A stretch of 64,000 bases of DNA from Candidatus Poribacteria bacterium (GTDB taxonomy: Bacteria > Poribacteria > WGA-4E > WGA-3G): positions 4,814,653-4,878,652 of the forward strand of contig OY764073.1 in NCBI GenBank assembly GCA_963668035.1, in the 5' to 3' direction. A model generated the notes under the pieces. That model searched no databases. It saw only the letters and a list, made by a program, of their open reading frames with translations, and was not told the origin of the DNA. The translations under genes were made by a program, and so were the position numbers. Below are positions 1-64,000 of the stretch, piece after piece. Position 1 is the first letter of the stretch. Every line of letters starts with the position of its first letter.

Positions 1-1
1 A

Positions 2-718
2 TGGTTCGTCACAGACTGCTATCTCGCGAACCGCCGTGTCCTTTCTTTCACTGCCAAATACGATATGATCCATCTGATTGCCGATCCGCCCGTTTTATAC
101 TTTCCTAAAGTTTTTCTATTTGATGCACCGCAACAGACTGCTATAACGGTCAGACGCAGTGATGGCGACCCTGTTGCATGTACCGTCGACATACCTGAAA
201 ACTTGGCACAGAATGGACTGCTACAGGTTAAGGATAGAACAAGCGAAAGTGAAACTTTACCCTGTACGTTTGTTCTGGATCCACGATCTGTTACTACTGC
301 TAAACGCATTGCGGGTATCATACATCTGAAAGACGAAAAATCTGGTATGACAGTTCCAGTTCGGTTCGGCACAGATATTATTCAAAGTCGCGCAGAGATT
401 CACATCGAAAGTCCCCAACAACTTTCAGGTCAATCGGATGGGATTCCATTGACGATCACCAATGTTGGTGAAACGGAGATGAAAATTTTCGAGGTGCAAT
501 TTAAGGCTGGCAAATTTTATTGCACACCGCATCTGAGTCCACATCAGCTCCTCACATCGGGTGAATCCCTTGAGTTGCTTTTAAAAGTTAGAAGGCAGTT
601 TAGATTTTTCCGTAGTACCGTGGTTAGAGATACCCTCGTTATTAGACTCAGCGATTCGCAGTTTCCAGATGGTCTTTTTGAAAAAGAAATTGCCGCTGAG
701 GTTCAAGGAATTTTCTAA
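2..718 (+). CDS. hypothetical protein, C-terminal part (gene probably starts upstream of the window)
   Basis: The frame is open from nt 2 through the first ATG (65) to TAA 716-718. The sequence is beta-rich and Ig-like in appearance, with no catalytic motif recognised. Confidence 0.45.
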   Translation, partial: WFVTDCYLANRRVLSFTAKYDMIHLIADPPVLYFPKVFLFDAPQQTAITVRRSDGDPVACTVDIPENLAQNGLLQVKDRTSESETLPCTFVLDPRSVTTAKRIAGIIHLKDEKSGMTVPVRFGTDIIQSRAEIHIESPQQLSGQSDGIPLTITNVGETEMKIFEVQFKAGKFYCTPHLSPHQLLTSGESLELLLKVRRQFRFFRSTVVRDTLVIRLSDSQFPDGLFEKEIAAEVQGIF

Positions 719-870
719 ATTTTGGGATTCAGTCCGCTCTCCCCAAGAAAACAAATTCCGATGTCCCGAGAAAAATCCACTCCTATAGCAGTTGGCTTTC
801 CCACAAGGCAAGGGCTGCCCAGATTTTCTTCTCATCCTGCCAAAATGTTCTTCCGCTTCAAATTTTTGCG

Positions 871-900
871 TTTACGCGAAATCGCGAAATGTGATATAAT
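871..900 (+). promoter_or_regulatory. candidate sigma70-type promoter (TTTACG-N18-TGaTATAAT, extended -10)
   Basis: Motif read directly in the ~350-nt non-coding gap upstream of the dioxygenase gene. Not validated. Confidence 0.3.
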
Positions 901-1068
901 ATATCATGATGCTGGTGTGGATACAAGTTGACTTAGACCTTCCCGCGTGCTCATTCTATCATCATTACTATAGAGAGTCACACCTTGCAGCCTATCTCCA
1001 CGAGCGACTATTTTCTCTGAACATTCAGACCGACTTTGGGAAAATTTCATACAATTAAGGAGAAGACA

Positions 1069-1920
1069 ATGGCAACACAAGAACAGATTGATTTTTTTCA
1101 GGAAAATGGGTACCTCAAGTTTGGAAAAGTTTTGGACAGCGATGGCGTGGAAGCGATGCGCGATGGATTAGATGCTGTTATTGAACTGGAACTCACTGAA
1201 GGGGACGACTCCTCACCGGAGTTTAAGTATGGACATGATAGAAAACAGGATCGTCTCAATCGGGGCGGTGGTCACCCGCGTGCGATTCATCAATACGTGA
1301 ACATGTGGAAACGGGATCCGTATTACGATGCCGCTATTCATCACCCGCTCATCGCTGGGACAGCACGCGCATTGCTGGACACACCCGAAGTGCGTCTCTG
1401 GCACGACCAAGTTATTTCCAAGCCACCACACGATAACGGACATTTCGGATTCCATCACGATTTTTTCTTTTGGCCTCTCAGCCCGCCGAATATTGTCAGC
1501 TGCTGGCTCGCTTTGGACGATGCAACGGTGGACAGCGGCTGCATGCACGTTATGCCGAAAAGCCATAAAGATAAACGGTTCTCGGTTGCAGCGAGAGCAG
1601 CATTAAATGCAGAATCCGCAAAAGCCCAGGAGGAAGGACGCGAACCGCCGCCGAACCCATGGACAGACAGACGGGATTTGGACATCAGTCACGGTGTTCC
1701 AGTAGAGTTGAAAGCCGGCGAATGTATGTTCCATCACTGTCTCAACTGGCACGGTACCCCGCCGAATGTTACGGCTCAGCAGCGTCGCGCGTTCGTAATG
1801 ATTTTCATGGCAAAGGATGTGTGCTATAATAATGCACAAGCACCGGGGCATATTCTCGTGCCGACAATTGAGGTTGCGGATGGGGAGCCGCTTGTTGGGG
1901 ATGGATTTCCGGTGGCGTAA
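1069..1920 (+). CDS. phytanoyl-CoA dioxygenase (PhyH) family Fe(II)/2-oxoglutarate oxygenase
   Basis: N-terminus QIDFFQENGYLKFG, iron-binding H-x-D in GFHHDFFFWP, and CWLALDDATVDSGCMHVMPKSHK. ATG 1069 is preferred over TTG 1036 because AAGGAG lies just upstream. Confidence 0.8.
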   Translation: MATQEQIDFFQENGYLKFGKVLDSDGVEAMRDGLDAVIELELTEGDDSSPEFKYGHDRKQDRLNRGGGHPRAIHQYVNMWKRDPYYDAAIHHPLIAGTARALLDTPEVRLWHDQVISKPPHDNGHFGFHHDFFFWPLSPPNIVSCWLALDDATVDSGCMHVMPKSHKDKRFSVAARAALNAESAKAQEEGREPPPNPWTDRRDLDISHGVPVELKAGECMFHHCLNWHGTPPNVTAQQRRAFVMIFMAKDVCYNNAQAPGHILVPTIEVADGEPLVGDGFPVA

Positions 1921-1936
1921 CGAGGTTGGGTAAAAA

Positions 1937-3184
1937 ATGAAAGATTCAACGTTTATTAGAAGAGTTGTTCTAAAAAACTATAAGAGTATCGCCGCGTGTG
2001 ATGTGCAATTGCAACCGTTGACATTCCTTGTAGGACGTAACGGTTCTGGCAAGAGCAATTTTCTGGATGCGTTGCGATTTGTGGCCGACGCTTTGAATTC
2101 AACGCTGGAGCACGCCATACGCGACCGAGGGGGCATCAACGATGTTCGCCGCCGTTCACACGGACACCCAAATCACTTTAGCATTCGTCTTGAATTTACT
2201 CTATCCGAGGGTTCTACAGGACACTACGCGTTTCGGATTAGGACTTGTTCACCTGGGGAATATGAAGTTCAGACAGAAGTGTGTAGCATTCGAAACGAGG
2301 CGTGCCTCACGTCAGAAGCATACTTCCGTGTTGAGAGTGGGACTGTAACCGACACAAGCGTGGAAGTCGCACCGGCAGCTGCGACAGATCGGCTCTATTT
2401 GGTCAATGCATCTGGGCTGCCTGAATTTCGGCCTGTCTACGAGGCACTTTCTCGGATGGGATTTTACAATCTCAACCCCGATAAAATTCGATCCCTCCAA
2501 GACCCAGACCCTAGAGATATGCTTCTTCGTGATGGCGGTAACCTTACGAGTGTCTTTGCCCAACTGTCACCGACTGTGAAGCGAGACATTGAGGAATATC
2601 TTGCAATAATTGTCCCGGGTGTTCGTGGCGTAGAAATTGAAAAGTTTGGGGGCAAGGAAACATTAGCGTTCAGGCAGAATGTAGCGGGTGCTAAACATCC
2701 TTGGCGATTTCTTGCAAACAATATGTCTGATGGCACACTTCGTGCGCTGGGAATTTTGGTAGTACTATTTCAGGGAAATCAGAAGGCAGAAGAGCGCGTA
2801 ACACTCGTCGGAATTGAAGAACCCGAGACAGCACTTCATCCAGGAGCGGTAGCAGTCCTCCTTGACGGCCTTCGGGATGCTGCCCACAGGACGCAGGTTA
2901 TCGTCACTACTCACAGTCCAGAGCTGCTTGATAACAAGCATCTGGATGTGGAGTCAATTCTTGCAGCTGAAGCAGATGATGGTAATACAGTGATCGCTCC
3001 AGTGGATGAGGCAAGCAGATCTGTGGTGCAAGATCGACTGTTTACGGTCGGGGAACTTTTACGCAGTAATCAATTGCAACCGGACCCAGCAGCTCTTCCT
3101 GCTGCAAAGGAGAAACAACTATCTCTGTCTGATTTTGATAAGCCGAAATCTACTAAAGCAAGGAATAAAGGAAAACACGAATGA
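1937..3184 (+). CDS. ABC/OLD-like AAA ATPase (AAA_21/AAA_15-type, SMC-like head)
   Basis: Walker A GRNGSGKSN, Walker B/D-loop LVGIEEPETALHP, and H-loop TTHSPELL. The stop overlaps the next start (ATGA at 3181-3184). Confidence 0.8.
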   Translation: MKDSTFIRRVVLKNYKSIAACDVQLQPLTFLVGRNGSGKSNFLDALRFVADALNSTLEHAIRDRGGINDVRRRSHGHPNHFSIRLEFTLSEGSTGHYAFRIRTCSPGEYEVQTEVCSIRNEACLTSEAYFRVESGTVTDTSVEVAPAAATDRLYLVNASGLPEFRPVYEALSRMGFYNLNPDKIRSLQDPDPRDMLLRDGGNLTSVFAQLSPTVKRDIEEYLAIIVPGVRGVEIEKFGGKETLAFRQNVAGAKHPWRFLANNMSDGTLRALGILVVLFQGNQKAEERVTLVGIEEPETALHPGAVAVLLDGLRDAAHRTQVIVTTHSPELLDNKHLDVESILAAEADDGNTVIAPVDEASRSVVQDRLFTVGELLRSNQLQPDPAALPAAKEKQLSLSDFDKPKSTKARNKGKHE

Positions 3185-3633
3185 CAGTCAAAATCGGTTG
3201 CATTGTCGAAGGGGAAAGCGAGGTGGCAACTGTCCCCCTTCTGATTCGCCGCATCGCTGCGGATCTTTATCCAGAATTGCCGATTGTTGTGCCACCACCT
3301 CTTTGTCGTCCCCGGAATAAGGTTGTTAAAGAGGATGAACTTGAAAGAGCAGTTGAATTCGTGGCGCGGCAGATTGGTGGGCAAGGTGCTATATTTATCA
3401 TCCTTGATAGCGACAAGGACTGCCCAGCAGAATTGGGACCGACTCTACTTCACCGGGCATCACAAGCCCGTAGCGATTTGCCGATTGCCGTTGTGATTGC
3501 TAAAAACGAGTTTGAGGCGTGGTTCCTTGCAGCAGCCGAGTCCCTTCTTGGACAAAGAGGTCTGGGCGATGATATTCACCCGCCGGCCGATCCAGAGGCG
3601 ATCCGCGGAGCAAAAGAATGGTTGAGCCATTGA
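3181..3633 (+). CDS. DUF4276-family (Toprim-signature) protein, N-terminal 150 aa up to an in-frame TGA
   Basis: IVEGESEV (conserved Glu), ILDSDKDCP (DxD) and KNEFEAWFLA. ATGA overlap with the ATPase gene. Ends at TGA 3631-3633. Confidence 0.65.
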   Translation: MTVKIGCIVEGESEVATVPLLIRRIAADLYPELPIVVPPPLCRPRNKVVKEDELERAVEFVARQIGGQGAIFIILDSDKDCPAELGPTLLHRASQARSDLPIAVVIAKNEFEAWFLAAAESLLGQRGLGDDIHPPADPEAIRGAKEWLSH

Positions 3634-3804
3634 ATGAAGGGCAGCAGAACGTATAGTGAGACACAAGATCAGCCCGCGCTCACAGCACTGTTTGATATAG
3701 AACAGGCGCGTCAATCGGATTCATTTGATAAATGCTACCGAGACATCGTTCGTCTGCTTGATGAATTGCGAAAAACAGATGAAGCAACCAGTGAAAATGT
3801 GTAA
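3634..3804 (+). pseudogene. same-frame continuation of the DUF4276 gene after the in-frame TGA (56 aa, MKGSRTYSETQDQ...SFDKCYRDIVRLL)
   Basis: Nt 3634 is in the same frame as 3181. The combined length of 207 aa matches a full-length DUF4276 protein. Ends at TAA 3802-3804. Confidence 0.5.
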
Positions 3805-3819
3805 AATGGAGGACTCAAT

Positions 3820-5223
3820 ATGGAAAACAGACCAAATGTCATCTTTGTTCTAACGGACGACCAAGGCCCATGGGCTGCGGGGTGCTGCGGCAACGATGAG
3901 GTACGCACACCTTATCTCGATCAATTGGCTTCTGAAGGCACCCGTTTCCCGAATTTCTTCTGCACAAGTCCTGTCTGCTCGCCGGCACGCGCGAGTCTGA
4001 TGACCGGACGGATCCCGTCTGCACACGGGGTACACGACTGGATCCGCGACGGAAATATGCCGCCAGATCCTGCCCGATATTTAGACGGTCTCACTTGCTA
4101 TACAGACGTTCTTGCAGAAAACGACTACACGGTGGGATTGAGTGGCAAATGGCACCTCGGCGATAGCTTAACACCACAACACGGGTTCAGTCACTGGTTC
4201 GCTCTGCTTACAGGAGGAAGTAAGTACAACGATGCGGATATGATTCGAGATGGACAGGTAGAGATGCAACCCGGCTACCTCACCGACGTGATTACCGATG
4301 ATGCGTTAGACTTTATCTCTGCGAACAAAGAGGGACCGTTCTATCTCAGCGTCAATTATAACGCACCACATACGCCGTTTACAGGTCACCCGCAAGACAT
4401 CGTTGACTCTTATGATGATTGTCCGTTCAAAACATGTCCGCAAGAGGCATTGCATCCGTGGGCGGTGCAAGGTGCAGCGGCCCACATGGGTAACCGTGAA
4501 TCGTTGAAAGGCTATTTCGCAGCGATAACAGCACTCGATTTAAACGTTGGGCGGATTCTGGATCGGCTTGTGGCGTTAGGTATCCGTGAAAATACGCTCG
4601 TTGTGTTTAGCAGCGATAACGGGTACTCCTGTGGACATCACGGATTTTGGCATAAAGGTAACGGCACGTTCCCACTGAATATGTATGAAAACTCTGTGAA
4701 AGTCCCGTTTATTGTCAGCCATCCGGGTAGTATTCCTGAGGGGCGCGTCAGTGAAGCGATGGTGAGCCAATACGATTTTATGCCGACACTCCTTGACTAT
4801 CTCGGTTTACCCGACCCGAACGACGATATGTCGCCCGGCAGAAGTTTTGTCCCAGCACTTTCTGGTGAGACGAACGACGCGAAAGATGAGATCGTCATTT
4901 ACGATGAGTACGGGCCCGTCCGTATGATCCGGACACAGGAATGGAAATATGTGCATAGGTATCCTTACGGTCCGCATGAATTATACGATTTGGTAAACGA
5001 CCCGGGTGAACGGAAAAATCTGATAGATGATAAATCTCAGCATGCGTGTATCGGTGACATGCGTCAACAGATGGGTGCATGGTTTGAGCGGTATGTGCTA
5101 CCGGAATTAGATGGTGCAAGATGCTCAGTTACGGGTGGTGGACAAGCCGCAAAAATTGAGAAAGGCCAGTGCGGTGAAGGTGCTTTCCATCCGCGGTATG
5201 CACCGCCCCGATGGAATGTTTAG
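3820..5223 (+). CDS. sulfatase (formylglycine-dependent arylsulfatase family)
   Basis: VIFVLTDDQG and the CSPARASLMTGR (C-x-P-x-R) FGly motif. GGAGG lies upstream of the ATG. Confidence 0.9.
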   Translation: MENRPNVIFVLTDDQGPWAAGCCGNDEVRTPYLDQLASEGTRFPNFFCTSPVCSPARASLMTGRIPSAHGVHDWIRDGNMPPDPARYLDGLTCYTDVLAENDYTVGLSGKWHLGDSLTPQHGFSHWFALLTGGSKYNDADMIRDGQVEMQPGYLTDVITDDALDFISANKEGPFYLSVNYNAPHTPFTGHPQDIVDSYDDCPFKTCPQEALHPWAVQGAAAHMGNRESLKGYFAAITALDLNVGRILDRLVALGIRENTLVVFSSDNGYSCGHHGFWHKGNGTFPLNMYENSVKVPFIVSHPGSIPEGRVSEAMVSQYDFMPTLLDYLGLPDPNDDMSPGRSFVPALSGETNDAKDEIVIYDEYGPVRMIRTQEWKYVHRYPYGPHELYDLVNDPGERKNLIDDKSQHACIGDMRQQMGAWFERYVLPELDGARCSVTGGGQAAKIEKGQCGEGAFHPRYAPPRWNV

Positions 5224-5266
5224 GTATAAGACTTACGCAGATTTTCTGCATGTTGGGGAGAATATT

Positions 5267-5839
5267 ATGACAGCGATTGCCGTGCAAACCCATCTGACAC
5301 CTGAGGAATACCTCGCGTGGGAACGCAAAGCACCGTTCAAAAATGAATATCTCAGTGGACAGATACTCGCGATGTCCGGTGCAAGTCTCGCGCATAATCT
5401 GATCACAGGCAATATATTTAATGGACTTTACAACCAATTGACAGAACGGGAGTGCCTCACCTTTAGCGGTGAAATGCGCGTGAAGGCGAATCCTATGACC
5501 TCTTACTTTTATCCGGATGTCGCCGTTGTCTGTGATGAACCCCGTTTTGAAGATGATGTGTTTGACACGCTCCTGAATCCAACTGTCGTTGTGGAGGTGC
5601 TTTCTCGCTCAACTGCGGTTTATGACAAAGGTGAAAAATTTGAGTCGTATAAGCAGATCGCGTCCTTGCAAGAATACATCCTTGTTTCACAAGAACGGGT
5701 AAACGTTGAACGCCATTTTCGCTTAGGGACGCAGTGGCGGGCGATCAAATTTCACGAACTTGCCGATATACTGCCGCTGGATTCAATTCGCTGTCAACTG
5801 CCCTTGAGTCACATCTATAGACGCGTCAAATTTACATAA
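5267..5839 (+). CDS. Uma2 (DUF820) family putative endonuclease
   Basis: EEYLAWE...EYLSGQILAMSGASLAHN, YPDVAVVC and VVEVLSRST...DKGEKFESY. ATG 5267 follows GGGGAG. The longer ORF from 5111 would overlap the sulfatase gene. Confidence 0.75.
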   Translation: MTAIAVQTHLTPEEYLAWERKAPFKNEYLSGQILAMSGASLAHNLITGNIFNGLYNQLTERECLTFSGEMRVKANPMTSYFYPDVAVVCDEPRFEDDVFDTLLNPTVVVEVLSRSTAVYDKGEKFESYKQIASLQEYILVSQERVNVERHFRLGTQWRAIKFHELADILPLDSIRCQLPLSHIYRRVKFT

Positions 5840-5957
5840 GCATCGGACACATAGTTTTTGGTTAACGTGAGTTTGATAAAAGCATATTGTAGCGCGATGC
5901 ACGTCGCATCTGGGCGGGTACGCCGCAAAACTTTCCAGTTTGTGCTACAAGGGTCGC

Positions 5958-5982
5958 ACTGAAAACTGATAACCGATAACCC
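5958..5982. repeat. solitary arm of the heptamer repeat family (ACTGAAAACTGATAACCGATAACCC)
   Basis: Same TGATAAC-type heptamer array as at 17434-17466, 21961-21990 and 61781-61811. No opposing arm was seen here. Confidence 0.6.
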
Positions 5983-6005
5983 TAAAGACTAAAGAAAGGA
6001 ACGTA

Positions 6006-6854
6006 ATGGCGAGAGCTTATGCCCCCGGCAATATTTCGTGTGTTTTCAAGGTTATTCCGCACGCCGACCCGGCGCGTATGCACTCGCTCGGCATGGGTTT
6101 CACTGTTAAAGAAGGTGTAGAAGTCAGCGTCTCTGAGCAAAACGAGACGGAAGTGCTATTCAATAACGAGCGCATCAATTTCCCGACGGTCGTTGCTGTT
6201 GTTAATAGACTTATTCAAAGCAGTATTGCTGTAGGCATAAAGGTCGTCATTACGTCGCCACTGCCCCTCGGTTGTGGTTTTGGGCTCAGCGGTGCCGCAG
6301 CACTTGCAACTGCTTACGCGCTCAACGAACGCCTGTCTTTACGCAAAGGTAGCGAGGCGCTCGCGATGATAGCACACATCGCAGAGGTTGAGAACCGGAC
6401 AGGATTGGGTGATGTCTGTTCGCAATATCACGGCGGTTGCCTTGTCAAATTGAAGGAAGGGGCTCCTTTAGTTGCGGATAGACTACCGATTGCAGAGCAG
6501 CCGATCTACTATCGCTACTTCGGACCGATTCGGACAAGCGAGGTGCTTGGAAACAGAGAACAGACGCTCCGTATCAATCGTGCAGCAGATGTTGCGTTGC
6601 GTACATTGCAAACGCTTACCAGTGCTAAGCCGAATGCAGATCTCTTTAGTGCCTGCTTCGCGGTCTCAAAACAGTTTTCGGTAGCGAGCGGTTTGCTGTG
6701 TGATTCACGGGTGATAGAGACGATTACGGCTATTGAGGCAGAAGGCGGCGTTGCGTCAATGATAATGTTAGGGAACGGTGTATTTAGCACACATTCTTTT
6801 GAAGATGCAGTGGAAACGAGACTTGTTCACAATCCAGCACGCTTAATTTTGTAA
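6006..6854 (+). CDS. GHMP-superfamily kinase, pantoate kinase-like (COG1829-type)
   Basis: AYAPGNISCVF, GCGFGLSGAAALATAYAL, AHIAEVENRTGLGDVCSQYHGG and ASMIMLGNGVFS resemble archaeal pantoate kinase as I recall it. Confidence 0.6.
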   Translation: MARAYAPGNISCVFKVIPHADPARMHSLGMGFTVKEGVEVSVSEQNETEVLFNNERINFPTVVAVVNRLIQSSIAVGIKVVITSPLPLGCGFGLSGAAALATAYALNERLSLRKGSEALAMIAHIAEVENRTGLGDVCSQYHGGCLVKLKEGAPLVADRLPIAEQPIYYRYFGPIRTSEVLGNREQTLRINRAADVALRTLQTLTSAKPNADLFSACFAVSKQFSVASGLLCDSRVIETITAIEAEGGVASMIMLGNGVFSTHSFEDAVETRLVHNPARLIL

Positions 6855-6884
6855 GACAAAAGAGCCGCTGAGCGGAGCGATAGA

Positions 6885-8783
6885 ATGAAAATAGGGCTTT
6901 TTTTATCACTTTTTATGGTATCTGTTGCCTTCGGTGCGGTTGAGATTGAGCATGTGGCGTTTGGATTCAACGAAGGTTACAAGACAGGCACATGGGCACC
7001 TCTGACTATCACTGTTCAAGGTCAAGAGACGTTTAGTGTTCCCGACCAGCGGATATTGGCAGTGGACGTTAGAAGTTTTTCCTCAAATACACCTATCCAG
7101 CGGTATGTCACTTCATTGGCTGGATCACAACGGAAAAATTTCTATATCTATTGCCCGAAAAATGCCACGGAACTTGTCATTGAACTGGGACCTGCCCCAC
7201 AGTCGGGGAACACAGTATCTCAAGCCAAAATGCGACGCGTGATGCAGGAGATCGCTTTACCGACACCCCTTGCCCGCAAAGACTTCCTTGTATTGGTGTT
7301 TGCACCGAGCGGTGATAAACTCAAACGGCTTATTGACAAAAAGCAGTTAGCGGCTCGTGATGACGCGCGGGTCCTTATGGCGTACCCAACGGCATTGCCC
7401 CGTGACTGGATAGGTTATAGTGCAGCGGATGTTCTCATTATTCGCGAGAAGGTCTTGACAGAGAGGCGTATCTCTAAAGCACAACAGACAGCGATGCTGG
7501 ATTGGGTACAGCGTGGCGGCACCCTTATTGTCTCTGGCGGTGGTAATTATAAATATCTGCGCGGCAGTTTTATAGAACCCTTTCTTCCGGTTAAATTGAA
7601 GGCACCGGTGCAAACAGAAACAATCCCGGCTGCTTTACACAAACAACTCGGTTTCGAGTCATTAGGCAGAAACAAGGTCAGGTTTGAACTTATCCCGTTT
7701 TCTCCGAAACCGGGATGTGAAACGTTAATCGGTACAACGGAGCAGATCTATGCAGCGAAGCGGAACTTTGGAGACGGTCAGATCGTTTGTCTTGCATTTG
7801 ATTACAATGCCCCGCCCTTTATAGAAAAGTCGGAACAACAGGGCGGTGAAACATTCTGGATCGGGTTGCTGAGTAGACACGGTAAATCTCCGCGGCATCT
7901 TGCGGACCGGCATGCACTCGCGCTCCAACATGAGGAGAGAATTTACCAGCAGTTTTCATCAACTTCTGTCAAAGGTGAACCGACTCAAGTGCCATTTATT
8001 AAACTGCTGGTTATAGCTTTACCTATATACTTGTTGAGTTTTGGTGGTTTCTTACTTTACTTTGGGAAGTCGAAGCGAAAGGCACGCACCTATTGGATAG
8101 GTGGACTGCTCCTCGTTTTACTCTCGTTGAGTACAATTGCAGGCGCAAGAAACGTATTACCGAACAGCGTTACGGCGAACCGTTTGTCAATTTTGTCAAT
8201 CTATCCGGATCGGAAGCGTGCGCACCTGCAAAGCTATGTCGCTCTCAGGGCTACGGCGCGTGCAGAAATATCTATTGACCTAATAAAAGGGAGTTTCATT
8301 CGCCATCAAGAAACGGAGAATCCTCAAAAGATTGGGACATTGATTCAGGATTCACGTATTCAACTACGAGAACTTCCGGTGGCACCGTGGCATCCTACCA
8401 CTTATATGCAAGAAACATTTTTGGATGTCCAAGAATTTCCGCGTATCCTTGAAAACGCATGGCACGTTACAGGTGAAGAGATGACTTACTTAGGGAATGT
8501 CACACTTGATACTGAATTAGCACCTGAATTTTCAACAGCAGGCCTCCGGCGGCGCGTAACACCTGCAATGCCACCTGCTAAAGACCTCCGTGGCACGCGA
8601 AAGTGGTTTGCACAAATTCTACGGCAGGAACAGGTGTTACGATACTTAGCTCCGGAGACACCTGTACACCTATCATCTTATCTGATCGGCTGGACTTCCG
8701 AAGGTTTTACGGACATGGCAGTATCTGGAAATGTTAGCATAAATAACGAAACTTTAGTGATTTTTCGTTTTAGACAGAGGTGA
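6885..8783 (+). CDS. hypothetical membrane-anchored protein
   Basis: Signal-like N-terminus and two hydrophobic helices (VIALPIYLLSFGGFLLYF, YWIGGLLLVLLSLSTIAG). No family was recognised. Confidence 0.5.
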   Translation: MKIGLFLSLFMVSVAFGAVEIEHVAFGFNEGYKTGTWAPLTITVQGQETFSVPDQRILAVDVRSFSSNTPIQRYVTSLAGSQRKNFYIYCPKNATELVIELGPAPQSGNTVSQAKMRRVMQEIALPTPLARKDFLVLVFAPSGDKLKRLIDKKQLAARDDARVLMAYPTALPRDWIGYSAADVLIIREKVLTERRISKAQQTAMLDWVQRGGTLIVSGGGNYKYLRGSFIEPFLPVKLKAPVQTETIPAALHKQLGFESLGRNKVRFELIPFSPKPGCETLIGTTEQIYAAKRNFGDGQIVCLAFDYNAPPFIEKSEQQGGETFWIGLLSRHGKSPRHLADRHALALQHEERIYQQFSSTSVKGEPTQVPFIKLLVIALPIYLLSFGGFLLYFGKSKRKARTYWIGGLLLVLLSLSTIAGARNVLPNSVTANRLSILSIYPDRKRAHLQSYVALRATARAEISIDLIKGSFIRHQETENPQKIGTLIQDSRIQLRELPVAPWHPTTYMQETFLDVQEFPRILENAWHVTGEEMTYLGNVTLDTELAPEFSTAGLRRRVTPAMPPAKDLRGTRKWFAQILRQEQVLRYLAPETPVHLSSYLIGWTSEGFTDMAVSGNVSINNETLVIFRFRQR

Positions 8784-8786
8784 AAC

Positions 8787-9710
8787 ATGGATGTGCTATC
8801 GCTCGGTATTTATGTCGTTGATGTGCTTGGACGGACGATAGACCAATTTCCTGAGAAGGGCAAATTAGCACTTTTTGAGGAGCTCGAAATCCATACGGGA
8901 GGCTGTGCGAACAACACAGCACTTGCGCTCGCGCGTTTGGGTATCTCTGCGGGTGCGATGGGTAAAATCGGCACTGATGCTTTCGGTGATCTGATTCTGC
9001 AAACACTTACAGACAACGGCGTTGATATAACCGGCATGCGACAAGATGCCGAGGCTCGCACCTCATTTACATTTGTCGCGATTGCCTCCGATGGCGAACG
9101 GACTTTCTATCACTACATTGGGGCGAACGGTGAACTCTGTGAAGCGGACCTTAATTGGGACCTCATTAAAACCACCAAAATTTTGCACATCGCCGGCGCG
9201 CTCGTCATGCCACGCTTTGACGGTACCCCGATGGCAAACGTCCTCCGAGAAGCAAAACAATTGGGAATAACCACCGCCCTCGATACAGCGTATGATGCGA
9301 CCGGAAAGTGGATGGAGACGTTAGAGCCGTGTTTGCACCATGTAGATATCTTTATGCCAAGCATCGTTGAAGCACAACATCTCACCGGTAGGTCTGAATG
9401 CCGTGAAATCGCACAATTTTTGCGGAACAACTACAATATCCAAACCATCGCCATTAAAATGGGCGAAAATGGCAGTTACGTTTCCACACCAGAAACAGAA
9501 CTTTTTGTGCCTGCCTATTCGGTCAATGTCGTTGATGCAACGGGTGCAGGGGACGCTTATGCTGCTGGATTCCTCGCCGGAACGATTATGGGTTGGGACT
9601 TGCAAGCGACCGCGGAATTGGCATCCGCGACGGGTGCAGCATGTGTCACGGCTATCGGCACGACTGCAGGCATCCAGAATCTTGAAGAGACTTTGAAAAT
9701 TAGTCAGTAG
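8787..9710 (+). CDS. PfkB-family carbohydrate kinase
   Basis: GGCANNTALALARLG and the C-terminal VVDATGAGDAYAAGFLAG motif. Confidence 0.85.
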   Translation: MDVLSLGIYVVDVLGRTIDQFPEKGKLALFEELEIHTGGCANNTALALARLGISAGAMGKIGTDAFGDLILQTLTDNGVDITGMRQDAEARTSFTFVAIASDGERTFYHYIGANGELCEADLNWDLIKTTKILHIAGALVMPRFDGTPMANVLREAKQLGITTALDTAYDATGKWMETLEPCLHHVDIFMPSIVEAQHLTGRSECREIAQFLRNNYNIQTIAIKMGENGSYVSTPETELFVPAYSVNVVDATGAGDAYAAGFLAGTIMGWDLQATAELASATGAACVTAIGTTAGIQNLEETLKISQ

Positions 9711-9730
9711 GGGCTGGGTTACCCAGCCCC
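9710..9730 (+). terminator. stem-loop after the kinase gene (GGGGCTGGG-TTA-CCCAGCCCC)
   Basis: Perfect 9-bp GC-rich hairpin overlapping the stop codon. No T-tract follows. Confidence 0.4.
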
Positions 9731-9772
9731 TACCATATATGCTACAAAAGTAAAACAGAGAACTATAAAACT

Positions 9773-10735
9773 ATGAATGACACACCAATTGTTCAAACAG
9801 AAAACCTATCCAAATGGTATGGTGAAGTTATGGGGGTGAACGACGTAACGCTCACACTCCATCCCGGCATCATCGGCCTCCTGGGTCCAAACGGCGCGGG
9901 CAAAACAAGTTTAATCAAACTTATGACAGGGCAACTGAAACCGAACCAAGGGAATATCCGCGTGCTAAACCAACCGGTATGGAATAACCCTGGGTTGACT
10001 CGGCGGGTAGGCTATTGTCCGGACATAGAATTGGCATATCAATTCATGAGTGGACTTGAGTTTATCACCTTTTTCGCCACGTTGAGTGGATACGATGCAC
10101 CAGAGGTGGAAGCCCGGAGCCTACACGTCTTGGAGACGGTGGACATGCTATCTGCCAAGGACCGACCTATCGGTTCTTATAGCAAAGGGATGCGGCAGCG
10201 TATCAAACTCGCGCAGGCGTTAGTCCATGATCCAGAACTCCTCTTTCTTGACGAACCGCTCACGGGTTTAGACCCGAACGGCAGACGGCATGTGATTGCG
10301 TTGCTGAAGGACCTTGCTGACAAAGGTATTAGCATCGTTGTTTCAAGTCATATCCTCTACGAGATTGAAGCACTTACAGAGACGATTCTGCTTATCCATC
10401 AAGGACGTATCCTTGCAGAGGGAACTATCTCCGACATCCGAGAGCTGATTGATGAACATCCGCATAAAGTCTACTTAAGCACCGATGAGCCGCGCCGTTT
10501 GGCACAAGTCTGTCTGCCGTTTCCAGACATCCTCAGCGTAACTTTTGTCAATAACGGTGACACTGTGAACGAAGCAGCGACAGACGCAGCGGGTGATATT
10601 ATTATCGAAACTGCCAAGCCTGATGCTTTCTATGCGCGGCTCCCTGAACTCCTCATCGAAAACGAATTGAATGTTTCCCAACTCTACTCTCCCGACGACA
10701 ATCTCTCCTCTGTGTTTAAATACTTGGTTGGATAG
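9773..10735 (+). CDS. ABC transporter ATP-binding protein
   Basis: Walker A GPNGAGKTS, signature YSKGMRQR, and Walker B LLFLDEP. Confidence 0.9.
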   Translation: MNDTPIVQTENLSKWYGEVMGVNDVTLTLHPGIIGLLGPNGAGKTSLIKLMTGQLKPNQGNIRVLNQPVWNNPGLTRRVGYCPDIELAYQFMSGLEFITFFATLSGYDAPEVEARSLHVLETVDMLSAKDRPIGSYSKGMRQRIKLAQALVHDPELLFLDEPLTGLDPNGRRHVIALLKDLADKGISIVVSSHILYEIEALTETILLIHQGRILAEGTISDIRELIDEHPHKVYLSTDEPRRLAQVCLPFPDILSVTFVNNGDTVNEAATDAAGDIIIETAKPDAFYARLPELLIENELNVSQLYSPDDNLSSVFKYLVG

Positions 10736-10969
10736 CTGCCGCCTCTCACGGAAGCGGCTGCTAACTGCCAAACCGCCCTATTCACACTATCCACAAAATT
10801 TTTCCTTCCGGATGCCCCATATTGTGCAACACAAAGCAAAAATTGCCCATTTTTGTGCAGGTTAGTCCGTCTATAAAGGTCAGTCATCTGATATATGGCA
10901 AAGTTTACAATTGGCATCATATTTGCTACTATCCTCAGCAACTGGAAAATCAGATGGGAGGTCAAACCG

Positions 10970-13534
10970 ATGAAAAAGACGCAATTTCAACACACGCCGG
11001 CAAGAAGTTTTACTTCACGCCGCACACATCTGCTTATTGTAACGCTTTTAACGGTGTTTGTAGTTTCACCCCTATTTTTACCGGATGCTTTCGCCCAAAA
11101 TTACGCGCAATGGGGTTTACCGGAAGGGGCTAAGGCGCGCCTCGGTAAAGGATACGCAGGTAGCTTACAGTTTTCCACCGATGGAAATCGCCTGATGGTA
11201 GAGAATACTGTTGGGATTTGGGTCTATGATGCACACAGCGGGGCAGAACTGGATTTAATCACAGGAGATGTATCAGACAGTATCGCTTTGAGTCCGGATG
11301 GTAGCATCGCTGCCGGTTGGGGTCAGGACGAGCAGGTAATCCTATGGCACACTTCCGACAGTAAAAATAGAGTGTCCCTTAAAGGGGATACATCAAAGGT
11401 TGACAGGATCGCCTTTAGTCCGGATGGTCAGACAGTTGCCGGGGGGACTTGGAACGACGAGGTAATGCTATGGAACGTCGACACTGGTGCCCGCAAGGCA
11501 ACGCTTCTCGGCCATACACACGGCATAAGTTCAATTGCCTTTAGTCCGGATGGTAGGACACTGGCAAGTGGCAGTTGGGACAAGACAATCCGCTTATGGG
11601 ATGTTACCACTCATACACATCAAGCTACGCTCACTGAACATACCAAAGCCGTCTCTAGGGTTGCGTTCAGTCCGGATGGCAATACCTTTGTGAGTTCCAG
11701 TTCCAACGAGGATAAAGTGATCCTATGGGATGCCGTCACTTGGCAACAAAAAGCAGCTTTTAATATCGATATCAACTGTTTCGCTGTCAGTCCGGACAGC
11801 AGCACCCTTGCGACTGGAAGTTGGCACGGCGGCGAATTGCTTCTATGGGATGTCGCGACGGGAAAACGTAGGATGGCACTTGTGGGACATCTGTCACGTA
11901 TTGGTTCCGTTACATTCAGTCCAGACGGTAAAACCCTCGCAAGTGAGGGTGATAGCGATTTCTATCTATGGGACATTGCCACTGGGGTGCGCAAATTAGC
12001 CATTACCGGGCACACAGAGAGCGTTTTCACAATTGCGTTCAGTCCGGATGGTAGGACGCTTGCAAGCGGGGGGTACGAAAAAATCCTTCTATGGGATACC
12101 CACACGGCTAAACAGGAGGCGATGCTGTTTGTCGGGGACTGGGCAAGTAACGCAAGTTTGACTTTCAGTCCGGATGGTAGGACACTTGCCAGTGAGGCGA
12201 GTGGACTGATTCATCTGTGGGACGTTAGAAACCGTGCACACAACGCAACTATCAAAAAATATGGCGGGGGCAGCGGTGGTTATATCAGATACGCTTCAAT
12301 CGCCTTCAGTCCGGATGGCAAATTCCTTGCCAGTAGTGAGACCGGCAGTAGGTCAGTGCATCTGTGGTATGCAGGACGCACCTATAAAACGGGACTTACT
12401 GGACATAAAGGTAGGGTCACTTCAGTAGCCTTCAGTCCCGATAGTCGAACACTTGCAAGTGGCAGTGAGGATAAAACAATCATTTTATGGGATGTTGCGA
12501 CTGATGCCAATAAAGCAACTTTCATTGGACATACGGATACCGTCTTGAATGTTGCATTTAGTCCTGATATGAGTCTCCTTGCGAGCAGTAGTCAAGACAG
12601 CATGATAATTCTATGGGATGTTGCCACCGGCGAACCGAAAACCACACTTGTTGCACAGACGACTTACGGTGTCAATGAAATCGCGTTTAGTCCGGATGGT
12701 CAAACGCTCGCGAGTTGTGGAGATCGGGACAATAATCCAGTCCAACTTTGGGATGTTGCCACCGGCGAACCGAAAGCTACCTTCTTCGCCCATCCTTACG
12801 GTGCCAGTGATATTGCCTTCAGTCCGGACGGTCAAACGCTTGCAAGCAGCAGTTGGGACGGCACAATACTCTTGTGGGATTTGGCACCAGAAACAGCTGT
12901 TGAGCCCCAACCCACACATCTTGTTGAGGATGCGAACCGTGACGGTACTGTAGACCTCCAAGATTTGGTTTTCGTCGCCGGGCAATTCGGACAGGCTGGA
13001 ACAGAGAACGCTGCGGATATTAATAGAGACGGTGTTGTTGACATAGCAGACCTTCTGCTGGTTGCCAGTGCCCTTGAGGTCGGCAACGGCGCGCCATCTG
13101 CGTATTCGAGATCGCTGGTATCGCTTACGGCTGATGAAGTAGAGCAGTGGTTAGCACATACACATCAGATTGATAACATAACACCGGTCTTCCAGAGAGG
13201 CATTGCCGTTCTTGAAACTCTCGTAGCTCTGCTGACCCCGAAAAAGACGGTGCTACTGCCCAACTACCCAAACCCGTTCAATCCAGAGACATGGATACCG
13301 TATCAGTTAGCAGAAACAGCAGACGTGACAATTCGCATCTATGCTGCAGGCGGAGAATTAGTTCGGACATTGGCATTAGGGAACCGACCCGCAGGGCTTT
13401 ATCAAAGTCGTAGCCGTTCCGCATATTGGGATGGTAAAAATGCGCTTGGTGAACCTGTCGCAAGTGGTATCTATTTCTGCACATTGTCGGCAGGTAAGTT
13501 CACAGCGACACGGCGGATGGTCATACGGAAATAA
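10970..13534 (+). CDS. secreted WD40-repeat protein with dockerin-like repeats and a C-terminal sorting-like (T9SS/FlgD-Ig-like) domain
   Basis: ATG 10970 follows GGGAGG. Signal-like N-terminus, more than 14 FSPDG...LWD WD40 units, DANRDGTVDLQDL/DINRDGVVDIADL, and LLPNYPNPFNPETWIPYQL...SGIYFCTL. Confidence 0.8.
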   Translation: MKKTQFQHTPARSFTSRRTHLLIVTLLTVFVVSPLFLPDAFAQNYAQWGLPEGAKARLGKGYAGSLQFSTDGNRLMVENTVGIWVYDAHSGAELDLITGDVSDSIALSPDGSIAAGWGQDEQVILWHTSDSKNRVSLKGDTSKVDRIAFSPDGQTVAGGTWNDEVMLWNVDTGARKATLLGHTHGISSIAFSPDGRTLASGSWDKTIRLWDVTTHTHQATLTEHTKAVSRVAFSPDGNTFVSSSSNEDKVILWDAVTWQQKAAFNIDINCFAVSPDSSTLATGSWHGGELLLWDVATGKRRMALVGHLSRIGSVTFSPDGKTLASEGDSDFYLWDIATGVRKLAITGHTESVFTIAFSPDGRTLASGGYEKILLWDTHTAKQEAMLFVGDWASNASLTFSPDGRTLASEASGLIHLWDVRNRAHNATIKKYGGGSGGYIRYASIAFSPDGKFLASSETGSRSVHLWYAGRTYKTGLTGHKGRVTSVAFSPDSRTLASGSEDKTIILWDVATDANKATFIGHTDTVLNVAFSPDMSLLASSSQDSMIILWDVATGEPKTTLVAQTTYGVNEIAFSPDGQTLASCGDRDNNPVQLWDVATGEPKATFFAHPYGASDIAFSPDGQTLASSSWDGTILLWDLAPETAVEPQPTHLVEDANRDGTVDLQDLVFVAGQFGQAGTENAADINRDGVVDIADLLLVASALEVGNGAPSAYSRSLVSLTADEVEQWLAHTHQIDNITPVFQRGIAVLETLVALLTPKKTVLLPNYPNPFNPETWIPYQLAETADVTIRIYAAGGELVRTLALGNRPAGLYQSRSRSAYWDGKNALGEPVASGIYFCTLSAGKFTATRRMVIRK

Positions 13535-13569
13535 GAAGAATAAGAACCGTTGAACAGGAGACCGAACCG

Positions 13570-16110
13570 ATGAAAACGATGCAATTTTCGATGTTAATGC
13601 TACTTCTGGTTTCTATCTTTGTCCCACTGAATGCGCCTGCTGAGGATTACACAGAGTGGGGTTTACCTGAGGGTGCTACAAGGAGACTCGGAAAAGGTTC
13701 GCTGTACGGTAATATAACCTTTTCACCTGACAGTACCCTACTTGCTGTTTCGACATCCATAGGGATTTGGCTGTACGATGGGTACACTGGCAAAGAACGC
13801 AACCTGTTGACAAGGCATACTGGAGACGTTTCAAGTGTGGCGTTCAGTCCGGATGGAAAGACGATCGTAAGTAGCAGTTCTGCGGAATTTTATCTGTGGG
13901 ATGTCGCGAGCGGTACACACAAAGTTACGCTCACAGGACACGATGCCGACATCTCAAGCGTAGCCTTCAGTCCTGATGGAAAAACAATCGCAACTGCCGG
14001 AGAGGAAAAGGAAGGTTTGCTCCGGCTCTGGGACGTTGCTACCGGCACGCTCAAAGCGACACTCACAGGACATACGGATGGTATTTTAAGTGTGGCGTTC
14101 AGTCCCGATGGAAAAACGATCGCGAGCGGTGGAGATTCGCGGGACAAGACGATCCGGCTTTGGGATGTTGCTACCGGCACGCTCAAAGCGACACTCATCG
14201 GGCACAGCAGCGAGGTTGAAAGTATCGCGTTTAGTCCAGATGGCAAAACACTTGCCAGTTGTGGCGGTTGGGGAGATGAGAAGGTGTGGCTATGGGATGT
14301 TAGCAGTGGTGAACGGAGAACGACCCTCATCGGACATGTAGACGGGGTCCGTAGTGTGGCGTTCAGTCCTGATGGCAAAACCCTTGCGAGCGGCAGTTGG
14401 GACGGCACGGTGTGTTTATGGGACGTTGCCAGTGCCGCGTATAAGACCACGCTTTTAGGACATCGGGAGCGTGTTCGCGCTGTGGCGTTCAGTCCTGATG
14501 GCAAAACCCTTGCAAGTGGCAGTTGGGATGGTACGGTGCAGCTGTGGGATACTGGAAGTTTCGCGCATCGCGCGACCATCGCTGATCACCCGACAGGTTT
14601 CCGAGGTATCGCGTTCGGTCCAGACAGTCAAACGCTTGTGAGCGGCAGTTGGGATCGCACCGTCCGACTATGGGATACCACTACTGGTCATAATAGAACG
14701 ACATTTATTGGTCACACAAGTCCGGTAGAATCGGTTGCTTTCAGTTCGGATGGTAGAACCGTTGCCAGTAGCGGTGGCTTCAGTGTCATCAACAGCTGGT
14801 TCGTAGATGATTATACGGTAAGGTTATGGGACGCTGTTACCGGCAGACATAAAATGACACTTATCGGCCATAAATACCGTATCAATGATACAGCGTTTAG
14901 TCCAGATGGTCGCATCCTTGCCAGCTGCGGCGGACGTGACGACAAAATGGTGTCTCTGTGGGATACTGTTACAGGCGACCACTTAGCAACCTTGGTAGGT
15001 CATAAAGAGGATATATATAGTGTCGCGTTTAGCCCGGATGGCAAAACCCTTGCAAGCGGTGGTGGCTCAGAAATACGTTTATGGGATGTTACCAATGGAC
15101 AGCAGAAAGTAATAGGGGTTGGGTTACCCAACCCCAACCATACGAACGCGGTCTTGACACTTGCGTTTAGTCCGGACGGAAAGACCCTTGCCAGCGGTGG
15201 CAGGGATCGGGATGTGCACTTGTGGGATGTTGCTACCGGCGCGCACAAAATCGCCCTTACAGGACATACCGACAGAATCAATAGTGTCGCTTTCAGTCCG
15301 GATGGTAAGACGCTTGCAAGTGGTGGTGGTTGGGATGACAGAACAGTGCGTTTATGGGACCCTATACGTGGGGAACTGAAAGCGACCCACACAGTGTATG
15401 CTGGGGCAATAATGAGTCTGGCGTTCAGTCCCGATGGCAGCACACTCGCTATTGCCAGTGATGGTGGGATAATACTCCTATGGAGTCTCGGTCCCACAGT
15501 GGCACCGCCGCCGTTGCAGGCAGATGTGAACGGTGACGGCATTGAAGATGTGCATGATTTGGTGCTTGTTGCCGAAAACTTCGGACAGACGGGTCCAAAC
15601 GCTGCGGATGTAAACGGCGATGGTGTTGTTGATATCGCAGACCTTATCGAAGTCGCGGCAGCACTCGGTAACGCGGCAGCCGCGCCATCTATTGCGATGC
15701 TTAACGCAAAAGATGTGCAACACTGGCTTACACAAGCCCGGCACCTAAACCGGATGGATATAACCGCACAAAGTGGTATCCATTTCCTTGAACAGTTATT
15801 GATAGCGTTAGTGCCGACAGAGACGGTACTGTTGCCGAATTATCCAAACCCATTCAACCCGGAGACGTGGATACCGTATCAGTTGGCAAAACCTGCGAAT
15901 GTCAGCATATCCATCTATGCCGCCGATGGAAAACTTATTCGGATGTTGGTGTTAGGGTATCAACCTGTGGGTATCTATGAATCTCGGAACAGCGCGGCGT
16001 ATTGGGATGGAAAAAATGAACTCGGTGAACCTGTCGCCAGCGGTGTCTACTTCTACACGTTAACCGCGGGGGATTTTACGGCGACGCGAAAAATGTTAAT
16101 CCGAAAGTAA
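13570..16110 (+). CDS. secreted WD40-repeat protein, tandem paralogue with dockerin-like repeats and the same C-terminal domain
   Basis: Signal peptide, repeated FSPDGKT.ASG...RLWDV units, DVNGDGIEDVHDL/DVNGDGVVDIADL, and LLPNYPNPFNPETWIPYQL...SGVYFYTL. Confidence 0.8.
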   Translation: MKTMQFSMLMLLLVSIFVPLNAPAEDYTEWGLPEGATRRLGKGSLYGNITFSPDSTLLAVSTSIGIWLYDGYTGKERNLLTRHTGDVSSVAFSPDGKTIVSSSSAEFYLWDVASGTHKVTLTGHDADISSVAFSPDGKTIATAGEEKEGLLRLWDVATGTLKATLTGHTDGILSVAFSPDGKTIASGGDSRDKTIRLWDVATGTLKATLIGHSSEVESIAFSPDGKTLASCGGWGDEKVWLWDVSSGERRTTLIGHVDGVRSVAFSPDGKTLASGSWDGTVCLWDVASAAYKTTLLGHRERVRAVAFSPDGKTLASGSWDGTVQLWDTGSFAHRATIADHPTGFRGIAFGPDSQTLVSGSWDRTVRLWDTTTGHNRTTFIGHTSPVESVAFSSDGRTVASSGGFSVINSWFVDDYTVRLWDAVTGRHKMTLIGHKYRINDTAFSPDGRILASCGGRDDKMVSLWDTVTGDHLATLVGHKEDIYSVAFSPDGKTLASGGGSEIRLWDVTNGQQKVIGVGLPNPNHTNAVLTLAFSPDGKTLASGGRDRDVHLWDVATGAHKIALTGHTDRINSVAFSPDGKTLASGGGWDDRTVRLWDPIRGELKATHTVYAGAIMSLAFSPDGSTLAIASDGGIILLWSLGPTVAPPPLQADVNGDGIEDVHDLVLVAENFGQTGPNAADVNGDGVVDIADLIEVAAALGNAAAAPSIAMLNAKDVQHWLTQARHLNRMDITAQSGIHFLEQLLIALVPTETVLLPNYPNPFNPETWIPYQLAKPANVSISIYAADGKLIRMLVLGYQPVGIYESRNSAAYWDGKNELGEPVASGVYFYTLTAGDFTATRKMLIRK

Positions 16111-16121
16111 TTTGCTTCGTA

Positions 16122-16142
16122 AGGCAGGTCCCTGTGGCCTGC

Positions 16143-16144
<2 letters not shown>
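16122..16144. terminator. hairpin between convergent genes (AGGCAGG-N9-CCTGCCT)
   Basis: 7-bp stem between the WD40 gene stop (16110) and the tgt stop (16143). Confidence 0.35.
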
Positions 16145-17466
<1,322 letters not shown>

Positions 17467-17472
17467 TATTCC

Positions 17473-19962
17473 TCAATGGATGATCTTCGCGTTGAGAACA
17501 GGACTATCCTGTACAAACGGTTTACCGTTGATGGTTGCTGCCCCCCGGAATTTGAACTGATAGGTCTTGTCTTCTAAAGAGCCCAGAACTTTCAGTGGCA
17601 CCTTGACCTCAGTTTCATTTACTGGAATAGTGACAGTTTCCGTGGTGAACCCGTCAGGTAAATCAAGGGGTGTCAGCGTGACCGTATCCGTAAAGCCGCC
17701 TTGTCGGACTATTGTTAGCGTGAGGATCGCCTCTTTTGTCACTGGCGTTTCGGTTTCCGCCTCAAGAGAAGACTCGGTATCTGTGGTCGGGTTTGCTGCA
17801 ATCGCTACTGTCTCCCCTTGTGGAACTGCAGTTGCGTCTGCCGCCGCAGCGACTGTTGCGGGAAAGACGATGCTAAAGCGCAAAGGTTCTACCGTCACAA
17901 TGAAGGGGGCTTCCAGAATCGTCAACGGAATAGCAGCGGTTGACTGACTAAAACCTGTCCTATCGATCGTCGCTGTGCCGATAACCGATATATAGTTGAT
18001 ACCCGGCACGGGCACAACAGAGAATTGCTCTCTGCGTTCAAAACTTCCGGCTCTCACCGAGAGAACCGCCGCGTCTTTACCTGCGGCAATCGTAACAGGT
18101 TGTGCGCTTACTCGAGGCGGTAAACCCACCACCGAGAGTGCGATGGGACCGGTGAAGTCGTCGCGCCGATTCGCTGTCACATGGAGGGTGGTTGTTTTAT
18201 TATGTGTGACGCTTGTGCTAATTTCGGCGAGTGTCAGCGTGTATGCCGGTGCGTCCATTACAGTCAATAGCATTGGTGTAGCGGTGCGCTGGACCTGACG
18301 ACTACCAACCGCACTCACACCGGCGATGGAGAACGGCATCAGACCGACGGGCGCGTCCCACGGGGCAGTTACTGTGAGTAAAGCCTTGTTTTGGCCAGTC
18401 TCAACAACAGCAGGACTTACCTGAAATGTTTTCGGTAGGGTCGGGCAGTGTAAGCGGATGGGTCCGCTGAGTCTATCCAGACGGTTAACGTTAACCTGCA
18501 TTGTGAAAGTGCCACCCCGACTGACGCGCGGGCTATCCAACCCGGACGGACGGTTCTGGCTGTCCAACACGACTGCACTCAACGTGAAGTCTGGTGCCAA
18601 CGGACGGATGTTTAAACGGTAGGCATACGCACCCCCGCCTTGGTCGTTCAGATCCCGAATGGCGACAGAATACTTTCCTGCTTCGGTGAAATTCCAGTCA
18701 ATGCGGGCATCAGTACCCCTGGCATCGTCGTTGACCATCAACACCTGTTCTTTCGCGGCATCGTCTTTTGGCATCTCTTGTTTCTGTGCGCCATAGAGCG
18801 TAAGGAGCGCATCCAGCTGCGAGGATAACCGAAGAGCTTCCACCTCAAAAACGAGAAGCTGCGGTGCTTTTATCTCAAACGAGAACCGATCGACATCACC
18901 TGCTTTGTCAATTTTACCGTTGATTGTTACAGGTGTGTTCACAGCGTTGGCTTTTCCGATCACATCGTTAGGTTCCGTTTCTCCCATTTCAGCCAAACTT
19001 CCGATGGAGAAGGCGTGTGGATTGCTTGTCAGCCCAGAAGGTGTCTTTACCCTGAGCGTCTGTTGACCCGGCGGCGTTTCGGCATCTATTGAGACCTGTA
19101 TAGCGTTCACAGTTTCAAGGTTCGCGCCGGTTACGGCAATCGTATTATCCGTGCCACGTCGCCCACCGAGCGGAAAAATTGTCTCAAGGTAGGGTAATTC
19201 ACCGACACTTAACCGATAGCGAAACCCGTTTCCACCTTTGTAGCGGATATCGCGGATATGGAGTGTGTATTTCCCCGCTTCAGGTGCTGTATAATTGAGG
19301 AGCGAATCCAATCCGTTGCCCTGCCCGCTCTTTGCGACTTCAGCCCCATTAGCGTCTTGGAGGACGAGGTACGAATCCAGAGGCGATCCAATCCGTTGCG
19401 CCATCACTTCACAGATAAGTTTCGCGTCTTTTTTAAGGTTAAAACTGAAACTGTCTTGATCATCAATAGATGTGATTTCACCATTTACGGTAATTGGCAG
19501 CTCCAGCCAATTTGACATTTCAGTCTCTTCGGCCGCTTCATTTTCATTTATTTCCGGTAGGTTACCGACAACGAAGTTTTGTGCGTTGGAAACACCATAA
19601 GGGGTAACAATACGCATCTGCTGGATACCTAACGGAGCATTCGGGTCAATCGTTAGAGAGGCGATCAACTGCATATCGGTAGGAATACGCCCAGAGATTC
19701 CAGCACCATTGAAGAGGACAGCTGCGTGCTGCGTTTGCTGCCTAATTTCCGCGGTAATACCGGTGCCACTGAACCACACGGCTGTCGCCGTGTCAAGATT
19801 CTTGCCTTTAAGGGTAACCTCTACATTCTGTCCCTGTTGCGCACCTTGCGGAGAGATAGTGGATAGTGCTGGCACAACTTGCGCGTGTGCGAGCCCAATT
19901 GACACAAGAAAGATTAACAGGGAGAGAAAGGACTGTTTGGTTGGAAGATGGAGAGAATACAA
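17473..19962 (-). CDS. secreted multi-domain protein with repeated pre-peptidase C-terminal (PPC)-like and Ig-like domains
   Basis: Signal peptide ...IGLAHAQ, and PPC-like DSFSFNLKKD...GSPLDSYLVLQDANG...YRLSV occurring twice. The maximal ORF starts at TTG 19980, but GAGGAGG there looks like the RBS for the TTG at 19962. Confidence 0.7.
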   Translation of the reverse strand: MYSLHLPTKQSFLSLLIFLVSIGLAHAQVVPALSTISPQGAQQGQNVEVTLKGKNLDTATAVWFSGTGITAEIRQQTQHAAVLFNGAGISGRIPTDMQLIASLTIDPNAPLGIQQMRIVTPYGVSNAQNFVVGNLPEINENEAAEETEMSNWLELPITVNGEITSIDDQDSFSFNLKKDAKLICEVMAQRIGSPLDSYLVLQDANGAEVAKSGQGNGLDSLLNYTAPEAGKYTLHIRDIRYKGGNGFRYRLSVGELPYLETIFPLGGRRGTDNTIAVTGANLETVNAIQVSIDAETPPGQQTLRVKTPSGLTSNPHAFSIGSLAEMGETEPNDVIGKANAVNTPVTINGKIDKAGDVDRFSFEIKAPQLLVFEVEALRLSSQLDALLTLYGAQKQEMPKDDAAKEQVLMVNDDARGTDARIDWNFTEAGKYSVAIRDLNDQGGGAYAYRLNIRPLAPDFTLSAVVLDSQNRPSGLDSPRVSRGGTFTMQVNVNRLDRLSGPIRLHCPTLPKTFQVSPAVVETGQNKALLTVTAPWDAPVGLMPFSIAGVSAVGSRQVQRTATPMLLTVMDAPAYTLTLAEISTSVTHNKTTTLHVTANRRDDFTGPIALSVVGLPPRVSAQPVTIAAGKDAAVLSVRAGSFERREQFSVVPVPGINYISVIGTATIDRTGFSQSTAAIPLTILEAPFIVTVEPLRFSIVFPATVAAAADATAVPQGETVAIAANPTTDTESSLEAETETPVTKEAILTLTIVRQGGFTDTVTLTPLDLPDGFTTETVTIPVNETEVKVPLKVLGSLEDKTYQFKFRGAATINGKPFVQDSPVLNAKIIH

Positions 19963-20141
19963 ACTAACTCGCCTCCTCAATTTCCGAAGCCGTAGTCCCC
20001 AAATCTAAAGGGTTGCGGGGTGCTTCATCAGGGGAACCTCGGTTGATAGTGAGGCGATTCTGCGGCGTAACCGCCCATAAGCGACGTGCATTATCGCCTC
20101 TGTGCTGAAGTCCTATTATTAACCTAAGTTGCCACCTATTG

Positions 20142-20216
20142 ATAGACATAGCACTCCTACGGAGTGCGGTCGCTTAGATACACCGTTTCTATAGACATAT
20201 CACCCCTACGGGGTGA
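20142..20216. repeat. two copies of a 26-nt motif, each containing a 7-bp hairpin (ATAGACATAGCACTCCTACGGAGTGC / ATAGACATATCACCCCTACGGGGTGA)
   Basis: Copies at 20142-20167 and 20191-20216 in a 355-nt non-coding spacer. The stems differ by compensatory changes. Confidence 0.6.
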
Positions 20217-20363
20217 GGAAAGTGCCTGACAAGTCTTGTGAAAACGTTAAAAACTTGTTGGTAGCAACTTGGGTTATTATTAAAGAGCAATCGGAGCTAT
20301 CAGCAAAAGGGTTTAGATGTACCAAACCGCTGTTGCTGATAGTTTCATTGCATGTCAGATCGT

Positions 20364-21809
20364 TTAGAAGATCCCAAGGATCGGTTCGCCTTTGACCAAT
20401 TCGCGGGGTTGATCTAAATGGTTGTAGACGATCGTATGCGGGTCAATACCGAGGGTATGGTAGACTGTCGCGAGGATGTCGCGTGGATGCACCGGGTTCT
20501 CAAGCGGTGTTGAGCCTGTTGCATCCGACTTCCCGTAAACCTGTCCACCTCGGACACCTGCACCTGCGATTAACCCTGTGTAGCAATAGGGCCAGTGGTC
20601 GCGTCCATCAGGTGCGTTGCTATTCCCGGAGGTACTAATGCCCATCCGTGGTGAGCGTCCGAATTCACCGATCGCCAAGACGAGTGTATCCTCTAACATT
20701 CCGCGTTGATCCAAATCTTCCAACAGCGTGGAGACGGCACTATCTAACTTCGGGCAGTGAAGATTTTTCAGTGGACCGAAGTTGGTTGCATGCGTATCCC
20801 ATGCGGTTGTGTTCGGATTGCCGTTTGCGACAGAGGGCCAGTTCACCTGAACGAATCGGGTGCCGGCTTCGACCAATCGTCGAGCAAGGAGTGTGCTCTG
20901 TCCGAAGGTGTGTCTACCGTAGCGATCGCGCACTTCATCGGGCTCTTGGGACAGATCGAAAGCGTTGCGTGCCCGCTGTGACAGGATAAGGTTGTACGCC
21001 TTCTCGTAATACTCGTTCAAGGCGTAGGAGTCCGCCACTTTATCAATTTCGGGCATACTGGCGTTAATCGTCTCAAGAAGATTTTTCCGGCGTTTCAAGC
21101 GCACCGGGGGTACTTCTGGACGCAAGCTTAAGTCGTCCAGGTTAATATCCTGATTCGGGTCTTGGAAGAGGAAGTATGGATCATAAGCTCTGCCAAGGAA
21201 TCCTGCGTTTCCACCTTTGCCGATGATATTACTCTCTTGCATCGGACGTGGGAGTTGCACTGCTGCGAGCATCGGCTCATCGGGTGGACGATAGTTCGAG
21301 ATATGCGCTGCGGCATTCGGGTGGTCAGCAGGTGAAGGCGGATCCAGCTGCCCTGAAGGGGCGACCTTGTCCGGGGTTTCGCCTGTAACCATCTGATACA
21401 TGGCGGCGGTGTGGTTGAAAAGTCCTGCCGGTGTGTAGCTGACCGAACGAATAAGGCAGGCTTTGTCCATCTGCTGCGCCAAAAGCGGCATCGTCTCAGA
21501 TAACTGAATTCCATCCACATTGGTAGGTATCGGTTTAAATTCGCCGCGAATATTCGAGGGTGCATCCGGTTTCGGATCCCAGATGTCAAGGTGGCTAGGC
21601 CCGCCTTGCAAGAAGAGCAGGATGACCGAGTTGGCTTTGCCCCATCCGGTGAGCGGCTTCGCAGGGTCAACTGCCGTATTCGCGTTGGCTTGGAGTGACA
21701 ATACTTGTGGCAGACTAATGCCGAGCATCGCCGCACCACCGACACGTAGAAATTCACGACGTGAGAACCCGTCACACAAGCGCCCGGGTAGTTGTGGTAA
21801 CGATAACAT
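20364..21809 (-). CDS. DUF1501 domain protein (sulfatase-fold, Tat signal)
   Basis: SRREFLRVGGAAMLG twin-arginine leader, GGPSHLDIWDPKP, AIGEFGRSPR and GRDHWP. Confidence 0.85.
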   Translation of the reverse strand: MLSLPQLPGRLCDGFSRREFLRVGGAAMLGISLPQVLSLQANANTAVDPAKPLTGWGKANSVILLFLQGGPSHLDIWDPKPDAPSNIRGEFKPIPTNVDGIQLSETMPLLAQQMDKACLIRSVSYTPAGLFNHTAAMYQMVTGETPDKVAPSGQLDPPSPADHPNAAAHISNYRPPDEPMLAAVQLPRPMQESNIIGKGGNAGFLGRAYDPYFLFQDPNQDINLDDLSLRPEVPPVRLKRRKNLLETINASMPEIDKVADSYALNEYYEKAYNLILSQRARNAFDLSQEPDEVRDRYGRHTFGQSTLLARRLVEAGTRFVQVNWPSVANGNPNTTAWDTHATNFGPLKNLHCPKLDSAVSTLLEDLDQRGMLEDTLVLAIGEFGRSPRMGISTSGNSNAPDGRDHWPYCYTGLIAGAGVRGGQVYGKSDATGSTPLENPVHPRDILATVYHTLGIDPHTIVYNHLDQPRELVKGEPILGIF

Positions 21810-21834
21810 CTATTGCGTCCTCCATTGTTTTGGA

Positions 21835-21990
21835 GTTGTCAGTTGTCAGTCGTCAGTTTTCAGTTAAGAGGTTTCTGATGCTTGACCATCTCTTGGTAAC
21901 CGTTGTTATCCATAAGCGTAACAAGCGTGAGAAAGAGATATTGGTGAATCAAAAACCAGACTGAAAACTGATAACCGATAACCGATAACC
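21835..21990. repeat. second full copy of the composite heptamer-arm repeat, inverted relative to 17311-17466
   Basis: Arms at 21835-21865 and 21961-21990. The reverse complement of the core aligns along its whole length with 17341-17440. Confidence 0.75.
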
Positions 21991-21992
21991 AT

Positions 21993-24497
21993 TTAGCGAT
22001 TGAATAAGAAAGCGGGACTGTTAATTAATGCCCACAACAAATCTTGCGCGCCTTCTTCTCTGGATTCAGCGTTCGCGATATGTTCAACCGCTACTGCATA
22101 TTCGTTCTTCTCTGGTAACCGAGAAAACGTTGCAAGATATAGGTCCTCAACGAGCACTCGGTCATCCTGATTCGTTTTGATAAGTTGTGCAATTCGCCCT
22201 TTTGGGTCAATGAGTGCCTCTGCGACTGTGGGTCCATTGATGAGGTTCATTGCATGGGCGAGACTGACTTCGGTTGTACGTTCACATTCGCACGAAGTTT
22301 CGCGTTCGGGTCTACCAAACAGTTTCAAAAATCCATCATCTTTGACCTTGCTGTCTGGCAATTGAACTGCGCGGAAGTTCTTGGGTACCTCTTGGAACCG
22401 CGGTCGACTCCCTGTTGCGACTCCGATAGCATCTAACAACTGTTCAGCCGTCAAGCGTCTTGCGACGGCGTGTGAGAAGTTAATTGTATCGGACTTGTTC
22501 CACTTGTTCGTCTTGATACTCTGTTGGTAGGTTCGCGAACGCGTGATCGTTTTCATCATAAGTCTTATGTCAAATCCACTGTCCACGAAATCCTTTGTCA
22601 ATGCTTCAAGCAGCTCAGGGTTGCTTGGTGGATTACTCGTCCGGATGTCGTCCACAGGTTCGATGATCCCGCGTCCCATGAAGTAGCTCCAGATACGGTT
22701 CACGCCTGCGCGTGCGAACATCGGATTTTCCTTGGAAGTAAGCCACTTTGCAAGCATCTTTTGTTTATCGTCGGTTTCTGCTGCAACTTCCCCGAATGGC
22801 ACAGCCGGTTCAACGACTGCTAAGGTTCGGGGGTGTTTCACAGGATCTGTAGTAAAGTTGGCATAGACGACCTCATCGCCTGGGAGCTGGCCTGGCTTCA
22901 CTTTGACATCCGCGAAGAACGCGCCCAGTTGATAGTACTGGTTTTGCGTCCATTTCTCGAACGGGTGGTCGTGGCATTTGTTGCATGAAAAACGGACCCC
23001 TAAGAACAGCTGCGTCGTGTTTTCTACTGCAGCCGTATATTCACGGGAAACACGGAAATAACTCGCTGCAGGATTCGCGTAGGTGCTTCCGGTCGCCGTA
23101 ATCAAGTCTCGCACAAACTGGTCGTACGGACGATTTTGTGCGATGGCTTGATGGATCCATTGTTGGAAAAGCCAGACACCGCGTTCACCGAGGAATTTAC
23201 GGTTGGACTGCAGCAGGTCTCCCCACTTATGCGTCCAATGGTCAACGAATTCGGGGGTTTCGACGAGGGTGTCAATCAGTTTTTCGCGTTTAGTTTTAGA
23301 GGCGGCGGTATCCGCGAGGAAGTTCCGCGCCTGTTCAGGGGTCGGTGGGAGGCCTGTCAGATCGAAATAGATGCGGCGTACAAACTCTTCATCTGTGCAG
23401 AGCTGAGAAGGTAGGATTTTCATCCGCTTCAATTTATTATGCACATGCGTATCAATATAATTATATTCAGGTGTTTCCACCCACTGGTACCCGCTTCTAT
23501 CGCCCATGACGATGATGCCGTTTGTACTATAAGCACCCTCATATCGCGTGAGGATAGCCGTTTCGCCGCGGCGCTCTGCCGTTACCACACCGTCGTCAGT
23601 GATCTTTGCGACTTCATTGACACTGCTCGTGAATTTCGCCTCACGGGTGACATCCCGCGTTGTGCCATCCGGATAGTGGGCGATCACCAAAAGCTGCTGC
23701 TGCATACCGGGCATAGCGAGTTCAGCGGCATCGGGTAGGACCTCTAACCTTTCGACGCGCTGCGTGGTTTTAACATCAGAGTTCGCTCCTTCCGCTATCC
23801 ATTGGTGGATGATCTCATAATCCCGCGAGCCCGGTACGATCACCTGTCCACCTTTGTGTGGCACTTCGGATGTCGGTTTAAGTAACATCAGGCTCTGCTC
23901 GGGAAAAGCCCTATTGAAGCGTCTGCCGGATATATCCTCAATCAAGAGTTCATAATCAAAATCGGGATCGTAACCACGGAGTGAAAGTTTGAATCCATTT
24001 TTACCTTTTGCTGCCCCGTGGCATGTGCCGTTGTTACAGCCGGCATGGCTCAGGAGCGGCATGACATCCCGGACGAAACTGACAGGGGGTGCCTCGATGC
24101 TCTTGACCTCTACGGGTAATTCCGCACGTACGCCGCTGACGGTAACCTCGATTTTCGTTGTGCCAACTGCCATCGGAAAGATATAACTATCTTCATGCAC
24201 CTTTACCCCGGCGTTAGCGGGTGTGAGTACTGCCCACGGCGTTACATCTACCCATTTCCCTTCTTTTGTCTTTCCTGACACGAGTACGCGTCTACCGTCC
24301 CGCGCATGTTCTAATGTTAGCGACTCCGGATGAACCCTCAACGCCTTCAAAGCGACACTTGCGAGCCACTCTTCCGCTGTCGGCACTTCGGCACTTGTTG
24401 GTCGCGCCATTTCACTTTGCGCCGCTAACTGCCACGCGAAGCATAAGGCGCATGCAACAAGGAGTGTAGTTACAAAGTTAAACCTGGGTTTCATCAA
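21993..24497 (-). CDS. DUF1549/DUF1553 (PSD1-type) domain protein with N-terminal Ig-like domain
   Basis: Signal peptide, CNNGTCHGAAKGKNGFKLSLRGYD (DUF1549) and FLGVRFSCNKCHDHPFEKW (DUF1553). This is the typical partner of DUF1501. Confidence 0.85.
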   Translation of the reverse strand: MMKPRFNFVTTLLVACALCFAWQLAAQSEMARPTSAEVPTAEEWLASVALKALRVHPESLTLEHARDGRRVLVSGKTKEGKWVDVTPWAVLTPANAGVKVHEDSYIFPMAVGTTKIEVTVSGVRAELPVEVKSIEAPPVSFVRDVMPLLSHAGCNNGTCHGAAKGKNGFKLSLRGYDPDFDYELLIEDISGRRFNRAFPEQSLMLLKPTSEVPHKGGQVIVPGSRDYEIIHQWIAEGANSDVKTTQRVERLEVLPDAAELAMPGMQQQLLVIAHYPDGTTRDVTREAKFTSSVNEVAKITDDGVVTAERRGETAILTRYEGAYSTNGIIVMGDRSGYQWVETPEYNYIDTHVHNKLKRMKILPSQLCTDEEFVRRIYFDLTGLPPTPEQARNFLADTAASKTKREKLIDTLVETPEFVDHWTHKWGDLLQSNRKFLGERGVWLFQQWIHQAIAQNRPYDQFVRDLITATGSTYANPAASYFRVSREYTAAVENTTQLFLGVRFSCNKCHDHPFEKWTQNQYYQLGAFFADVKVKPGQLPGDEVVYANFTTDPVKHPRTLAVVEPAVPFGEVAAETDDKQKMLAKWLTSKENPMFARAGVNRIWSYFMGRGIIEPVDDIRTSNPPSNPELLEALTKDFVDSGFDIRLMMKTITRSRTYQQSIKTNKWNKSDTINFSHAVARRLTAEQLLDAIGVATGSRPRFQEVPKNFRAVQLPDSKVKDDGFLKLFGRPERETSCECERTTEVSLAHAMNLINGPTVAEALIDPKGRIAQLIKTNQDDRVLVEDLYLATFSRLPEKNEYAVAVEHIANAESREEGAQDLLWALINSPAFLFNR

Positions 24498-24680
24498 AAA
24501 TTCGGCGTGGAACCCTCCGACTGTAATCGACGGAAGAGACGCCGTCCTCCTTTTTAATGGTTATCGGTACGGAAATCTGGCATGCAGATTCCCTTTCGGT
24601 TGCCTCTTTTACCACTGAATATAATGCGTATTTGATCGTTGAACCTTAATCTATCGTCTGCGTTGATTCTGTGTCAATAG

Positions 24681-25574
24681 TTACGAGATACCCCAAAGTA
24701 AGACAGAGTTATCTTCACTCGCGCTCGCGAGTAAACTACCATCAGGTACGTAAGCGACGTTCCTGACACTCCCCGTATGTCCTATGAGTGTGTCCTTCAG
24801 TCTGCCTCTCTTGACATCCCACAACCGCACTGTGCCGTCACTACTCGCACTTGCAAGCGTTGTGCCATCAGGTGAAAATGCGACACTCCAGACATAGCCT
24901 CTATGTCCCGTGAGTGTGTTTTCCGCTTCGCCAGTTACTGCGTCCCACAGGCGCACCGTACGGTCAGTGCTTCCACTGGCAAGCGTTTCGCCATTCGGCG
25001 TGTAGACAGCGGAATTGACAATATGTTTATGCCCCGTGAGGGCTGCTTTGTGCTGTCCAGTGGCGGCATCCCAAAGTAGGACGGTATCATCTCCACTGCC
25101 AGCTGCGATTGTCTTTCCATCAGGCGAATACGTAACGGATCTAATAGAGAACTGATCCACAGTGAGCGTGTTCTTGCTCTCCGCTGTGCTTGCGTCCCAC
25201 AGGCGCACCGTGCCATCCGGACTTCCACTGGCGATGGTGGTACCGTCAGGCGAAAACGCAACACTTCTAACAGCGTCTGTATGTCCGGTGAGCGTTGCTG
25301 TCGGAGCCCCGCTGGTTGCGTCCCACAGAATAACCGTGTTGTCAATACTCCCACTTGCGATGACGCTGCCATCGGGCGCGTAAGCGACACATCTGACGTA
25401 TTCCTTATGCTCTACGAGGAGATTGAGTCCTGTTGCACTCTCCACGTCGTAGACCCAAACGCCGATGTCGCAAGCGACTGCAAGCTGTGTACCGTCTGGT
25501 GAGAAGGCTATATCTCCAGTTAGATTCCCTTGATCGAGTCGAGCTTTGACTCCTTCAGGTAGATTCGATTGCAT
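24681..25574 (-). CDS. WD40-repeat protein (7 repeats, no signal peptide)
   Basis: Seven units of H...V.SVAFSPDG...ASGS.D.TVRLWD. The N-terminal LPEGVKARL motif is shared with the two large WD40 proteins. Confidence 0.85.
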   Translation of the reverse strand: MQSNLPEGVKARLDQGNLTGDIAFSPDGTQLAVACDIGVWVYDVESATGLNLLVEHKEYVRCVAYAPDGSVIASGSIDNTVILWDATSGAPTATLTGHTDAVRSVAFSPDGTTIASGSPDGTVRLWDASTAESKNTLTVDQFSIRSVTYSPDGKTIAAGSGDDTVLLWDAATGQHKAALTGHKHIVNSAVYTPNGETLASGSTDRTVRLWDAVTGEAENTLTGHRGYVWSVAFSPDGTTLASASSDGTVRLWDVKRGRLKDTLIGHTGSVRNVAYVPDGSLLASASEDNSVLLWGIS

Positions 25575-25635
25575 ATCTTTTTCGCTTGATTGCGGTACCC
25601 CTTTGACAGTGTATGAAAGTTAAAGTGTTATTGCA

Positions 25636-26454
25636 CTACTTCTGATTTTTCAGGTGTCCCCACACTATCGGCAGCTTACCACCGGCGGAAACATCTGCAT
25701 ATTCCGATTCACTTGCTAACCAGTTAATAACATTTTCTGTAAGTTTCTGTATCTGTTCAATATCCTTGTTGTTCTTATGAAAGTTCGGGAGTCGCCAGTT
25801 CATGTTGAAGACTTTACCGTCCCCGGCTTCCCAATACCCGAAAGCGGCAATCCTATCCGCGTAGTTAGTGCCTTGTTCGAAAGCGTGCGCGAGGGTTGTA
25901 AAATTCTTCCAAATCGTATCGAAATAGTCGCCACTTACTGGATATCCAGATGAGTTGACCTGAACCCAATCCTCGACTTTCGGTGTCTTCCCATCAACAT
26001 TCTTGAGTCCGTCTGTCAATCCGAGTTCCAGTGTCTCTTTGAGGACGATAATACCGACATTACTTCCATCGTCTGCAATGGGTCCAAATTTTCGTGGTTC
26101 TGCGTCCTCTAATCCCAATGGTGTCGCGTATCGGATAGCCGCGCCTGTCAGCAGCACTGCACCGCCGCTTTCAGCGTAGTCTAAGAACGCATTAATTTCT
26201 GCCCCGGATAATCCGCCCGGGTCGGTATCGCCATCATGCCACCAGACAACCCCGAACTGTTTGAATGTATCGCTTTTCAAGTCCGCTTTTGCGAGTCGTT
26301 TGGTCTTGAACGTCTTTTCAGCGAATTCCAATGCGGGTGTCGTAAAAGGACCCTTATCGCCGAGGTAGATAAATCCGACTTCTACCGCGGCATTGCCAAT
26401 AGTTATACCAAAGCAGAGAAGAAATGTCAAATAAAATACAATTTTCCGTTGCAT
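25636..26454 (-). CDS. hypothetical secreted protein
   Basis: Signal peptide MQRKIVFYLTFLLCFGITIGNA. No family was recognised. Confidence 0.5.
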   Translation of the reverse strand: MQRKIVFYLTFLLCFGITIGNAAVEVGFIYLGDKGPFTTPALEFAEKTFKTKRLAKADLKSDTFKQFGVVWWHDGDTDPGGLSGAEINAFLDYAESGGAVLLTGAAIRYATPLGLEDAEPRKFGPIADDGSNVGIIVLKETLELGLTDGLKNVDGKTPKVEDWVQVNSSGYPVSGDYFDTIWKNFTTLAHAFEQGTNYADRIAAFGYWEAGDGKVFNMNWRLPNFHKNNKDIEQIQKLTENVINWLASESEYADVSAGGKLPIVWGHLKNQK

Positions 26455-26578
26455 TTTTGCTCCTTATATGTTTACGCGAGGTAACGTGTGGACGTTTGCA
26501 TATTGATGGTCCATTTCAATAATACCATGCAATACCGTTTTTGTCAAAGTTTTTAGCAGAAAATTTATATCCGTTCGC

Positions 26579-27370
26579 CTATAACGGTAAATCTGTATTG
26601 TTTTGGCACTCGTGGAGTCGTTGATTTCCGATTTTCACGAAATTCGGTTCGATTTCAAATCCGATGAAATCCCGCTGATGTCGCTGACATACCACAGGAC
26701 AGGTACCTACACCGGCAAAAGGATCCAAAACAAGGTCCCCCGGTAAGGAACTCGCTAATACAATCCGTTCAATTAACCGCTCCGGTTTCTGAATTGTGTT
26801 CAGAGCCTCTCTACAGACTAACTCTTTTGACTTATATGTCAACTGTTTTATATCTCCCCAGACATTACCGGGGTTCTTTCCTTTTGCGTTAAACTTGGTT
26901 TTTCCGAATTTGCCGTTCGTTACGGATGGCACGTTTTCACACCGAAGTCGATGTTCCAACTCAACAAGTTGCGAGACTCTGATAGCATCCAAGTTATAGC
27001 ATTGTGGCTTTTTACCTTTGATGAAATAACAGATAATATCGTAGTTGTTCGTGTAATTGATGCGTCCTTGTGCCAGCCGACTCGGTTGATACCATACAAT
27101 CTTTGAACGGAGGTTTAAAAATGGACGATAATCAATAAAGTCGATACAATCGGGTTTGCCGAACAGATAAAGTGCACCGCCGTCTTTCAATTTGGGTGTG
27201 AACTTTTCGATGAGTGCAAGATTAAATTCCTGAATTGAGGGTATCTGGTCCCACGGTTCATCTGTTACGCCATACGGGCCATCACACACAATTAGATCTA
27301 CCGATGTATCTTGGACTTCATCCAATAGCGTAAACGTATCGCCACAATAGATATTGTTGTGTTCAAGCAT
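26579..27370 (-). CDS. beta-class DNA methyltransferase (N6-adenine or N4-cytosine), no cognate nuclease nearby
   Basis: Motif IV variant DLIVCDGPYG near the N-terminus and motif I VLDPFAGVGT near the C-terminus. Confidence 0.8.
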   Translation of the reverse strand: MLEHNNIYCGDTFTLLDEVQDTSVDLIVCDGPYGVTDEPWDQIPSIQEFNLALIEKFTPKLKDGGALYLFGKPDCIDFIDYRPFLNLRSKIVWYQPSRLAQGRINYTNNYDIICYFIKGKKPQCYNLDAIRVSQLVELEHRLRCENVPSVTNGKFGKTKFNAKGKNPGNVWGDIKQLTYKSKELVCREALNTIQKPERLIERIVLASSLPGDLVLDPFAGVGTCPVVCQRHQRDFIGFEIEPNFVKIGNQRLHECQNNTDLPL

Positions 27371-27381
27371 AATTTCGTTAT

Positions 27382-28833
27382 TTACATCGGTCCCACCCGC
27401 CGCGGGCCTATGTCCATAGCGAACATAGACGCGTCAAAACTCTGTTTTAGCAGCTCCATCTTGATGTCTTGCTTATCGGGTACATGCCAGAGATTGTCAA
27501 ACTCGTCCGGATCCGCAATTAAGTCGTAGAGTTCGCCCTCCTCGTGTCCGTGATAGACTACCAATTTATAACGTTGATTTCTATACATCGTTGCGAAAGA
27601 GTGGTCTCGGAGATCGACAGCATCGTAGTACTCACATCGGACGAAGTCCCGATGATGGTTGGCATCCGCTTCACCGCGAAGGATAGGTAGCAGCGATCGT
27701 CCGTGCATGCCTTCGGGTGGCGTTAATCCCGCTAACGCCAAAAGTGTCGGTGCTTTGTCAACGAGCTCAACGAGTGCGTTGCTTTTTAGACCCTTCACAA
27801 ACTGCCCTGGTTTCCATGCAAAAATCAACGGCACCCTGACCAAGCCTTCATAAAATCGGCACCCTTTCTGGATCAGTCCGTGGTCGCCGAGCGTTTCTCC
27901 GTGGTCAGAGGTAAAAATGATAACAGTATTTTCGCGTTGTCCTGTTTCCTCAAGCGTTTCGAGAATTCTGCCGAGCTGCTCATCAATAAGTTGAATCATT
28001 GCGTAATAGGCGGCTTTGAGCGTCCTGGCATCCGTTGACCCAACTGCCTCCGTCTCTTTACGCGGGGTCTGCGGTAGAATTGGACTACGGATATCCAGTT
28101 CATCTGGCGTGCGGACTTTAGACTGAAAATCGACTGCTTTTAGTCGGGTCTGCTGTTCAAGATCGCTGTTTCGGAAGAGCGGCTCTGGCATTTCCGAAGG
28201 AGCAAACCGTTCTCGGTGCGTCTGTGGCGGATTAAACGGCGGATGCGGATCGTAGATATTGACGCTTGCAAGCCACGGGCCATCGCGTTCTTCGCGAATG
28301 AACTCTATTGTCTTTTCTGCACACCACGTCGTCTGATGCAATTCTGCTGGTACACCTTCTGGATTTCGATTCAATTCACCTAAAATATAACCTTTTGCGC
28401 GTACCCAATCTGCGTAGTCGTGTCCGTGTTCCCAGTCGTCTCTGGGTGCGTGGCTGTATTGCCAATAGCGGTATCCGTCATCTGTCCGGGGTTCTATCCG
28501 GCGGTAAGCACTCGCAAGATGGAGTTTGCCAATCAATCCGCAATCATAGCCGATGTCTGCGAGGGTACGCGTCACAAGTGGATACGCGTTCGGAAAGAAA
28601 TCGTTTCCGTTGCGATTTGCGTGTGTCGCGCTCGGATACATACCTGTGAGAAAACTCGCCCGACTCGGTGTGCAAATAGGGCTTTGACAATAGGCATGCG
28701 TGAACGCAACCCCATCCTCTACGAGACTATCAATGTTTGGCGTTGACACGAACGGATTGCCCAACGCGCCGATTGTGTCGTAACGTTGTTGGTCCGTGCA
28801 AATCCAGAGTATATTGGGGGCGTTAGCAGCCAT
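27382..28833 (-). CDS. sulfatase (formylglycine-dependent)
   Basis: NILWICTDQQR, CTPSRASFLTGMYPS (C-x-P-x-R) and FTSDHGE. Confidence 0.9.
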   Translation of the reverse strand: MAANAPNILWICTDQQRYDTIGALGNPFVSTPNIDSLVEDGVAFTHAYCQSPICTPSRASFLTGMYPSATHANRNGNDFFPNAYPLVTRTLADIGYDCGLIGKLHLASAYRRIEPRTDDGYRYWQYSHAPRDDWEHGHDYADWVRAKGYILGELNRNPEGVPAELHQTTWCAEKTIEFIREERDGPWLASVNIYDPHPPFNPPQTHRERFAPSEMPEPLFRNSDLEQQTRLKAVDFQSKVRTPDELDIRSPILPQTPRKETEAVGSTDARTLKAAYYAMIQLIDEQLGRILETLEETGQRENTVIIFTSDHGETLGDHGLIQKGCRFYEGLVRVPLIFAWKPGQFVKGLKSNALVELVDKAPTLLALAGLTPPEGMHGRSLLPILRGEADANHHRDFVRCEYYDAVDLRDHSFATMYRNQRYKLVVYHGHEEGELYDLIADPDEFDNLWHVPDKQDIKMELLKQSFDASMFAMDIGPRRVGPM

Positions 28834-28886
28834 ACATCAGCCTCTGTGTTTCTGCGGATTACAGAAAAAAACTCTTGATGAACGCA

Positions 28887-30491
28887 CTATTTCGCTGTTG
28901 CACTAAACCCAGTCTCTTTAACGATGTTCGCGAGATCGTTCACGGTAGCGGTGTTTTTTCGGACCTTAATGACGGCTTGATCGGGGAGAGAAACTTCAAC
29001 ACTGATAACGCTCTGGTGATGTGTAAGTGCATCCTGCACTTTTGCGACACACGCCCCTCACGTCATGCCTGAGACGACCAGAGCCACCTCTTCGCTTCCT
29101 GCGGGTTCAATCGGCACAGACATAAAGGCGTTCAAGAGTTTACCGGAAGCGGTATCAAATATCCGAACCTTTCCGTCAAACCCGCCTGTGGCGAGCTGTT
29201 TGCCATCCGGGTGGAACGCGACTGCGAAAACCCCGACTGCATCGCCTTGCATTGAGGCGATCCGCGTCCCATTTGCTACGTTGTAGATACGCGCTTCGCC
29301 GCCCGCGCAGCCGGTAGCCAATTGACTGCCATCCGCCGAAAACGCAACACCTTCAATTGAACCGGATTGCGCTTCATAGGCGCGGATGAGATTAAAATCT
29401 GTATTGCCGACATCTCTCCGTATTTCACGGAAGATTTTGTAGAGCCGCGGTATCCGGTCTTCACCTGCACTTAAAACCTGGTCTGCAGTCGGGTGTCGTG
29501 CGATGGTATTGATTTCGCCGTAGCCTTTGTTGCTGGAGTTGATGTCATCAACAAAAGAGCCTGTGTCTACTTCGACCAATTTGAGGGCAGTATCACGGCC
29601 AGCACTCACGAAATGTGAGCCATCAACAGAAAAGATTGTCCCGAAAACCCAATCGCTGTGATTATCGAATTTAATAAGTTCTTTTTCATCTTCAACGGAT
29701 AGGACCCGGACTGTTTGATCGGAGCATCCGAAAGCGACACGACTGGCATCGGGTGAGAAGGAGAGTCCGTAAATCGTATCATAGCTGGAACGCATCGCTT
29801 TGATGAGGGTATTCGTTGCGGTATCCCAGAGTTGGACTTCACCAAATTGTGCGGCGGATCCGCCTGCTACGCCTAATATTTTTCCATCTGCCGTATAGAT
29901 TAGTGATTCGATGCGACGCGCTTTCCCAACCAATCGCGCTTTGGGTTCAAAATGGACTGTGTCATACAATAAAACTTCGCGGACACCTGACACTGCAAGC
30001 GTGCTGCCATCGGGTGAGTATGCCAGGGCAGTAACCAGCGGCGGGACGATGTAAGTAGGATAGTTTCCGTCTCCTATATCGTCGACTTCGGCGGGTGTGT
30101 CGTCGTTCGCGCCTTCAAGGATCCAACGCCGAAAGAGTTCGACCTCTTCTGGAGAGAGAGGTTCTTGATTTTGTGGCATCGCGGGTTCGTCCCCGGAGAT
30201 GAGTTCAATGAGGAGGCTTTCATCGGGTTTCCCTGGAAGGATCGCATCCCCTGCCATTCCGCCGCGCTTGAGATCCGCGTAATTCGTGACAATCAGGTCA
30301 CCGCTCGGTTCACCGGGGTGGTGGCAGCCTTGACAACTCCGTTTGAGAATTGGGACGATCTGTGAATGGTAGCTGACGGGTGCCGCTGCGCCGTGATTGT
30401 CTGCCGTTACAACAAGCGGGACCCATACGATAAGGAAACCGAGTAAGGACACTGCTAAATGGATCGTAAACTTTGATTGCGATATTTTCAT
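28887..30491 (-). CDS. candidate selenoprotein: planctomycete-type cytochrome c domain + beta-propeller + C-terminal HMA domain with UGA (Sec) at the first Cys of the GMTCxxC motif
   Basis: CQGCHH haem motif and WD40-like repeats. The ORF ends ...VALVVSGMT at TGA 29058-29060, then continues in frame with GACVAKVQDAL...ETGFSATAK to TAG 28887-28889. A SECIS-like hairpin follows the TGA. ATG 30491 is preferred as the start (signal-anchor MKISQSKF...). Confidence 0.75.
29019..29052 (-). promoter_or_regulatory. SECIS-like hairpin downstream of UGA 29060-29058
   Basis: The mRNA reads GUGUGU-CGCAA-AAGUGCA-GGA-UGCACUU-ACACAU: a 7-bp apical stem with a GGA loop, plus a 6-bp lower stem. The loop lies ~26 nt after the U of UGA. 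Confidence 0.6.
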
Positions 30492-30706
30492 GTTGTTAAG
30501 ACCCTCTACAAAAAGGTTATCGGGCTTACAAAGCCCTCCTACAATAGCAAACTCGCCAAAAGTGTCGTTGTTAGTATACTTTAGCAATAATTATATCACA
30601 ATTTCATGACGAAATTCAAGAAAATTAATCTGAATCAGGATTTACTGGGGAAAATTCGATCGAAAAATGGACAATTGAATGGCTTCGGCACACATTCTGT
30701 TTTTGG

Positions 30707-30735
30707 TTGACACGTTTTGAAAAATAAGGTATACT
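30707..30735 (+). promoter_or_regulatory. candidate sigma70 promoter TTGACA-N17-TATACT
   Basis: Near-consensus hexamers ~60 nt upstream of the yceI-like start. Confidence 0.5.
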
Positions 30736-30796
30736 TTTTTTGTCTGATAGACGTATATCTTTACTTAAACTTCACAATAAAAAAGGAGATTTTTCA

Positions 30797-31414
30797 ATGA
30801 AAACGAATTTAGGATGGAATTTACGTCCCTTCTATATTGCAAGTCTTGTGCTTTTATTCGTCATTGGCTTTGTTGGAATTACGCAACCTATGGGTATGGC
30901 GTTGTATGAAATTGATACTACGCATTCAATGATAATTTTTCGCGCAAAACATAATAACGTTAGCTACAATTACGGCAGATTCAACGAATTCACCGGTAGT
31001 ATCACGATAGGCTCAGATGTGAGGCCTCATTCTGAGAGCATGGTGGAATTTGAGGTCAAGGCAGCAAGTGTTGATACCGGCAACGAAAAACGCGATCAGC
31101 ATCTCAGAAGTTCTGACTTCTTCAGTGCGAAACAGTTTCCTGTAATTACCTTCAAAAGCACGGAAGTCAGCACGAAGGGAGGCGAAGAGGACGTGCTGGG
31201 GGTCACAGGCGACCTTGAGTTACACGGTGTTAAAAAATCGATCACGATAGATGTAGAAATCACGGGCAGAGCGAAAGGGAAGCAGGGTGAATCCCTTATC
31301 GGCTTTGAGACCACCTTTACGATTAAGCGGAGCGAATTCGGCATGACTTACGGCATTGGCCCCGTCAGCGATGACATCCAAATCACTGTCAGTGTTGAAG
31401 CGAAACATGAATAA
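30797..31414 (+). CDS. YceI-family polyisoprenoid-binding periplasmic protein
   Basis: YEIDTTHSMIIFRAKH, VDTGNEKRDQHLRSSDFF and GDLELHGVKKSITIDV. ATG 30797 follows AAGGAG. Confidence 0.85.
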   Translation: MKTNLGWNLRPFYIASLVLLFVIGFVGITQPMGMALYEIDTTHSMIIFRAKHNNVSYNYGRFNEFTGSITIGSDVRPHSESMVEFEVKAASVDTGNEKRDQHLRSSDFFSAKQFPVITFKSTEVSTKGGEEDVLGVTGDLELHGVKKSITIDVEITGRAKGKQGESLIGFETTFTIKRSEFGMTYGIGPVSDDIQITVSVEAKHE

Positions 31415-31426
31415 GCCAGTCTAACG

Positions 31427-32335
31427 ATGTTAATATTCAAACAACTTGTTTTGGGTTTACTCCTACCGGCTATCGTTAGCGGTGGAATCCTGATATATGC
31501 AAAATCGCGTGCTTCGAAAAAAAAGGACAAACGGACCGAAGCGGGAGAAGGTCTGCCTTTGGGCTGGCTCGTTGCTGTCGCATTGAGTGCTGGGTATATC
31601 GTTGGGTATATCGGTTTAGAAGGATTGCCGCCGTTTCCACCACGGGAAGGTGTACATTGGCTCTGCTATCTCGCGCTCATCGGGCTTATTTTAGGCACTT
31701 TTAGGCACTTCGCGCTGTGGGGACGTTTGGTTGTACAGGTAGCACTGTCGATTCTGATACCACGGCTCCTTTTGCATTCAACCTTTAAGTGGACGTGGGG
31801 ACCCGTTGAAGGCATTATCTGGTGGGTGTGCCTCGCCGCTGCCCTTTTTATTTTTTTCAATATCGTTCAACAGAGTTTTACGATTTTGCCCGCGGGTGGT
31901 TCGAGTCCGTTCGTCTATTTCGGTCTCTTCGGCGGCACCGCGCTAATCCTTGCGGTCTCTGGCAGTTTGCGGTTGGCACAACACGGCGGCGTTTTAGTCG
32001 CAATTTTCGCTGTGAGTTGGAGTATTACGCTTATTGGACAGCACGCTGATAACAGATGGCGCGTCCTTCCGATCGGTGCATCCCCGGTTGTGGCACTTTT
32101 ACTTGCTGGCATCTGGATGAACGGATATTTTTACGAAGAGGTCCCTGCGGCGAGTGCTATCCTGTTATTTCTCTCGTTATTCTTAGCACCTATCGGACGG
32201 ATAGCGGCGGTTCAACGACTCGGCGCGCGGCGTTCTACGATTGTCCAGATAGCAGCCATAGCTTTGCCTGTCGTTATCGCAATCAGTATTGCCGTTGCGC
32301 GTTCCGGCCTCTTTGGTGAAAGCACTGGCTACTAA
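31427..32335 (+). CDS. hypothetical polytopic membrane protein
   Basis: About 8 hydrophobic segments. No family was recognised. Confidence 0.55.
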   Translation: MLIFKQLVLGLLLPAIVSGGILIYAKSRASKKKDKRTEAGEGLPLGWLVAVALSAGYIVGYIGLEGLPPFPPREGVHWLCYLALIGLILGTFRHFALWGRLVVQVALSILIPRLLLHSTFKWTWGPVEGIIWWVCLAAALFIFFNIVQQSFTILPAGGSSPFVYFGLFGGTALILAVSGSLRLAQHGGVLVAIFAVSWSITLIGQHADNRWRVLPIGASPVVALLLAGIWMNGYFYEEVPAASAILLFLSLFLAPIGRIAAVQRLGARRSTIVQIAAIALPVVIAISIAVARSGLFGESTGY

Positions 32336-32417
32336 AGTGCGAACATAAAACTGGAAGCGTTTGTCTAAATATTGGGGTTATATTATTTATGGAGAGAACA
32401 ACGACCGGAGGAAAAAA

Positions 32418-35400
32418 ATGAATTTGATAGGTCATATAAATTTTGGTATAACTTGCAAGCCGAAACTTGCTGTCCAAAAACTTGCCATCGTAGGTCTGCT
32501 TGGTATCGTGTTGCTTATTAACGGCTGCGTTAAGATGGAGGCGACGCGGAAAGCGGATTGGGAAACACATTTCACGGATGTCCACTTCGTCAACCACAAA
32601 CAGGGGTGGATTGTCGGGGAGGGTGGCCTGATAATTCATACGGCAGATGGCGGAAAGACATGGAAACAACAAGAGGTCGATACAACAAGTCCAGGCTTTC
32701 GTATGCCTGATGCTTCATTGGACTTCAAAGCGGTTTATTTTACAAACGTGAACTACGGTTGGGCGGTCGGCGATGAAGGGTTAGTCGCAACAACGGACGA
32801 TGGTGGTAGGCATTGGACATTGCAAAAGAGCGGTTCCTCCGCTATGCTCTTGGATGTCTTTTTTGTGAACTCAAAAGAGGGTTGGATTGTTGGCGAAGAC
32901 TCGGATGTCCTCTATACCAAAAACGGCGGAAAAGCATGGCAACGCTACGAGTATGTTAGCGAATTTATGCTTAATGGGGTTTGGTTCGTTGATAAGTCAA
33001 ACGGATGGGTTGTGGGTACACACGATAGAATTTTCCACACGCAAACGGGTGGCAAAGCGTGGCGAGAACAGAGCAACCGTTTTGAAGGCGAACGCGACCG
33101 GATGATCAATGATAACAAGCAGGTCTTTTTCGTCAGCGATAATGAAGGGTGGATTGTCGGGAGTGACGGCTCTATCTTTCACACGACGACCGCGGGTGCG
33201 AACTGGGAACGTCAAGATAGTCGGATCCCGCTGATTAATGGACACGTCCGAGATACCATCAATAGCATCCATTTCACAGATGAAAACTACGGTATCGCCG
33301 TAGCGGATGTCGGTTTTATCACACGCACCGAAGATGGGGGCGACAATTGGCAATTGATGGAGAGTGGTACGGAAAACAATTTAACCGGAATCCAGTTCAC
33401 AACGCCTACAGAGGCCTGGGCAGTCGGATGGTACGGGACTATTTTACACACGACGGATGCGGGCGCGACATGGGAGATGACGAGCGGTACGACAGCGAAT
33501 GACCTTCAGAATGTCCAATTTACCGATGCCAACCGCGCGATCGCTGTTGGCAGACGCGGTACGATGGCGATGAGCAACGATGGCGGGCAAACGTGGAACG
33601 AGATTGAAACGGATATCTGGGACGGTATTTGGAACATCTATTTCGCAACCGACAAACACGGGTGGGCAGTCGGTGAGCGTGGACTTATCGTTCATACCGA
33701 CGATGGCGGTGCAACCTGGGAGCGTCAGCGCGGGCCTTCCGCCTTTCCGCTGCGTTCTGTGCATTTCGTGAGTCCTAAGGTCGGCTGGATCGTTGGGGAT
33801 CTCGGGACGATTATACACACGATGGATGGCGGCAACACGTGGCTGCCACAGACCGCCATAGGCGATTTTCTCTCTGTGATGCTCAAGGGCGTATTTTTTC
33901 TCGATGAAAAGCGGGGTTGGGCTATCGGGTGGCCCGGTGTTTGTCTTGCGACAGAAGATGGCGGTTTGACGTGGAACCAACAGACGACCGGCACCTTTAA
34001 TGAACTCTACGCTGTCTACTTCGCAAATCAGAATACCGGTTGGATTGTCGGGCAATTTGGCGAGATTTTATATACGAAAAACGGCGGTAAAAAATGGAAT
34101 TTCCAACGTAGCGGCACGCAAGAGAATCTGAATAAACTCTATTTTGCGGATACACAGCACGGTTTAATCGTTGGGGACAACGGCGTGATGCTTACGACCA
34201 TTAACGGCGGCAAAAAGTGGGAAATGCAGGAAAGTGGAACCGACAATGACCTTTACGGGTTAGCACTCTCGCCTGATGGCGTTGTCGCTGTCGGTAAAGG
34301 CGGGATTGCGATGCGGTATTCGGTAGACGAGGCAGAATTGCCCGCCAAATTACCGCCTGTCGCCGAAGAACCCGAAATCGTCGCTGCCGAAGAAGAGGCT
34401 CCGGTTGAACCCGTTGCTTACCATTGGGATATTATCCGTCAGGCGGCTTGGAGAACCGACTTTGCAGATACGCATTTTGTAGATACCCAAAACGGTTGGG
34501 CAGTCGGTTCGGGGGGTGTCATCGCGCATACCACAGACGGTGGAAAGACATGGCTCCCGCAACATAGCGGTGTCAGTGAAAATTTACGCGAAGTGGAATT
34601 CGTTGATGCGAAACACGGAAGAGTCCTCGGTGCTGGCACTTTACTCCAGACAGAAAACGGTGGTGAAACGTGGCAGCCGATTCTTCAAGCCACCAAGCAA
34701 AACCTTCCGCGTGTGAGCAGCATGCACTTCCTGAATGCCCAAGAGGGATGGCTCGGGGCGACAATAGGGCAGATACTGCACACGACTGATGGCGGTAAGA
34801 CGTGGGAAATTCAGAAAACCGGGACGACAATGGCAAACATTACCGACATCCATTTTATTAACAGTCAAGTTGGATGGGCTGTGACCCCTCAACGTCGAGA
34901 CGGGGGATTTATTCTCCACACTGTTGACGGGGGTGCCTACTGGAAAATTCAGGCAAAAACCAACCAGCCCGGTGTCGCCGTCCACTTTGCCGATGAAACG
35001 CATGGCTGGGTGATTCTCGGTAACGGGAACTCCTTATTGACTGAAGATGGCGGCGAAACGTGGAAATTGCAAATCACGTCACAAAGCACGCGTGGTTTGC
35101 GACGTGTTACTTTCCGTTCTCATACCAAGGCGTGGGGACTCGGGGGTGACGGTGCGTATATCACTGAGGACCAAGGGGTAAATTGGAAGCCAGTCTCTGT
35201 TGCCACAACAGCGGAGCTGCTCGCTATGAAAGAAACCGAAGCCCCTGCACCAGAAGCAGATAAATCGGAGACAGAGGGTGTAGAGGGCCCCACGTTACAG
35301 TATGACGAGACCCCGGAGGAAATACAAAATCGGCGGCGCGCAGAGCGGCAGCGTCCGGGCAATCTCGCCCCAGAAGGCACACTTCCACCGAATACCGAAC

Positions 35401-36494
35401 GCGCGAATCCGCCACCAGCACGGCAACAACAGCCGCCACCGCCCCCTGAACCTCGGAGACGGTTTAGACGCGGCGGACAGCGAGTCGCCAGTGTATATTT
35501 CCTTGATGCGGAACACGCTTGGGCAGTTGGTAGCGCGGGCAGTATCTATTACTCCGAAAATGGCGGTAAAACCTGGGAACGTCAACTCGGTGAACAGGAG
35601 CGCAACGACTTCCGCGAGGTGCTTTTCTACGATGATAAGAATGGTTGGATAGCGGGCAGCGGCGGCATGCTATTGGAAACCCAAGACGGTGGAGCGACCT
35701 GGAACAAACTTCCAAGTCAAACGCGCCAACGCCTCATCGGCATCCACTTTGCAAGTTTGGAACCGAAATGGGGTTGGGCAATGCAACAGGATGGGACTGT
35801 GTTGTATACCACGGATGGCAACATCTGGACAGCGGGAGACACGCCTGAACGTCCACCGTTTATGGAAGGCGATCCGCCGGGCAATTTCTCACTAAACGAC
35901 GTTGCTTTCGGTAAATTTTCTGAAGGCTGGGCGGTCGGTCGATTCGGAGACATCATCCACAACAAAGACGGGGGTCCGACGTGGACGCTGCAGCGGACGA
36001 CTGCGAATGACACGCTCAGAAGCACAGATATGAAATTCGCGCCCCTCGGTTGGGCAGTCGGGCAAGGCGGTGTCACCCAGCGAACCATTAACGGGGGTCA
36101 ATATTGGCGGATGCATGAAACCAAGACGACCTACGATCTCAACGCGGTCTCATTTATCACCAAGCGGAAAGGCTGGGCAGCGGGTGAGGCTGGCATCGTG
36201 CTCAAAACGACCGATGGTGGTTTTGCATGGCAACCTATATTGACGGGTGTTCCCAAAGACCTTCACGGCATCGTTGCGATCTCCGAGCAGGAGGTCTATG
36301 CGGTTGGTGACGAAGGAACGATTGTCCGCTCAACCGACAGCGGTGAAACGTGGGAACAGGAGCATACGGATATAGATAATAACTTGTATGTTATCACGCG
36401 TTCTAAAGACGGTAAAGCGTTGTGGGTCGTTGGACAGTGGGGTGTCGTGCTCCGTCGGAAGTTGGAGACGCAGGAGAAGATGTCAATGCGGTAA
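32418..36494 (+). CDS. giant multi-propeller BNR/Asp-box (Ycf48-like) repeat protein
   Basis: Dozens of T.DGG.TW Asp-box units spread over several propeller-sized blocks, plus a Pro/Arg-rich linker QQQPPPPPEPRRRFRRGG. ATG 32418 follows GGAGG. Confidence 0.75.
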   Translation: MNLIGHINFGITCKPKLAVQKLAIVGLLGIVLLINGCVKMEATRKADWETHFTDVHFVNHKQGWIVGEGGLIIHTADGGKTWKQQEVDTTSPGFRMPDASLDFKAVYFTNVNYGWAVGDEGLVATTDDGGRHWTLQKSGSSAMLLDVFFVNSKEGWIVGEDSDVLYTKNGGKAWQRYEYVSEFMLNGVWFVDKSNGWVVGTHDRIFHTQTGGKAWREQSNRFEGERDRMINDNKQVFFVSDNEGWIVGSDGSIFHTTTAGANWERQDSRIPLINGHVRDTINSIHFTDENYGIAVADVGFITRTEDGGDNWQLMESGTENNLTGIQFTTPTEAWAVGWYGTILHTTDAGATWEMTSGTTANDLQNVQFTDANRAIAVGRRGTMAMSNDGGQTWNEIETDIWDGIWNIYFATDKHGWAVGERGLIVHTDDGGATWERQRGPSAFPLRSVHFVSPKVGWIVGDLGTIIHTMDGGNTWLPQTAIGDFLSVMLKGVFFLDEKRGWAIGWPGVCLATEDGGLTWNQQTTGTFNELYAVYFANQNTGWIVGQFGEILYTKNGGKKWNFQRSGTQENLNKLYFADTQHGLIVGDNGVMLTTINGGKKWEMQESGTDNDLYGLALSPDGVVAVGKGGIAMRYSVDEAELPAKLPPVAEEPEIVAAEEEAPVEPVAYHWDIIRQAAWRTDFADTHFVDTQNGWAVGSGGVIAHTTDGGKTWLPQHSGVSENLREVEFVDAKHGRVLGAGTLLQTENGGETWQPILQATKQNLPRVSSMHFLNAQEGWLGATIGQILHTTDGGKTWEIQKTGTTMANITDIHFINSQVGWAVTPQRRDGGFILHTVDGGAYWKIQAKTNQPGVAVHFADETHGWVILGNGNSLLTEDGGETWKLQITSQSTRGLRRVTFRSHTKAWGLGGDGAYITEDQGVNWKPVSVATTAELLAMKETEAPAPEADKSETEGVEGPTLQYDETPEEIQNRRRAERQRPGNLAPEGTLPPNTERANPPPARQQQPPPPPEPRRRFRRGGQRVASVYFLDAEHAWAVGSAGSIYYSENGGKTWERQLGEQERNDFREVLFYDDKNGWIAGSGGMLLETQDGGATWNKLPSQTRQRLIGIHFASLEPKWGWAMQQDGTVLYTTDGNIWTAGDTPERPPFMEGDPPGNFSLNDVAFGKFSEGWAVGRFGDIIHNKDGGPTWTLQRTTANDTLRSTDMKFAPLGWAVGQGGVTQRTINGGQYWRMHETKTTYDLNAVSFITKRKGWAAGEAGIVLKTTDGGFAWQPILTGVPKDLHGIVAISEQEVYAVGDEGTIVRSTDSGETWEQEHTDIDNNLYVITRSKDGKALWVVGQWGVVLRRKLETQEKMSMR

Positions 36495-36557
36495 CATGGA
36501 GGCACTCATGGCATCTATTGCAGCAAGAACTTATCTGACATAGGAAGTTTTTAATAC

Positions 36558-37526
36558 ATGAAATCAAAATCCAGCAAAGCATTACTTATTTCAGTCCTGT
36601 TGCATCTCGGTGTTGGGGTGCTTGGGTTTTTCTATTGGTTTGGTACGGCTCCGATGAAAGAATCTGAGCGTATCGACGCGCTCTTTGTTCGGGAAGAAAA
36701 GCCGAAAGTTAGACGTGTAACGCCCCCGAAACGTGCGCAAATTGTGCAAAAAAGGACAAACACTGTGAGTCAGCAACGTCTCAAAATCCTTACGAGTAAC
36801 GCGCCTGTCAGCAGTCGCGGCGTGGTTTCCGCAGCCGAGCCTGCACCCTTTCAGCAGTTCGATAGCAACGATCTGAGCGAACCGATTGGTCCCACTGCAA
36901 CATCTGTCGAATTTGACAATGTGCCCCGTGTCCAAAAAGTGATTGAACGTCCTTTTGTAAAACCAGAGAAAGTCGAAACCCGCCACAAAAGTAGATTAGT
37001 GAAGTTCATTGAAGCACAAGAGGGACCCCAAAGGATCGTTTATTGTGTGGATTTGTCAACGAGTATGCAGAACCTACCGCCGCACAAACTCAAGAAGATT
37101 ATAGACCTCATGCGGGATTCGCTCACTTTCCTTGAGCCACACGATAATTTCAATATTGTTGCATTTAGTACGGAACTGATTGTCTATCAGACAGGCTTTA
37201 TACCTGTGACGGCGGAGGCTGTATCCGCATCGTCAGATTATCTTGCAGACATCCAATCCCACATCCATACAAAAGGCACCGATCACGATATGCTAACGAC
37301 ACTGACAGAAACCGCGAAGACGGATCCCACCCTTGTCGTTCTTTTTAGCGATGGAATTCCTACCACTATTGAGGGTCCGGATCTGACGCTCGTCGGTCAA
37401 TATGCCACAGGCAACGGACGCATTTTTGCTATGGGGATCGGGATGTCTCCCAATTTTCCCGGGGCAGTTATGTTGAAGCAGTTGGCGACGGTGAGTGAAG
37501 GCGATCTCTGGCTCGTTGATAGGTAG
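36558..37526 (+). CDS. membrane-anchored von Willebrand factor type A (vWA) domain protein
   Basis: N-terminal TM helix ALLISVLLHLGVGVLGFFYWF, MIDAS-like VYCVDLSTSM, and NIVAFST...VVLFSDG. Confidence 0.7.
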   Translation: MKSKSSKALLISVLLHLGVGVLGFFYWFGTAPMKESERIDALFVREEKPKVRRVTPPKRAQIVQKRTNTVSQQRLKILTSNAPVSSRGVVSAAEPAPFQQFDSNDLSEPIGPTATSVEFDNVPRVQKVIERPFVKPEKVETRHKSRLVKFIEAQEGPQRIVYCVDLSTSMQNLPPHKLKKIIDLMRDSLTFLEPHDNFNIVAFSTELIVYQTGFIPVTAEAVSASSDYLADIQSHIHTKGTDHDMLTTLTETAKTDPTLVVLFSDGIPTTIEGPDLTLVGQYATGNGRIFAMGIGMSPNFPGAVMLKQLATVSEGDLWLVDR

Positions 37527-37533
37527 GGCTAAC

Positions 37534-39318
37534 ATGCATGAATCCAGTCTCACCCGTGCTGAAAACATTGCCAAAGGGTTGTATCCACACCAAATAGAAG
37601 GGATCGCTTTTCTGCTCGGTCGTCGGCGCGCGCTCCTCGCTGATGATATGGGACTCGGCAAAACGCGTCAATCGGTAATTGCGATGGTTGAGGCGGAAGC
37701 AGAGGGTCTCTATCTTGTGATCTGTCCTGCTTCTGTCAAACGGAACTGGTCTCGCGAAATCCAGATTGTTTTCCCGGCAGCCGAACCTGTTATCGTTGGG
37801 CCCGCCCCGCTCCCAGCAACGGATTTCCGGGGCTGGGTTATCATCAACTATGAGATCCTTGGTAAGCATCTGGAGGACCTGCTGACATATCAATGGAAAG
37901 GCGTTGTTTTTGACGAGGCGCATTACCTGAAAAATCACCGGAGTCAACGGAGCCGGAACGCCGCTAAACTGGTAAAAGCGATCCAGCATGAACCCGTAGT
38001 CCACGCGTTAACTGGAACACCGATGACAAACCGTCCCCGCGACCTTTTCCCACTATTACAGTTGATGAACCACCCACTCGGTAAGAGTTTCCTCAGCTTT
38101 GCGAAACGCTATTGTGATGCGTATCAAGGGGATTTTGGCTTGGTGGCAGATGGTGCAAGCAATATTGAGGAATTAACCGTGCAGCTCCATGGGGTGATGT
38201 TACGGCGCACCAAAAACGAGGTATTAGATCTCCCACCTAAGGTGCGAACATGGTTGGACATTGAACTTCACCCTTACGCGATTCAACATTTCAACAACGC
38301 CGTCCGAGAATTCCTAACGAAGTTTGACGCGCCTGAACCCATAGATACAATAGGGAATCAGCCAGAAAACATGGAGCGGCGACAAGCAGTTGGTCGGTTA
38401 ACGACAGCGCGTCGAAAACTGGCATTTGCCAAATGCCGACACACAATCAAATTTGTGGAAAACGCCTTGGAACAGGGTGAAAAGGTGATTCTTTTTACGA
38501 CTTTCCTCAATACGCTGGAGCGTTTTCACAAACACTTCGGCGACCGCGCCGTTTATGTCTTTGGAGAGGTTCCGGCGGAAGAGCGGCAAAACCGTGTCGA
38601 TCGGTTTCAGAACGATGAAACCGTGAGGCTTTTCATTGCGAACATGCACGTCGCGGGTGTAGGCATCAACTTGACGGCTGGTCGGCAGGTTGTTTTTAAC
38701 GATTTAGATTGGGTGCCTGCGAACCACTGGCAGGCAGAGGATCGCGCCTATCGGATCGGCCAGACAGGAACGGTCAACGTCACCTATATGATCGCGCGTG
38801 GCACGGTGGACGAATTTGTGAAGACCGTATTAGAGACAAAAGCTGCGCTGATGGATGCGCTCGTTGAAGGTAAACTTCTGATACCTGGTGAAGATGGCGC
38901 GTTGCAACCGGATGTGCTCAGTGAACTCAAGCGGATGATGAATGCGCTCTCCGTACATGTTGATGAAGTTGAAGAGCCGCAGCTGCTGGATATGCTCCAA
39001 AAAGCGAGCGAGGCGTATCTTGAAGAAAACGCGTCACAGCTCCGTGAAGCAACACGTGCGCAGCTGCGTCCGTATTCCGAAGAAGCCATCCGCACCTTAG
39101 CACAAGTGCTCGCGGGGCCCGAGCGGAGTGTCTATCATGCCGAGAGTTCATCACAGAAAGGTAAGTTCTATACATTGGAGGTTGTCGGTACAGATATAAC
39201 GTGCGATTGTCCGGGCTTCACGCACCGTGGCAGTTGCCGACACGTCCGTCCCTTGAAATCCGCCCTCGTTGCGGACAAACCTTTGCCAGCGGCGTATCAA
39301 AAAGTTTTTCCAGATTAG
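37534..39318 (+). CDS. SNF2-family helicase/translocase with C-terminal SWIM zinc finger
   Basis: LYPHQIEGIAFLL, LADDMGLGKT, VFDEAHYLKN, QAEDRAYRIGQ, and SWIM CDCPGFTHRGSCRH. Confidence 0.85.
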   Translation: MHESSLTRAENIAKGLYPHQIEGIAFLLGRRRALLADDMGLGKTRQSVIAMVEAEAEGLYLVICPASVKRNWSREIQIVFPAAEPVIVGPAPLPATDFRGWVIINYEILGKHLEDLLTYQWKGVVFDEAHYLKNHRSQRSRNAAKLVKAIQHEPVVHALTGTPMTNRPRDLFPLLQLMNHPLGKSFLSFAKRYCDAYQGDFGLVADGASNIEELTVQLHGVMLRRTKNEVLDLPPKVRTWLDIELHPYAIQHFNNAVREFLTKFDAPEPIDTIGNQPENMERRQAVGRLTTARRKLAFAKCRHTIKFVENALEQGEKVILFTTFLNTLERFHKHFGDRAVYVFGEVPAEERQNRVDRFQNDETVRLFIANMHVAGVGINLTAGRQVVFNDLDWVPANHWQAEDRAYRIGQTGTVNVTYMIARGTVDEFVKTVLETKAALMDALVEGKLLIPGEDGALQPDVLSELKRMMNALSVHVDEVEEPQLLDMLQKASEAYLEENASQLREATRAQLRPYSEEAIRTLAQVLAGPERSVYHAESSSQKGKFYTLEVVGTDITCDCPGFTHRGSCRHVRPLKSALVADKPLPAAYQKVFPD

Positions 39319-39405
39319 ACTCGAACCTAACCTATCACGCGAATTCTCAAAATTGTCCGAACGGGCAACCAAGCAAGCAGCTACAGAAAATAGGAGTTGT
39401 TAAAA

Positions 39406-39819
39406 ATGGAACATACAACCTGTGTCGAACTTGCAAATTTAGCGGATCTGATCTTAGCAAAAGCGGGGGTTATCGATCCCAAAAAGGTGCGGCGGCTTAC
39501 CGTCGAAGACGCGCTCGTTGATACTGGAGCGACAGGACTCTGTTTACCTAAATCGCTCATAGAGGAGCTCGGACTCACACCGGTAGGGACATCTACGGCG
39601 GAAACCGCCAACGGCATCGTAGAGCGCACTATCTATTCAGAGGTGGAATATACTGTATTGGGACGCACCTATTCCATCCGGGTGACAGATCTTCCTGAAT
39701 ATGCGCCGGTCCTCCTCGGCCACATGATATTGGAAGCACTTGATCTTTGTCTTGACATCAAAAAAGGGCTCATCCACAATCCTAATCATGACGGTGCATG
39801 GACGGTTCGGATACTCTGA
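39406..39819 (+). CDS. retropepsin-like (clan AA) aspartic protease
   Basis: ALVDTGATGLCLP (D-T-G active-site motif). ATG 39406 lies 9 nt after TAGGAG. Confidence 0.7.
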   Translation: MEHTTCVELANLADLILAKAGVIDPKKVRRLTVEDALVDTGATGLCLPKSLIEELGLTPVGTSTAETANGIVERTIYSEVEYTVLGRTYSIRVTDLPEYAPVLLGHMILEALDLCLDIKKGLIHNPNHDGAWTVRIL

Positions 39820-39860
39820 GCGGTTATCAATTTGTTGTGTTTGGAAAATAACTATATCCT

Positions 39861-42800
39861 ATGCGACTTTTAGTATCAATCACTCTTATCTTTTCTATTG
39901 TTAGCGGTTTCGTATTCGCGGATTCGTGGTTGTGCGGCACACCGCTCCTCCATCAAGATCACCTCGCGCAACACCCGCCTGAAGCAGTGGTTGCCGCTGC
40001 CCCTGCCGCCCCCGTTCAAATCGGACACACAGAACGGTTTTTTATTCATATTCCAGAGACAGAGGTAACCGCCACCTGTATCGCTAAGAGCAAACATCTC
40101 TACGTGTATGTTGATAATTCGGTACGTGACATGATCACTGATGCCGAGGCTGTCGCAATTGCAAACGAATTTGACACACGCATTTATCCAAACGTCCGAA
40201 AATGGATGGGAACAGAATGGAAGCCCGGCATCGACAGAGACAATCACATAACGCTATTGATGCATGATGTCGGTATGAACGGCTCAGGACTTGAATACGG
40301 CGGTTATTTCGCACCCGTGGATCAGCTGCCTACAGCACCGAACAGCAACCGGCGTGAAATGCTGTATATGGACGTTTTCCAATTCAGAGAACGCTCCCGA
40401 CATACCTTTTATAGCAGCCTCGCGCATGAATTCGCACATCTCATCAATTGGTTTCAAAACGGTGGCACAACCGATCAGCGGTGGTTAGAGGAAGGCACAG
40501 CCTCTTTCGTGGAATGGGCAGTTTACGGCACAGTACATACTATTTTTGTTGACGGTTATCTCACCGAACCCAGAGTCTCGCTCGCTTATGCAAACACCAG
40601 GGATGTCTATTACGGGGGGGCTTTCATGCTCATGCTTTATCTCTATGAGCAGTACGGCGGTTCCGAACTCATCCGGGGAATCATAAGCACAGACACCCTC
40701 GGGACACAAGGGATTGACGCTGCCTTAGCGGGTAGTGGTCGCAGTGAACGCTTTCCCGAAGTCTTTCTGAACTGGGGACTCGCGAATTGGGTGAACGCAC
40801 AAGCAGAAAACAGAAAACTCGGTTATGCTGCCTTGCGTAATCGGAACGTGACAGCTGCAGTCCCACGCGTCTTAAATTATCCGAGCGCGGCGAATAATAT
40901 CCGTATCGACCAGTGGAGTCCCCACTATATCCGCTTTGAAAATCTGCCTGAGACCCTCGAGATAACAGTCGCCGGGACGGGGTCAGGCAACCTCTATGCA
41001 ACAACCCTTTACCTCCCTTCTAATAGACGCGCAGTTATTACACCGATCCCATTTGACACCCAAAATAGGGGGCACGTTCGATCCGAAAGACTTCAACGAG
41101 ACGGTGAGATCCTACTGATGGTGACAGCAGATGCAACGCAGACGTTCAATTATGTCGCTGTGGGTATGCGGACTGATTTTGAGATGGGCGCCCCCCGGGA
41201 ATGGAGCTCGGATACGCTGCCTGATGTTGTGACGCACGCCCTCGGCAATCGTGCCCAACCGAGTCTGTTTCCCATAGATCTCAAGCCGGGAACGCAGCTG
41301 GAACCGATGACGCAAATCCATCTCGCAAGCGACTATACCGATGTTATTATTAGGGACGCAGATGTTCCGTCCCTTTATGCAGTGAGCAATTGGGGACTCG
41401 AAATATTTTCGCTGGCTGACCCCACGAAACCTGTGCGTATCGGTGAGATCGCTACACCGGGGCAGGCACAATCTGTGGTCGTCGATGGTGATACCGCTTA
41501 TATTGCCGATGGAGATGCAGGAGTACACGTTATTGATATTGCCGTACCGACCGTCCCAAGCCTTGTCAAGACACTTGGAGGATTCACAGACGCACGCAAA
41601 GTCCAAATCGCCGATGAAAAGCTATATGTGCTTGGCAGGGAACGCGGGATGATGGTTTACAATCAAAACGATGTCCACAACATCCAAACACCGCGACCGC
41701 GAAGTTTCTTCCGCACCGGCGGTACGCCAATCAATATTGTTATCCATAAGGAGACTGTCTACTTGAGTGATGATAGACAGGGCGTGTACGTCCTCGAACC
41801 GAGTCCATTCGGCAATTTCGACTTCCGCAGTGTTGTGCCTATTCTCGCCGCCGCCTATGAGATTCAGGAGACAGCAGATGCTACGTATGCTTATGTCGCT
41901 TCGGGGAACCTCACCTTGGTGGATATGACAGATAGTCAAAACCCTGAAACAGATTTCCGCTTAAATACGCCAGGATTCGCAACCGGCATTCAACTCCGTA
42001 ACAATACAGTTTATCTCGCGGATCAACAAGCAGGACTGCTTATGATTAACGTCCATAACCCGCAGCAGCCACAGCGAATTGCCGCACAACCTACGTTCGG
42101 CAATGCAACCGATGTCGTCATCCGGGAGGATTTGGCTTATATCGCTGACCGAAAAGGCGGTATTCAGACAATCGATGTCAGGACCCCGGCATCACCGAAG
42201 TGGGTGCATCGCTACGCATTTGGTGGCACTGTTTACGGACTTGATGTTGTCGAGACAACGGCAGATGAACGGACGATCTATGTCGCAAACGGCGTCGGGG
42301 GATTGCGGACACTTGAATTTACGAGCCCTTACCACGGCACTTTGACCCGAAATCTATCGTTGCCTGCGGGGACGCTCACTTCTAATAAACACTTCGGAGC
42401 GACGCGCTGTACTAAAATTCGCGTACACGACGGATACGGTTTTGTTGCTGCCGAGACAGGTATGTTCGTTGTTGATCTCGCGCAAAATACAATTGTGACG
42501 TTTATACCGACAGCTGCACCTGTTTCAGATATTGCGTTGCACGAAGGCTACGCCTATCTTTGCGCTGAATCCCTAATTGTCGTCGATAGTCGGGTTCCTC
42601 AACAGAGCAAAATCGCCTTCAGACGTGATATAGATGGAAGTGCTTATCGCATTGGTGTTGACGCAGCTTCGCCTTCCTACGCTTATGTCGCTGCACTTGA
42701 AGGTGGGTTGCATATTTTTGACATTACAGACCCTTCAGTCCCGCGTCCCGTTGGAAATTACGCCACACGCGGAAATGCAACAGGAGTTACGCTTGCACCG

Positions 42801-43442
42801 AGGCGCGCGTATCTATTAGATAGCGGCATCGGCGTTGCTGTGCTTGATGTGTCTGATCCGCGCGAACCGAGATTGCATGATGTCTATGAAAATGAGGCAC
42901 TTCCGATTGATGCACAGGTCGGCGGAAACTATCTTTATCTATTGGATAGCGAAAACGTTCAGCTGATTGATACGCGCACGCTGACGGTTACCTCACGGTT
43001 TCGTGAACTCCAGTTTCCATCTGAACTAAAATTAACGGACACCGCCCTCTATATCGCAGATCTAAATCAACTCCGCATTTTTCGCGTGCATCCAGACGGC
43101 TACTCACTTGCCGTTGAGGAAACGATGCCATCTGATTGGATACCCGATAGCGTTAAATCTACCCCTACCAACCGTTTAAGCCAAAATTTCCCGAACCCCT
43201 TTAATCCAGAAACATGGATTCCGTATCAGCTCGCTTCAGATGTGAATGTGTCCCTCTATATTTACGATGCGCAAGGGCGGCGTATCTATTCTAAAGGGCT
43301 TGGCTATCGCAAAGCGGGTTCGCACACCGCACATTGGGATGGACGCAATGCTGCAGGTGAAACAGTCGCGAGTGGAGTCTATTTCTATGCCATTCAAGCA
43401 GGCGATTTCCACTCGACCCGAAAAATGCTCATCCGGCGATAA
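39861..43442 (+). CDS. secreted protein with N-terminal HExxH metallopeptidase-like domain, LVIVD-type beta-propeller repeats and C-terminal sorting-like domain
   Basis: SLAHEFAHLINW, about 12 repeated units of the type Y.A....GL.I.D.S.P..P, and NFPNPFNPETWIPYQL...SGVYFYAI. Confidence 0.7.
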   Translation: MRLLVSITLIFSIVSGFVFADSWLCGTPLLHQDHLAQHPPEAVVAAAPAAPVQIGHTERFFIHIPETEVTATCIAKSKHLYVYVDNSVRDMITDAEAVAIANEFDTRIYPNVRKWMGTEWKPGIDRDNHITLLMHDVGMNGSGLEYGGYFAPVDQLPTAPNSNRREMLYMDVFQFRERSRHTFYSSLAHEFAHLINWFQNGGTTDQRWLEEGTASFVEWAVYGTVHTIFVDGYLTEPRVSLAYANTRDVYYGGAFMLMLYLYEQYGGSELIRGIISTDTLGTQGIDAALAGSGRSERFPEVFLNWGLANWVNAQAENRKLGYAALRNRNVTAAVPRVLNYPSAANNIRIDQWSPHYIRFENLPETLEITVAGTGSGNLYATTLYLPSNRRAVITPIPFDTQNRGHVRSERLQRDGEILLMVTADATQTFNYVAVGMRTDFEMGAPREWSSDTLPDVVTHALGNRAQPSLFPIDLKPGTQLEPMTQIHLASDYTDVIIRDADVPSLYAVSNWGLEIFSLADPTKPVRIGEIATPGQAQSVVVDGDTAYIADGDAGVHVIDIAVPTVPSLVKTLGGFTDARKVQIADEKLYVLGRERGMMVYNQNDVHNIQTPRPRSFFRTGGTPINIVIHKETVYLSDDRQGVYVLEPSPFGNFDFRSVVPILAAAYEIQETADATYAYVASGNLTLVDMTDSQNPETDFRLNTPGFATGIQLRNNTVYLADQQAGLLMINVHNPQQPQRIAAQPTFGNATDVVIREDLAYIADRKGGIQTIDVRTPASPKWVHRYAFGGTVYGLDVVETTADERTIYVANGVGGLRTLEFTSPYHGTLTRNLSLPAGTLTSNKHFGATRCTKIRVHDGYGFVAAETGMFVVDLAQNTIVTFIPTAAPVSDIALHEGYAYLCAESLIVVDSRVPQQSKIAFRRDIDGSAYRIGVDAASPSYAYVAALEGGLHIFDITDPSVPRPVGNYATRGNATGVTLAPRRAYLLDSGIGVAVLDVSDPREPRLHDVYENEALPIDAQVGGNYLYLLDSENVQLIDTRTLTVTSRFRELQFPSELKLTDTALYIADLNQLRIFRVHPDGYSLAVEETMPSDWIPDSVKSTPTNRLSQNFPNPFNPETWIPYQLASDVNVSLYIYDAQGRRIYSKGLGYRKAGSHTAHWDGRNAAGETVASGVYFYAIQAGDFHSTRKMLIRR

Positions 43443-43580
43443 ACTTTCCAACCTTAGCCAAATATTTCTAAATTCGGGGCAAATAACAAAAATTTTGTAA
43501 CGCCAATCCGCAAAAGACGTTTAATAAAAAGATAATCCCTTCCAATCCCAATTAGAGAGATTTTCAAGGAGAATGATAAC

Positions 43581-45161
43581 ATGGCTAGGAACAGCGTAAC
43601 AGGGCGTTTCCGGGATATTGAGATACTCTTTAGTGTTGATGGTGACGCTACTATTATGAGTGTCCGAAATTTGGTTAACCAAGAACGACAAGTCCGTGTA
43701 ATGTATCAGAAACTTTTGATGAGTGGACTCGCCAATTGGATGCAGTTTCAGTTAACCGACACGCCCGTCTCGCGTCGCCTCCCTGCAGAAATTCTTGACG
43801 CATATCGCTTAACCTTTTTTGTTGATGATGCTGACCCCGTTTCTGCCCGCATTGAAAAAATATTAGCTGAATTGGAAGCCCTCAAACCTGAACAACCTGA
43901 GGAGAATGCTTCGGACCCCCTCCCTGAAGTGGCACCGCCTACATCTGAATCGCCAACAGAAATTCAGGACGACGTTCACAAACCTACCTTAGGGAGTCCA
44001 GCAGATATTGCGACCGCAGTGCCTCCGGCCCCTTTAGAACCCCAGAATCGTGAAAATGAAAGTTCCGTTTCAACACAACAGCTAAAAGAGCCGAAGCCAG
44101 AGATCCCAGAACCGATAAGAACAAGTATTGACGAGAACGAACAGGCACCGGAAAGCCAACCTGCTACGGCACCTATGGCATTGAAACTACCGCCAACGCA
44201 GGATGCCGTGTCTGTGTCGTCTATTATGGACTCTAATTTAGAATTTAAGATCGCAGTCCGGGCCCTGCCACCAAGCGCACGCGCGGCACAACAAAAAGCA
44301 CAAGCCTCTGCACAGCTTGATGCTGCAGCGCCTAAAACCAGGTCGACATCTCTAAAACGCGAAGGCGTTTTTGGACAACTGGCACGAGCGTTGCGCCTCC
44401 CGGGCGGTGGTAGACGCGGCAAAGTTTACTATCAGCAAAAAGGCGAAGCTATTCAGAATGTATTTCAAGACCAACTCGCTAAGTTGGAGCGGGATTACAA
44501 CGAGGGATATGGACTCAATCTCCTTGATTGGGATATGGACACGCTCACCGAGGCGGAGATCGCAATTTTGCTCATGAACCTCATGGTGAGCGAAGTCATC
44601 GCTTGGCGCAAGGAGACCGGACGCGCCACACCTGAAACAGAGCAGCTTGTCCAAACCCTCGATGAAGTAGATGAACGCCTCAGAAGGACACTCAAGCAGA
44701 CGCGCGGTGTCTCCGCACCCTCGCCGACATTGTTTCCAGACCTCGCCGCCGAAAGCGCACGCGATTTGGAGAAAATTCAGAATGAATGCGATGCTTATCT
44801 GCAACGCTTCACGGGTAAACTGATCCAACAAGAGAAAAGACACGCAGAGAAAATTGATGTGCTTATCTTTAAAAGATTCCTCATCCAATTTATCCGGGAT
44901 TTTCTCTTCGTTGAGGTAGCAGAGAGCACACGCGGGAGCGAGTTACCCGAACGCCTCCATTGGTTCCTCGACCTCGTTGATTCTGAAGTCATCCCGATTG
45001 AAGTCGGAGAAACGAAGGTTTCACCGAAGTATCATAAGGTCAAAGGCGTGCGGGCTTCTGAGTTGGCAACAGGGACAATCGTTGAAGTTGTCACAGCCGG
45101 ATTGCAGTCCAAAGATGGCAAACGCGTCAGTCAGATGGCTGTTGTCATTGAAACCGAGTAA
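43581..45161 (+). CDS. hypothetical protein with acidic/Pro-rich central region; C-terminus weakly GrpE-like
   Basis: AAGGAG RBS. Low-complexity segment PEQPEENASDPLPEVAPPTSESP. The tail EVIPIEVGETKVSPKYHKV...GTIVEVVTAGLQSKDGKRVSQMAVV resembles the GrpE beta-domain pattern, with low certainty. Confidence 0.45.
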   Translation: MARNSVTGRFRDIEILFSVDGDATIMSVRNLVNQERQVRVMYQKLLMSGLANWMQFQLTDTPVSRRLPAEILDAYRLTFFVDDADPVSARIEKILAELEALKPEQPEENASDPLPEVAPPTSESPTEIQDDVHKPTLGSPADIATAVPPAPLEPQNRENESSVSTQQLKEPKPEIPEPIRTSIDENEQAPESQPATAPMALKLPPTQDAVSVSSIMDSNLEFKIAVRALPPSARAAQQKAQASAQLDAAAPKTRSTSLKREGVFGQLARALRLPGGGRRGKVYYQQKGEAIQNVFQDQLAKLERDYNEGYGLNLLDWDMDTLTEAEIAILLMNLMVSEVIAWRKETGRATPETEQLVQTLDEVDERLRRTLKQTRGVSAPSPTLFPDLAAESARDLEKIQNECDAYLQRFTGKLIQQEKRHAEKIDVLIFKRFLIQFIRDFLFVEVAESTRGSELPERLHWFLDLVDSEVIPIEVGETKVSPKYHKVKGVRASELATGTIVEVVTAGLQSKDGKRVSQMAVVIETE

Positions 45162-45213
45162 AACCCGCAGCATAGTCTGTTAGACGTACTATATTTGGAT
45201 CGGAGTAAAACCG

Positions 45214-46233
45214 ATGGAGACGAGCCAACGCTTAATTCAAAAGATCGCACAGATACCGCAAGTGTCCCTCGGGCATTTTCCGACACCGCTGGAGGAATGC
45301 CCGCGACTTTCCGAAGTACTCGGCGGCCCGCGCATCTTTATGAAACGCGAAGATTGCTCAGGACTGGCTTTTGGCGGCAACAAAGTACGGCAGCTCACCT
45401 TCACCATCGGCGACGCTGTCGCGCAAGGTGCTGATACTATTGTACACGGTGCAGCTTCACAATCCAATCACTGCCGACAAGCCGCTGCTGCCTGCGGTAA
45501 ACTCGGACTCAACTGCTATTTGCGTCTCGCTCGAGACCATAAAAGTATCCTCCAAGGGAATCTGTTGTTAGATAATTTGGCTGGCGCGGATGTGGAGATT
45601 GTCGATGTCCCCTTCGGGCCCGAATTAGATGCTGTGAAGTACGAACTCGCCGAAAAACTGAAGGCGGACGGCATGAAACCTTATGTCGTCGCATCGCCGC
45701 GATCGACCGCCCTTGCCGCCGTGGCTTTTACAGGGTGTATCGCTGAAATCGCACAACAACAAAAGCAGTTGGGTATCGACGCAGATTGGATTTATACCGC
45801 TTCCGTCGGTGGGACACAAGCGGGACTTATCCTCGGCACTAAGACGCTTGGCATGAAGATGAAACCCTTCGGCATCGCGCCTATTGTTTGGGAAGGTAAA
45901 CTCGAACGGCTGCGCACCGCTGCAAACAGTGCCGCCGAACTTTTGGAATTGGATACGCGTATCACCGATGCAGATATTCAGAATACAGATGACTATATCG
46001 GGCAGGCTTACGGGTACCTCACCCCCGAATGTATTGACGCGCTCAAACGCGTTGCCAAAACAGAGGGAATCTTCCTCGATCCCGTCTATACTGCCAAAGC
46101 CATGGCTTGCCTCATTGACCATATCCAACAAGGTAAACTTGGACGCGACGACACTGTTATCTTCCTCCATACAGGCGGTACCCCTGCTCTCTTTGCATAT
46201 CCAGAAGAATTAGTTGCGGACTTGCACGCCTAA
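45214..46233 (+). CDS. PLP-dependent D-cysteine desulfhydrase / ACC deaminase family enzyme
   Basis: TPLEECPRLS, KREDCSGLAFGGNKVRQL (PLP lysine), and GAASQSNHCRQAAAAC. Confidence 0.8.
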   Translation: METSQRLIQKIAQIPQVSLGHFPTPLEECPRLSEVLGGPRIFMKREDCSGLAFGGNKVRQLTFTIGDAVAQGADTIVHGAASQSNHCRQAAAACGKLGLNCYLRLARDHKSILQGNLLLDNLAGADVEIVDVPFGPELDAVKYELAEKLKADGMKPYVVASPRSTALAAVAFTGCIAEIAQQQKQLGIDADWIYTASVGGTQAGLILGTKTLGMKMKPFGIAPIVWEGKLERLRTAANSAAELLELDTRITDADIQNTDDYIGQAYGYLTPECIDALKRVAKTEGIFLDPVYTAKAMACLIDHIQQGKLGRDDTVIFLHTGGTPALFAYPEELVADLHA

Positions 46234-46328
46234 TTAATACCCCTTTACGTTTTTCCTTGCCTTTTATCCAAAGTGTGCTATCATAATACGCATTGCTATC
46301 CTTAACCTTTTAACACAGGAACACACCG

Positions 46329-47552
46329 ATGCTATTTCGCTTTTCGCTCTACGGATTCCTGAAGAATCAACGTTACTATGAGCCTTTTCTATATCTGGCA
46401 TTTCTTGAAAAAGGGTTGTCTTATTTTATAATCGGCATCTTGATCGGTTTCCGGGAGGTTTGCACGAACTTATTTGAAATTCCCTCCGGCGCGGTCGCAG
46501 ATCTCTATGGCAGGCGACGCGCCATGATCTTTTCATTCTGTGCCTATATCGCCTCTTTCGTTATCTTCGCGACAAGCGAATCGCTGTTTCCGTTGTTCGC
46601 TGCCATGTTTTTCTACGGTTTAGGCGATGCATTCCGCAGCGGTACCCACAAAGCGATGATCTTCGATTGGCTGCGCATTCAAGGACGCTCGGATGAGAAG
46701 ACGAAGACGTACGGTTTCACGCGCTCTTGGTCGCAGATGGGGTCCGCTATTTCCGGTCTCATCGCAGGCGGCTTAGTTTTCTACCGTGGCAATTTTACGG
46801 ACATCTTCTGGTTCTCTGTTATCCCTTATACGATGAATATCGTTAACTTCTTCGGTTACCCTAAGCAATTAGATGGTGATAAGCAGAGCGAATTTTCACT
46901 CAAAGCGGTTGCACGTCTGCTCGGAACCGCGTCCAAACAGGCAGTGCAATTCCCGCCGCTCCGCCGCTTAGTTTTTGAAGGCATGGGTTTTGAGGGGATG
47001 TATAAAGCCAGTAAGGACTATCTCCAACCGATACTTAAACAGGCAGCGATCGCACTCCCGCTATTTTTGGCATTAGATGAATCGAAGCGGTCTGCGTTAC
47101 TCGTGGCGGGGGTTTACTTTGTGCTCTATTTCTTATCGTCGTTTGCGTCACGCAATTCGCATCGGATCTCAGATTGGCGGGGTGGCGACGAGGGCGCTGC
47201 CCGATTTATGTGGTGGGTAGATTTGGCACTTTTCGCACTGTTGGTTCCAGCGTTATGGTTGAATTGGTATCCTGCGATGATCCTGCTTTTTGTCGGATTG
47301 GCGATCCTTCAGAACTTCTGGCGACCCGGGTTAATTAGTCGTTTCAACGCGCAGTCCACACCGGAGATGAGTGCGACCATCCTCTCTATTGAGGCGCAAT
47401 CGAAATCGTTGGCGACAATTATTCTCGCACCGTTGCTCGGGTGGTTGGTGGATTCGGTCGGTAGTTTCTGGCCGATCGGTGTTGTCGGCACATGCATCGC
47501 CCTTGCGATCCTAATCGTATACCGCGGTGAATTGGAAGCTATGCCAGAATAG
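46329..47552 (+). CDS. MFS-type transporter
   Basis: About 12 hydrophobic segments and the loop motif GAVADLYGRRRAMIFS. Confidence 0.7.
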   Translation: MLFRFSLYGFLKNQRYYEPFLYLAFLEKGLSYFIIGILIGFREVCTNLFEIPSGAVADLYGRRRAMIFSFCAYIASFVIFATSESLFPLFAAMFFYGLGDAFRSGTHKAMIFDWLRIQGRSDEKTKTYGFTRSWSQMGSAISGLIAGGLVFYRGNFTDIFWFSVIPYTMNIVNFFGYPKQLDGDKQSEFSLKAVARLLGTASKQAVQFPPLRRLVFEGMGFEGMYKASKDYLQPILKQAAIALPLFLALDESKRSALLVAGVYFVLYFLSSFASRNSHRISDWRGGDEGAARFMWWVDLALFALLVPALWLNWYPAMILLFVGLAILQNFWRPGLISRFNAQSTPEMSATILSIEAQSKSLATIILAPLLGWLVDSVGSFWPIGVVGTCIALAILIVYRGELEAMPE

Positions 47553-47640
47553 AAGCAAATTATTTTGACAAAAGCCGCATCGGCTGCTATACTATTGGCA
47601 TAACGACATATAAGGAGAAAACATTGTAAAATAAAAGATA

Positions 47641-47660
47641 GCGCGGTCAGGCGACCGCGC
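47641..47660. terminator. bidirectional hairpin GCGCGGTC-AGGC-GACCGCGC between convergent genes
   Basis: Perfect 8-bp GC stem flanked by A/T-rich sequence. Confidence 0.5.
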
Positions 47661-47683
47661 CTGATAAAATCGAATGAACCTTT

Positions 47684-48367
47684 TTAGAACCGTTCGGTCT
47701 TAACCTCGCCCCATTTGGTCGCCAATTTTTCTTTCGCATCAACAGGGAAGGGAGTATCACGATTCAGATCGTCTTCCGGTTCACCCTCAAAATATCGGAA
47801 ATTATCGAGCCAAAAATCGACATCCGATTGGGCGATCGACAATCCGACCCACATATCTCTTTCAACATCCGCAGTGGCGTTGAAGGTGATATGATATTCC
47901 ATCCACTCCGGTCCTAATAAATTGATCGCACCGCCTTGATAGAAAGTCCAAGGATCGTGTTGCATCTGGACGCTAAGTGTCACTTCACGCGGTTTCTCGG
48001 AACGCGCCCAAAAAATCACGGTATACGTCTCACCGGCTTTCATTGAGGCATCCCTTTGCTTCACCTTTGCATGCCAAGCCGTCCCAGTTGCCTTATGCCC
48101 GACGACTTTCAGCGACTGTTTCCCGTGTTGTGGGTTTCTCTTGTCGATCTCCATTGTGTAGAGACCACCACGATCGCAACATGCACCGTCCTCTAAATCC
48201 CAGGCAGCTAAATCCTCTTCAAAACTGTGGTTTTCCAGAAGGAGTTCTCCTTCTTTCCACTTGCCCCAGTCCTGTGGTGTGCCTGCAAAGGCACTCAAAC
48301 CTACAAGCAGGGCAAGCAGCACGGCACTTATAATAATAGATTTTGTCACGTTAAATTGCTCCTTCAT
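47684..48367 (-). CDS. secreted carbohydrate-binding-module-like (CBM4/9-type jelly-roll) protein
   Basis: Signal peptide from M25 (MKEQFNVTKSIIISAVLLALLVGLSAFA), then LLENHSFEEDLAAWDL...WLDNFRYFEG. The start at 48367 avoids overlap with the upstream gene. Confidence 0.55.
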   Translation of the reverse strand: MKEQFNVTKSIIISAVLLALLVGLSAFAGTPQDWGKWKEGELLLENHSFEEDLAAWDLEDGACCDRGGLYTMEIDKRNPQHGKQSLKVVGHKATGTAWHAKVKQRDASMKAGETYTVIFWARSEKPREVTLSVQMQHDPWTFYQGGAINLLGPEWMEYHITFNATADVERDMWVGLSIAQSDVDFWLDNFRYFEGEPEDDLNRDTPFPVDAKEKLATKWGEVKTERF

Positions 48368-48371
48368 CGCT

Positions 48372-48740
48372 TTAATTGTCGCCTCGCATAAGGGATTCCA
48401 CTTCGGGCAGGACTTGTGCAACTGCTGCCTGATCAACATTGTCAGCCACGCTGCTGTAACCTGCTGTGTGAATCATCTCTACGAGGTTTTGTCCGAGTTG
48501 TTCAATTGTCCATGCCACTGAATCTGGCACGCTCGCTTTATCGAGAGATCGCTGATCGTTCTTCCCAGAGGGATCGTAGTGGTAGTGTGGATTCTTACGA
48601 AAGCAGTCGAAACGGAGGAGTTGGATATTTTCACCGTCCGTTTCGCCGTAAACACGCACAGAGGGGCCGCCATCTGCTCCGAAATTACGGTCATCAACGT
48701 GGAGTTCAACGCCTCCGACTTGGAACACTTTTTCAGTCAT
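48372..48740 (-). CDS. hypothetical protein (122 aa)
   Basis: ATG 48740 follows GGAGG. No family was recognised. Confidence 0.5.
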   Translation of the reverse strand: MTEKVFQVGGVELHVDDRNFGADGGPSVRVYGETDGENIQLLRFDCFRKNPHYHYDPSGKNDQRSLDKASVPDSVAWTIEQLGQNLVEMIHTAGYSSVADNVDQAAVAQVLPEVESLMRGDN

Positions 48741-48836
48741 CAATTTTTCCTCCAATTTACGAAAATGCAAACATATTATACATCAAAGTCAGAAATATGT
48801 CAATCAAAACTGTTTTTTGGCAAGGCGCGAAAAAAC

Positions 48837-48865
48837 TTGCAATTTTCGAATATTAATGGTAAAAT
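48837..48865 (+). promoter_or_regulatory. candidate sigma70 promoter TTGCAA-N17-TAAAAT
   Basis: Read ~55 nt upstream of the SelW-like start codon. Confidence 0.4.
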
Positions 48866-48919
48866 TTTAAGATAAAATGGTCGGATTGCGAATATTTTAA
48901 CGAGGAGGAATAATACCCC

Positions 48920-49150
48920 ATGGAAGTGAGAATTGAATACTGCACCGCTTGAAACTACAAACCCCGGGCAGCCAGTTTGGCAGATGCCTTAAAAGAAAAG
49001 TACGGTGCAGACGTTAAGACAGTTGATCTGATTCCAGGTAGTGGTGGGGCTTTTGAAGTCTCGCTAAACGGCACCCTGCTCTACTCGAAGTTAGAAACCG
49101 GACAGTTTCCAACAACGGAGCAGGTAACAACTGCGATAGACGCGGTATAG
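48920..49150 (+). CDS. SelW/SelT/SelH (Rdx) family selenoprotein, 76 aa, CxxU redox motif
   Basis: GAGGAGG RBS. MEVRIEYCTA-U(TGA 48950-48952)-NYKPRAASLADALKEKYG...LIPGSGGAFEVSLNGTLLYSKLETGQFP. A SECIS-like hairpin follows the TGA. Absent from the ORF track because the TGA splits it. Confidence 0.8.
48967..48988 (+). promoter_or_regulatory. SECIS-like hairpin downstream of UGA 48950
   Basis: GGCA-GCCA-GUU-UGGC-AGA-UGCC: two 4-bp stems, a 3-nt bulge and an apical GUU loop ~25 nt after the U of UGA. Confidence 0.55.
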
Positions 49151-49171
49151 TTTGAATCGCATCTTTGGAAG

Positions 49172-49211
49172 GGCGGCGGCTTTTATTGTAGTGCCTCCGC
49201 CTCTCTTTTTT
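49172..49211. terminator. hairpin plus T-run between the convergent SelW-like and lpxI genes
   Basis: GGCGGCGGC-N12-GCCTCCGCC (one mismatch) followed by TCTCTTTTTT. Confidence 0.45.
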
Positions 49212-49213
49212 AC

Positions 49214-50017
49214 TCATTCGACAGCAACGATTGCGATTTTCCATCGGTCTGCTTGCTGAATGAGTGCGTTGGCATCCATAACAAAAGTTCGCCGCGCTTC
49301 TACTGCCAACACACCCGCTTTAACTTCATGCAACATTGCTAATGTTTGCATGCCGACCGTCGGTACATCAATACGGAAATCGTGATCCTCGGCGGATGCT
49401 TTCGCAACAACCACACCCTTCTTTCCCAAGTTCCCGCCTCTTTTAATAGTAGCATCTGTCCCTTCAATCGCTTCAATCGCAAGGACGATCTGATTCTTAA
49501 CGACAACAGTCTGCCCAATATCCATATTTGCGATCTGGCGTGCAGTTGTGATACCGAGCTCTATATCTGCTTGTTGGCTTGAAGTCGGTGGGCGCGCTGT
49601 TAAAACGCCCGGTTGTGGAAGAAGATCCTGGAGGTAACGGTCTTGCGGAAGGATAGTGAGTCCCTTGGATTCAAGATAGTTGAGTACTGCATTGACAATT
49701 GCGGCGGGTTTTTCACGGCGGTTCTGAACTAAAATTTTAATCGTAGTCGTATCTATTTGGAACGGACGCAGCAGGATGTTTTTTTCAACCTTACCGATAA
49801 TCACGACCTCTCGGACACCGGCATCGAGAAGTGTTCGAGCGATCTTTTGAATCTGTCCGACCCCATAAGTATGAATTTCGGCGGTAATTCCGGCAAAGCG
49901 TTGTGCATCAGATTTTGTAATTTGGACGATAACAGGCTTCCGATCCTGGGCGACAGCGGCACGCGCCAATAGCACCGGCAACTCACCTGCCCCCGCAATA
50001 ATCCCTAACTTTTCCAT
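49214..50017 (-). CDS. lpxI: UDP-2,3-diacylglucosamine pyrophosphatase LpxI (DUF1009)
   Basis: MEKLGIIAGAGELPVLLA and the C-terminal FRIDVPTVGMQTL motif. Sits in lipid A gene context. Confidence 0.8.
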   Translation of the reverse strand: MEKLGIIAGAGELPVLLARAAVAQDRKPVIVQITKSDAQRFAGITAEIHTYGVGQIQKIARTLLDAGVREVVIIGKVEKNILLRPFQIDTTTIKILVQNRREKPAAIVNAVLNYLESKGLTILPQDRYLQDLLPQPGVLTARPPTSSQQADIELGITTARQIANMDIGQTVVVKNQIVLAIEAIEGTDATIKRGGNLGKKGVVVAKASAEDHDFRIDVPTVGMQTLAMLHEVKAGVLAVEARRTFVMDANALIQQADRWKIAIVAVE

Positions 50018-50066
50018 AATTTTATTCTGATGTTTTCATCAATCTTCGGACAGGAGCCCCCATGCT

Positions 50067-51095
50067 TTAGCTTGGGGAGGAATGTCCGCTCCTATAGTTA
50101 AAGTTAATGCGTGTGAGTGTTTTAAAATCAGATCGTTTCGCACCTGTTGTTAAGCGTTTGCCAGTTTCTAAACTATAAAGTGCAAACAAGCCTTTCGCAT
50201 TGACGCCAGATAGGCGTGTCAAACCATATTTGATATGTTTAACCAAAGTGTTTTTGATTAAACCTTGACCTAATACAGTTCCACCATATCTTGAACGTTT
50301 TCGTCCTTTTGATTCTTGTTCTCTGTGCAACGTTCTGCGTTTGATAGGTATAGGGGATATACAAAAAATATCAGTATTATCAGGTATCTCTGTTCCACCT
50401 ACAGTGTGATATGCCAGACACCAACTATCCACACAATGTGCGTCAAATATTTCTGATAGTTTCTTTGACGACTTCTTGAGACCGAGACGATCGCGTATCT
50501 CTTTGGTTTCGTATCCTTGTAGTGTCAGTAGTTTCCAACGCTTTTCTATCTCGGTATAGAACCATTGCTTACCGACTTCCAAAGGACTGAAAGATTGATT
50601 CCATTTATTCGCACGTTTAATTGTCCGTGCTTTAATGTCTTCTACACAGACGTGTGTGATAGGATAGAGTTTGGAAAGCCAGTCAAGAATACGCAACTTC
50701 CAATCCCACCTTGCACGTGTCCCCGCGGGCATACGTTCTTTGTTCGCAAGGCGGTTCGTTCTGTTTGGACGGTTCGGACACTTTCGGGAACGTCTGCCTC
50801 TACGCAACTCACGACGCTTTTCTACTTTCTTTCCTACCTTGTTGTGAGCATCCGCTTGCACATTCAAATAGGTATGTGACTCTGATTTGACAGTCCAGCC
50901 TTCTTTCTTACTACCGGGGTCTACACCTACACATATCTCTTGTGTCCATTCCGTCGTATCGTAGTTGAGTCTAATACAGAATATACCATTAGACCAATAG
51001 GGTGTTGCCAATCTTTTTTTGATTAGCATACCGGCTTTGTTCGGATGAGTTGGCATTAAGCGTTTACCGTCTTGACTCGTTACAGGAACAAACAT
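50067..51095 (-). CDS. isrB: IsrB-type OMEGA nuclease (IscB homologue lacking HNH; RRXRR/PLMP + split RuvC)
   Basis: PLMP-like GKRLMPTHPNKAGMLIKK, RuvC-I GVDPGSKKEGW, bridge helix KRRELRRGRRSRK, RuvC-II HVCVEDIKA, and RuvC-III FDAHCVDSW. There is no Cys/His HNH insert and no Zn ribbon. Confidence 0.8.
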   Translation of the reverse strand: MFVPVTSQDGKRLMPTHPNKAGMLIKKRLATPYWSNGIFCIRLNYDTTEWTQEICVGVDPGSKKEGWTVKSESHTYLNVQADAHNKVGKKVEKRRELRRGRRSRKCPNRPNRTNRLANKERMPAGTRARWDWKLRILDWLSKLYPITHVCVEDIKARTIKRANKWNQSFSPLEVGKQWFYTEIEKRWKLLTLQGYETKEIRDRLGLKKSSKKLSEIFDAHCVDSWCLAYHTVGGTEIPDNTDIFCISPIPIKRRTLHREQESKGRKRSRYGGTVLGQGLIKNTLVKHIKYGLTRLSGVNAKGLFALYSLETGKRLTTGAKRSDFKTLTRINFNYRSGHSSPS

Positions 51096-51296
51096 ACTTT
51101 GTAATCTCCCTTTCGGGTTATATATTGCCCCTTCCAGATCGCAGTATCAAAGTGGGATCAGACGAGGGGAGTATCCGAAACATAGTTGAGGCTGCCACGC
51201 CCAAGATACTGCGATATTTTACTGTAGAAAATAGTTTAACTTGTGGAGTGAACGTTTGGCATACGCTTCGCACAAGCCCCATGCTTTAGCTTGGGG
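51096..51296 (-). ncRNA. candidate omega-RNA scaffold of the IsrB element
   Basis: ORF-free leader on the isrB strand. Perfect 11-bp long-range pairing of 51138-51148 with 51205-51215, a CCC-GAAA-GGG tetraloop hairpin at 51108-51117, and the terminal palindrome at 51276-51296. The position matches the IscB/IsrB paradigm. Confidence 0.55.
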
Positions 51297-51330
51297 TTAT
51301 TGACCAGAAACCCAATATTTAAAAAGTCCG

Positions 51331-52155
51331 TTAACCCATTAGGGTGCGATTGGGCTGGCTAAATCCGATGCCACGTTTGGAGGTCTCAATAAATTCAAGA
51401 AGGTATTCAACTTCTGGAGTCGGTTCGAGTTCTTCCTTGACTCTCGCAACCGCATGTTTCAGAGGTATACCGGAACGGAACAAGATGCGGAACGCCTTTT
51501 TCAACGCTGCAAGCGTTTCAGGAGTCAGCTGAGACAACGGATTAATCCGCGATGTTCGGATGCCGATACGGTTGAGACTCCGTACACGTGCGGGTTGTCC
51601 TGCAGACAGCATAAAGGGTGGAATATCTTGGACAATCTTTGAGAACCCGCCCGCCATCGCCATTTTGCCGACACGCACATATTGGTGGAGCGCGGCATGC
51701 GCTCCCAACCGAACATCATCTTCAATCACAACATGCCCCGCAAGCGACACAAAATTTGCCATGATCGTCCTATTGCCGACGATAGTGTCATGTGCAAGAT
51801 TAACCCAATTCATCAGCAGATTGTTGTCGCCAACGATAGTTGATCCCTCCTCAAATGTTGATCTGGAGATAGAAACGTATTCGCGCAAAATATTGCGATC
51901 ACCGATCTTCACATAACTCCGCCAACCATCGTACTTCAAGTCTTTAGATTGATTCCCAATAGTAGCCCCGAAGAAAATCTCACATTCTTCACCAATCGTT
52001 GTCCATTTCTCGATCTGAACATGCGGACCTATTACGGTGCCACGCCCGATATGAACGTCTTCACCGATAAGGCTATAGGGGCCAACTTTGACGCCCTCTT
52101 CCAGGGTTGCTTTTGGAGAGATAATAGCCGTCGGATGAATATTAGTTTCTAACAT
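51331..52155 (-). CDS. lpxA: acyl-ACP--UDP-N-acetylglucosamine O-acyltransferase
   Basis: Left-handed beta-helix hexapeptide repeats (IHPTAIISPKATLEEGVKVGPYSLIG...) plus the LpxA C-terminal helical domain. Confidence 0.9.
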   Translation of the reverse strand: MLETNIHPTAIISPKATLEEGVKVGPYSLIGEDVHIGRGTVIGPHVQIEKWTTIGEECEIFFGATIGNQSKDLKYDGWRSYVKIGDRNILREYVSISRSTFEEGSTIVGDNNLLMNWVNLAHDTIVGNRTIMANFVSLAGHVVIEDDVRLGAHAALHQYVRVGKMAMAGGFSKIVQDIPPFMLSAGQPARVRSLNRIGIRTSRINPLSQLTPETLAALKKAFRILFRSGIPLKHAVARVKEELEPTPEVEYLLEFIETSKRGIGFSQPNRTLMG

Positions 52156-52172
52156 AGATAGTCCTCTCTAAT

Positions 52173-53459
52173 TCAGACAGATGCCAGGACGATGGATAGT
52201 TCAGCCTCAGTCGCAAGTTCGTCTCCTACATAAACCCGTCCTTCAATTCGCGCAAGCCTGCTGCGCAATTGGGCAACTTCTATTTCCAATCGCAGTTGAT
52301 CGCCAGGAATAACAGCGCGTCGGAACGTTGCTTTACTTATTGAACGGAAGTAACCGAGTTCACCCTCTTTACCGATATCCCGAAGCACAAGCCATGCAGC
52401 GAGTTGCGCCAAAGCTTCAATCTGTAGCACCCCCGGCATCACAGGCTGCGTCGGGAAGTGTCCTTCAAAGATCGGTTCGTTGTACGTCACGTTCTTGATA
52501 CCAACCGCCCGTTTTTTACTTTCATATTCGATGACTCTATCTACCATACACATCGGATGCCGGTGCGGTAACACTTCGTAGATCTCTGTTACCTCAATAG
52601 GTTCTTGAACCGGGGGCTGTTGAAGATACCCCGCCTCAGCGAGGGCTTGCACAAATTCAGCATGGAAGGTATGACCTGTCCGCATCGCCATAACGTGCGC
52701 CTTCGGGAGATGCCCAGCCAAATAAAGATCGCCAATCAGGTCTAAAACTTTATGGCGGACAAACTCATCGTCAAAGCGGAGCGGCGTGCTCGGTTCACCT
52801 GCTGCGTTGATAACCAGAACGTTATCATAACTGGCACCTTTTCCGATGCCGAGTGCTTGGAGGGCTTCGATCTCATTTTCAAAACAGAAGCTCCGCGCGG
52901 GTGCTATGTCACGGGCATACAATTCTGGCGTTATTTCAAATGTCGCTATTTGCGGAGTCGTTTGTGGGTGGGCGTAAACGAATGTCACTTCTAACGCATC
53001 AGCGGGCAATAAAACGAGTTGTCTGTCCCCTGACGAGAGTGAAAATGGCTCTGCCACCTCAATAAAATTCCGAGGTGCATCTTGTGAGATAAGTCCTACC
53101 GCTTGAATATTTTCCACGTAAGGCATCGCACTCCCGTCGAGACCCGGCGGCTCCTGAGCATCCAACGCTACGATCGCATTGTCAACACCGAGTCCCCCTA
53201 AAGCAGAAAGAACATGTTCCACGCTACTCACCGTTGTCCCATTACTGCGTAAGCTGGTGCAGCGTGGCAAAACGTCTGACCAGTTTTCCGGACATACCTT
53301 CACTTCCGGAGCGTCTGCTATATCCACACGCCGAAAGACGATACCGGAATCCACCGGTGCCGGTTTCAAGGTTAATGTCACAGGTTCCCCTAACATTAAC
53401 CCCTTTCCTGTAATTGTTATCTCGTTTTGAATTGTTTGCTGTGAATCTGCTTTTTCCAT
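52173..53459 (-). CDS. lpxC: bifunctional UDP-3-O-acyl-GlcNAc deacetylase / 3-hydroxyacyl-ACP dehydratase (LpxC-FabZ fusion)
   Basis: N-terminal LpxC (QQTIQNEITITGKGLMLGEPVTL, HTFHAEF) fused to FabZ (LPHRHPMCMVDRV, GHFPTQPVMPGVLQIEALAQ). Confidence 0.9.
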   Translation of the reverse strand: MEKADSQQTIQNEITITGKGLMLGEPVTLTLKPAPVDSGIVFRRVDIADAPEVKVCPENWSDVLPRCTSLRSNGTTVSSVEHVLSALGGLGVDNAIVALDAQEPPGLDGSAMPYVENIQAVGLISQDAPRNFIEVAEPFSLSSGDRQLVLLPADALEVTFVYAHPQTTPQIATFEITPELYARDIAPARSFCFENEIEALQALGIGKGASYDNVLVINAAGEPSTPLRFDDEFVRHKVLDLIGDLYLAGHLPKAHVMAMRTGHTFHAEFVQALAEAGYLQQPPVQEPIEVTEIYEVLPHRHPMCMVDRVIEYESKKRAVGIKNVTYNEPIFEGHFPTQPVMPGVLQIEALAQLAAWLVLRDIGKEGELGYFRSISKATFRRAVIPGDQLRLEIEVAQLRSRLARIEGRVYVGDELATEAELSIVLASV

Positions 53460-53506
53460 TTTTTACCTACTACGGAAGTGCATCCATCCTATATTGTAAA
53501 GCATAC

Positions 53507-54532
53507 CTAACGGTTACGAGAGGCACGCCGAATTTTTCGTATCATTCTATTATGCTCTGAAAGCGTTTTCGAAAAGTGATGTTTTCCTTCACCTATCGCC
53601 ACAAAATAGAGATACGCTGTTTCTTCGGGGCGCAGGGTCGCTATGATTGAATCAATCCCCGGATTGGCAATAGGTCCCGGTGGTAACCCCTTATGTTTGT
53701 ATGTATTATAAGGCGAGTCAACACGCAAATCTGTCCGCGTTAGGAGACGTTTCGGGTTTCCTAAAGCGTATAGCACCGTTGGGTCCGCCTGAAGCCGCCA
53801 CTTTCGTTTAAGCCTATTATGAAAAACGCTCGCGATCCGAGGCCGCTCCGATTTAACTTGCGCCTCCTTTTCGATCACCGAAGCAAGCGTTACAACTTCG
53901 TGCCGTGTGAGGCCTAATGCTCGCGCCTCTTCATCATAAGTTTCAGACCACCGCTGTTTAAATTCGTCAAGCATCATCTCAACTGCCTTTTCAGCCGTTG
54001 TCCCTTTCGCGAACTTATACGTATTCGGGAAAAGGTAACCCTCTACGGTCTTCCCTTCAAGCGCGTACTGTTTTAACAGAGAAGGCGATTCACAAGCTTC
54101 CCGAAATGCTGCAGCCGTGCCGAACCCTGTCGTCTCCCAAAGTTGAGCGACCGCCTCTGTTGTCAAACCCTCAGGAACTGTCAAACTAACCAGCGTAACC
54201 TGTCCTTTTTCAAATTCATCAGCGATCTCCCACAACGCCATATTCCGCCGCAACGCATAAACACCTGCCCGTAAACGTCTACCCGTTCCCCTATGTCGGA
54301 CCATGATATGAAACGCGTATTCGCTCCGAATTAACTTTTGTTCAGCGAGTCGCTTCGCAATTATGCGCGAACTACTGCCAATCGGCACCTCAAAATTAAC
54401 AATCTCCTCCGAAGCGGTAGGCGGTAACATTAGGAATACGCCGATAGATACACCGATAAGGCAGAACGTGCCGAGACCGCAGAATGTCAATAGGCTTATC
54501 TTAATTATTCGCTTTTTTTCTGTTGACTCCAT
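53507..54532 (-). CDS. mltG: endolytic murein transglycosylase MltG (YceG-like)
   Basis: N-terminal TM helix, LASVIEKEA, FHNRLKRKWRLQADPTVLYAL and YNTYKHKGLPPGPIANPG. Confidence 0.9.
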   Translation of the reverse strand: MESTEKKRIIKISLLTFCGLGTFCLIGVSIGVFLMLPPTASEEIVNFEVPIGSSSRIIAKRLAEQKLIRSEYAFHIMVRHRGTGRRLRAGVYALRRNMALWEIADEFEKGQVTLVSLTVPEGLTTEAVAQLWETTGFGTAAAFREACESPSLLKQYALEGKTVEGYLFPNTYKFAKGTTAEKAVEMMLDEFKQRWSETYDEEARALGLTRHEVVTLASVIEKEAQVKSERPRIASVFHNRLKRKWRLQADPTVLYALGNPKRLLTRTDLRVDSPYNTYKHKGLPPGPIANPGIDSIIATLRPEETAYLYFVAIGEGKHHFSKTLSEHNRMIRKIRRASRNR

Positions 54533-54568
54533 ATTGTTGAAGGCACGCCTCTACGTCCTAACCGAAAA

Positions 54569-55018
54569 TTAGGGATCATTAGTCGTGGCTGCTGTAGATG
54601 CACCCTCCCGATTCTGATTCAAATAGTCTGTGAGAATGATCACCGCCGCGACCTCGTCAACCATTTCTTTCTGTTCTTTTGCGTCTTTGTTAAGCTCTTG
54701 CAAGATCGCTTCAGCCTCGGCAGTCGTAAAGCGTTCGTCCTGAAATTCAATCGGGATGTTAATGACCCCCTCTAAACGTTGCGCAAACTTCTGAACTTTC
54801 TCCGCTTGTGGACCGATAGAACCGTCAAGTGAGATAGGTAACCCCATAATCACACGTTCCACCTTGTGGATAGAAATCAGGTCTGCGATAGCAATCAGAT
54901 CGACCTTCCGATTTTTCCGAGTCAGCGTGCAAAGCGGATGTGCTGCAACACCGAGTTCATCGCTGAGAGCAACCCCGATACGTATATCACCGATGTCTAA
55001 TCCGAGTAAAACTGACAT
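54569..55018 (-). CDS. ruvX: putative pre-16S rRNA nuclease / Holliday junction resolvase-like YqgF
   Basis: LGLDIGDIRIGVALSD and FQDERFTTAEAE. Confidence 0.9.
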   Translation of the reverse strand: MSVLLGLDIGDIRIGVALSDELGVAAHPLCTLTRKNRKVDLIAIADLISIHKVERVIMGLPISLDGSIGPQAEKVQKFAQRLEGVINIPIEFQDERFTTAEAEAILQELNKDAKEQKEMVDEVAAVIILTDYLNQNREGASTAATTNDP

Positions 55019-55053
55019 AACAGCTCCCCTGTTTATCGCCTATCTATACTGAA

Positions 55054-56835
55054 TCAGAAGCGACCTGAACGTAAGATAGACACTACCAATCCAAATCCGA
55101 AGAACGTCGCAGTTAAGTAACCCATAATACCGAGAAAGAACTTCCATTCCCAGAGTGCTACACCTTGTAGGATAATCGACGAACCGATAATCAGTGAGGC
55201 GATAATCACGCTAAAGGCAACGCGATTGATAACACGGTCAAACCCTTTGATAACCGCTTCAAGGCTCAGATGCTCCAACTCAAATTTAAGAGAACCACGC
55301 TGCAATTTTTGTAGGATACGCCGTAATTGGAGGGGCATATCGGATGCCAGTTCCGTGAGATCTTCCACAGAATCCACGAGCTGACGTTCCCAGCGTTTGG
55401 TGCCAACATTTTGGACGACGAATTGTGTGATATACGGTTGGCTGAATTTCAAAATATCAAAATCAGGGTTTAGTTTCATCACAACCGATTCCACCGTCGC
55501 TACCGTTTTGCCGAGCATTAAGAATGCCGGCGGTGTATGAATTTGATGCCGTAGGGAGGCGTTAAAAACTTCGTGAATCAGTTCGCCGAGACGCAACCGA
55601 CTCGGCGGCATATTGAAGTAGCGTTCTAAAAAGTCGTTCATTTCCGATTTCAACGCCGCTATATCCGTCTCATCGCCAAGGATCCCCATCCGAATGTAAC
55701 TCCTAACGACGGCATCTACATCTTTGGTCAGCACGGCACTGAGCCAATTGCAGATATGTCGCAACATATCGTCGCTGATCCTACCGACCATGCCAAAGTC
55801 TACTAAACCGATCTTGCTGTCCGCTAAAACGAAAACGTTCCCCGGATGCGGATCCGCGTGGAAAAATCCATCGTTCAGCACTTGTGAATAAAAGAGTTCC
55901 ACGAGCGTTTCAGCGAGTGCCCCCCGGTTGAATCCCATCTCGTCCAATCTGGCAGTCGCGTCAATCGGCACACCGTCAATGCGTTCCAAAGTCAAGACAC
56001 GCCGATTCGTGAATTCCCAATAAACTTTCGGAATCTTCACTTGCGGCGATTCCGAAAACCTTTGATGAAAGGCATCTGTATTTGCCGCTTCAATCGTAAA
56101 ATCGATCTCTTTCCGGACAGAACGCGAGAATTCACGGACAAGTTCAGTCGGTTTGAAAAGATGCATCTCCGGGTCCCGATTCTCAAGCTGTTCTGCTAAT
56201 TCCATCAAAAGATTCAGGTCGGTCTGAATAATCGCCGCGACGCGCGGACGTTGAACTTTAACGACTACCGGCTCGCCTGTTTTTAATGTTGCCGCATGCA
56301 CCTGTGCAATTGAAGCCGCTGCAAACGGATGTTGTTCGTAGGTTGGGAAAACCTCCTCAAGGGGTCGGTTAAATTCAGTCTCAATCGTAGCGCGAACCTC
56401 TGAAAAATCAAACGGTTGAGCTTGCCGCTGCAGCTTCTGAAACTCGGTAATCCATGCCAAAGCCTCCTCTTGCCCAACGAGTTCAGAGAGGATGTCTACC
56501 CGTGTACTAAGCACCTGTCCTAATTTAACAAATGTCGGTCCCAACTCTTCAAACGCAAGCCTTAACCGTTCTGGAACAGATAACACTGCCGCTGAAACAC
56601 TTTGATCTGAACCGCTTTTCTTGCTTCCGAAATGCCACCATTTCGAAGGTTTCTCGGAAGGCGCGGTCCCTCTCACCCTCGGTAACAACACCTTTTTGAA
56701 CCTAAAACGGGTCGTACGACCCCGCTCAAGAATTTGGGAGATAATGTGTCCAAAGCCGTGTCTTGCGAAAACACTCACAATCTCAGGCAAGCGCTTCGCG
56801 CTTTTAAGTTTACGGTTCAAATTCAGAATGCGCAT
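55054..56835 (-). CDS. ABC1/UbiB-family atypical kinase
   Basis: FVKLGQVLSTRVDIL, AAASIAQVHAA, HADPHPGNVFV, DFGMVG, and a C-terminal TM pair. Confidence 0.85.
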   Translation of the reverse strand: MRILNLNRKLKSAKRLPEIVSVFARHGFGHIISQILERGRTTRFRFKKVLLPRVRGTAPSEKPSKWWHFGSKKSGSDQSVSAAVLSVPERLRLAFEELGPTFVKLGQVLSTRVDILSELVGQEEALAWITEFQKLQRQAQPFDFSEVRATIETEFNRPLEEVFPTYEQHPFAAASIAQVHAATLKTGEPVVVKVQRPRVAAIIQTDLNLLMELAEQLENRDPEMHLFKPTELVREFSRSVRKEIDFTIEAANTDAFHQRFSESPQVKIPKVYWEFTNRRVLTLERIDGVPIDATARLDEMGFNRGALAETLVELFYSQVLNDGFFHADPHPGNVFVLADSKIGLVDFGMVGRISDDMLRHICNWLSAVLTKDVDAVVRSYIRMGILGDETDIAALKSEMNDFLERYFNMPPSRLRLGELIHEVFNASLRHQIHTPPAFLMLGKTVATVESVVMKLNPDFDILKFSQPYITQFVVQNVGTKRWERQLVDSVEDLTELASDMPLQLRRILQKLQRGSLKFELEHLSLEAVIKGFDRVINRVAFSVIIASLIIGSSIILQGVALWEWKFFLGIMGYLTATFFGFGLVVSILRSGRF

Positions 56836-57007
56836 GAAGTTTCGTCTCTTTATGAATTTTATGATTCCATTTTAAAAATTTTACACGAAAAGTTGTGTGT
56901 AGTCAAGGAAAATCTCACATAGACAAAAATTTCGATAGAAACTTGATAAATTGTCGTAATCTGTGCTATAATTTCAGAATAATAAAACCAAGAAAGGATG
57001 GCAAGCG

Positions 57008-57925
57008 GTGCAATTGGCTATCAAATTTGAAGACGATAACCCAATTTCCAATCATCGCCTCTATTATGGCGATAATCTCTCGATTCTTCAGGAATATATT
57101 TCTGATGAGAGTGTCAACCTGATTTACATCGATCCGCCGTTTAACACCGGCAGGCTTCAACAGCGCACACAAATTCAAGTTGAAGCGGATGCCCAAGGGG
57201 ACCGTGTCGGCTTCCAAGGCAAGACATACCGGATAACAAAAGGCGAAACGATACACTATTCCGATAAGTTCGAGAGTTTAGATGAATACTTGCAATTTTT
57301 ACGTCCCCGTTTTGAAGAGGCGTACCGAGTGCTACACCCGCACGGTAGCTTTTTTCTTCATATCGATTACCGGGCGGTGCATTATTGTAAGGTTAGGCTT
57401 GACGAGATTTTCGGCTTAGAATCGTTCATGAACGAGATTATCTGGGCTTATGATTACGGAGGGCGTGCCAAGTCATGGTGGTCCCCTAAACACGACAATA
57501 TCTTGTGGTACGCTAAAAATCCGAAGCACTATACCTTCAATTTTGAAGAGATGGATAGGATTCCGTATATGGCACCCGGTTTGGTCGGTAAAGAGAAGGC
57601 AGCACGCGGCAAAACGCCAACGGATGTTTGGTGGCATACCATCGTCAACACCAATGGAAAAGAAAAAACCGGGTATCCAACGCAAAAACCGCTTGGGATA
57701 CTTAATCGTATCGTCAAGGTGCATTCAGCACCAGGCGACACGCTTTTAGATTTTTTTGCCGGTAGCGGTACGCTTGGAGAAGCAGCAGCAAGCCAAAACC
57801 GTTCCGCTATTCTGGTTGATAACAATATCCCCGCAATCAGGTGTATCATGGATAGATTAGAGGCTTACGGTATTGAACTCACTAATGCTGATTACCAGAC
57901 ACTCGGCACGCACACAGTGGAATAG
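57008..57925 (+). CDS. beta-class DNA methyltransferase (N4/N6 type), no cognate nuclease nearby
   Basis: Motif IV NLIYIDPPFNTG and motif I LLDFFAGSGTLGEAA. GTG start at 57008. Confidence 0.8.
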   Translation: MQLAIKFEDDNPISNHRLYYGDNLSILQEYISDESVNLIYIDPPFNTGRLQQRTQIQVEADAQGDRVGFQGKTYRITKGETIHYSDKFESLDEYLQFLRPRFEEAYRVLHPHGSFFLHIDYRAVHYCKVRLDEIFGLESFMNEIIWAYDYGGRAKSWWSPKHDNILWYAKNPKHYTFNFEEMDRIPYMAPGLVGKEKAARGKTPTDVWWHTIVNTNGKEKTGYPTQKPLGILNRIVKVHSAPGDTLLDFFAGSGTLGEAAASQNRSAILVDNNIPAIRCIMDRLEAYGIELTNADYQTLGTHTVE

Positions 57926-57970
57926 ATTGGGGGAATAGATTGGGGGAATAGATTGGGGGAATAGATTGGG
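57921..57970. repeat. 13-bp perfect tandem repeat AATAGATTGGGGG x3.8
   Basis: Units at 57921, 57934 and 57947, plus a partial unit at 57960. The first unit contains the methyltransferase stop codon TAG. Confidence 0.9.
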
Positions 57971-58104
57971 TTGTGCATGCCATATTGACGCGAAAAAAAA
58001 CGCTTTTTGGCTATCTTTTTCAAAATAGATGTTTCTAAATTGATAACTGTAACAGATAAGAGGTTTGCTTGCTATGTAATGATAGATGTAGGGAGGTATA
58101 CATA

Positions 58105-58773
58105 ATGAAAGGAATTAAGGAAATTTCAGAACAGATTCGAGACGGAATAACCGAGTTTATAGAAGCAGCAGAGGGTAGCCAATCCGTTGTTGATAAAACT
58201 ATTCTTGATATGAAAAAGCGGCTTGCCGAGGCAAAGGATCTCATCGCTGGAGCGATTGCAGAAGGGCAGAGACTCAAACGCGCCTATCAAGACGCTAAGG
58301 ATACCGCTGAAATGTGGCATAAACGGGTAGACAACGCTTTGGAGAAGGGCGACCACGTCAGCGTAAGAGAAGCGCAGCAACGTAAACAACAGCAGCTACG
58401 CCGCGCAGACGACTATAAACGCCAGATGGACGCGCAAGAGGCAGTCGTTGCCCATCTCAAGGCTGCACTTCACGAATTTTATCATCAGTTCCGAGACGCA
58501 GCGGAACGCGCCGAAACCCTTTGTCAAAGTCAGAAACAGGCGGATACGCGTGCAAAACTCTATAAATTGCTGTCCGATGAAATCGGGAACGATGTCTCTA
58601 AAGTCTTCAAACAGGCGGCACAGCGGTTAAAAACGACGGAAACCAAAGCAGAAATGTGGGAACGTAAGAGTCGTTCCACGACAACCGAACCAGAAAAAGC
58701 GGGAGACACCTCTAATCTGGACCAAGCACTTGCAGACCTTAAAGCTGATGTCTTGAGCAGTGGTCAAAAATGA
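58105..58773 (+). CDS. PspA/IM30-family coiled-coil protein
   Basis: ATG 58105 follows GGGAGG. The heptad-rich sequence TAEMWHKRVDNALEKGDHVSVREAQQRK matches the PspA pattern. Confidence 0.65.
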   Translation: MKGIKEISEQIRDGITEFIEAAEGSQSVVDKTILDMKKRLAEAKDLIAGAIAEGQRLKRAYQDAKDTAEMWHKRVDNALEKGDHVSVREAQQRKQQQLRRADDYKRQMDAQEAVVAHLKAALHEFYHQFRDAAERAETLCQSQKQADTRAKLYKLLSDEIGNDVSKVFKQAAQRLKTTETKAEMWERKSRSTTTEPEKAGDTSNLDQALADLKADVLSSGQK

Positions 58774-59510
58774 TTAACCTCTTGGAGTTGACCAAATATT
58801 TCGGTAAGTTGTGCGCCGTTGATGCGCTGACATTGCAGGTAGAGGCAGGTGAGATTTTCGGGTTTCTCGGACCCAACGGCGCGGGGAAAACCACGACAAT
58901 CAATATGCTCACCGGCCTACTCCGCCCGACATCCGGCACCGCAACGCTTGGCGGCTACGACATTCAGCAGCAGAGTCTACAGGCAAAAGCGATCCTCGGA
59001 CTGATGCCCGATACACCGCAGCTCTATGAAGCACTCACCGGTAGGCAGTTCGTCCGTATGATCGCCGATCTGTATGAGGTGCCACCGAAACAGTCCGAAA
59101 ATGAGATGGGTAGCCTGCTTGAGCAACTTGAACTCGTTGATGCTGCTGACGATCAAATTAAAGGGTACTCCTACGGCATGCAGAAAAAGGTTTTGCTGAT
59201 CTCGCTTCTCGTGCATCACCCGAAAATCCTGTTCCTTGATGAACCTACCAGCGGGCTGGATCCGAGGAGCGCGCGCACTGTCCGGGAAATCTTGCGTGAA
59301 CGCTGTGAGCACGGCTGTACCGTCTTCATGACAACACACATCCTCGAAATCGCCGAACGGATCTGCGACCGCGTCGGTATTATCAGTAAAGGACGACTTA
59401 TCGCTGTCGGAACACTCGCGGAACTACAGCAGAGAAAGCGTGAGCACCATGCACACCAGCAGACAGAAACGCTGGAGGATATTTTTCTCGATCTAACCGC
59501 AGATGCCTAA
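58770..59510 (+). CDS. ABC transporter ATP-binding protein
   Basis: Walker A GPNGAGKTT, signature YSYGMQKK, and Walker B ILFLDEPTSGLD. ATGA overlap with the pspA-like gene. Confidence 0.9.
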   Translation: MINLLELTKYFGKLCAVDALTLQVEAGEIFGFLGPNGAGKTTTINMLTGLLRPTSGTATLGGYDIQQQSLQAKAILGLMPDTPQLYEALTGRQFVRMIADLYEVPPKQSENEMGSLLEQLELVDAADDQIKGYSYGMQKKVLLISLLVHHPKILFLDEPTSGLDPRSARTVREILRERCEHGCTVFMTTHILEIAERICDRVGIISKGRLIAVGTLAELQQRKREHHAHQQTETLEDIFLDLTADA

Positions 59511-59518
59511 AAATTGAC

Positions 59519-61138
59519 ATGCTAAAAAATATCAAGGTTCTACTAAAAGCCGATTATCAGGGATGGGTGAATAACTTTAAACACAGCGGAGAGACGTGGC
59601 GGAAAGGCGTTTTCAAAGGCATCTCTTATCTCATTCTCATCGTCGCATTGTCTATATTAGGCAACTCGCTTTTCAGCCATTTACGTCTCACTGACGCAGA
59701 GCCCGCGCTGCTATTGGGGGTCATTAACGGTTTTATGGCATTCGGGCTTATTGTCGTAGCCAAAGAGTTGATGGAGGGTTCACTGAGAATTCTGTATGAG
59801 GCACCGGACACCGCCATTTTACACGCTACACCGATCCGACCCATAACGATTTTCGGATATAAGTTCGTCCACCTGACGCTCACGCGCGTGCTGAGCATCC
59901 TCTGTTTTTTGGGACCCCCGTGGATCATGTTCGGGTTGATCTTTGAACTGCCGTGGCATTTTTATGTAGCACTGTTACCGACGTGCGTGTGCCTGCTCAT
60001 AATTATTGCAAGTTATATTACCATCAGCGTCATGTTGATTACGCGCTTCTTTTCGTCCGGAGGCCTCCTTGCAACACTCAAGGTACTCGGCATAGCCGTC
60101 AGCGTGACGGTCGGTTTTCTTTTACCGTTGACGCTATTTACAACGTTTGATTCGATACCGGTGAAGCAGTTTTTGCTCGATTGGATGGCCCCGGAAACAG
60201 AAGGCGCGAGTCCTAAATGGATCGGACAACTTCTATTGCTCTGGACGACTGAATCTACAATAGGGGTCCGATTGAAATGGATATTGGGCGGCATCGGCGG
60301 ATGTCTCGCCTCTGTAGGGGTGGCAATACTCGCCGCGCACCTGATGTATCAACGCGGTTGGGAAAATATCCGCCTATTGAAGGCTTCCAAGCGTAAACCC
60401 GTACGGCGCAACGGCGATTCTAAAGCAGCACCGCTAAAAGGCATTGTCGTGGCACTCGGACGCGGAAAGATAAAAGCCATGATGCTCAAAGATTTTCTGA
60501 TCTTTGTCAGGCATAGTGGACGGCTCATTGCGATTCTAATGCTTACGCTTTTTTTAGCCGTTCATATCGGGTTTTTGTTTATACAAGGCGGCAGTATGAG
60601 CACGGGTGAGGGGCTTACCGTGCAGATCGTGCTTTACAGCATCTTTATTACTTTCGGTATCAGTTGCAACGGGGTTCGGGATGAAGCGAAAACGTGGTGG
60701 GTGCTGAAATCTGCGCCTGTCACACCGCGATTGGTATTTACAAGTAAATTTCTGACATCACTTGTTTGCGCGTTGATTTATGCTGAGTTTTGGGCGTTGG
60801 TAGCGGTTTATCTGCTGCCAATACCAAGAGACAATTGGATGTCGGTGCTGCTGATACCTATCATGGTACTGCCCGCCGGATCTGCCTTGAACACAGCAGT
60901 CGGAACGCTGCCCTGGATGGCAGAACTCACGCAGCAACCGAAACCGGTTTCGCGGGTTGTTACCTTCGCCGTCACCTTCGTTGTTGATATAGGACTTGTG
61001 GTCGCACCAGTGATCGCGTGGCATACCGAAAGCACTGTCCTGCTTGTAGGATTGACAGTTATCCTCGCGGGTGTTTTCGTAGTGTCGTATAAGTGGGGGA
61101 TAGGCAACCTTCGCAAATTGTTAGTTGCACAGCTCTGA
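59519..61138 (+). CDS. polytopic membrane protein, putative ABC exporter permease
   Basis: At least 10 hydrophobic segments. Lies directly downstream of the ATPase gene. Confidence 0.6.
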   Translation: MLKNIKVLLKADYQGWVNNFKHSGETWRKGVFKGISYLILIVALSILGNSLFSHLRLTDAEPALLLGVINGFMAFGLIVVAKELMEGSLRILYEAPDTAILHATPIRPITIFGYKFVHLTLTRVLSILCFLGPPWIMFGLIFELPWHFYVALLPTCVCLLIIIASYITISVMLITRFFSSGGLLATLKVLGIAVSVTVGFLLPLTLFTTFDSIPVKQFLLDWMAPETEGASPKWIGQLLLLWTTESTIGVRLKWILGGIGGCLASVGVAILAAHLMYQRGWENIRLLKASKRKPVRRNGDSKAAPLKGIVVALGRGKIKAMMLKDFLIFVRHSGRLIAILMLTLFLAVHIGFLFIQGGSMSTGEGLTVQIVLYSIFITFGISCNGVRDEAKTWWVLKSAPVTPRLVFTSKFLTSLVCALIYAEFWALVAVYLLPIPRDNWMSVLLIPIMVLPAGSALNTAVGTLPWMAELTQQPKPVSRVVTFAVTFVVDIGLVVAPVIAWHTESTVLLVGLTVILAGVFVVSYKWGIGNLRKLLVAQL

Positions 61139-61148
61139 ACAAGGATTT

Positions 61149-61664
61149 ATGGTGGATTATAAAATGTTGATAGAATATGAGGGTATCACACCCAATGTGG
61201 ATCCGTCTGTCTTCGTCGCTCCGGGGGCGATGCTTATTGGCGATGTAACAATCGGTGAAGAAGCGAGCATCTGGTTTAATAGTGTGCTTCGCGGCGATTT
61301 AGAACCGATCCGCGTCGGGTGTCGCACCAACGTGCAGGACGGCTCCGTGCTCCATACAGACAAAGCGTTCCCGTGCCTTATCGGCGATGATATTACCATC
61401 GGACACGGTGCTATTCTTCACGGCTGCACGATCGCGAACGAAGCACTCATCGGCATGGGCGCGATCCTTTTAACAGGTTCAGTCATTGGAGAGCGTGCAA
61501 TTGTCGCCGCGGGTGCACTTATTCGTGAGGGACAGGAAATCCCACCAGGCAGCCTGGCAGTCGGGGTACCCGCAAAAGTGCTGCGTGACGTTACAAAAGC
61601 CGAACTGGAACGCGCCCGACGGGGCAAAGATGATTACGTCTTACGTGGCAAACTTATGCTTTAA
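61149..61664 (+). CDS. gamma-carbonic anhydrase-like hexapeptide-repeat protein
   Basis: PSVFVAPGAMLIGDVTIGEEASIWFNSVLRGD, VLHTD and GHGAILHGC. ATG 61149 follows AAGGA. Confidence 0.85.
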   Translation: MVDYKMLIEYEGITPNVDPSVFVAPGAMLIGDVTIGEEASIWFNSVLRGDLEPIRVGCRTNVQDGSVLHTDKAFPCLIGDDITIGHGAILHGCTIANEALIGMGAILLTGSVIGERAIVAAGALIREGQEIPPGSLAVGVPAKVLRDVTKAELERARRGKDDYVLRGKLML

Positions 61665-61665
61665 T

Positions 61666-61811
61666 GGTTGTCAGTTATCAGTCGTCAGTTAAAAGAGGGC
61701 TCTGATAGCGACAACATAGAATCTTAAAATGAGGAGGCGGTTGAGGTTTATCAGTTGGTTTGGCAGTTACCGAAAACTATACTGATAACTGATAACTGAT
61801 AACTGGCAACT
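61666..61811. repeat. third copy of the composite heptamer-arm repeat (divergent core)
   Basis: Arms at 61666-61691 (GGTTGTCAGTTATCAGTCGTCAGTTA) and 61781-61811 (ACTGATAACTGATAACTGATAACTGGCAACT). It fills the whole spacer between two genes. Confidence 0.7.
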
Positions 61812-61814
61812 ACT

Positions 61815-62852
61815 ATGAAACGAACATGTTTGATGATTGGTGGCAGTGGTATGGCAGGCGGCTGGATCCACAACTTCACCAATAACTTCAGTGATCGGAT
61901 TGAAATCATCGGATTAGCAGACGTGAATACCGACGTTCTCGACGCACAGGGTGAAGCGTTAGGACTCAGTACCTCACAACGCTTCACGGACTTTAACGAG
62001 GCATGTGCAGAAGTCAAGGCAGATTTTTGCGGCGTGGCGACCCCACCCCAATTCCACAGTCCCGCAGCGATCGCCGCGATGGAGAACGGAATGCCCGTTA
62101 TCTGTGAAAAACCGATCGCGGACACCTTAGATGCAGCAAAAGCGATGGTACGCACCGCCCAAAATACGGGTTTACCCTGCGCGATTATCCAAAACTATCG
62201 CTACGCGAACAATAAACAGGAATTGATCCGTATCCGTGACGAAGGCAGATTAGGCAGACTCCAGCATATTGTAGGCAGATACGCCTGCGACTATAGACGC
62301 TACCTCTCTTGGGGAAGAGATTGGCGGCACGATATGGATTTCGCGCTACTTTTTGAAGGCTCCGTACACCATCTGGATATGCTGCGGTTCCTCTCCGGCG
62401 GCGACTGTGAAACGCTAATCGGGTTTGGATGGAACCCCGAATGGTCGAGTTTCCAACACTACTCCAGCGGCTTCTATATGATGCGAATGGACAACGGGGT
62501 ACACACCTCTTATGAGGGGAACAGCTCCGCCGCAGGGATCATTAATTGTTGGAATTCTGAACACTACCGGGCGGAATTTGAGCAGGGTGCCGTCGAAATC
62601 GCAGGCGGAAACCAGATGACTATCCACCGAGTCGGCGGTGAAACGGAGATCTACGAGGCACCACCTATCCCTTATTATGCACATCAGCATCTGTTCGATG
62701 AATTCCTCAATTGGCTTGACGGCGGCGAACCGTCTGATACCCGGATTGAGGACAACATCAAAAGTTTCGTGCTTGTCATCGCCGCAATGGAGACGAGCGT
62801 TGATGGACAACCGAAGCAGATTGCGGATTACCTCAGTGATTTAGACCTTTAA
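61815..62852 (+). CDS. Gfo/Idh/MocA-family oxidoreductase
   Basis: N-terminal Rossmann fold CLMIGGSGMAGG and the VICEKPIA (EKP) motif. Confidence 0.8.
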   Translation: MKRTCLMIGGSGMAGGWIHNFTNNFSDRIEIIGLADVNTDVLDAQGEALGLSTSQRFTDFNEACAEVKADFCGVATPPQFHSPAAIAAMENGMPVICEKPIADTLDAAKAMVRTAQNTGLPCAIIQNYRYANNKQELIRIRDEGRLGRLQHIVGRYACDYRRYLSWGRDWRHDMDFALLFEGSVHHLDMLRFLSGGDCETLIGFGWNPEWSSFQHYSSGFYMMRMDNGVHTSYEGNSSAAGIINCWNSEHYRAEFEQGAVEIAGGNQMTIHRVGGETEIYEAPPIPYYAHQHLFDEFLNWLDGGEPSDTRIEDNIKSFVLVIAAMETSVDGQPKQIADYLSDLDL

Positions 62853-62884
62853 CATTTACGAGTTCGCACTCGCGAAGGGTACGT

Positions 62885-63187
62885 GTGACTATGCTCAGTC
62901 CAAACCCCGAAATACCAACCGTCCTTGAGGACATTCCGGAACCGGAACAACGCGCACTACTTGAGAAGGCAGCGGCATGGATTGTACGGCGCAGGTTGAC
63001 CGCGCCGGCAATTATCGCTTTAGAGACCTGCAAACCGCTGAACTTTTTGGGCAGTCAATTTTTGATTGCATTTAGTCCGTTTGTTCAAGCGATTTTCAAA
63101 GGCGAAGAATACCACAAATTCGCGCTCATCATAGAAAAAGACGCGAATGTTGAGCTCCTGATTGAATTGATTGAGACGCAGGCGTAA
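62885..63187 (+). CDS. hypothetical protein (about 100 aa)
   Basis: An ORF only. ATG 62891 is an alternative start. No motif was recognised. Confidence 0.4.
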   Translation: MTMLSPNPEIPTVLEDIPEPEQRALLEKAAAWIVRRRLTAPAIIALETCKPLNFLGSQFLIAFSPFVQAIFKGEEYHKFALIIEKDANVELLIELIETQA

Positions 63188-63202
63188 AGGAAAAGTAAAA
63201 AT

Positions 63203-64000
63203 ATGGCAGTAGAATTAAGAATGCTTCAGATGGATCAGACGATGACCAAAGGGAAAATCGGGAAATGGCTTGTCAAAGAAGGCGATACCGTTACAGAGGG
63301 ACAACCCTTGCTCGAGATTGAAACCGATAAAGTCGTCCATGAACAGGAATCCCCCACTGACGGTGTTATTGCGCAGTTGCTTGCTGAAGAAGGTGCCAAT
63401 GTCCCTGTCAACGCGCTCTTAGCAATTATCGGGGCCCCGGGCGAGACGGTCGCACGCGTTGAAGCGACAAGCGCGGTAGAAACGGTTGCCGACCCTGACA
63501 TAGAAGAGATTTCTAAACCCGAACCTCCTACAACAGGTGCCGAGCCGAAAGCCTCGCCAGCAGCACGCCAACTCGCCGAGAAACTCGCCATCGACCTGAC
63601 ACAGGTCAAACCCTCTGGCCCCGGCGGACGTATCCTTGAAAGCGATGTCCAGCGGTATATCGACTTGCGGGAACCCGCACCGACCGAAGCCGCGCGCCTT
63701 AAGGCATCTCCGCTTGCACGGCGATTGGCAAAAGAGCAGGGTGTTGATCTCACTGCAATCGCAGGTTCCGGTCCCGATGGTAGAATCGTCCGAGATGACG
63801 TATTACAAGTTTCCGCAAGCACAGCAGTGGAGACCCCCGCAGTTCAGCAGGCAGCGGAAGTCATCGCTATGGACGGCATCCGTGGAATTATCGCGGAACG
63901 GATGACGCTGAGTGTCCAGACGAACGCCAGCGTCACGCTCCATACCGAAGTTGATGCGACGGCACTTGTTGAACTCCGCGCCATGCTCAACGAGAAACTA
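63203..64000 (+). CDS. 2-oxoacid dehydrogenase E2 component (dihydrolipoamide acyltransferase), 5' part running off the window
   Basis: Translated by hand. Lipoyl domain GQPLLEIETDKVVHEQESPTDG, two E3-binding domains (ASPAARQLAEKLAIDLTQVKPSGPGGRI and ASPLARRLAKEQGVDLTAIAGSGPDGRI), and the start of the catalytic domain. No stop before nt 64000. Confidence 0.85.
   Translation, partial: MAVELRMLQMDQTMTKGKIGKWLVKEGDTVTEGQPLLEIETDKVVHEQESPTDGVIAQLLAEEGANVPVNALLAIIGAPGETVARVEATSAVETVADPDIEEISKPEPPTTGAEPKASPAARQLAEKLAIDLTQVKPSGPGGRILESDVQRYIDLREPAPTEAARLKASPLARRLAKEQGVDLTAIAGSGPDGRIVRDDVLQVSASTAVETPAVQQAAEVIAMDGIRGIIAERMTLSVQTNASVTLHTEVDATALVELRAMLNEKL

What the first reader, a model, noticed from the sequence alone, without database searches (positions are those of the whole stretch)
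28887..30491. Candidate selenoprotein: heavy-metal-associated domain with selenocysteine in the GMTCxxC motif, fused to a cytochrome c/beta-propeller protein
The tracked 509-aa ORF stops at TGA 29058-29060 right after ...EEVALVVSGMT. The same frame continues for 56 more codons: GACVAKVQDALTHHQSVISVEVSLPDQAVIKVRKNTATVNDLANIVKETGFSATAK, ending at TAG 28887. Joined together this is a textbook HMA (CopZ/MerP-like) ferredoxin-fold domain. The TGA falls exactly on the first metal-binding Cys of GMT-C-xx-C, giving U-G-A-C. Directly downstream the mRNA can form GUGUGU-CGCAA-AAGUGCA-GGA-UGCACUU-ACACAU (29019-29052), whose G-containing apical loop lies ~26 nt after the UGA. That geometry is typical of a bacterial SECIS and resembles the fdhF UGCAGG..UGCA apical helix. 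A second UGA gene in this window (48920-49150) has a hairpin at the same distance, which shows the organism probably decodes Sec. I do not know of a Sec-containing metal-binding site on the end of an exported PSCyt-type cytochrome c/WD40-like protein having been characterised.
Basis: partly seen in the sequence, partly recalled or inferred. Interest (0 to 1): 0.85.

Follow-up and report, generated by a model that had tools for sequence, protein, structure and literature searches.

The report
Selenocysteine metal-binding tail on exported cytochrome
An apparent stop codon in this sponge-symbiont (Poribacteria) gene almost certainly encodes selenocysteine in the metal-binding site of a small C-terminal domain on an exported haem/beta-propeller protein, which adds an unannotated but not unprecedented family to the bacterial selenoproteins.

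Summary
The minus-strand gene 30491→28887 has an in-frame TGA (29058-29060). The TGA lies on the first Cys of the GMT-C-xx-C motif of an HMA domain, at the end of a signal peptide–PSCyt1 haem c–7-bladed WD40 protein.

- **Conservation:** all 80 orthologues from different Poribacteria species have TGA at this codon. About 56 more codons follow, and they evolve as coding sequence.
- **Cys form:** a sister clade of six Poribacteria has TGT/TGC at the site.
- **SECIS:** a 7-bp hairpin with a GGN loop lies 23 nt after the UGA and meets all four published bacterial SECIS criteria. Its stem holds the only three synonymously frozen codons in the whole gene. The constraint disappears in the Cys forms.
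- **Sec decoding:** TGA is an ordinary stop elsewhere in the window. A second selenoprotein (Rdx/SelW) lies in the window, and one carrier genome is reported to have SelA, SelB and SelD.

What is new is the architecture and the lineage. The function (soft-metal binding, possibly linked to the haem) is inferred, not shown.

The parts
28887..30491 (-). Complete selenoprotein gene: 534 codons including one Sec-UGA, plus the TAG stop at 28887-28889
   Evidence: Orthologues align from residue 1, and the frame is conserved through the TGA in 81/81 sequences.
30399..30491 (-). N-terminal signal peptide or signal anchor (residues 1 to about 31: MKISQSK-FTIHLAVSLLGFLIVWVPLVV-TAD)
   Evidence: Read from the sequence: a basic n-region, a hydrophobic core and V-T-A before DNHG. 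AF2 models a helix at residues 2-30. Export is also required for c-type haem attachment (established knowledge). Inferred; no signal-peptide predictor was run.
30174..30335 (-). PSCyt1 (Planctomycete cytochrome c) domain. The CxxCH haem-binding motif C53-Q-G-C56-H57 lies at 30321-30335, and a conserved P-A-M105-P motif is a candidate axial Met ligand.
   Evidence: Pfam PF07635, 36.8 bits against 22. C53, C56, H57 and P103-A-M-P106 are invariant in 21 orthologues.
29121..30044 (-). Seven-bladed WD40 beta-propeller (residues about 150-457)
   Evidence: Pfam WD40, 103 bits. The AF2 model is confident in this region. Foldseek gives TM 0.91 (target-normalised) to the 7-bladed WD40 structure 7bie.
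28890..29087 (-). HMA (heavy-metal-associated, ferredoxin-like) domain, residues about 469-534, with the motif G-M-T-U-G-A-C
   Evidence: Pfam PF00403, 36 bits against 24.8. NCBIfam CopZ, MerP and UxxU models all hit, but all below their cutoffs. PDB sequence matches to ATP7B metal-binding domains, CopZ and MerP. Cys-form orthologue P0271.
29058..29060 (-). Sec-UGA codon (residue 478), aligned to the first Cys of GMTCxxC
   Evidence: TGA in 81/81 Sec-clade sequences. TGT/TGC in six Cys-clade Poribacteria.
29025..29041 (-). Bacterial SECIS core: AAGUGCA-GGA-UGCACUU. It has a 7-bp stem and a 3-nt GGN apical loop (29032-29034), which starts 23 nt after the UGA.
   Evidence: RNAalifold consensus. 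G30 and G31 are invariant in 81/81. Val+7, Gln+8 and Ala+10 are the only synonymously frozen codons among 310 conserved degenerate columns of the gene. The constraint is absent in Cys forms.

Best explanation
This is one gene encoding a 534-residue selenoprotein of a Poribacteria bacterium.

**Shown by comparative sequence evidence.** The UGA at 29058-29060 is not a terminator here. A SECIS hairpin lies in the coding sequence, with a 7-bp stem and a GGN loop 23 nt downstream of the UGA. The inference is that this hairpin recruits SelB carrying Sec-tRNA(Sec), so that selenocysteine is inserted and translation continues for 56 more codons. The product is: signal peptide, PSCyt1 c-type haem domain, 7-bladed WD40 propeller, a linker of about 10 residues, and an HMA domain whose metal-binding motif is G-M-T-U-x-x-C instead of G-M-T-C-x-x-C.

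**Inferred from the families involved.**
- The protein is exported to the periplasm, because c-type haem attachment requires export.
- The HMA arm uses a selenolate/thiolate pair to bind a soft metal ion (Cu(I), Hg(II), Ag(I) or Cd(II)) in the way CopZ and MerP do.
- Sec has a lower pKa and is more nucleophilic than Cys. That would keep the site reactive and easier to re-reduce in the oxidising extracytoplasmic space.
- The tethered haem c may supply or accept electrons for the U-x-x-C pair or for the bound metal.
- The propeller acts as a docking platform.

The recoding part is very likely (about 0.9). The metal-binding role is plausible (about 0.5). Coupling to the haem is speculative.
For: **Recoding.**
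1. TGA sits at the identical codon in 80/80 orthologues from distinct Poribacteria species (71-88% identity). The frame stays open for 56-58 codons to a shared stop.
2. None of 81 sequences has an in-frame stop downstream, against 39/81 and 81/81 in the other frames. Variability by codon position downstream is 456:393:1385, matching the upstream coding pattern of 725:432:1810.
3. There is a Sec/Cys pair. Six Poribacteria (L081-L086) have TGT/TGC at this site in the same fusion protein. Sec and Cys clades are reciprocally monophyletic in 100/100 bootstraps.
4. The hairpin meets the published bSECIS constraints: a 3-nt loop, a 7-bp stem, GG at the first two loop positions in 81/81, 23-nt spacing, and MFE of -15.9 kcal/mol.
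5. Selection acts at the RNA level. Of 196 conserved codon columns with 3-fold or greater degeneracy, only Val+7 (GTG 81/81) and Ala+10 (GCA 80/81) are fixed. Of 114 two-fold columns, only Gln+8 (CAG 79/79) is fixed. All three are in the stem.
6. The loop codon is GAT, GCT, GGT or GTT (D/A/G/V). G31 and T33 are fixed while the amino acid varies freely.
7. One stem pair changes from A-U to G-C in three species, which is compensatory.
8. In Cys forms the same codons vary (GTG/GTA, GCG, AAC), and the hairpin is lost from the MFE fold of L082 and L084.

**Sec trait.**
- TGA is a normal stop in 11/44 long ORFs of the window.
- A bona fide Rdx CxxU selenoprotein lies in the window, and its TGA is conserved in 63/63 Poribacteria loci.
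- Poribacteria WGA-3G (L048, a carrier of this gene) is listed with SelA = 2, SelB = 1 and SelD = 1 (PMC5649159 Table S4).
- Sec-type hydrogenases are reported in Poribacteria (PMC13582414).

**Domain identities:**
Against: - There is no experimental evidence here: no 75Se labelling, no peptide data, no ribosome profiling.
- The genome of the window's own organism could not be searched for selA, selB, selC or selD. The window holds no tRNA and no sel gene.
- The hairpin stem is almost invariant, so covariation support is minimal: one compensatory pair in three related species.
- The hairpin's fold energy in the window alone is only modestly unusual (z = -2.1 to -2.4).
- A similar weak hairpin can form in some Cys-form HMA genes (L081, L088). 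The K-V-Q-x-A-L codons therefore predispose to it.
- For function, no mer or cop genes are nearby. The neighbours are a sulfatase and YceI.
- The domain scores far below the cutoffs of the MerP, CopZ and UxxU equivalog models.
- The HMA structure model was low-confidence (pLDDT 45.5).
- The full read-through protein could not be modelled.
Confidence: 0.85

Rival explanations
1. The UGA is recoded as Sec, but the U-x-x-C pair is a redox-active selenenylsulfide centre rather than a metal site. The HMA fold would have been re-used as an oxidoreductase module. It would be fed by, or would feed, the haem c, and would act on a substrate or partner docked on the propeller.
For: The 2026 review describes selenoproteins as critical for antioxidant defence, and an earlier review says most prokaryotic families are thought to act in redox reactions (PMC13188914, PMC9312934; abstracts). 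UxxC is the commonest redox motif in the review's table. A one-electron carrier (haem c) is covalently part of the same exported polypeptide. No metal-resistance genes are nearby.
Against: The full GMTxxxC signature and the rest of the HMA profile are those of metal-binding CopZ, MerP and ATPase domains. To my knowledge no HMA-fold oxidoreductase is known. Metal-ligand Sec has predicted precedents in the MerP, ATPase, UxxU, SaoB and SaoL families.
Confidence: 0.2
2. The UGA is read through or recoded, but not as Sec. Candidates are near-cognate Trp, Cys or Arg read-through, or Cys insertion by a tRNA(ReC)/selC*-type tRNA using the same hairpin.
For: Sequence data alone cannot identify the inserted residue. 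tRNA(ReC)-like tRNAs that decode UGA in the presence of SECIS elements are discussed for genomes with Sec-type hydrogenases (PMC13582414).
Against: - The hairpin matches the SelB-type bSECIS consensus, including the invariant GG loop.
- The UGA sits exactly on a Cys that is a classic Sec-replacement site.
- Sec machinery and other selenoproteins are present in the lineage.
- If Cys were the product, a TGT/TGC codon would serve without the cost. The sister clade does exactly that and then loses the hairpin constraint.
Confidence: 0.04
3. The UGA is a true terminator. The propeller protein ends at Thr477, and the downstream 50-56 codons are either a separately initiated small protein (for example from GTG 29039) or a conserved non-coding or decaying remnant.
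For: All public gene calls stop there: the 120 best database hits are about 475 aa. A 50-aa GTG ORF exists at 28887-29039.
Against: - A separate product would lack beta-strand 1 and the first metal ligand, because the GMT|xxC motif is split by the stop.
- The frame, the length (56 codons in 79/81) and coding-type substitution are preserved across 81 species. That is incompatible with a remnant.
- Cys-form orthologues are translated straight through.
- More distant relatives without HMA end cleanly about 10 residues after the propeller, with no GMT tail.
Confidence: 0.03
4. The TGA is a sequencing or assembly error, or a pseudogene lesion specific to this window.
For: None beyond the bare presence of an in-frame stop.
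Against: The same TGA occurs in 80 independently assembled genomes, including long-read complete chromosomes.
Confidence: 0

Closest known systems
[quoted passage not shown]
   Same: Bacterial selenoproteins from metal-handling families. The listed ATPase motif is UxxC, as here. All are bioinformatic predictions only.
   Different: Those are a stand-alone periplasmic MerP and a membrane P-type ATPase. Here the domain is the C-terminal module of an exported haem c/WD40 protein. There is no mer or ATPase context, and the TIGR02052 MerP score is 29-31 against a cutoff of 92.55. I did not verify that the Sec of those proteins lies in an HMA domain. For the ATPase, that placement is my inference from the motif and the family.
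NF041115 'UxxU_metal_bind' metal-binding (seleno)protein (NCBIfam; 'putative mercuric reductase' in PMC13188914)
   Same: An HMA-like domain of about 70 aa with Sec in the metal-binding motif. The domain here aligns to it end to end (profile positions 2-70 of 74).
   Different: That family is a stand-alone 74-aa protein with two Sec residues (UxxU). Here there is one Sec (UxxC) in a fusion protein, and the score is 33-37.5 bits against a cutoff of 95, so this is not a member.
CopZ/Atx1 copper chaperones, the N-terminal metal-binding domains of Cu-ATPases (ATP7A/B, CopA), and MerP (Cys-type HMA domains, PF00403)
   Same: The same Pfam family, above the gathering score. The same GMTCxxC signature and length. 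The best solved-structure matches are ATP7B metal-binding domains, CopZ (1cpz) and MerP (1afi).
   Different: The first ligand is Sec, not Cys. The domain is extracytoplasmic and fused to a cytochrome/propeller. All CopZ equivalog models are missed (34-40 bits against cutoffs of 85-95).
Cys-form PSCyt1-WD40-HMA orthologues in a sister clade of Poribacteria (P0271/L081, L082-L086)
   Same: The same full architecture and linker, 57-58% identity over about 539 residues, and the same motif GMTCGACVAKVQ.
   Different: TGT/TGC instead of TGA. The hairpin codons are relaxed (GTA, GCG, AAC). The gene neighbourhood is different.
PSCyt1-WD40 exported proteins without HMA (for example P0124, P0126, P0136; 40-52% identity)
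   Same: The same signal peptide, CxxCH cytochrome domain and 7-bladed propeller body.
   Different: They end about 10 residues after the last blade (...FVPVPI...) and have no HMA domain and no TGA. The HMA module was therefore added once, in the Poribacteria lineage.
E. coli fdhF SECIS (upper stem-loop UGCA-GGUC-UGCA)
   Same: A short G+C-containing upper helix with a GG-initiated apical loop at a fixed distance from the UGA, inside the coding region.
   Different: Here the loop is 3 nt (GGN), there is no bulged U and no conserved lower stem. No Rfam family matched.

Membership tests
Bacterial selenoprotein gene (Sec-UGA plus bSECIS) | In-frame UGA aligned to a conserved Cys in homologues (Sec/Cys pair) | tested here: met
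   TGT/TGC at the homologous codon in L081-L086. The TGA aligns to the first Cys of GMTCxxC in Pfam HMA and in PDB HMA domains.
Bacterial selenoprotein gene (Sec-UGA plus bSECIS) | UGA and the flanking coding sequence conserved in orthologues from other organisms | tested here: met
   80/80 species have the TGA. There are no downstream in-frame stops, and substitution is dominated by third codon positions.
Bacterial selenoprotein gene (Sec-UGA plus bSECIS) | bSECIS model (PMC13188914 Fig. 2A): 3-9 nt apical loop and 4-16 bp upper stem | tested here: met
   3-nt loop and 7-bp stem in the RNAalifold consensus of 81 sequences.
Bacterial selenoprotein gene (Sec-UGA plus bSECIS) | At least one G in the first two apical-loop positions (G[G|U] pattern) | tested here: met
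   The loop is GGN, and G30 and G31 are invariant in 81/81. The Cys forms have AAC instead of GNT at the loop codon, so the loop reads GAA.
Bacterial selenoprotein gene (Sec-UGA plus bSECIS) | Spacing of 16-37 nt between the UGA and the apical loop | tested here: met
   23 nt (alignment columns 7-29).
Bacterial selenoprotein gene (Sec-UGA plus bSECIS) | MFE of -7.5 kcal/mol or lower | tested here: met
   -15.9 kcal/mol for the window (47 nt). -9.9 and -10.8 kcal/mol for the divergent orthologues L078 and L066. The bare consensus helix is borderline at -7.4.
Bacterial selenoprotein gene (Sec-UGA plus bSECIS) | selA, selB, selC and selD present in the same genome | not testable with these tools
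   The window has no tRNA and no sel genes, and its full genome is not available. Indirect evidence: carrier genome WGA-3G (L048) is listed with SelA, SelB and SelD (PMC5649159 Table S4). Rdx carries a TGA in 63/63 Poribacteria loci.
Bacterial selenoprotein gene (Sec-UGA plus bSECIS) | Selenium actually incorporated at the UGA (75Se labelling or mass spectrometry) | not testable with these tools
   Requires an experiment.
HMA domain (Pfam PF00403) | Profile match above the gathering score | tested here: met
   36.0 bits against 24.8, residues 473-529, profile positions 4-61 of 62, with Cys substituted for Sec.
HMA domain (Pfam PF00403) | G-M-x-C-x-x-C metal-binding loop between beta-1 and alpha-1 | tested here: met
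   G-M-T-U-x-x-C is conserved in 81/81: TGA at the first position and Cys at +3.
HMA domain (Pfam PF00403) | Ferredoxin-like beta-alpha-beta-beta-alpha-beta fold | tested here: inconclusive
   The single-sequence AF2 model of Cys-form P0271 gives E64-70, H75-89, E95-99, E102-108, H114-124, E127-131. That is the right order, but pLDDT is only 50-66 in this part.
MerP (TIGR02052) / mer operon | Equivalog score at or above the cutoff, and a merT/merA neighbourhood | tested here: not met
   29-31 bits against 92.55. The neighbours are a sulfatase, a DNA methylase and YceI.
CopZ metallochaperones (NF033794, NF033795, NF047957) | Equivalog score at or above the cutoff; a stand-alone cytosolic protein of about 68 aa | tested here: not met
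   33-40 bits against cutoffs of 85-95. Here the domain is the C-terminal module of an exported 534-aa protein.
NF041115 UxxU metal-binding (seleno)protein | Score of 95 bits or more; UxxU motif; stand-alone protein of about 74 aa | tested here: not met
   33.0-37.5 bits. The motif is UxxC (Cys at +3 in 81/81), and the domain is fused to a larger protein.
PSCyt1 (PF07635) c-type cytochrome domain | Gathering score met and a CxxCH haem-attachment motif present | tested here: met
   36.8 bits against 22. C53, C56 and H57 are invariant. Haem attachment itself cannot be tested here.
WD40 seven-bladed propeller | WD40 repeats that fold into a closed 7-blade propeller | tested here: met
   PF00400, 103 bits. 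The AF2 model is confident over residues about 150-457. Foldseek gives TM 0.91 to the 7-bladed structure 7bie.

The most novel reading that the evidence does not exclude
The protein is a new kind of extracytoplasmic, electron-wired metal-handling device. In this reading, a selenolate/thiolate HMA arm captures a soft metal ion (Hg(II), Cu, Ag) or a metalloid in the periplasm of a sponge symbiont. The covalently linked haem c then changes the metal's redox state, or re-reduces the Se-S bond. The WD40 propeller docks a partner. Sec would have been selected because a Cys pair would be trapped as a disulfide outside the cytoplasm. That would make it the first haem-coupled Sec metallochaperone or metal reductase.
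Probability: 0.12. Interest if true: 0.75.

Novelty: new variant of a known kind. Interest (0 to 1): 0.5.

Why it matters
- **Annotation.** It adds a well-supported and widely conserved selenoprotein family (at least 81 species) to a candidate phylum known mainly from sponge microbiomes. Public annotation truncates every copy I examined at the UGA, so the metal-binding domain is invisible in the databases.
- **Sec as a metal ligand.** Most selenoproteins are thought to use Sec in redox reactions. This is one of few cases where Sec sits in a classical metal-chaperone site, and it comes with a natural Cys-form sister clade. The pair is a ready-made system for asking what Sec buys over Cys in soft-metal binding outside the cytoplasm.
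- **SECIS evolution.** The Sec/Cys pair also shows SECIS gain or loss at single-codon resolution: GTG/GCA/GNT against GTA/GCG/AAC.
- **Method.** Scanning for "propeller proteins ending in GMT" illustrates how C-terminal truncation at a split motif can reveal selenoproteins.

Tried and rejected
- **Rfam (gathering thresholds) on the whole window:** no hits. This is uninformative, because no family matched either of the two SECIS hairpins.
- **ARAGORN:** no tRNA or tRNA-Sec in the window.
- **NCBIfam scan of ten ORFs sized like SelA, SelB or SelD:** none is a sel gene.
rejected as part of the conserved element. TGT-to-TGC at column 15 and C-to-A at column 43 are uncompensated, and RNAalifold drops the helix.
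The full read-through protein was therefore never modelled.
- **Single-sequence AF2 model of P0271:** low confidence. I did not use it for fold search.
- **Fold search of the N-terminal model:** only generic WD40 propellers were returned, with no enzyme analogue.
- **Scan of the window for further Cys-adjacent in-frame TGAs:** nothing convincing apart from the two known genes.
- **PADLOC scan of neighbouring genes:** no link to the finding.
- **Code reassignment of UGA:** considered and rejected (TGA is a normal stop in 11/44 ORFs).
- **Assembly error:** considered and rejected (80 independent genomes).
- **Whether the Cys-form genomes have lost Sec decoding:** I could not determine this, because collection scans cannot be restricted to named genomes.
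Full report
**1. The observation.**

On the minus strand an ORF begins at ATG 30491. The longest mechanical ORF begins at TTG 30587. It reaches TGA 29058-29060 immediately after ...EEVALVVSGMT. The same frame stays open for 56 more codons (GACVAKVQDALTHHQSVISVEVSLPDQAVIKVRKNTATVNDLANIVKETGFSATAK) to TAG 28887-28889.

With Cys placed at the TGA, the 534-aa product passes Pfam gathering thresholds for three families:
- PSCyt1: residues 53-106, 36.8 bits against 22.
- WD40: 103 bits.
- HMA: residues 473-529, 36.0 bits against 24.8.

The TGA falls on the first Cys of the G-M-T-C-x-x-C metal-binding loop. The closest solved structures by sequence are the metal-binding domains of ATP7B, CopZ and MerP, and the position aligns to their first ligand Cys. 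Taken alone it is only modestly more stable than shuffled sequence: -23.1 kcal/mol, z = -2.4, with 3 of 200 shuffles as good.

**2. Comparative evidence that the UGA is decoded.**

A protein search returned 120 close relatives (72-88% identity). Those that a source names are Candidatus Poribacteria. All are about 475 aa and cover 89% of the query, so gene callers stop every one of them at the same place.

I fetched the DNA of 80 orthologous loci, each from a different species-level genome. The results were:
- All 80 carry TGA at the identical codon, flanked by G-M-T and x-x-C.
- The frame continues for 56 codons in 79 of 81 sequences (57 and 58 in the other two) to a shared TAG, TAA or TGA.
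- In the 165 nt after the TGA, no sequence has an in-frame stop. 39/81 and 81/81 have stops in the other two frames.
- Variation by codon position downstream is 456:393:1385. That is the same third-position-dominated pattern as the 56 codons upstream (725:432:1810).

The extension is therefore under purifying selection as protein. TGA is not reassigned in this organism, because it terminates 11 of 44 ordinary long ORFs in the window.

**3. A Sec/Cys pair.**

I searched with the last blade, the linker and the HMA domain. Exactly one uninterrupted protein came back, P0271. Its contig (L081) and five further Poribacteria genomes (L082-L086) encode the whole PSCyt1-WD40-HMA fusion with TGT or TGC at the site (...VVTGMTCGACVAKVQNAL...).

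In a neighbour-joining tree the 81 Sec forms and 5 Cys forms are reciprocally monophyletic in 100/100 bootstraps. Together they form one clade, separate from PSCyt1-WD40 relatives that lack HMA. Those more distant relatives (40-52% identity) end about 10 residues after the last blade. So the HMA module was acquired once. The direction of the Sec/Cys change cannot be decided from sister clades.

**4. The SECIS element.**

RNAalifold on 81 sequences keeps a single helix: AAGUGCA-GGN-UGCACUU (window 29025-29041). It has 7 bp and a 3-nt loop that starts 23 nt after the UGA.

Against the consensus bacterial SECIS model (PMC13188914, Fig. 2A), all four constraints are met:

| Constraint | Required | Observed |
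|---|---|---|
| Apical loop | 3-9 nt | 3 nt |
| Upper stem | 4-16 bp | 7 bp |
| G in the first two loop positions | at least one | GG, invariant in 81/81 |
| UGA-to-loop spacing | 16-37 nt | 23 nt |
| MFE | -7.5 kcal/mol or lower | -15.9 in the window; -9.9 and -10.8 in divergent orthologues |

Because the stem is nearly invariant, covariation is minimal. One pair changes from A-U to G-C in three species. The stronger test is synonymous-site conservation:
- Among 196 conserved codon columns of the gene with 3-fold or greater degeneracy, only two have one codon fixed in at least 98% of species: Val+7 (GTG 81/81) and Ala+10 (GCA 80/81).
- Among 114 two-fold columns, only Gln+8 (CAG 79/79) is fixed.
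- All three form the stem.

The loop codon is GAT, GCT, GGT or GTT (Asp/Ala/Gly/Val). The amino acid is therefore free, while G31 and T33 are fixed.

In the Cys-form clade the same codons are GTG/GTA, GCG and AAC, and the hairpin drops out of the MFE fold in L082 and L084. The RNA-level constraint thus exists only where the UGA exists.

**5. Does the lineage decode Sec?**

The window contains no tRNA and no sel genes, which is not surprising for 64 kb. The indirect evidence is as follows:
- The second UGA gene (48921-49151) is a genuine Rdx/SelW-family CxxU selenoprotein: PF10262, 89.4 bits; NF041051, 90.5 bits against a cutoff of 88.
- That gene has a GCCA-GUU-UGGC hairpin 22 nt after its UGA. 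Its TGA is conserved in 63/63 Poribacteria loci.
- Slaby et al. 2017 (PMC5649159, Table S4) list SelA = 2, SelB = 1 and SelD = 1 for Ca. Poribacteria WGA-3G. That genome is locus L048, which carries the TGA form of this gene.
- Sec-type [NiFeSe] hydrogenases have also been reported from Poribacteria (PMC13582414).

**6. What the protein is.**

The N-terminus (MKISQSK-FTIHLAVSLLGFLIVWVPLVV-TAD) looks like a signal peptide, and AF2 models it as a helix. The CxxCH motif (C53, C56, H57) and a P-A-M-P motif are invariant. c-type haem attachment implies export. Residues about 150-457 form a confident 7-bladed WD40 propeller. Its structural neighbours are generic WD40 scaffolds (TM 0.91 to 7bie), not enzymes. 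A short linker of about 10 residues joins the last blade to the HMA domain.

The HMA domain hits the CopZ, MerP, MerTP, MerA-N and UxxU models of NCBIfam. All scores (29-40 bits) are far below the cutoffs (85-180), so it belongs to none of those specific families. The neighbours do not suggest a metal operon: a sulfatase downstream in 74/80 loci, a divergent YceI upstream in 48/80, and a DNA methylase.

**7. Mechanism.**

*Shown by comparative evidence:* UGA recoding directed by a coding-region SECIS, which yields an exported haem c/propeller protein ending in a U-x-x-C HMA domain.

*Inferred:*
- The selenolate/thiolate pair binds a soft metal ion as CopZ and MerP do.
- Sec is favoured because it stays deprotonated and is kinetically easier to re-reduce in the oxidising periplasm.
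- The haem may exchange electrons with the site or with the bound metal.

The main functional rival is that U-x-x-C acts as a redox centre and not as a metal site. Non-Sec read-through, true termination and assembly error are each poorly compatible with the data. See the rival explanations.

**8. Comparison with what is known, and novelty.**

Sec in metal-handling proteins of this type has been predicted before:
- The 2026 review table also lists a UxxU metal-binding protein (NF041115).

No mention of PF00403, WD40, a beta-propeller or PSCyt1/Planctomycete cytochrome was found in that review. The Poribacteria proteins that sources name are called 'hypothetical protein' or 'WD40 repeat protein', and all are truncated.

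I therefore rate this as a new variant of a known kind. It is a new, well-conserved selenoprotein family with a novel architecture, not a new principle. Interest is 0.5. The evidence is solid, the family is useful to the selenoprotein and sponge-symbiont fields, and it comes with an attractive natural Sec/Cys pair. A specialist would not, however, find it deeply surprising.

Noticed in passing
window 48921-49151 (+): An unannotated Rdx/SelW-family selenoprotein (MEVRIEYCTA-U-NYKPRAA; TGA at 48950-48952). It passes NF041051 (90.5 bits against 88) and has a GCCA-GUU-UGGC hairpin 22 nt after the UGA. The TGA is conserved in 63/63 Poribacteria loci and in 15/15 loci from other phyla.
   Followed up: yes
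window 50067-51095 (-): A 342-aa ORF whose N-terminal ~156 residues match the RNA-guided endonuclease IscB model NF040563 (86.7 bits, below the cutoff of 175). It has no PADLOC hit and lies near the Rdx gene. It could be an IscB-like or degenerate OMEGA-type nuclease. No search for an associated RNA was made.
   Followed up: no
window 25636-27370 (-): A type II DNA methyltransferase (26579-27370; PF01555; PADLOC MTase_II, 160 bits) lies next to a 272-aa ORF (25636-26454) with no Pfam or PADLOC match. The pair may be a restriction-modification system with an unrecognised endonuclease. tblastn finds matches to each of the two genes in about half of the orthologous loci: 52/80 and 44/80.
   Followed up: partly
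window 32361-45161 (+): An SNF2-family helicase (37495-39318) resembles ZorD, DpdE and DrmD defence helicases (PADLOC 191 bits). It is flanked by very large ORFs of 1377 aa (32361-36494) and 1193 aa (39861-43442) that match no PADLOC model. This is a possible uncharacterised defence island.
   Followed up: partly
window 21993-25574 (-): Two further PVC-type genes lie close to the target: a PSCyt2/PSD1 (DUF1549/DUF1553) protein (21993-24497) and a separate 7-blade WD40 protein (24681-25574). Whether they work with the selenoprotein is unknown.
   Followed up: no
L088:3031 (deep-ocean Poribacteria MAG JAYGDX010000130.1): A stand-alone, lipoprotein-like HMA protein with Cys (GMTCGACVAKVQGAL). By eye, its codons (AAG GTG CAG GGC GCA CTG) can also form a GUGC-AGGGC-GCAC hairpin with G-rich loop bases; this was not folded. 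The K-V-Q-x-A-L coding sequence may therefore be pre-adapted to become a SECIS, or this may be a relic of one.
   Followed up: partly
L050:4390 and L050:5404: This locus (MAG PYJE01000053.1) shows the C-terminal GMT-TGA-HMA segment twice, about 1 kb apart, with one amino-acid difference. It is either a tandem duplication or an assembly repeat.
   Followed up: no

What the first reader, a model, noticed from the sequence alone, without database searches (positions are those of the whole stretch)
48920..49150. Unannotated 76-aa SelW/Rdx-family selenoprotein (CxxU) with SECIS-like hairpin
No ORF is listed here because an in-frame TGA (48950-48952) splits the gene into pieces below the reporting threshold. 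Read through, it gives MEVRIEYCTA-U-NYKPRAASLADALKEKYGADVKTVDLIPGSGGAFEVSLNGTLLYSKLETGQFPTTEQVTTAIDAV. That is the bacterial SelW-like/Rdx signature: IEYC-x-x-U near the N-terminus, G-x-FEV, and SK...G-x-FP. A strong GAGGAGG RBS precedes the ATG, and a TTGCAA-N17-TAAAAT promoter-like motif lies upstream. The mRNA folds as GGCA-GCCA-GUU-UGGC-AGA-UGCC (48967-48988), with the GUU loop ~25 nt after the UGA. This is good independent evidence that the genome uses selenocysteine.
Basis: partly seen in the sequence, partly recalled or inferred. Interest (0 to 1): 0.65.

Follow-up and report, generated by a model that had tools for sequence, protein, structure and literature searches.

The report
SelW-like selenoprotein gene of a Poribacterium
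This is a genuine but ordinary small selenoprotein gene (SelW-like/Rdx family, Cys-x-x-Sec) of a sponge-associated Poribacterium, missed by ORF callers only because its selenocysteine is encoded by an in-frame UGA followed by a conserved SECIS hairpin.

Summary
Window 48920-49150 (+) is a 76-codon ORF with one in-frame TGA at 48950-52. With U read as C it matches Pfam Rdx (89 bits) and NCBIfam TIGR02174 and NF041051 above their cut-offs. An AlphaFold model superposes on six bacterial SelW-related crystal structures (TM 0.9, rmsd 0.9 A).

The TGA is present in 81 of 81 orthologues: 64 Poribacteria genomes, 16 genomes of other phyla, and the window. Peptide is conserved on both sides of it. TGA is an ordinary stop elsewhere in the window.

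The downstream hairpin is not unusually stable by itself. However, its 4-bp apical stem pairs in 37 of 37 distinct sequences with compensatory changes, its loop G is invariant, and synonymous variation is nearly absent in codons 16-23 (p = 2.5e-4).

In two Bacillota genomes the orthologue lies among selD, selC, selB and selA. Homologues are abundant in sponge metatranscriptome contigs, with the TGA intact.

The Sec machinery is not in the window. Published COG tables list SelA, SelB and SelD in three Poribacteria genomes, one of which carries an orthologue.

Bacterial SelW-like selenoproteins have been known since 2005, so novelty is low. The main value is correcting an annotation, since databases hold 57-aa truncations or CxxW misreads.

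The parts
48837..48865 (+). Promoter-like site: -35 TTGCAA, 17-nt spacer, TG-extended -10 TAAAAT
   Evidence: Found by the consensus scan. The motif cTTGCAAt...TGgTAAAAT recurs upstream of the orthologue in Poribacteria loci of both clades. Function is inferred, not shown.
48902..48908 (+). Shine-Dalgarno GAGGAGG, 11 nt before the ATG
   Evidence: Read from the sequence. An SD-like core lies at -18..-6 in 72 of 79 loci. Loose ends of metatranscriptome contigs also show AGGAGG before the ATG. There is no SD before the alternative TTG at 48977.
48920..49150 (+). SelW-like/Rdx selenoprotein gene: 76 codons plus stop, product MEVRIEYCTAUNYKPRAASLADAL...
   Evidence: Translation. Pfam Rdx scores 89.4 bits. 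NCBIfam TIGR02174 and NF041051 match. PDB relatives 2fa8, 2ojl, 2obk, 2p0g and 2npb match by sequence. The AF2 model has pLDDT 93 and Foldseek TM 0.9.
48941..48952 (+). Redox motif Cys8-Thr-Ala-Sec11 (TGC ACC GCT TGA); the Sec codon is 48950-48952
   Evidence: TGA is present in 81/81 orthologues. Cys8 is invariant. The position aligns with the second Cys of the CxxC motif in Atu0228 and the Bordetella protein. In the model the motif lies in the loop between beta1 (residues 2-8) and alpha1 (residues 14-31). TGA is unchanged in 17 RNA-derived contigs.
48966..48989 (+). SECIS-like hairpin inside the coding sequence: lower stem GGGCA/UGCCU, 3' AGA bulge, apical stem GCCA/UGGC (48971-48974 with 48978-48981), loop GUU (48975-48977)
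   Evidence: This is the MFE fold. The apical stem is paired in 37/37 sequences, with 3 of 4 pairs changed on both sides, and 0/500 shuffles reach the observed value. The loop G is invariant and its spacing from the UGA is gapless. Synonymous entropy is 0-0.53 bits in codons 16-23 against a median of about 1.4 elsewhere, Mann-Whitney p = 2.5e-4.
49167..49213 (+). Terminator-like GC-rich hairpin followed by a U-run, between the convergent SelW-like and lpxI genes
   Evidence: Fold energy is -19.2 kcal/mol, z = -2.17, with 3/200 shuffles as stable. The consensus scan missed it because the loop is 12 nt. Function is inferred.

Best explanation
Window 48920-49150 encodes a 76-residue SelW-like (Rdx family) selenoprotein of a sponge-associated Candidatus Poribacteria bacterium.

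Proposed expression: transcription starts from a sigma-70-type promoter at about 48837-48865 and ends at the hairpin plus U-run at 49167-49213. Translation starts at the ATG at 48920, behind a GAGGAGG Shine-Dalgarno. When the ribosome reaches UGA at codon 11, the hairpin 14-39 nt downstream (apical GCCA-GUU-UGGC) acts as a bacterial SECIS. It would bind the C-terminal winged-helix domains of SelB carrying GTP and Sec-tRNA(Sec), which delivers selenocysteine instead of release factor 2 terminating.

[quoted passage not shown] Cys8-x-x-Sec11 sits at the beta1/alpha1 junction. The motif most likely cycles between a selenol/thiol and a selenenylsulfide form, working as a thiol-dependent oxidoreductase or antioxidant.

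Shown here: the sequence features, family and fold membership, conservation of the UGA, RNA-level constraint on the hairpin, and presence in RNA-derived contigs.

Inferred: SelB-dependent Sec insertion, promoter and terminator function, and redox chemistry. The substrate is unknown, as it is for the whole family.
For: Family: Pfam Rdx 89.4 bits, E = 1.7e-25. TIGR02174 scores 81 bits and NF041051 scores 90.5 bits. PDB sequence hits to SelW-related proteins have E = 1.6e-12 to 2e-4, with query position 11 aligned to the second Cys of CxxC. The AF2 model has pLDDT 93.1 and b-a-b-b-b-a topology. Foldseek gives TM 0.89-0.94 and rmsd 0.9-1.1 A to 2fa8, 2obk, 2ojl, 2oka, 3dex and 2p0g, and TM 0.71 to mouse SelW 2npb.

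Recoding: TGA is at codon 11 in 81/81 orthologues from Poribacteria and at least 8 other lineages. The ten codons upstream are protein-conserved with synonymous variation, for example E6 GAA/GAG 40/22 and T9 using four codons. TGA ends 10 of 41 Pfam-supported ORFs in the window. None of those ORFs has an internal TGA, and all 295 Trp codons are TGG, so this is not code 4 or 25.

SECIS: there is covariation in the apical stem, an invariant loop G and fixed spacing. Synonymous sites are frozen in codons 16-23, p = 2.5e-4.

Context: in Virgibacillus the order is selD, tRNA-Sec(UCA), selB, SelW-like(TGA), selA. In Rossellomorea the gene lies between selD and selA. SelA, SelB and SelD COGs are reported in Ca. 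Poribacteria WGA-3G, bin44 and bin70 (PMC5649159), and WGA-3G carries the orthologue L045.

Expression: homologous contigs in 7 sponge or coral metatranscriptomes have word depth of about 240-2700 over the gene, against about 1-100 on lpxI, lpxA and lpxC. The TGA is intact in them.

Precedent: SelW-like CXXU proteins are the most abundant selenoprotein family in Sargasso Sea data (PMC1088965).
Against: No selA, selB, selC or selD is in the 64-kb window, so Sec-decoding capacity of this particular genome is unverified.

The hairpin is short, and its energy is no better than shuffled sequence (z = +0.45).

Part of the GCC...GGC complementarity is favoured by the Ala-Ala-x-Leu-Ala peptide itself, so protein-level and RNA-level constraint are partly confounded. 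The frozen synonymous sites argue that RNA constraint exists on top of this.

The lower stem is not conserved between Poribacteria (AGA bulge) and other phyla (continuous stem); it pairs in 68% of cells.

Metatranscriptome evidence comes from assembled contigs of related strains (85-97% alike). Word depth is a poor measure of expression, and DNA carry-over is possible (tool caveat).

There is no direct evidence of selenium in the protein.
Confidence: 0.9

Rival explanations
1. UGA at codon 11 is read as cysteine rather than selenocysteine. This would use a tRNA(ReC)/SelC*-type tRNA working with SelB and the same SECIS hairpin, giving a CxxC Rdx protein.
For: Such tRNAs, which decode UGA as Cys in the presence of a downstream SECIS, are described in several bacterial phyla (Vargas-Rodriguez 2018, as summarised in PMC13582414). 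Sequence analysis alone cannot separate Sec from Cys insertion.
Against: The 2026 survey reported tRNA(ReC)-like genes in Armatimonadota, Desulfobacterota and JAPLJL01, not Poribacteria. SelA and SelD COGs, which are needed to make Sec, are reported in Poribacteria genomes. In Virgibacillus the orthologue sits beside a tRNA-SeC together with selA and selD. If Cys were intended, a TGC/TGT codon would be simpler, yet 81/81 orthologues keep TGA.
Confidence: 0.04
2. The real product is the 57-aa protein started at TTG 48977, as annotated in NCBI for Poribacteria MAGs. The upstream ten codons would be untranslated leader, so there is no selenoprotein.
For: Gene callers and PGAP output 57-58-aa proteins for many orthologues (P0015-P0030). 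The ORF list gives 48977-49150.
Against: There is no Shine-Dalgarno before the TTG, while a strong conserved one precedes the ATG. The ten upstream codons are conserved as protein with synonymous changes in 62 Poribacteria genes. A 57-aa product would lack strand beta1 and the CxxU motif, which are core to the Rdx fold. The Rdx profile match begins at residue 2.
Confidence: 0.02
3. The gene is a pseudogene, or the TGA is a sequencing or assembly error, and the hairpin is a chance feature of an Ala-rich coding stretch.
For: The hairpin energy is not better than shuffles. The gene is small.
Against: TGA is at the same codon in 81 independent assemblies, including closed chromosomes, and in 17 RNA-derived contigs. 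The reading frame is intact downstream with strong protein conservation. There is covariation and synonymous constraint in the hairpin.
Confidence: 0.01

Closest known systems
Bacterial SelW-like selenoproteins (CXXU), as catalogued by Zhang, Fomenko and Gladyshev 2005 (PMC1088965), Zhang et al. 2006 (PMC1794560) and the GOS analysis (PMC2398784); NCBIfam TIGR02174 CXXU_selWTH and NF041051
   Same: The size is similar (about 75-80 aa) and the N-terminal I-E-Y-C-x-x-U-N-Y motif is shared. The UGA is followed directly by an in-ORF SECIS with a small apical loop carrying a G. The fold is thioredoxin-like. These proteins are frequent in marine bacteria. The match is above the curated cut-offs.
   Different: Nothing essential differs. 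The host phylum (Poribacteria) is not discussed in those papers. In Poribacteria the lower SECIS stem has a 3' AGA bulge instead of the continuous GCCGCCA/UGGCGGC stem seen in other phyla.
Cys-containing bacterial Rdx proteins with solved structures (Atu0228 2FA8, P. fluorescens 2OBK, Bordetella 2OJL, P. aeruginosa 2OKA, S. avermitilis 3DEX, V. cholerae 2P0G)
   Same: The model has the same fold (TM 0.89-0.94, rmsd about 1 A). The CxxC motif aligns with CxxU, and the GG-x-FE and F-P motifs are shared.
   Different: These proteins have Cys (TGY) instead of Sec, are about 25 residues longer, and are only 26-34% identical. At the SECIS position they read R-A-[AG]-W-M-A rather than R-A-A-S-L-A. 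This fits the idea that the SECIS dictates that peptide in the Sec forms.
Mammalian selenoprotein W (mouse SelW, 2NPB) and MIEN1 (2LJK)
   Same: They belong to the same Rdx superfamily, have the same b-a-b-b-b-a fold, and carry a CxxU or CxxC motif in the same loop (PMC3527542).
   Different: In eukaryotes the SECIS lies in the 3' UTR and is a kink-turn element read by SBP2 and eEFSec, not an in-ORF hairpin read by SelB. The match is weaker (TM 0.66-0.71, E = 2e-4 by sequence).
E. coli fdhF SECIS (the archetypal bacterial SECIS)
   Same: It is a hairpin just 3' of the UGA, inside the ORF, with G-U at the start of a small apical loop roughly 20-25 nt after the UGA. This comparison rests on general knowledge and was not tested here.
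   Different: The element here has a much shorter apical stem (4 bp) and a 3-nt loop, and it lacks the bulged U of fdhF. Its binding to SelB is untested.

Membership tests
Rdx family (SelW/SelT/SelH; Pfam PF10262, NCBIfam TIGR02174) | Profile-HMM match above the curated threshold over the whole domain | tested here: met
   PF10262 scores 89.4 bits (cut-off 22.6), covering residues 2-74 of 76. TIGR02174 scores 81 bits (cut-off 34.2). NF041051 scores 90.5 bits (cut-off 88, so only marginally above)..
Rdx family (SelW/SelT/SelH; Pfam PF10262, NCBIfam TIGR02174) | CxxC/CxxU motif near the N-terminus, in the loop between beta1 and alpha1 | tested here: met
   C8-T-A-U11. It aligns with CTQC of 2fa8 and 2ojl. 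In the model, beta1 is residues 2-8 and alpha1 is residues 14-31.
Rdx family (SelW/SelT/SelH; Pfam PF10262, NCBIfam TIGR02174) | [quoted passage not shown] | tested here: met
   The AF2 model (of the 88%-identical orthologue P0002) has pLDDT 93.1 and elements E-H-E-E-E-(H)-H. Foldseek gives TM 0.89-0.94 to six bacterial SelW-related structures. This is a predicted structure, not an experimental one.
Rdx family (SelW/SelT/SelH; Pfam PF10262, NCBIfam TIGR02174) | Thiol/selenol-based redox activity | not testable with these tools
   This needs biochemistry. It is only inferred from the motif and from the measured redox potential of the paralogue MIEN1 (PMC3527542).
Bacterial selenoprotein gene (SelB/SECIS-dependent UGA recoding) | In-frame UGA at a position occupied by Cys in homologues, with conserved coding sequence on both sides | tested here: met
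   TGA is present in 81/81 orthologues. It aligns with Cys in the PDB homologues. The upstream codons are under protein-level conservation.
Bacterial selenoprotein gene (SelB/SECIS-dependent UGA recoding) | [quoted passage not shown] | tested here: met
   The hairpin spans 48966-48989 with loop GUU, 22 nt after the UGA. G26 is invariant and the apical stem is 100% paired with compensatory changes. Synonymous sites are constrained. bSECISearch itself was not available. Hairpin stability alone is not significant.
Bacterial selenoprotein gene (SelB/SECIS-dependent UGA recoding) | UGA is otherwise a stop codon in the genome (no global reassignment) | tested here: met
   10 of 41 Pfam-supported ORFs end in TGA. 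None has an internal TGA, and all 295 Trp codons are TGG.
Bacterial selenoprotein gene (SelB/SECIS-dependent UGA recoding) | selA, selB, selC (tRNA-Sec) and selD present in the same genome | not testable with these tools
Indirect support: SelA, SelB and SelD COGs are reported in Ca. Poribacteria WGA-3G, bin44 and bin70 (PMC5649159). The sel cluster surrounds the orthologue in L071 and L065.
Bacterial selenoprotein gene (SelB/SECIS-dependent UGA recoding) | Selenium actually incorporated at the UGA position | not testable with these tools
   This requires 75Se labelling or mass spectrometry.

The most novel reading that the evidence does not exclude
The SelW-like selenoprotein may be a universally conserved and exceptionally highly expressed core gene of sponge-associated Poribacteria. 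It is kept in a fixed position convergent with lpxI. It could be the main reason this phylum, and sponge symbionts generally, retain the selenocysteine machinery, for example as a front-line defence against host-derived oxidants. Its SECIS is a lineage-specific short variant: a 4-bp apical stem plus an AGA bulge. A less likely twist is that the UGA is read as Cys by a tRNA(ReC)-type system.
Probability: 0.3. Interest if true: 0.35.

Novelty: already known. Interest (0 to 1): 0.2.

Why it matters
The main value is correcting an annotation. In public databases the Poribacteria orthologues appear in two wrong forms: as 57-58-aa N-terminally truncated 'SelT/SelW/SelH family proteins' lacking the active site, or as 76-aa proteins with Trp at the Sec position from code-4 gene calling. 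Recognising the full CxxU protein adds one entry to the selenoproteome of a prominent uncultivated sponge-symbiont phylum. It also fits earlier reports that sponge symbionts are enriched in SelA and SelB (PMC5649159). The apparent high transcript abundance in sponge metatranscriptomes suggests the protein matters physiologically. The biochemical role of SelW-like proteins is still unknown in any bacterium, and this locus does not by itself open a new way to resolve it.

Tried and rejected
1. Hairpin stability as evidence. Folding 48945-49005 gave z = +0.45 against shuffles, so stability alone was rejected as support. I used covariation and codon analysis instead.

2. Rfam. There was no hit in the window at gathering thresholds. 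Rfam has no usable general model for bacterial SECIS here, so this was uninformative.

3. Sec machinery in the window. ARAGORN found no tRNA. A Pfam sweep of about 50 ORFs found no SelA, SelB or SelD.

4. Other selenoprotein genes in the window. A scan for ORFs interrupted by TGA was too noisy and gave no convincing second candidate.

5. Sec machinery near orthologues. There was none in the flanks of 64 Poribacteria loci or in two 10-kb contexts. The only success was in the Bacillota loci L065 and L071.

6. Global genetic-code change (TGA = Trp or Gly). Rejected on the basis.

7. Cys-containing close homologues. None appeared among the 38 protein hits or the 80 loci. All near relatives use TGA, so the Cys comparison rests on the distant PDB proteins.

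8. Seeded protein search for Poribacteria SelA or SelB. I ran no further search on this. Seeds from Bacillota or E. coli would return thousands of closer hits first, and the tool cannot filter by taxon.

9. Functional link with lpxI/lpxA. The arrangement is convergent with a terminator between the genes, and is conserved in 45/64 Poribacteria loci. It is absent outside the phylum, so I treat it as synteny, not an operon.

Full report
**1. The observation**

Window 48920-49150 on the + strand reads ATG, nine sense codons, TGA (48950-48952), 65 further sense codons, then TAG. The mechanical ORF list shows only a 57-aa TTG-initiated piece (48977-49150), which is under the default 60-aa threshold. 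GAGGAGG lies at 48902-48908. TTGCAA-N17-TAAAAT, with a TG-extended -10, lies at 48837-48865. Its energy (-10.4 kcal/mol) is no better than dinucleotide shuffles, with z = +0.45. So the features are all there, but the hairpin alone would not be evidence.

**2. Family**

With U replaced by C, the protein matches three profiles:
- Pfam Rdx (PF10262) at 89.4 bits, E = 1.7e-25, over residues 2-74.
- NCBIfam TIGR02174 'CXXU_selWTH' at 81 bits.
- The equivalog NF041051 at 90.5 bits, just above its cut-off of 88.

By sequence it hits the solved bacterial SelW-related proteins 2FA8, 2OJL, 2OBK, 3DEX, 2OKA and 2P0G, human MIEN1 and mouse SelW. Residue 11 aligns with the second Cys of their CxxC motif.

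I built an AlphaFold model from 15 homologues, using an 88%-identical orthologue as the target. It has pLDDT 93 and topology beta1(2-8) - CxxU loop - alpha1(14-31) - beta2 - beta3 - beta4 - alpha2. It superposes on those crystal structures at TM 0.89-0.94 and rmsd about 0.9-1.1 A, with thioredoxins following at lower scores. This is the minimal thioredoxin-like fold described for the family (PMC3527542).

**3. Organism and context**

The nearest proteins and 64 of the 80 related genomic loci are from Candidatus Poribacteria MAGs and single-cell genomes. The window DNA is found in sponge metagenomes. The window's gene content fits this: many WD40 proteins, sulfatases, and a PSCyt/PSD1/DUF1501 set.

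The gene is convergent with lpxI, followed by lpxA, lpxC-fabZ, yceG and ruvX. The lpxI/lpxA neighbourhood is kept in 45 of 64 Poribacteria loci and in two longer contexts. A GC-rich hairpin plus U-run (49167-49213; -19.2 kcal/mol, z = -2.2) separates the two convergent genes. The divergent upstream gene encodes a DUF7700 protein and has its own perfect TTGACA-17-TATAAT promoter on the minus strand.

**4. Is the UGA decoded?**

- All 81 orthologues have TGA at codon 11: the window, 64 Poribacteria, and 16 from Bacillota, Gemmatimonadota, deltaproteobacteria, Pirellulales, Acidobacteria, Chloroflexi, Actinomycetota and others.
- The 76-aa database proteins that read C-x-x-W are this TGA translated as Trp by gene callers. 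The 57-58-aa entries, including NCBI 'SelT/SelW/SelH family protein [Candidatus Poribacteria bacterium]', are the piece after the TGA.
- The ten codons before the TGA are conserved as protein while varying synonymously (I5, E6, Y7 and T9).
- A Shine-Dalgarno precedes the ATG in 72 of 79 loci, and none precedes the downstream TTG.
- TGA is an ordinary stop in this genome. It ends 10 of 41 Pfam-supported ORFs, none has an internal TGA, and all 295 Trp codons are TGG.

A pseudogene, a sequencing error, a downstream start and a reassigned code are therefore all excluded or very unlikely.

**5. Is the hairpin a SECIS?**

I aligned 37 distinct sequences from the TGA onward, and the alignment is gapless. 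The four apical pairs (window 48971-48974 with 48978-48981) form standard pairs in 37 of 37 sequences. Three of the four pairs show changes on both sides: GCCA/UGGC becomes GUCA/UGAC, GCGA/UCGC, GCAA/UUGC or UCCA/UGGA. The first loop base G is invariant. No shuffle out of 500 reaches the observed covariation, and sliding the 3' partner drops pairing from about 80% to 12-48%.

The lower stem differs by lineage. Poribacteria use GGGCA/UGCCU with a 3' AGA bulge, while other phyla use a continuous GCCGCCA/UGGCGGC stem.

Within the 62 Poribacteria genes (pairwise nucleotide identity 55-99%), synonymous codon entropy is 0-0.53 bits for codons 16-23 (R-A-A-S-L-A-D-A). Examples are Ser19 = AGT in 62/62 and Ala18 = GCC in 61/61. 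Four- and six-fold degenerate codons elsewhere have a median of about 1.4 bits, for example Ser56 at 1.83 and Leu37 at 2.30. The Mann-Whitney test gives p = 2.5e-4.

This RNA-level constraint, the loop G and the fixed position 22 nt after the UGA match the bacterial SECIS description: a small apical loop with a conserved guanosine directly downstream of the UGA (PMC1088965). Cys-containing homologues read R-A-[AG]-W-M-A at this place. This suggests the A-A-S-L-A peptide of the Sec forms is dictated by the SECIS.

One caveat applies. Ala codons favour GCC/GGC complementarity, so protein and RNA constraints are partly entangled.

**6. Sec machinery**

The window has no tRNA gene and no SelA, SelB or SelD domain in any sizeable ORF. 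The indirect evidence is good:
- (a) In Virgibacillus byunsanensis (L071) the TGA-containing orthologue lies in the order selD, tRNA-SeC(UCA), selB, SelW-like, selA. In Rossellomorea aquimaris (L065) it lies between selD and selA.
- (b) Slaby et al. 2017 report that SelA and SelB COGs co-occur in most sponge-symbiont bins. Their Table S4 gives SelA/SelB/SelD counts of 2/1/1 for Ca. Poribacteria WGA-3G, 4/1/2 for bin44 and 2/1/1 for bin70, and both bins are Poribacteria. WGA-3G is the genome of my orthologue locus L045.
- (c) A 2026 survey lists Poribacteria among phyla with Sec-containing group 4 hydrogenases.

**7. Expression**

Assembled contigs from seven sponge or coral metatranscriptomes cover close homologues (85-97% alike). 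Word depths are roughly 240-2700 over the gene, against about 1-100 over lpxI, lpxA and lpxC. A narrow lay at a 1% reporting threshold shows no difference at 48950-48952 in 17 contigs. The only variant is the K/Q codon at 48959. These are contigs of related strains, word depth is only a rough proxy, and DNA carry-over cannot be excluded. The gene nevertheless appears strongly transcribed, with the UGA intact.

**8. Mechanism**

The most likely mechanism is standard bacterial Sec insertion. SelB carrying GTP and Sec-tRNA(Sec) is tethered by the in-ORF hairpin when the ribosome reaches UGA-11. This yields a 76-residue thioredoxin-like protein whose Cys8/Sec11 pair forms a reversible selenenylsulfide. 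The substrate is unknown, as it is for the whole family. Zhang et al. note only the CXXU redox motif and glutathione binding of mammalian SelW.

The one rival that sequence analysis cannot exclude is Cys insertion by a tRNA(ReC)-type tRNA. I rate it at about 4%.

**9. Novelty**

Bacterial SelW-like CXXU selenoproteins with in-ORF SECIS elements are well established. They were the most abundant selenoprotein family in the Sargasso Sea data set, with 48 genes, and are catalogued across bacterial genomes and the GOS data. NCBIfam carries dedicated models. I found no paper dealing with the Poribacteria gene specifically, and the database entries for it are truncated or mistranslated. Even so, this is a routine member of a known family.

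Noticed in passing
window 50017-51346 (ORF 50067-51095 on the - strand; RNA-like region 51120-51304 on the - strand): A roughly 1.3-kb insertion lies between lpxI and lpxA and is absent from the other Poribacteria loci. It carries a 342-aa ORF with a Pfam RRXRR domain that matches the solved IsrB protein (PDB 8DMB, E = 6.8e-35) and, more weakly, IscB proteins. Just upstream is a weak but full-length, correctly oriented HEARO/omega-RNA match (RF02033, 19.6 bits, E = 0.36, far below the gathering score of 83). Metatranscriptome contigs over 51146-51342 reach word depths of 700-4700. Some contigs join 50016/50023 directly to 51341/51347, which is the empty site. This looks like an IsrB-omegaRNA (OMEGA, IS200/605-type) element with an abundantly transcribed guide-RNA scaffold.
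   Followed up: partly
L071 1-4669 (Virgibacillus byunsanensis) and L065 1713-4694 (Rossellomorea aquimaris): In these cultured Bacillota the SelW-like selenoprotein gene is embedded in the sel gene cluster. In L071 the order is selD, tRNA-SeC, selB, SelW-like(TGA), selA. In L065 it is selD, SelW-like(TGA), selA. The SelW-like protein may therefore be co-regulated with the Sec machinery there, or even functionally tied to it.
   Followed up: partly
window 48771-48919: The intergenic region holds divergent promoters. A perfect consensus TTGACA-17-TATAAT on the minus strand (48803-48775) would drive the DUF7700 gene (48372-48770, - strand). It lies back to back with the SelW-like promoter.
   Followed up: no
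window 48953-48955 and the same codon in all loci: The codon after the UGA is AAC (Asn) in 62 of 62 Poribacteria genes and in nearly all other phyla. Asn50 in the same gene uses AAC/AAT at 41/17. This may reflect a context requirement of UGA-A-A-C for recoding rather than termination.
   Followed up: no
window 10895-16110, 24681-25574, 29058-30587; 3820-5223 and 27382-28833; 20364-24497: The window has several large WD40-repeat proteins, two sulfatases and a PSCyt2/PSD1 + DUF1501 pair. These are hallmarks of sponge-associated Poribacteria (eukaryote-like repeat proteins, sulfated-glycan degradation). Two N6/N4 DNA methylases (26579-27370, 57008-57925) and an AAA_21/DUF4276 pair (1937-3633) suggest defence islands.
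   Followed up: no
protein database entries P0001-P0014, P0019, P0031, P0032: Public metagenome gene calls of this family carry Trp at the Sec position (CxxW). Short contigs were evidently translated with a TGA = Trp code, which is a systematic annotation artefact for small selenoproteins.
   Followed up: yes

Follow-up and report, generated by a model that had tools for sequence, protein, structure and literature searches.

A probable IS200/IS605-family insertion encoding an IsrB protein and its ωRNA between lpxA and lpxI of Candidatus Poribacteria

The spacer between the host genes lpxA and lpxI of a Candidatus Poribacteria genome most probably (about nine chances in ten) contains a non-autonomous insertion sequence of the IS200/IS605 family, which encodes the RNA-guided nickase IsrB together with its ωRNA. 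It is located at 51304..50040 on the minus strand of a 64-kb stretch (GCA_963668035.1 OY764073.1:4814653-4878652), all of which was analysed and is called the window here. The protein belongs to the IsrB family, its catalytic residues are intact and under selection, and the RNA in front of the gene has covarying helices. The element has defined boundaries, is flanked by ATGA, and has spread in many copies, and a cognate-looking TnpA exists in a related genome. The IsrB family, known and characterised since 2021-2022, consists of small DNA nickases that are guided by RNA and are akin to the forerunners of Cas9. The Poribacteria element is an ordinary member of this family, and the picture of IsrB is unchanged. 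The element, its gene, and the neighbouring host genes are as follows.

50040..51304, minus strand: whole element, 1265 bp, non-autonomous IS200/IS605 type, with ωRNA and isrB (blastn against copies, junction tables, empty sites)
50067..51095, minus strand: isrB ORF, 342 aa, ATG to TAA (translation, Pfam, PDB match, model, copy alignment)
51331..52155, minus strand: lpxA, host gene upstream in the same orientation (ORF; Pfam annotation from the identical arrangement in a second assembly, L081)
49214..50017, minus strand: lpxI, host gene downstream in the same orientation (ORF; starts 19 nt after the ATGA motif)

The host is a sponge symbiont, and the insert sits between two lipid A genes. The lpx operon is an essential lipid A operon. 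An exact look-up of the LpxA of the window and of P0001 returns no record.

The IsrB protein and its active site

The isrB ORF is read from the minus strand (51095..50067), a strand that the sequence-only reading had left unstated. The plus-strand translation of 50067-51095 has no open frame and contains stops throughout. The minus-strand product of 342 aa includes all of the motifs quoted in that reading, in the order given there: QDGKRLMPTHPNKAGMLIKK (residues 8-27), CVGVDPGSKKEGW (55-67), KRRELRRGRRSRK (93-105), THVCVEDIKA (147-156), and IFDAHCVDSW (216-225).

A match to IsrB or IscB profiles had been expected and is found. Pfam RRXRR (PF14239) covers residues 3-157 with 104 bits (E=8.7e-30). 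When the single sequence is compared with the whole PDB, the best match is an IsrB itself, that of Desulfovirgula thermocuniculi (DtIsrB, 8DMB), at E=6.8e-35 over residues 3-287, and a 72-member family profile improves this to E=7.3e-40. The profile alignment with 8DMB pairs VGVDPG, VCVED, and AHCVD with AVDPG, VTED, and THAND of DtIsrB. D59 (VDPG), E152 (VED), and H220 with D223 (AHCVD) therefore occupy the split-RuvC catalytic positions, and the predicted D/E/H-D correspondence holds for DPG, TED, and H..D of DtIsrB. Among 69 intact copies, D59, E152, D153, H220, D223, and R314 are invariant. The dN/dS against the window copy has a median of 0.086 and a maximum of 0.146 in the 68 other copies. 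The low dN/dS and the invariant catalytic residues together indicate that the nuclease is kept by selection.

The PLMP-like N-terminus of the earlier reading corresponds to RLMPT at residues 12-16, which is aligned to RPLMPT of DtIsrB, and P15 is invariant in the 69 copies. This N-terminal domain is modelled as beta-beta-alpha-beta-beta with a pLDDT of 80-92. The bridge helix with its Arg-rich signature is likewise recovered, as KRRELRRGRRSRK is aligned to RRNLRRARRYRK of DtIsrB, and a helix of low pLDDT is modelled at residues 87-104. The linker from RuvC-II to RuvC-III comprises 66 aa (residues 154-219), with neither Cys nor His. Neither HNH nor OrfB_Zn_ribbon has a Pfam match in the isrB product even at E<=1, and Cys245 is the sole Cys of the C-terminal 110 aa, which contain no CxxC pair. 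The HNH domain and the C-terminal Zn ribbon are absent, as that reading had claimed. NCBIfam guided_IscB matches the N-terminal half alone (positions 3-158 of 314) at 86.7 bits against a cutoff of 175. A partial match below the cutoff is expected for an HNH-less protein, because the HNH insert is missing.

A structure prediction and fold comparison, also proposed earlier, point to the same family. The single-sequence AF2 model has a pLDDT of 35 and is unusable. The model used instead was built from the 72-sequence alignment (pLDDT 66, pTM 0.54), and its quality is good in the PLMP, RuvC core, and C-terminal beta regions. Its best Foldseek match is the IsrB structure 8DMB (E=9.5e-23, TM 0.58/0.60, 336 of 342 columns, 29% identity), followed by IscB structures and then by bacterial RuvC, with Cas12f marginal (E>=2e-3). 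The C-terminal beta domain has strands at residues 284-326 with a pLDDT of about 80, while the sequence alignment to 8DMB ends at about residue 287-288. In this moderate-confidence model, residues 288-342 appear to form a TAM-interacting-like domain, in which R314 may be the equivalent of DtIsrB R323 at the residue level. The position likely equivalent to Q326, the TAM-reading residue of DtIsrB, is T in 56 copies and Q in 12.

These results bear on whether the protein could belong to another family of RuvC nucleases, either as an IscB with a degenerate HNH or as a TnpB. The guided_IscB match to the N-terminal half and the IscB structures as next-best folds would agree with this. In contrast, the sequence matches to IscB structures in the PDB end at about residue 110-157, whereas the alignment to IsrB 8DMB reaches 287. 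IscB in the strict sense is rejected by the 66-aa linker without HNH, the missing Pfam HNH match, and the guided_IscB score below cutoff. TnpB is rejected by the missing OrfB_Zn_ribbon match, the lack of a C-terminal CxxC pair, and the position of the RNA, which lies 5′ of isrB but 3′ of the gene in TnpB systems; the Cas12f matches are also no better than marginal. Another nuclease family is hence scarcely credible. The assignment to IsrB withstood each of the tests brought against it, and the 342-aa protein is confirmed as a member of the HNH-less IsrB branch of the OMEGA systems.

The ωRNA scaffold and the predicted guide

The leader upstream of isrB, to which the earlier reading had drawn attention, is a conserved structured RNA on the minus strand. 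Scaffold and predicted guide lie side by side.

51096..51304, minus strand: ωRNA scaffold of divergent HEARO type, about 209 nt (HEARO scores, RNAalifold, covariation)
51305..51324, minus strand: predicted guide TTTTAAATATTGGGTTTCTG, host DNA that directly adjoins the scaffold on its 5′ side and begins 6 nt past the stop codon of lpxA

A permissive Rfam search has HEARO (RF02033) as its sole match, which scores 19.6 bits (E=0.58) and spans 51304..51120 of the minus strand. At the gathering threshold, which is 83 bits for HEARO, the whole window yields no match. HEARO is found at the equivalent position in 9 of 10 other copies tested, with 23-41 bits, and the alignment runs from end to end of the model (1-211) in 10 of 11 copies including that of the window. 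A cutoff of 15 bits was used by Meers et al. for the same purpose (10.1101/2023.03.14.532601). The RNA aligns and folds like HEARO, yet it is not a HEARO member by the Rfam criterion. Since 19.6 bits is far under 83, the assignment of the RNA rests on the covariation analysis of the copies.

For this analysis, 50 distinct copies were aligned from the element boundary to the isrB ATG. RNAalifold predicts 41 pairs in them, 19 with compensatory double changes. The curated structure has 10 helices with 46 pairs in all, and one of the helices is a candidate CCCC/GGGG pseudoknot. In the curated structure 95.0% of the cells pair, compared to 28-45% with slid partners, and 21 of the 46 pairs are changed on both sides; none of 500 shuffles reaches any of these measures. 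Covariation supports eight helices, which are spread over the whole 209 nt. The pseudoknot helix shows no covariation among the aligned copies, and the pseudoknot is put forward as a proposal. The last hairpin holds the Shine-Dalgarno sequence of isrB.

The 209 nt could in principle be a transposon end and 5′UTR only, i.e., a TnpA hairpin and a translation leader that contain no guide scaffold. The first hairpin is indeed duplicated at the other end, as TnpA sites are, the Shine-Dalgarno sequence lies in the last hairpin, and the HEARO score is below threshold. Against this, the eight covarying helices extend across all 209 nt, beyond the terminal hairpin, and HEARO 1-211 is aligned at the same position in nearly every copy tested. 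The corresponding upstream RNA is moreover the scaffold in the solved IsrB and IscB complexes (PMC9581776). A leader of this kind is very improbable, and the RNA is treated below as an ωRNA scaffold.

Conservation among the copies stops exactly at 51304, and the flanks upstream of it are variable. The guide position abuts HEARO model position 1 and is not conserved between copies. IsrB guides are 16-20 nt long (PMC9581776). The 20-nt segment 51324..51305 would thus be the guide, with its length taken from the literature. A consensus scan of the minus strand between lpxA and isrB finds neither promoter nor terminator, which is a weak negative. Read-through from the lpxC/fabZ-lpxA operon is consequently the likely source of the ωRNA, and likely also of lpxI expression across the insert. 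An nhmmer search of the remainder of the 64-kb window finds no orphan ωRNA and no remnants of element ends.

Ends, target motif, and spread of the element

The two ends of the element and the motif next to one of them consist of four short features.

51277..51296, minus strand: subterminal hairpin 1, CCCCAAGC-TAAA-GCATGGGG, the first ωRNA stem-loop (exact 20-nt repeat; covariation)
50058..50077, minus strand: subterminal hairpin 2, identical in sequence to hairpin 1 (exact repeat)
50040..50057, minus strand: TAM-proximal terminus, ...GCTCCTGTCCGAAGATTG (conserved CCGAAGAT(N0-3)G before ATGA in 78 copies)
50036..50039, minus strand: ATGA target/TAM motif, host-derived, TCAT on the other strand (copy junctions, empty sites)

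The blastn homology to 80 Poribacteria copies extends from 51304 (GTCAATAACCCC...) to about 50036-50040, and the junction tables agree. ATGA, or rarely GTGA, adjoins the TAM-proximal end in nearly all copies and is followed by unrelated sequence. In relatives whose LpxI is 88-90% identical, lpxI comes directly after lpxA and no insert is present. Their empty-site junctions read ...TTTCTG|ACGAAAACATCAGAA in L086 and ...TCTCTG|GTGAAAATATCAGAA in L120, and that of the window reads ...TTTCTG[element]ATGAAAACATCAGAA. The position orthologous to ATGA is ACGA in L086 and GTGA in L120. The empty sites keep the motif position, so that ATGA is host sequence and the element is 51304..50040. A terminal GATGA as part of the element is rejected, as in many cases a host ORF begins with this ATG, and the empty sites keep A(C/T)GA or GTGA. 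The nearest empty sites carry an extra 36-nt, hairpin-containing segment at the insertion point, and the exact pre-insertion sequence of the window lineage is therefore a reconstruction. A metagenome scan for the exact empty junction TTTCTGAYGAAAACATCAG gave 32 chance matches, which are unrelated and have no flank similarity. Judged by the relatives that lack it, the insertion appears to be recent.

The window contains exactly two copies of the 20-nt hairpin CCCCAAGCTAAAGCATGGGG, with 0 expected by chance. Similar hairpins are present at both ends in all 58 copies with both ends defined. Hairpin 1 begins 8 nt inside the ωRNA end, has five of its six pairs covarying, and is presumed to be the TnpA-binding hairpin of that end. 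The isrB stop TAA (50069-50067) sits in the loop of hairpin 2. The ends have no terminal inverted repeats, and the flanks show no target duplication.

When each GTDB species is represented by a single genome, a scan finds 185 relatives, all of them in Candidatus Poribacteria. This puts the clade at 185 or more copies in the Poribacteria genomes of GTDB, and metagenomes add thousands of its proteins. At least 14 copies occur in one genome, OZ244616.1. The protein database contains 3618 relatives, and the named ones come from Poribacteria and are called ‘hypothetical protein’ or ‘RRXRR domain-containing protein’, as the sequence-only reading had forecast for standard pipelines. The assembly L081 has the insertion at the identical site with 99.6% identity. 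The window itself has only one copy. A literature search found no paper that connects IscB or IsrB with Poribacteria. With these labels, and with an ωRNA that is invisible to Rfam, the clade is an under-annotated group of intact IsrB-ωRNA elements on which purifying selection acts strongly.

The Y1 TnpA that mobilises IS200/IS605 elements is often encoded elsewhere. An IS200 TnpA probe finds no TnpA in the 64-kb window, and over 80 IsrB-centred loci it finds Y1_Tnp in one (L040) and in none of the other 79. L040 belongs to another Poribacteria genome, and its Y1_Tnp gene (E=2e-34) is preceded by TCA...TCTTCGG...CCCC-hairpin with a TTTA loop. When read on the other strand, the TAM-proximal end of the IsrB elements is homologous to this sequence upstream of the transposase gene. 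The Y1 TnpA of L040 is a candidate cognate transposase on the basis of this end homology.

The missing TnpA and the single copy in the window are also what would be seen if this IsrB copy were stranded or domesticated, no longer mobile or active as a nuclease, and a passenger or regulator in the lpx operon. An essential operon may constrain excision and retention dynamics, and, going by the title of PMC10705468, TnpB relatives have turned into RNA-guided regulators through domestication. However, the catalytic residues are intact and invariant, and dN/dS is about 0.09 against 68 other copies. The two ends with their hairpins are intact as well, and so are the guide position and the TAM. The insertion is missing in relatives with closely similar LpxI and is thus recent, and the large number of diverged copies within a genome speaks for continuing spread. 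A stranded or domesticated copy is unlikely on this evidence, and an element of a spreading, non-autonomous family is the preferred reading.

Proposed activity, related systems, and insertion at start codons

The activity of the element would follow that described in the literature for its relatives, from which guide use, nicking, TAM reading, and homing are taken over by analogy. Transcription would proceed from lpxA through the 20-nt host guide into the 209-nt scaffold and the isrB ORF. IsrB, with PLMP, split RuvC, bridge helix, and putative TAM-interacting domain but no HNH, would bind the ωRNA. In reconstructed empty sites, ATGA directly follows the guide-matching flank, which in the window is TTTTAAATATTGGGTTTCTG and then ATGA. 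The complex would recognise such an empty site and nick its non-target strand. [quoted passage not shown] ATGA targets are cleaved (PMC9581776), and the ATGA of the window fits this TAM, which IsrB may accordingly read.

The nick would occur either after excision by a Y1 TnpA acting in trans or on an unoccupied sister or homologous copy, and may lead to recombinational re-copying of the element, i.e., homing and retention. For excision and insertion, TnpA would rely on the pair of similar subterminal hairpins and on TCAT/ATGA, the motif that the IsrB complex would also recognise. In the IS605 family, excision by TnpA leaves a donor joint, which the nucleases cut, and the element is then restored by recombination (10.1101/2023.03.14.532601). 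Transposase and nuclease read one motif, which is TTCAT for GstIscB (10.1101/2023.03.14.532601).

DtIsrB (8DMB; Hirano et al. 2022, PMC9581776) is the closest characterised protein in the comparison, with 353 aa compared to 342 aa here. Both have the domain order PLMP, RuvC-I, bridge helix, RuvC-II, short HNH-linker, and RuvC-III, followed here by the modelled counterpart of the C-terminal beta domain, and their catalytic D/E/H/D residues align. In both, the ωRNA lies 5′ of the gene and the Shine-Dalgarno sequence is in the last hairpin (PMC9581776), and the flanking ATGA here fits the NTGA TAM. In contrast, the two proteins share only about 29% identity (Foldseek), and the scaffold measures about 209 nt rather than 262 nt. 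The position likely equivalent to the TAM-reading Q326 is T or Q in the Poribacteria clade. DtIsrB comes from a thermophilic Firmicute, whereas the host here is a mesophilic sponge symbiont.

GstIscB of ISGst (Meers et al. 2023, 10.1101/2023.03.14.532601) is likewise encoded by a non-autonomous element that is co-oriented with an upstream gene, with its ωRNA at the TnpA-defined right end and a guide transcribed from outside. Its TAM is common to transposase and nuclease, and TTCAT, once reverse-complemented, gives the ATGAA found here. GstIscB differs in having HNH and making double-strand breaks, whereas the protein here has no HNH and is a predicted nickase. The scaffold of about 209 nt compares with an average of 242 nt in the same study. 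In that work the transposon RE delimits the iscB ωRNA, the TAM is 5′ of the LE, and most iscB and isrB elements are non-autonomous (10.1101/2023.03.14.532601). The homology of the L040 TnpA end fits this arrangement, with the ωRNA side as right end, the TAM 5′ of the left end, and most elements non-autonomous.

The scaffold resembles HEARO RF02033 in its end-to-end alignment with the model, its start at the element boundary, its first CCCC...GGGG hairpin, and its long-range stem. With 20-41 bits against the gathering 83, it is a shorter, divergent form that escapes Rfam annotation. The element resembles the IS200/IS605 members IS608 and ISDra2 in its subterminal hairpins at both ends, lack of inverted repeats and target duplication, and fixed short motif. 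It differs from them in having isrB as cargo in place of tnpB, and its TnpA candidate is seen in L040 and not in the window.

Roughly half of the related copies lie immediately before a host gene start. In 40 of 71 copies the flanking ATG is the first codon of an ORF that extends over 100 codons or more. Once duplicate sites are removed, this holds for 27 of 57, compared to 15.9% of the remaining ATGA sites in these flanks (p=2.7e-8). Intragenic insertions account for 7 of 54, against 70% of the control ATGA sites, with gene calls that are crude and ORF-based. Among non-intragenic sites, 24 of 47 (51%) are start-like versus 16% of controls (odds ratio 5.4, p=2e-7). All of these statistics depend on crude gene calls, and insertions shared by descent between genomes are only partly removed from them. 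The reconstructed empty sites consist of a Shine-Dalgarno sequence, a spacer, and the ATG, e.g., CTAAGGAGTATCC|ATGAAA. The window is different, and its ATGA is not a gene start, as it opens 5 codons and lpxI begins 19 nt further.

It is conceivable, though somewhat less than an even bet, that the Poribacteria IsrB clade is specialised as a ‘start-codon parasite’. Such an element would target ATGA(A) between the Shine-Dalgarno spacer and the host ATG, in the orientation of the host gene, and would borrow the host promoter and 5′UTR for its guide RNA. Landing exactly before the host ATG would result from ATGA(A) being the target and TAM. The pattern could also be a by-product of the TAM sequence and of selection for transcribed, tolerated sites, something that the known orientation bias already suggests. 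The pattern is compatible with the reported orientation bias of iscB and isrB and with their need for outside transcription. Insertion at start codons is a concrete, testable explanation for that bias, and no mention of it was found in the text of Meers et al. (10.1101/2023.03.14.532601).

The clade offers dozens of natural triplets of guide, target, and TAM for which empty sites can be recovered. Its scaffold is compact, at about 209 nt, and its likely partner transposase is the candidate TnpA of L040. The clade is a convenient natural system for studying how a nickase supports transposon retention, as compared to the double-strand-cutting IscB and TnpB. The start-codon pattern also raises the question of how the host tolerates a 1.27-kb insert between the signals and the coding sequence of a gene, here in the essential lipid A operon. 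The isrB stop codon has a fixed position, 27-31 nt upstream of the host ATG, and the displaced host gene could be translated by coupling or re-initiation off this stop.

The lpxA-lpxI insertion site

52173-53459, minus strand: lpxC-fabZ fusion, a single 428-aa ORF
L086, about 2355-2390: 36-nt segment of the lpxA-lpxI spacer
L120, about 2325-2360: the corresponding 36-nt segment

The IsrB element of the window lies in the gene string lpxC/fabZ-lpxA-[IsrB]-lpxI, which is led by the lpxC-fabZ fusion. This gene comprises the LpxC and FabA-type dehydratase Pfam families, as assigned on the identical gene of loci L081-L083. The element-free relatives L086 and L120 have a 36-nt spacer segment located exactly at the IsrB insertion position, with GTTTCTG-like repeats on both sides. 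Within the segment is a small hairpin that shows a compensatory change, reading ATCTT...AAGAT in L086 versus CGATCTT...AAGATCG in L120. The lineage of the window lacks this segment.

Host start codons and the element ends

50058-50077, minus strand: TAM-proximal end hairpin of the window element
51277-51296, minus strand: end hairpin at the other end

Judging from the right junctions of the Poribacteria loci L001-L080, about 50% of the related elements are inserted exactly where a Shine-Dalgarno (SD) spacer meets the ATG of a host gene in the same orientation (for example in L075, L021, L016, L008, L010, and L011). At such junctions, the start codon of the host gene comes from the flanking ATGA motif. 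The enrichment at start codons persists, with p about 1e-7, both against ATGA sites elsewhere and against those among them that are non-intragenic.

The two end hairpins of the window element share a 20-nt identity; in most other copies the paired hairpins are similar and non-identical. The isrB stop codon TAA falls within the loop (CTAAAG) of the hairpin at the TAM-proximal end, and its distance from the host ATGA is fixed at 27-31 nt. This constant spacing could permit translational coupling of isrB to the downstream host gene.

Residue 317 and its possible role in TAM reading

About 50145-50147, minus strand: codon of IsrB residue 317

Residue 317, three positions past the invariant R314, is threonine in 56 copies and glutamine in 12. 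Should R314 be the counterpart of R323, which reads the TAM in Desulfovirgula thermocuniculi IsrB (PDB 8DMB), residue 317 would be the equivalent of Q326, the reader of the fourth TAM base. Copies of both variants are flanked by ATGA.

A candidate autonomous partner

L040, 5611-6024, plus strand: Y1 transposase gene of IS200 type (E=2e-34 to Pfam Y1_Tnp)
L040, about 5470-5510: upstream end that shares homology with the TAM-proximal terminus of IsrB elements

In L040, a locus from another Poribacteria genome, the Y1 transposase gene lies downstream of an IsrB copy, some 2 kb away. Because the homologous end precedes it, this gene is a candidate autonomous partner of the IsrB elements; the available L040 sequence ends short of the other end of the Y1 element.

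Sub-threshold Rfam matches occur in the flanks of two other IsrB copies, namely CRISPR-DR36 (L054, 5819-5854, plus strand, 21 bits) and the glutamine riboswitch (L015, 4765-4829, minus strand, 22 bits), and are probably due to chance.
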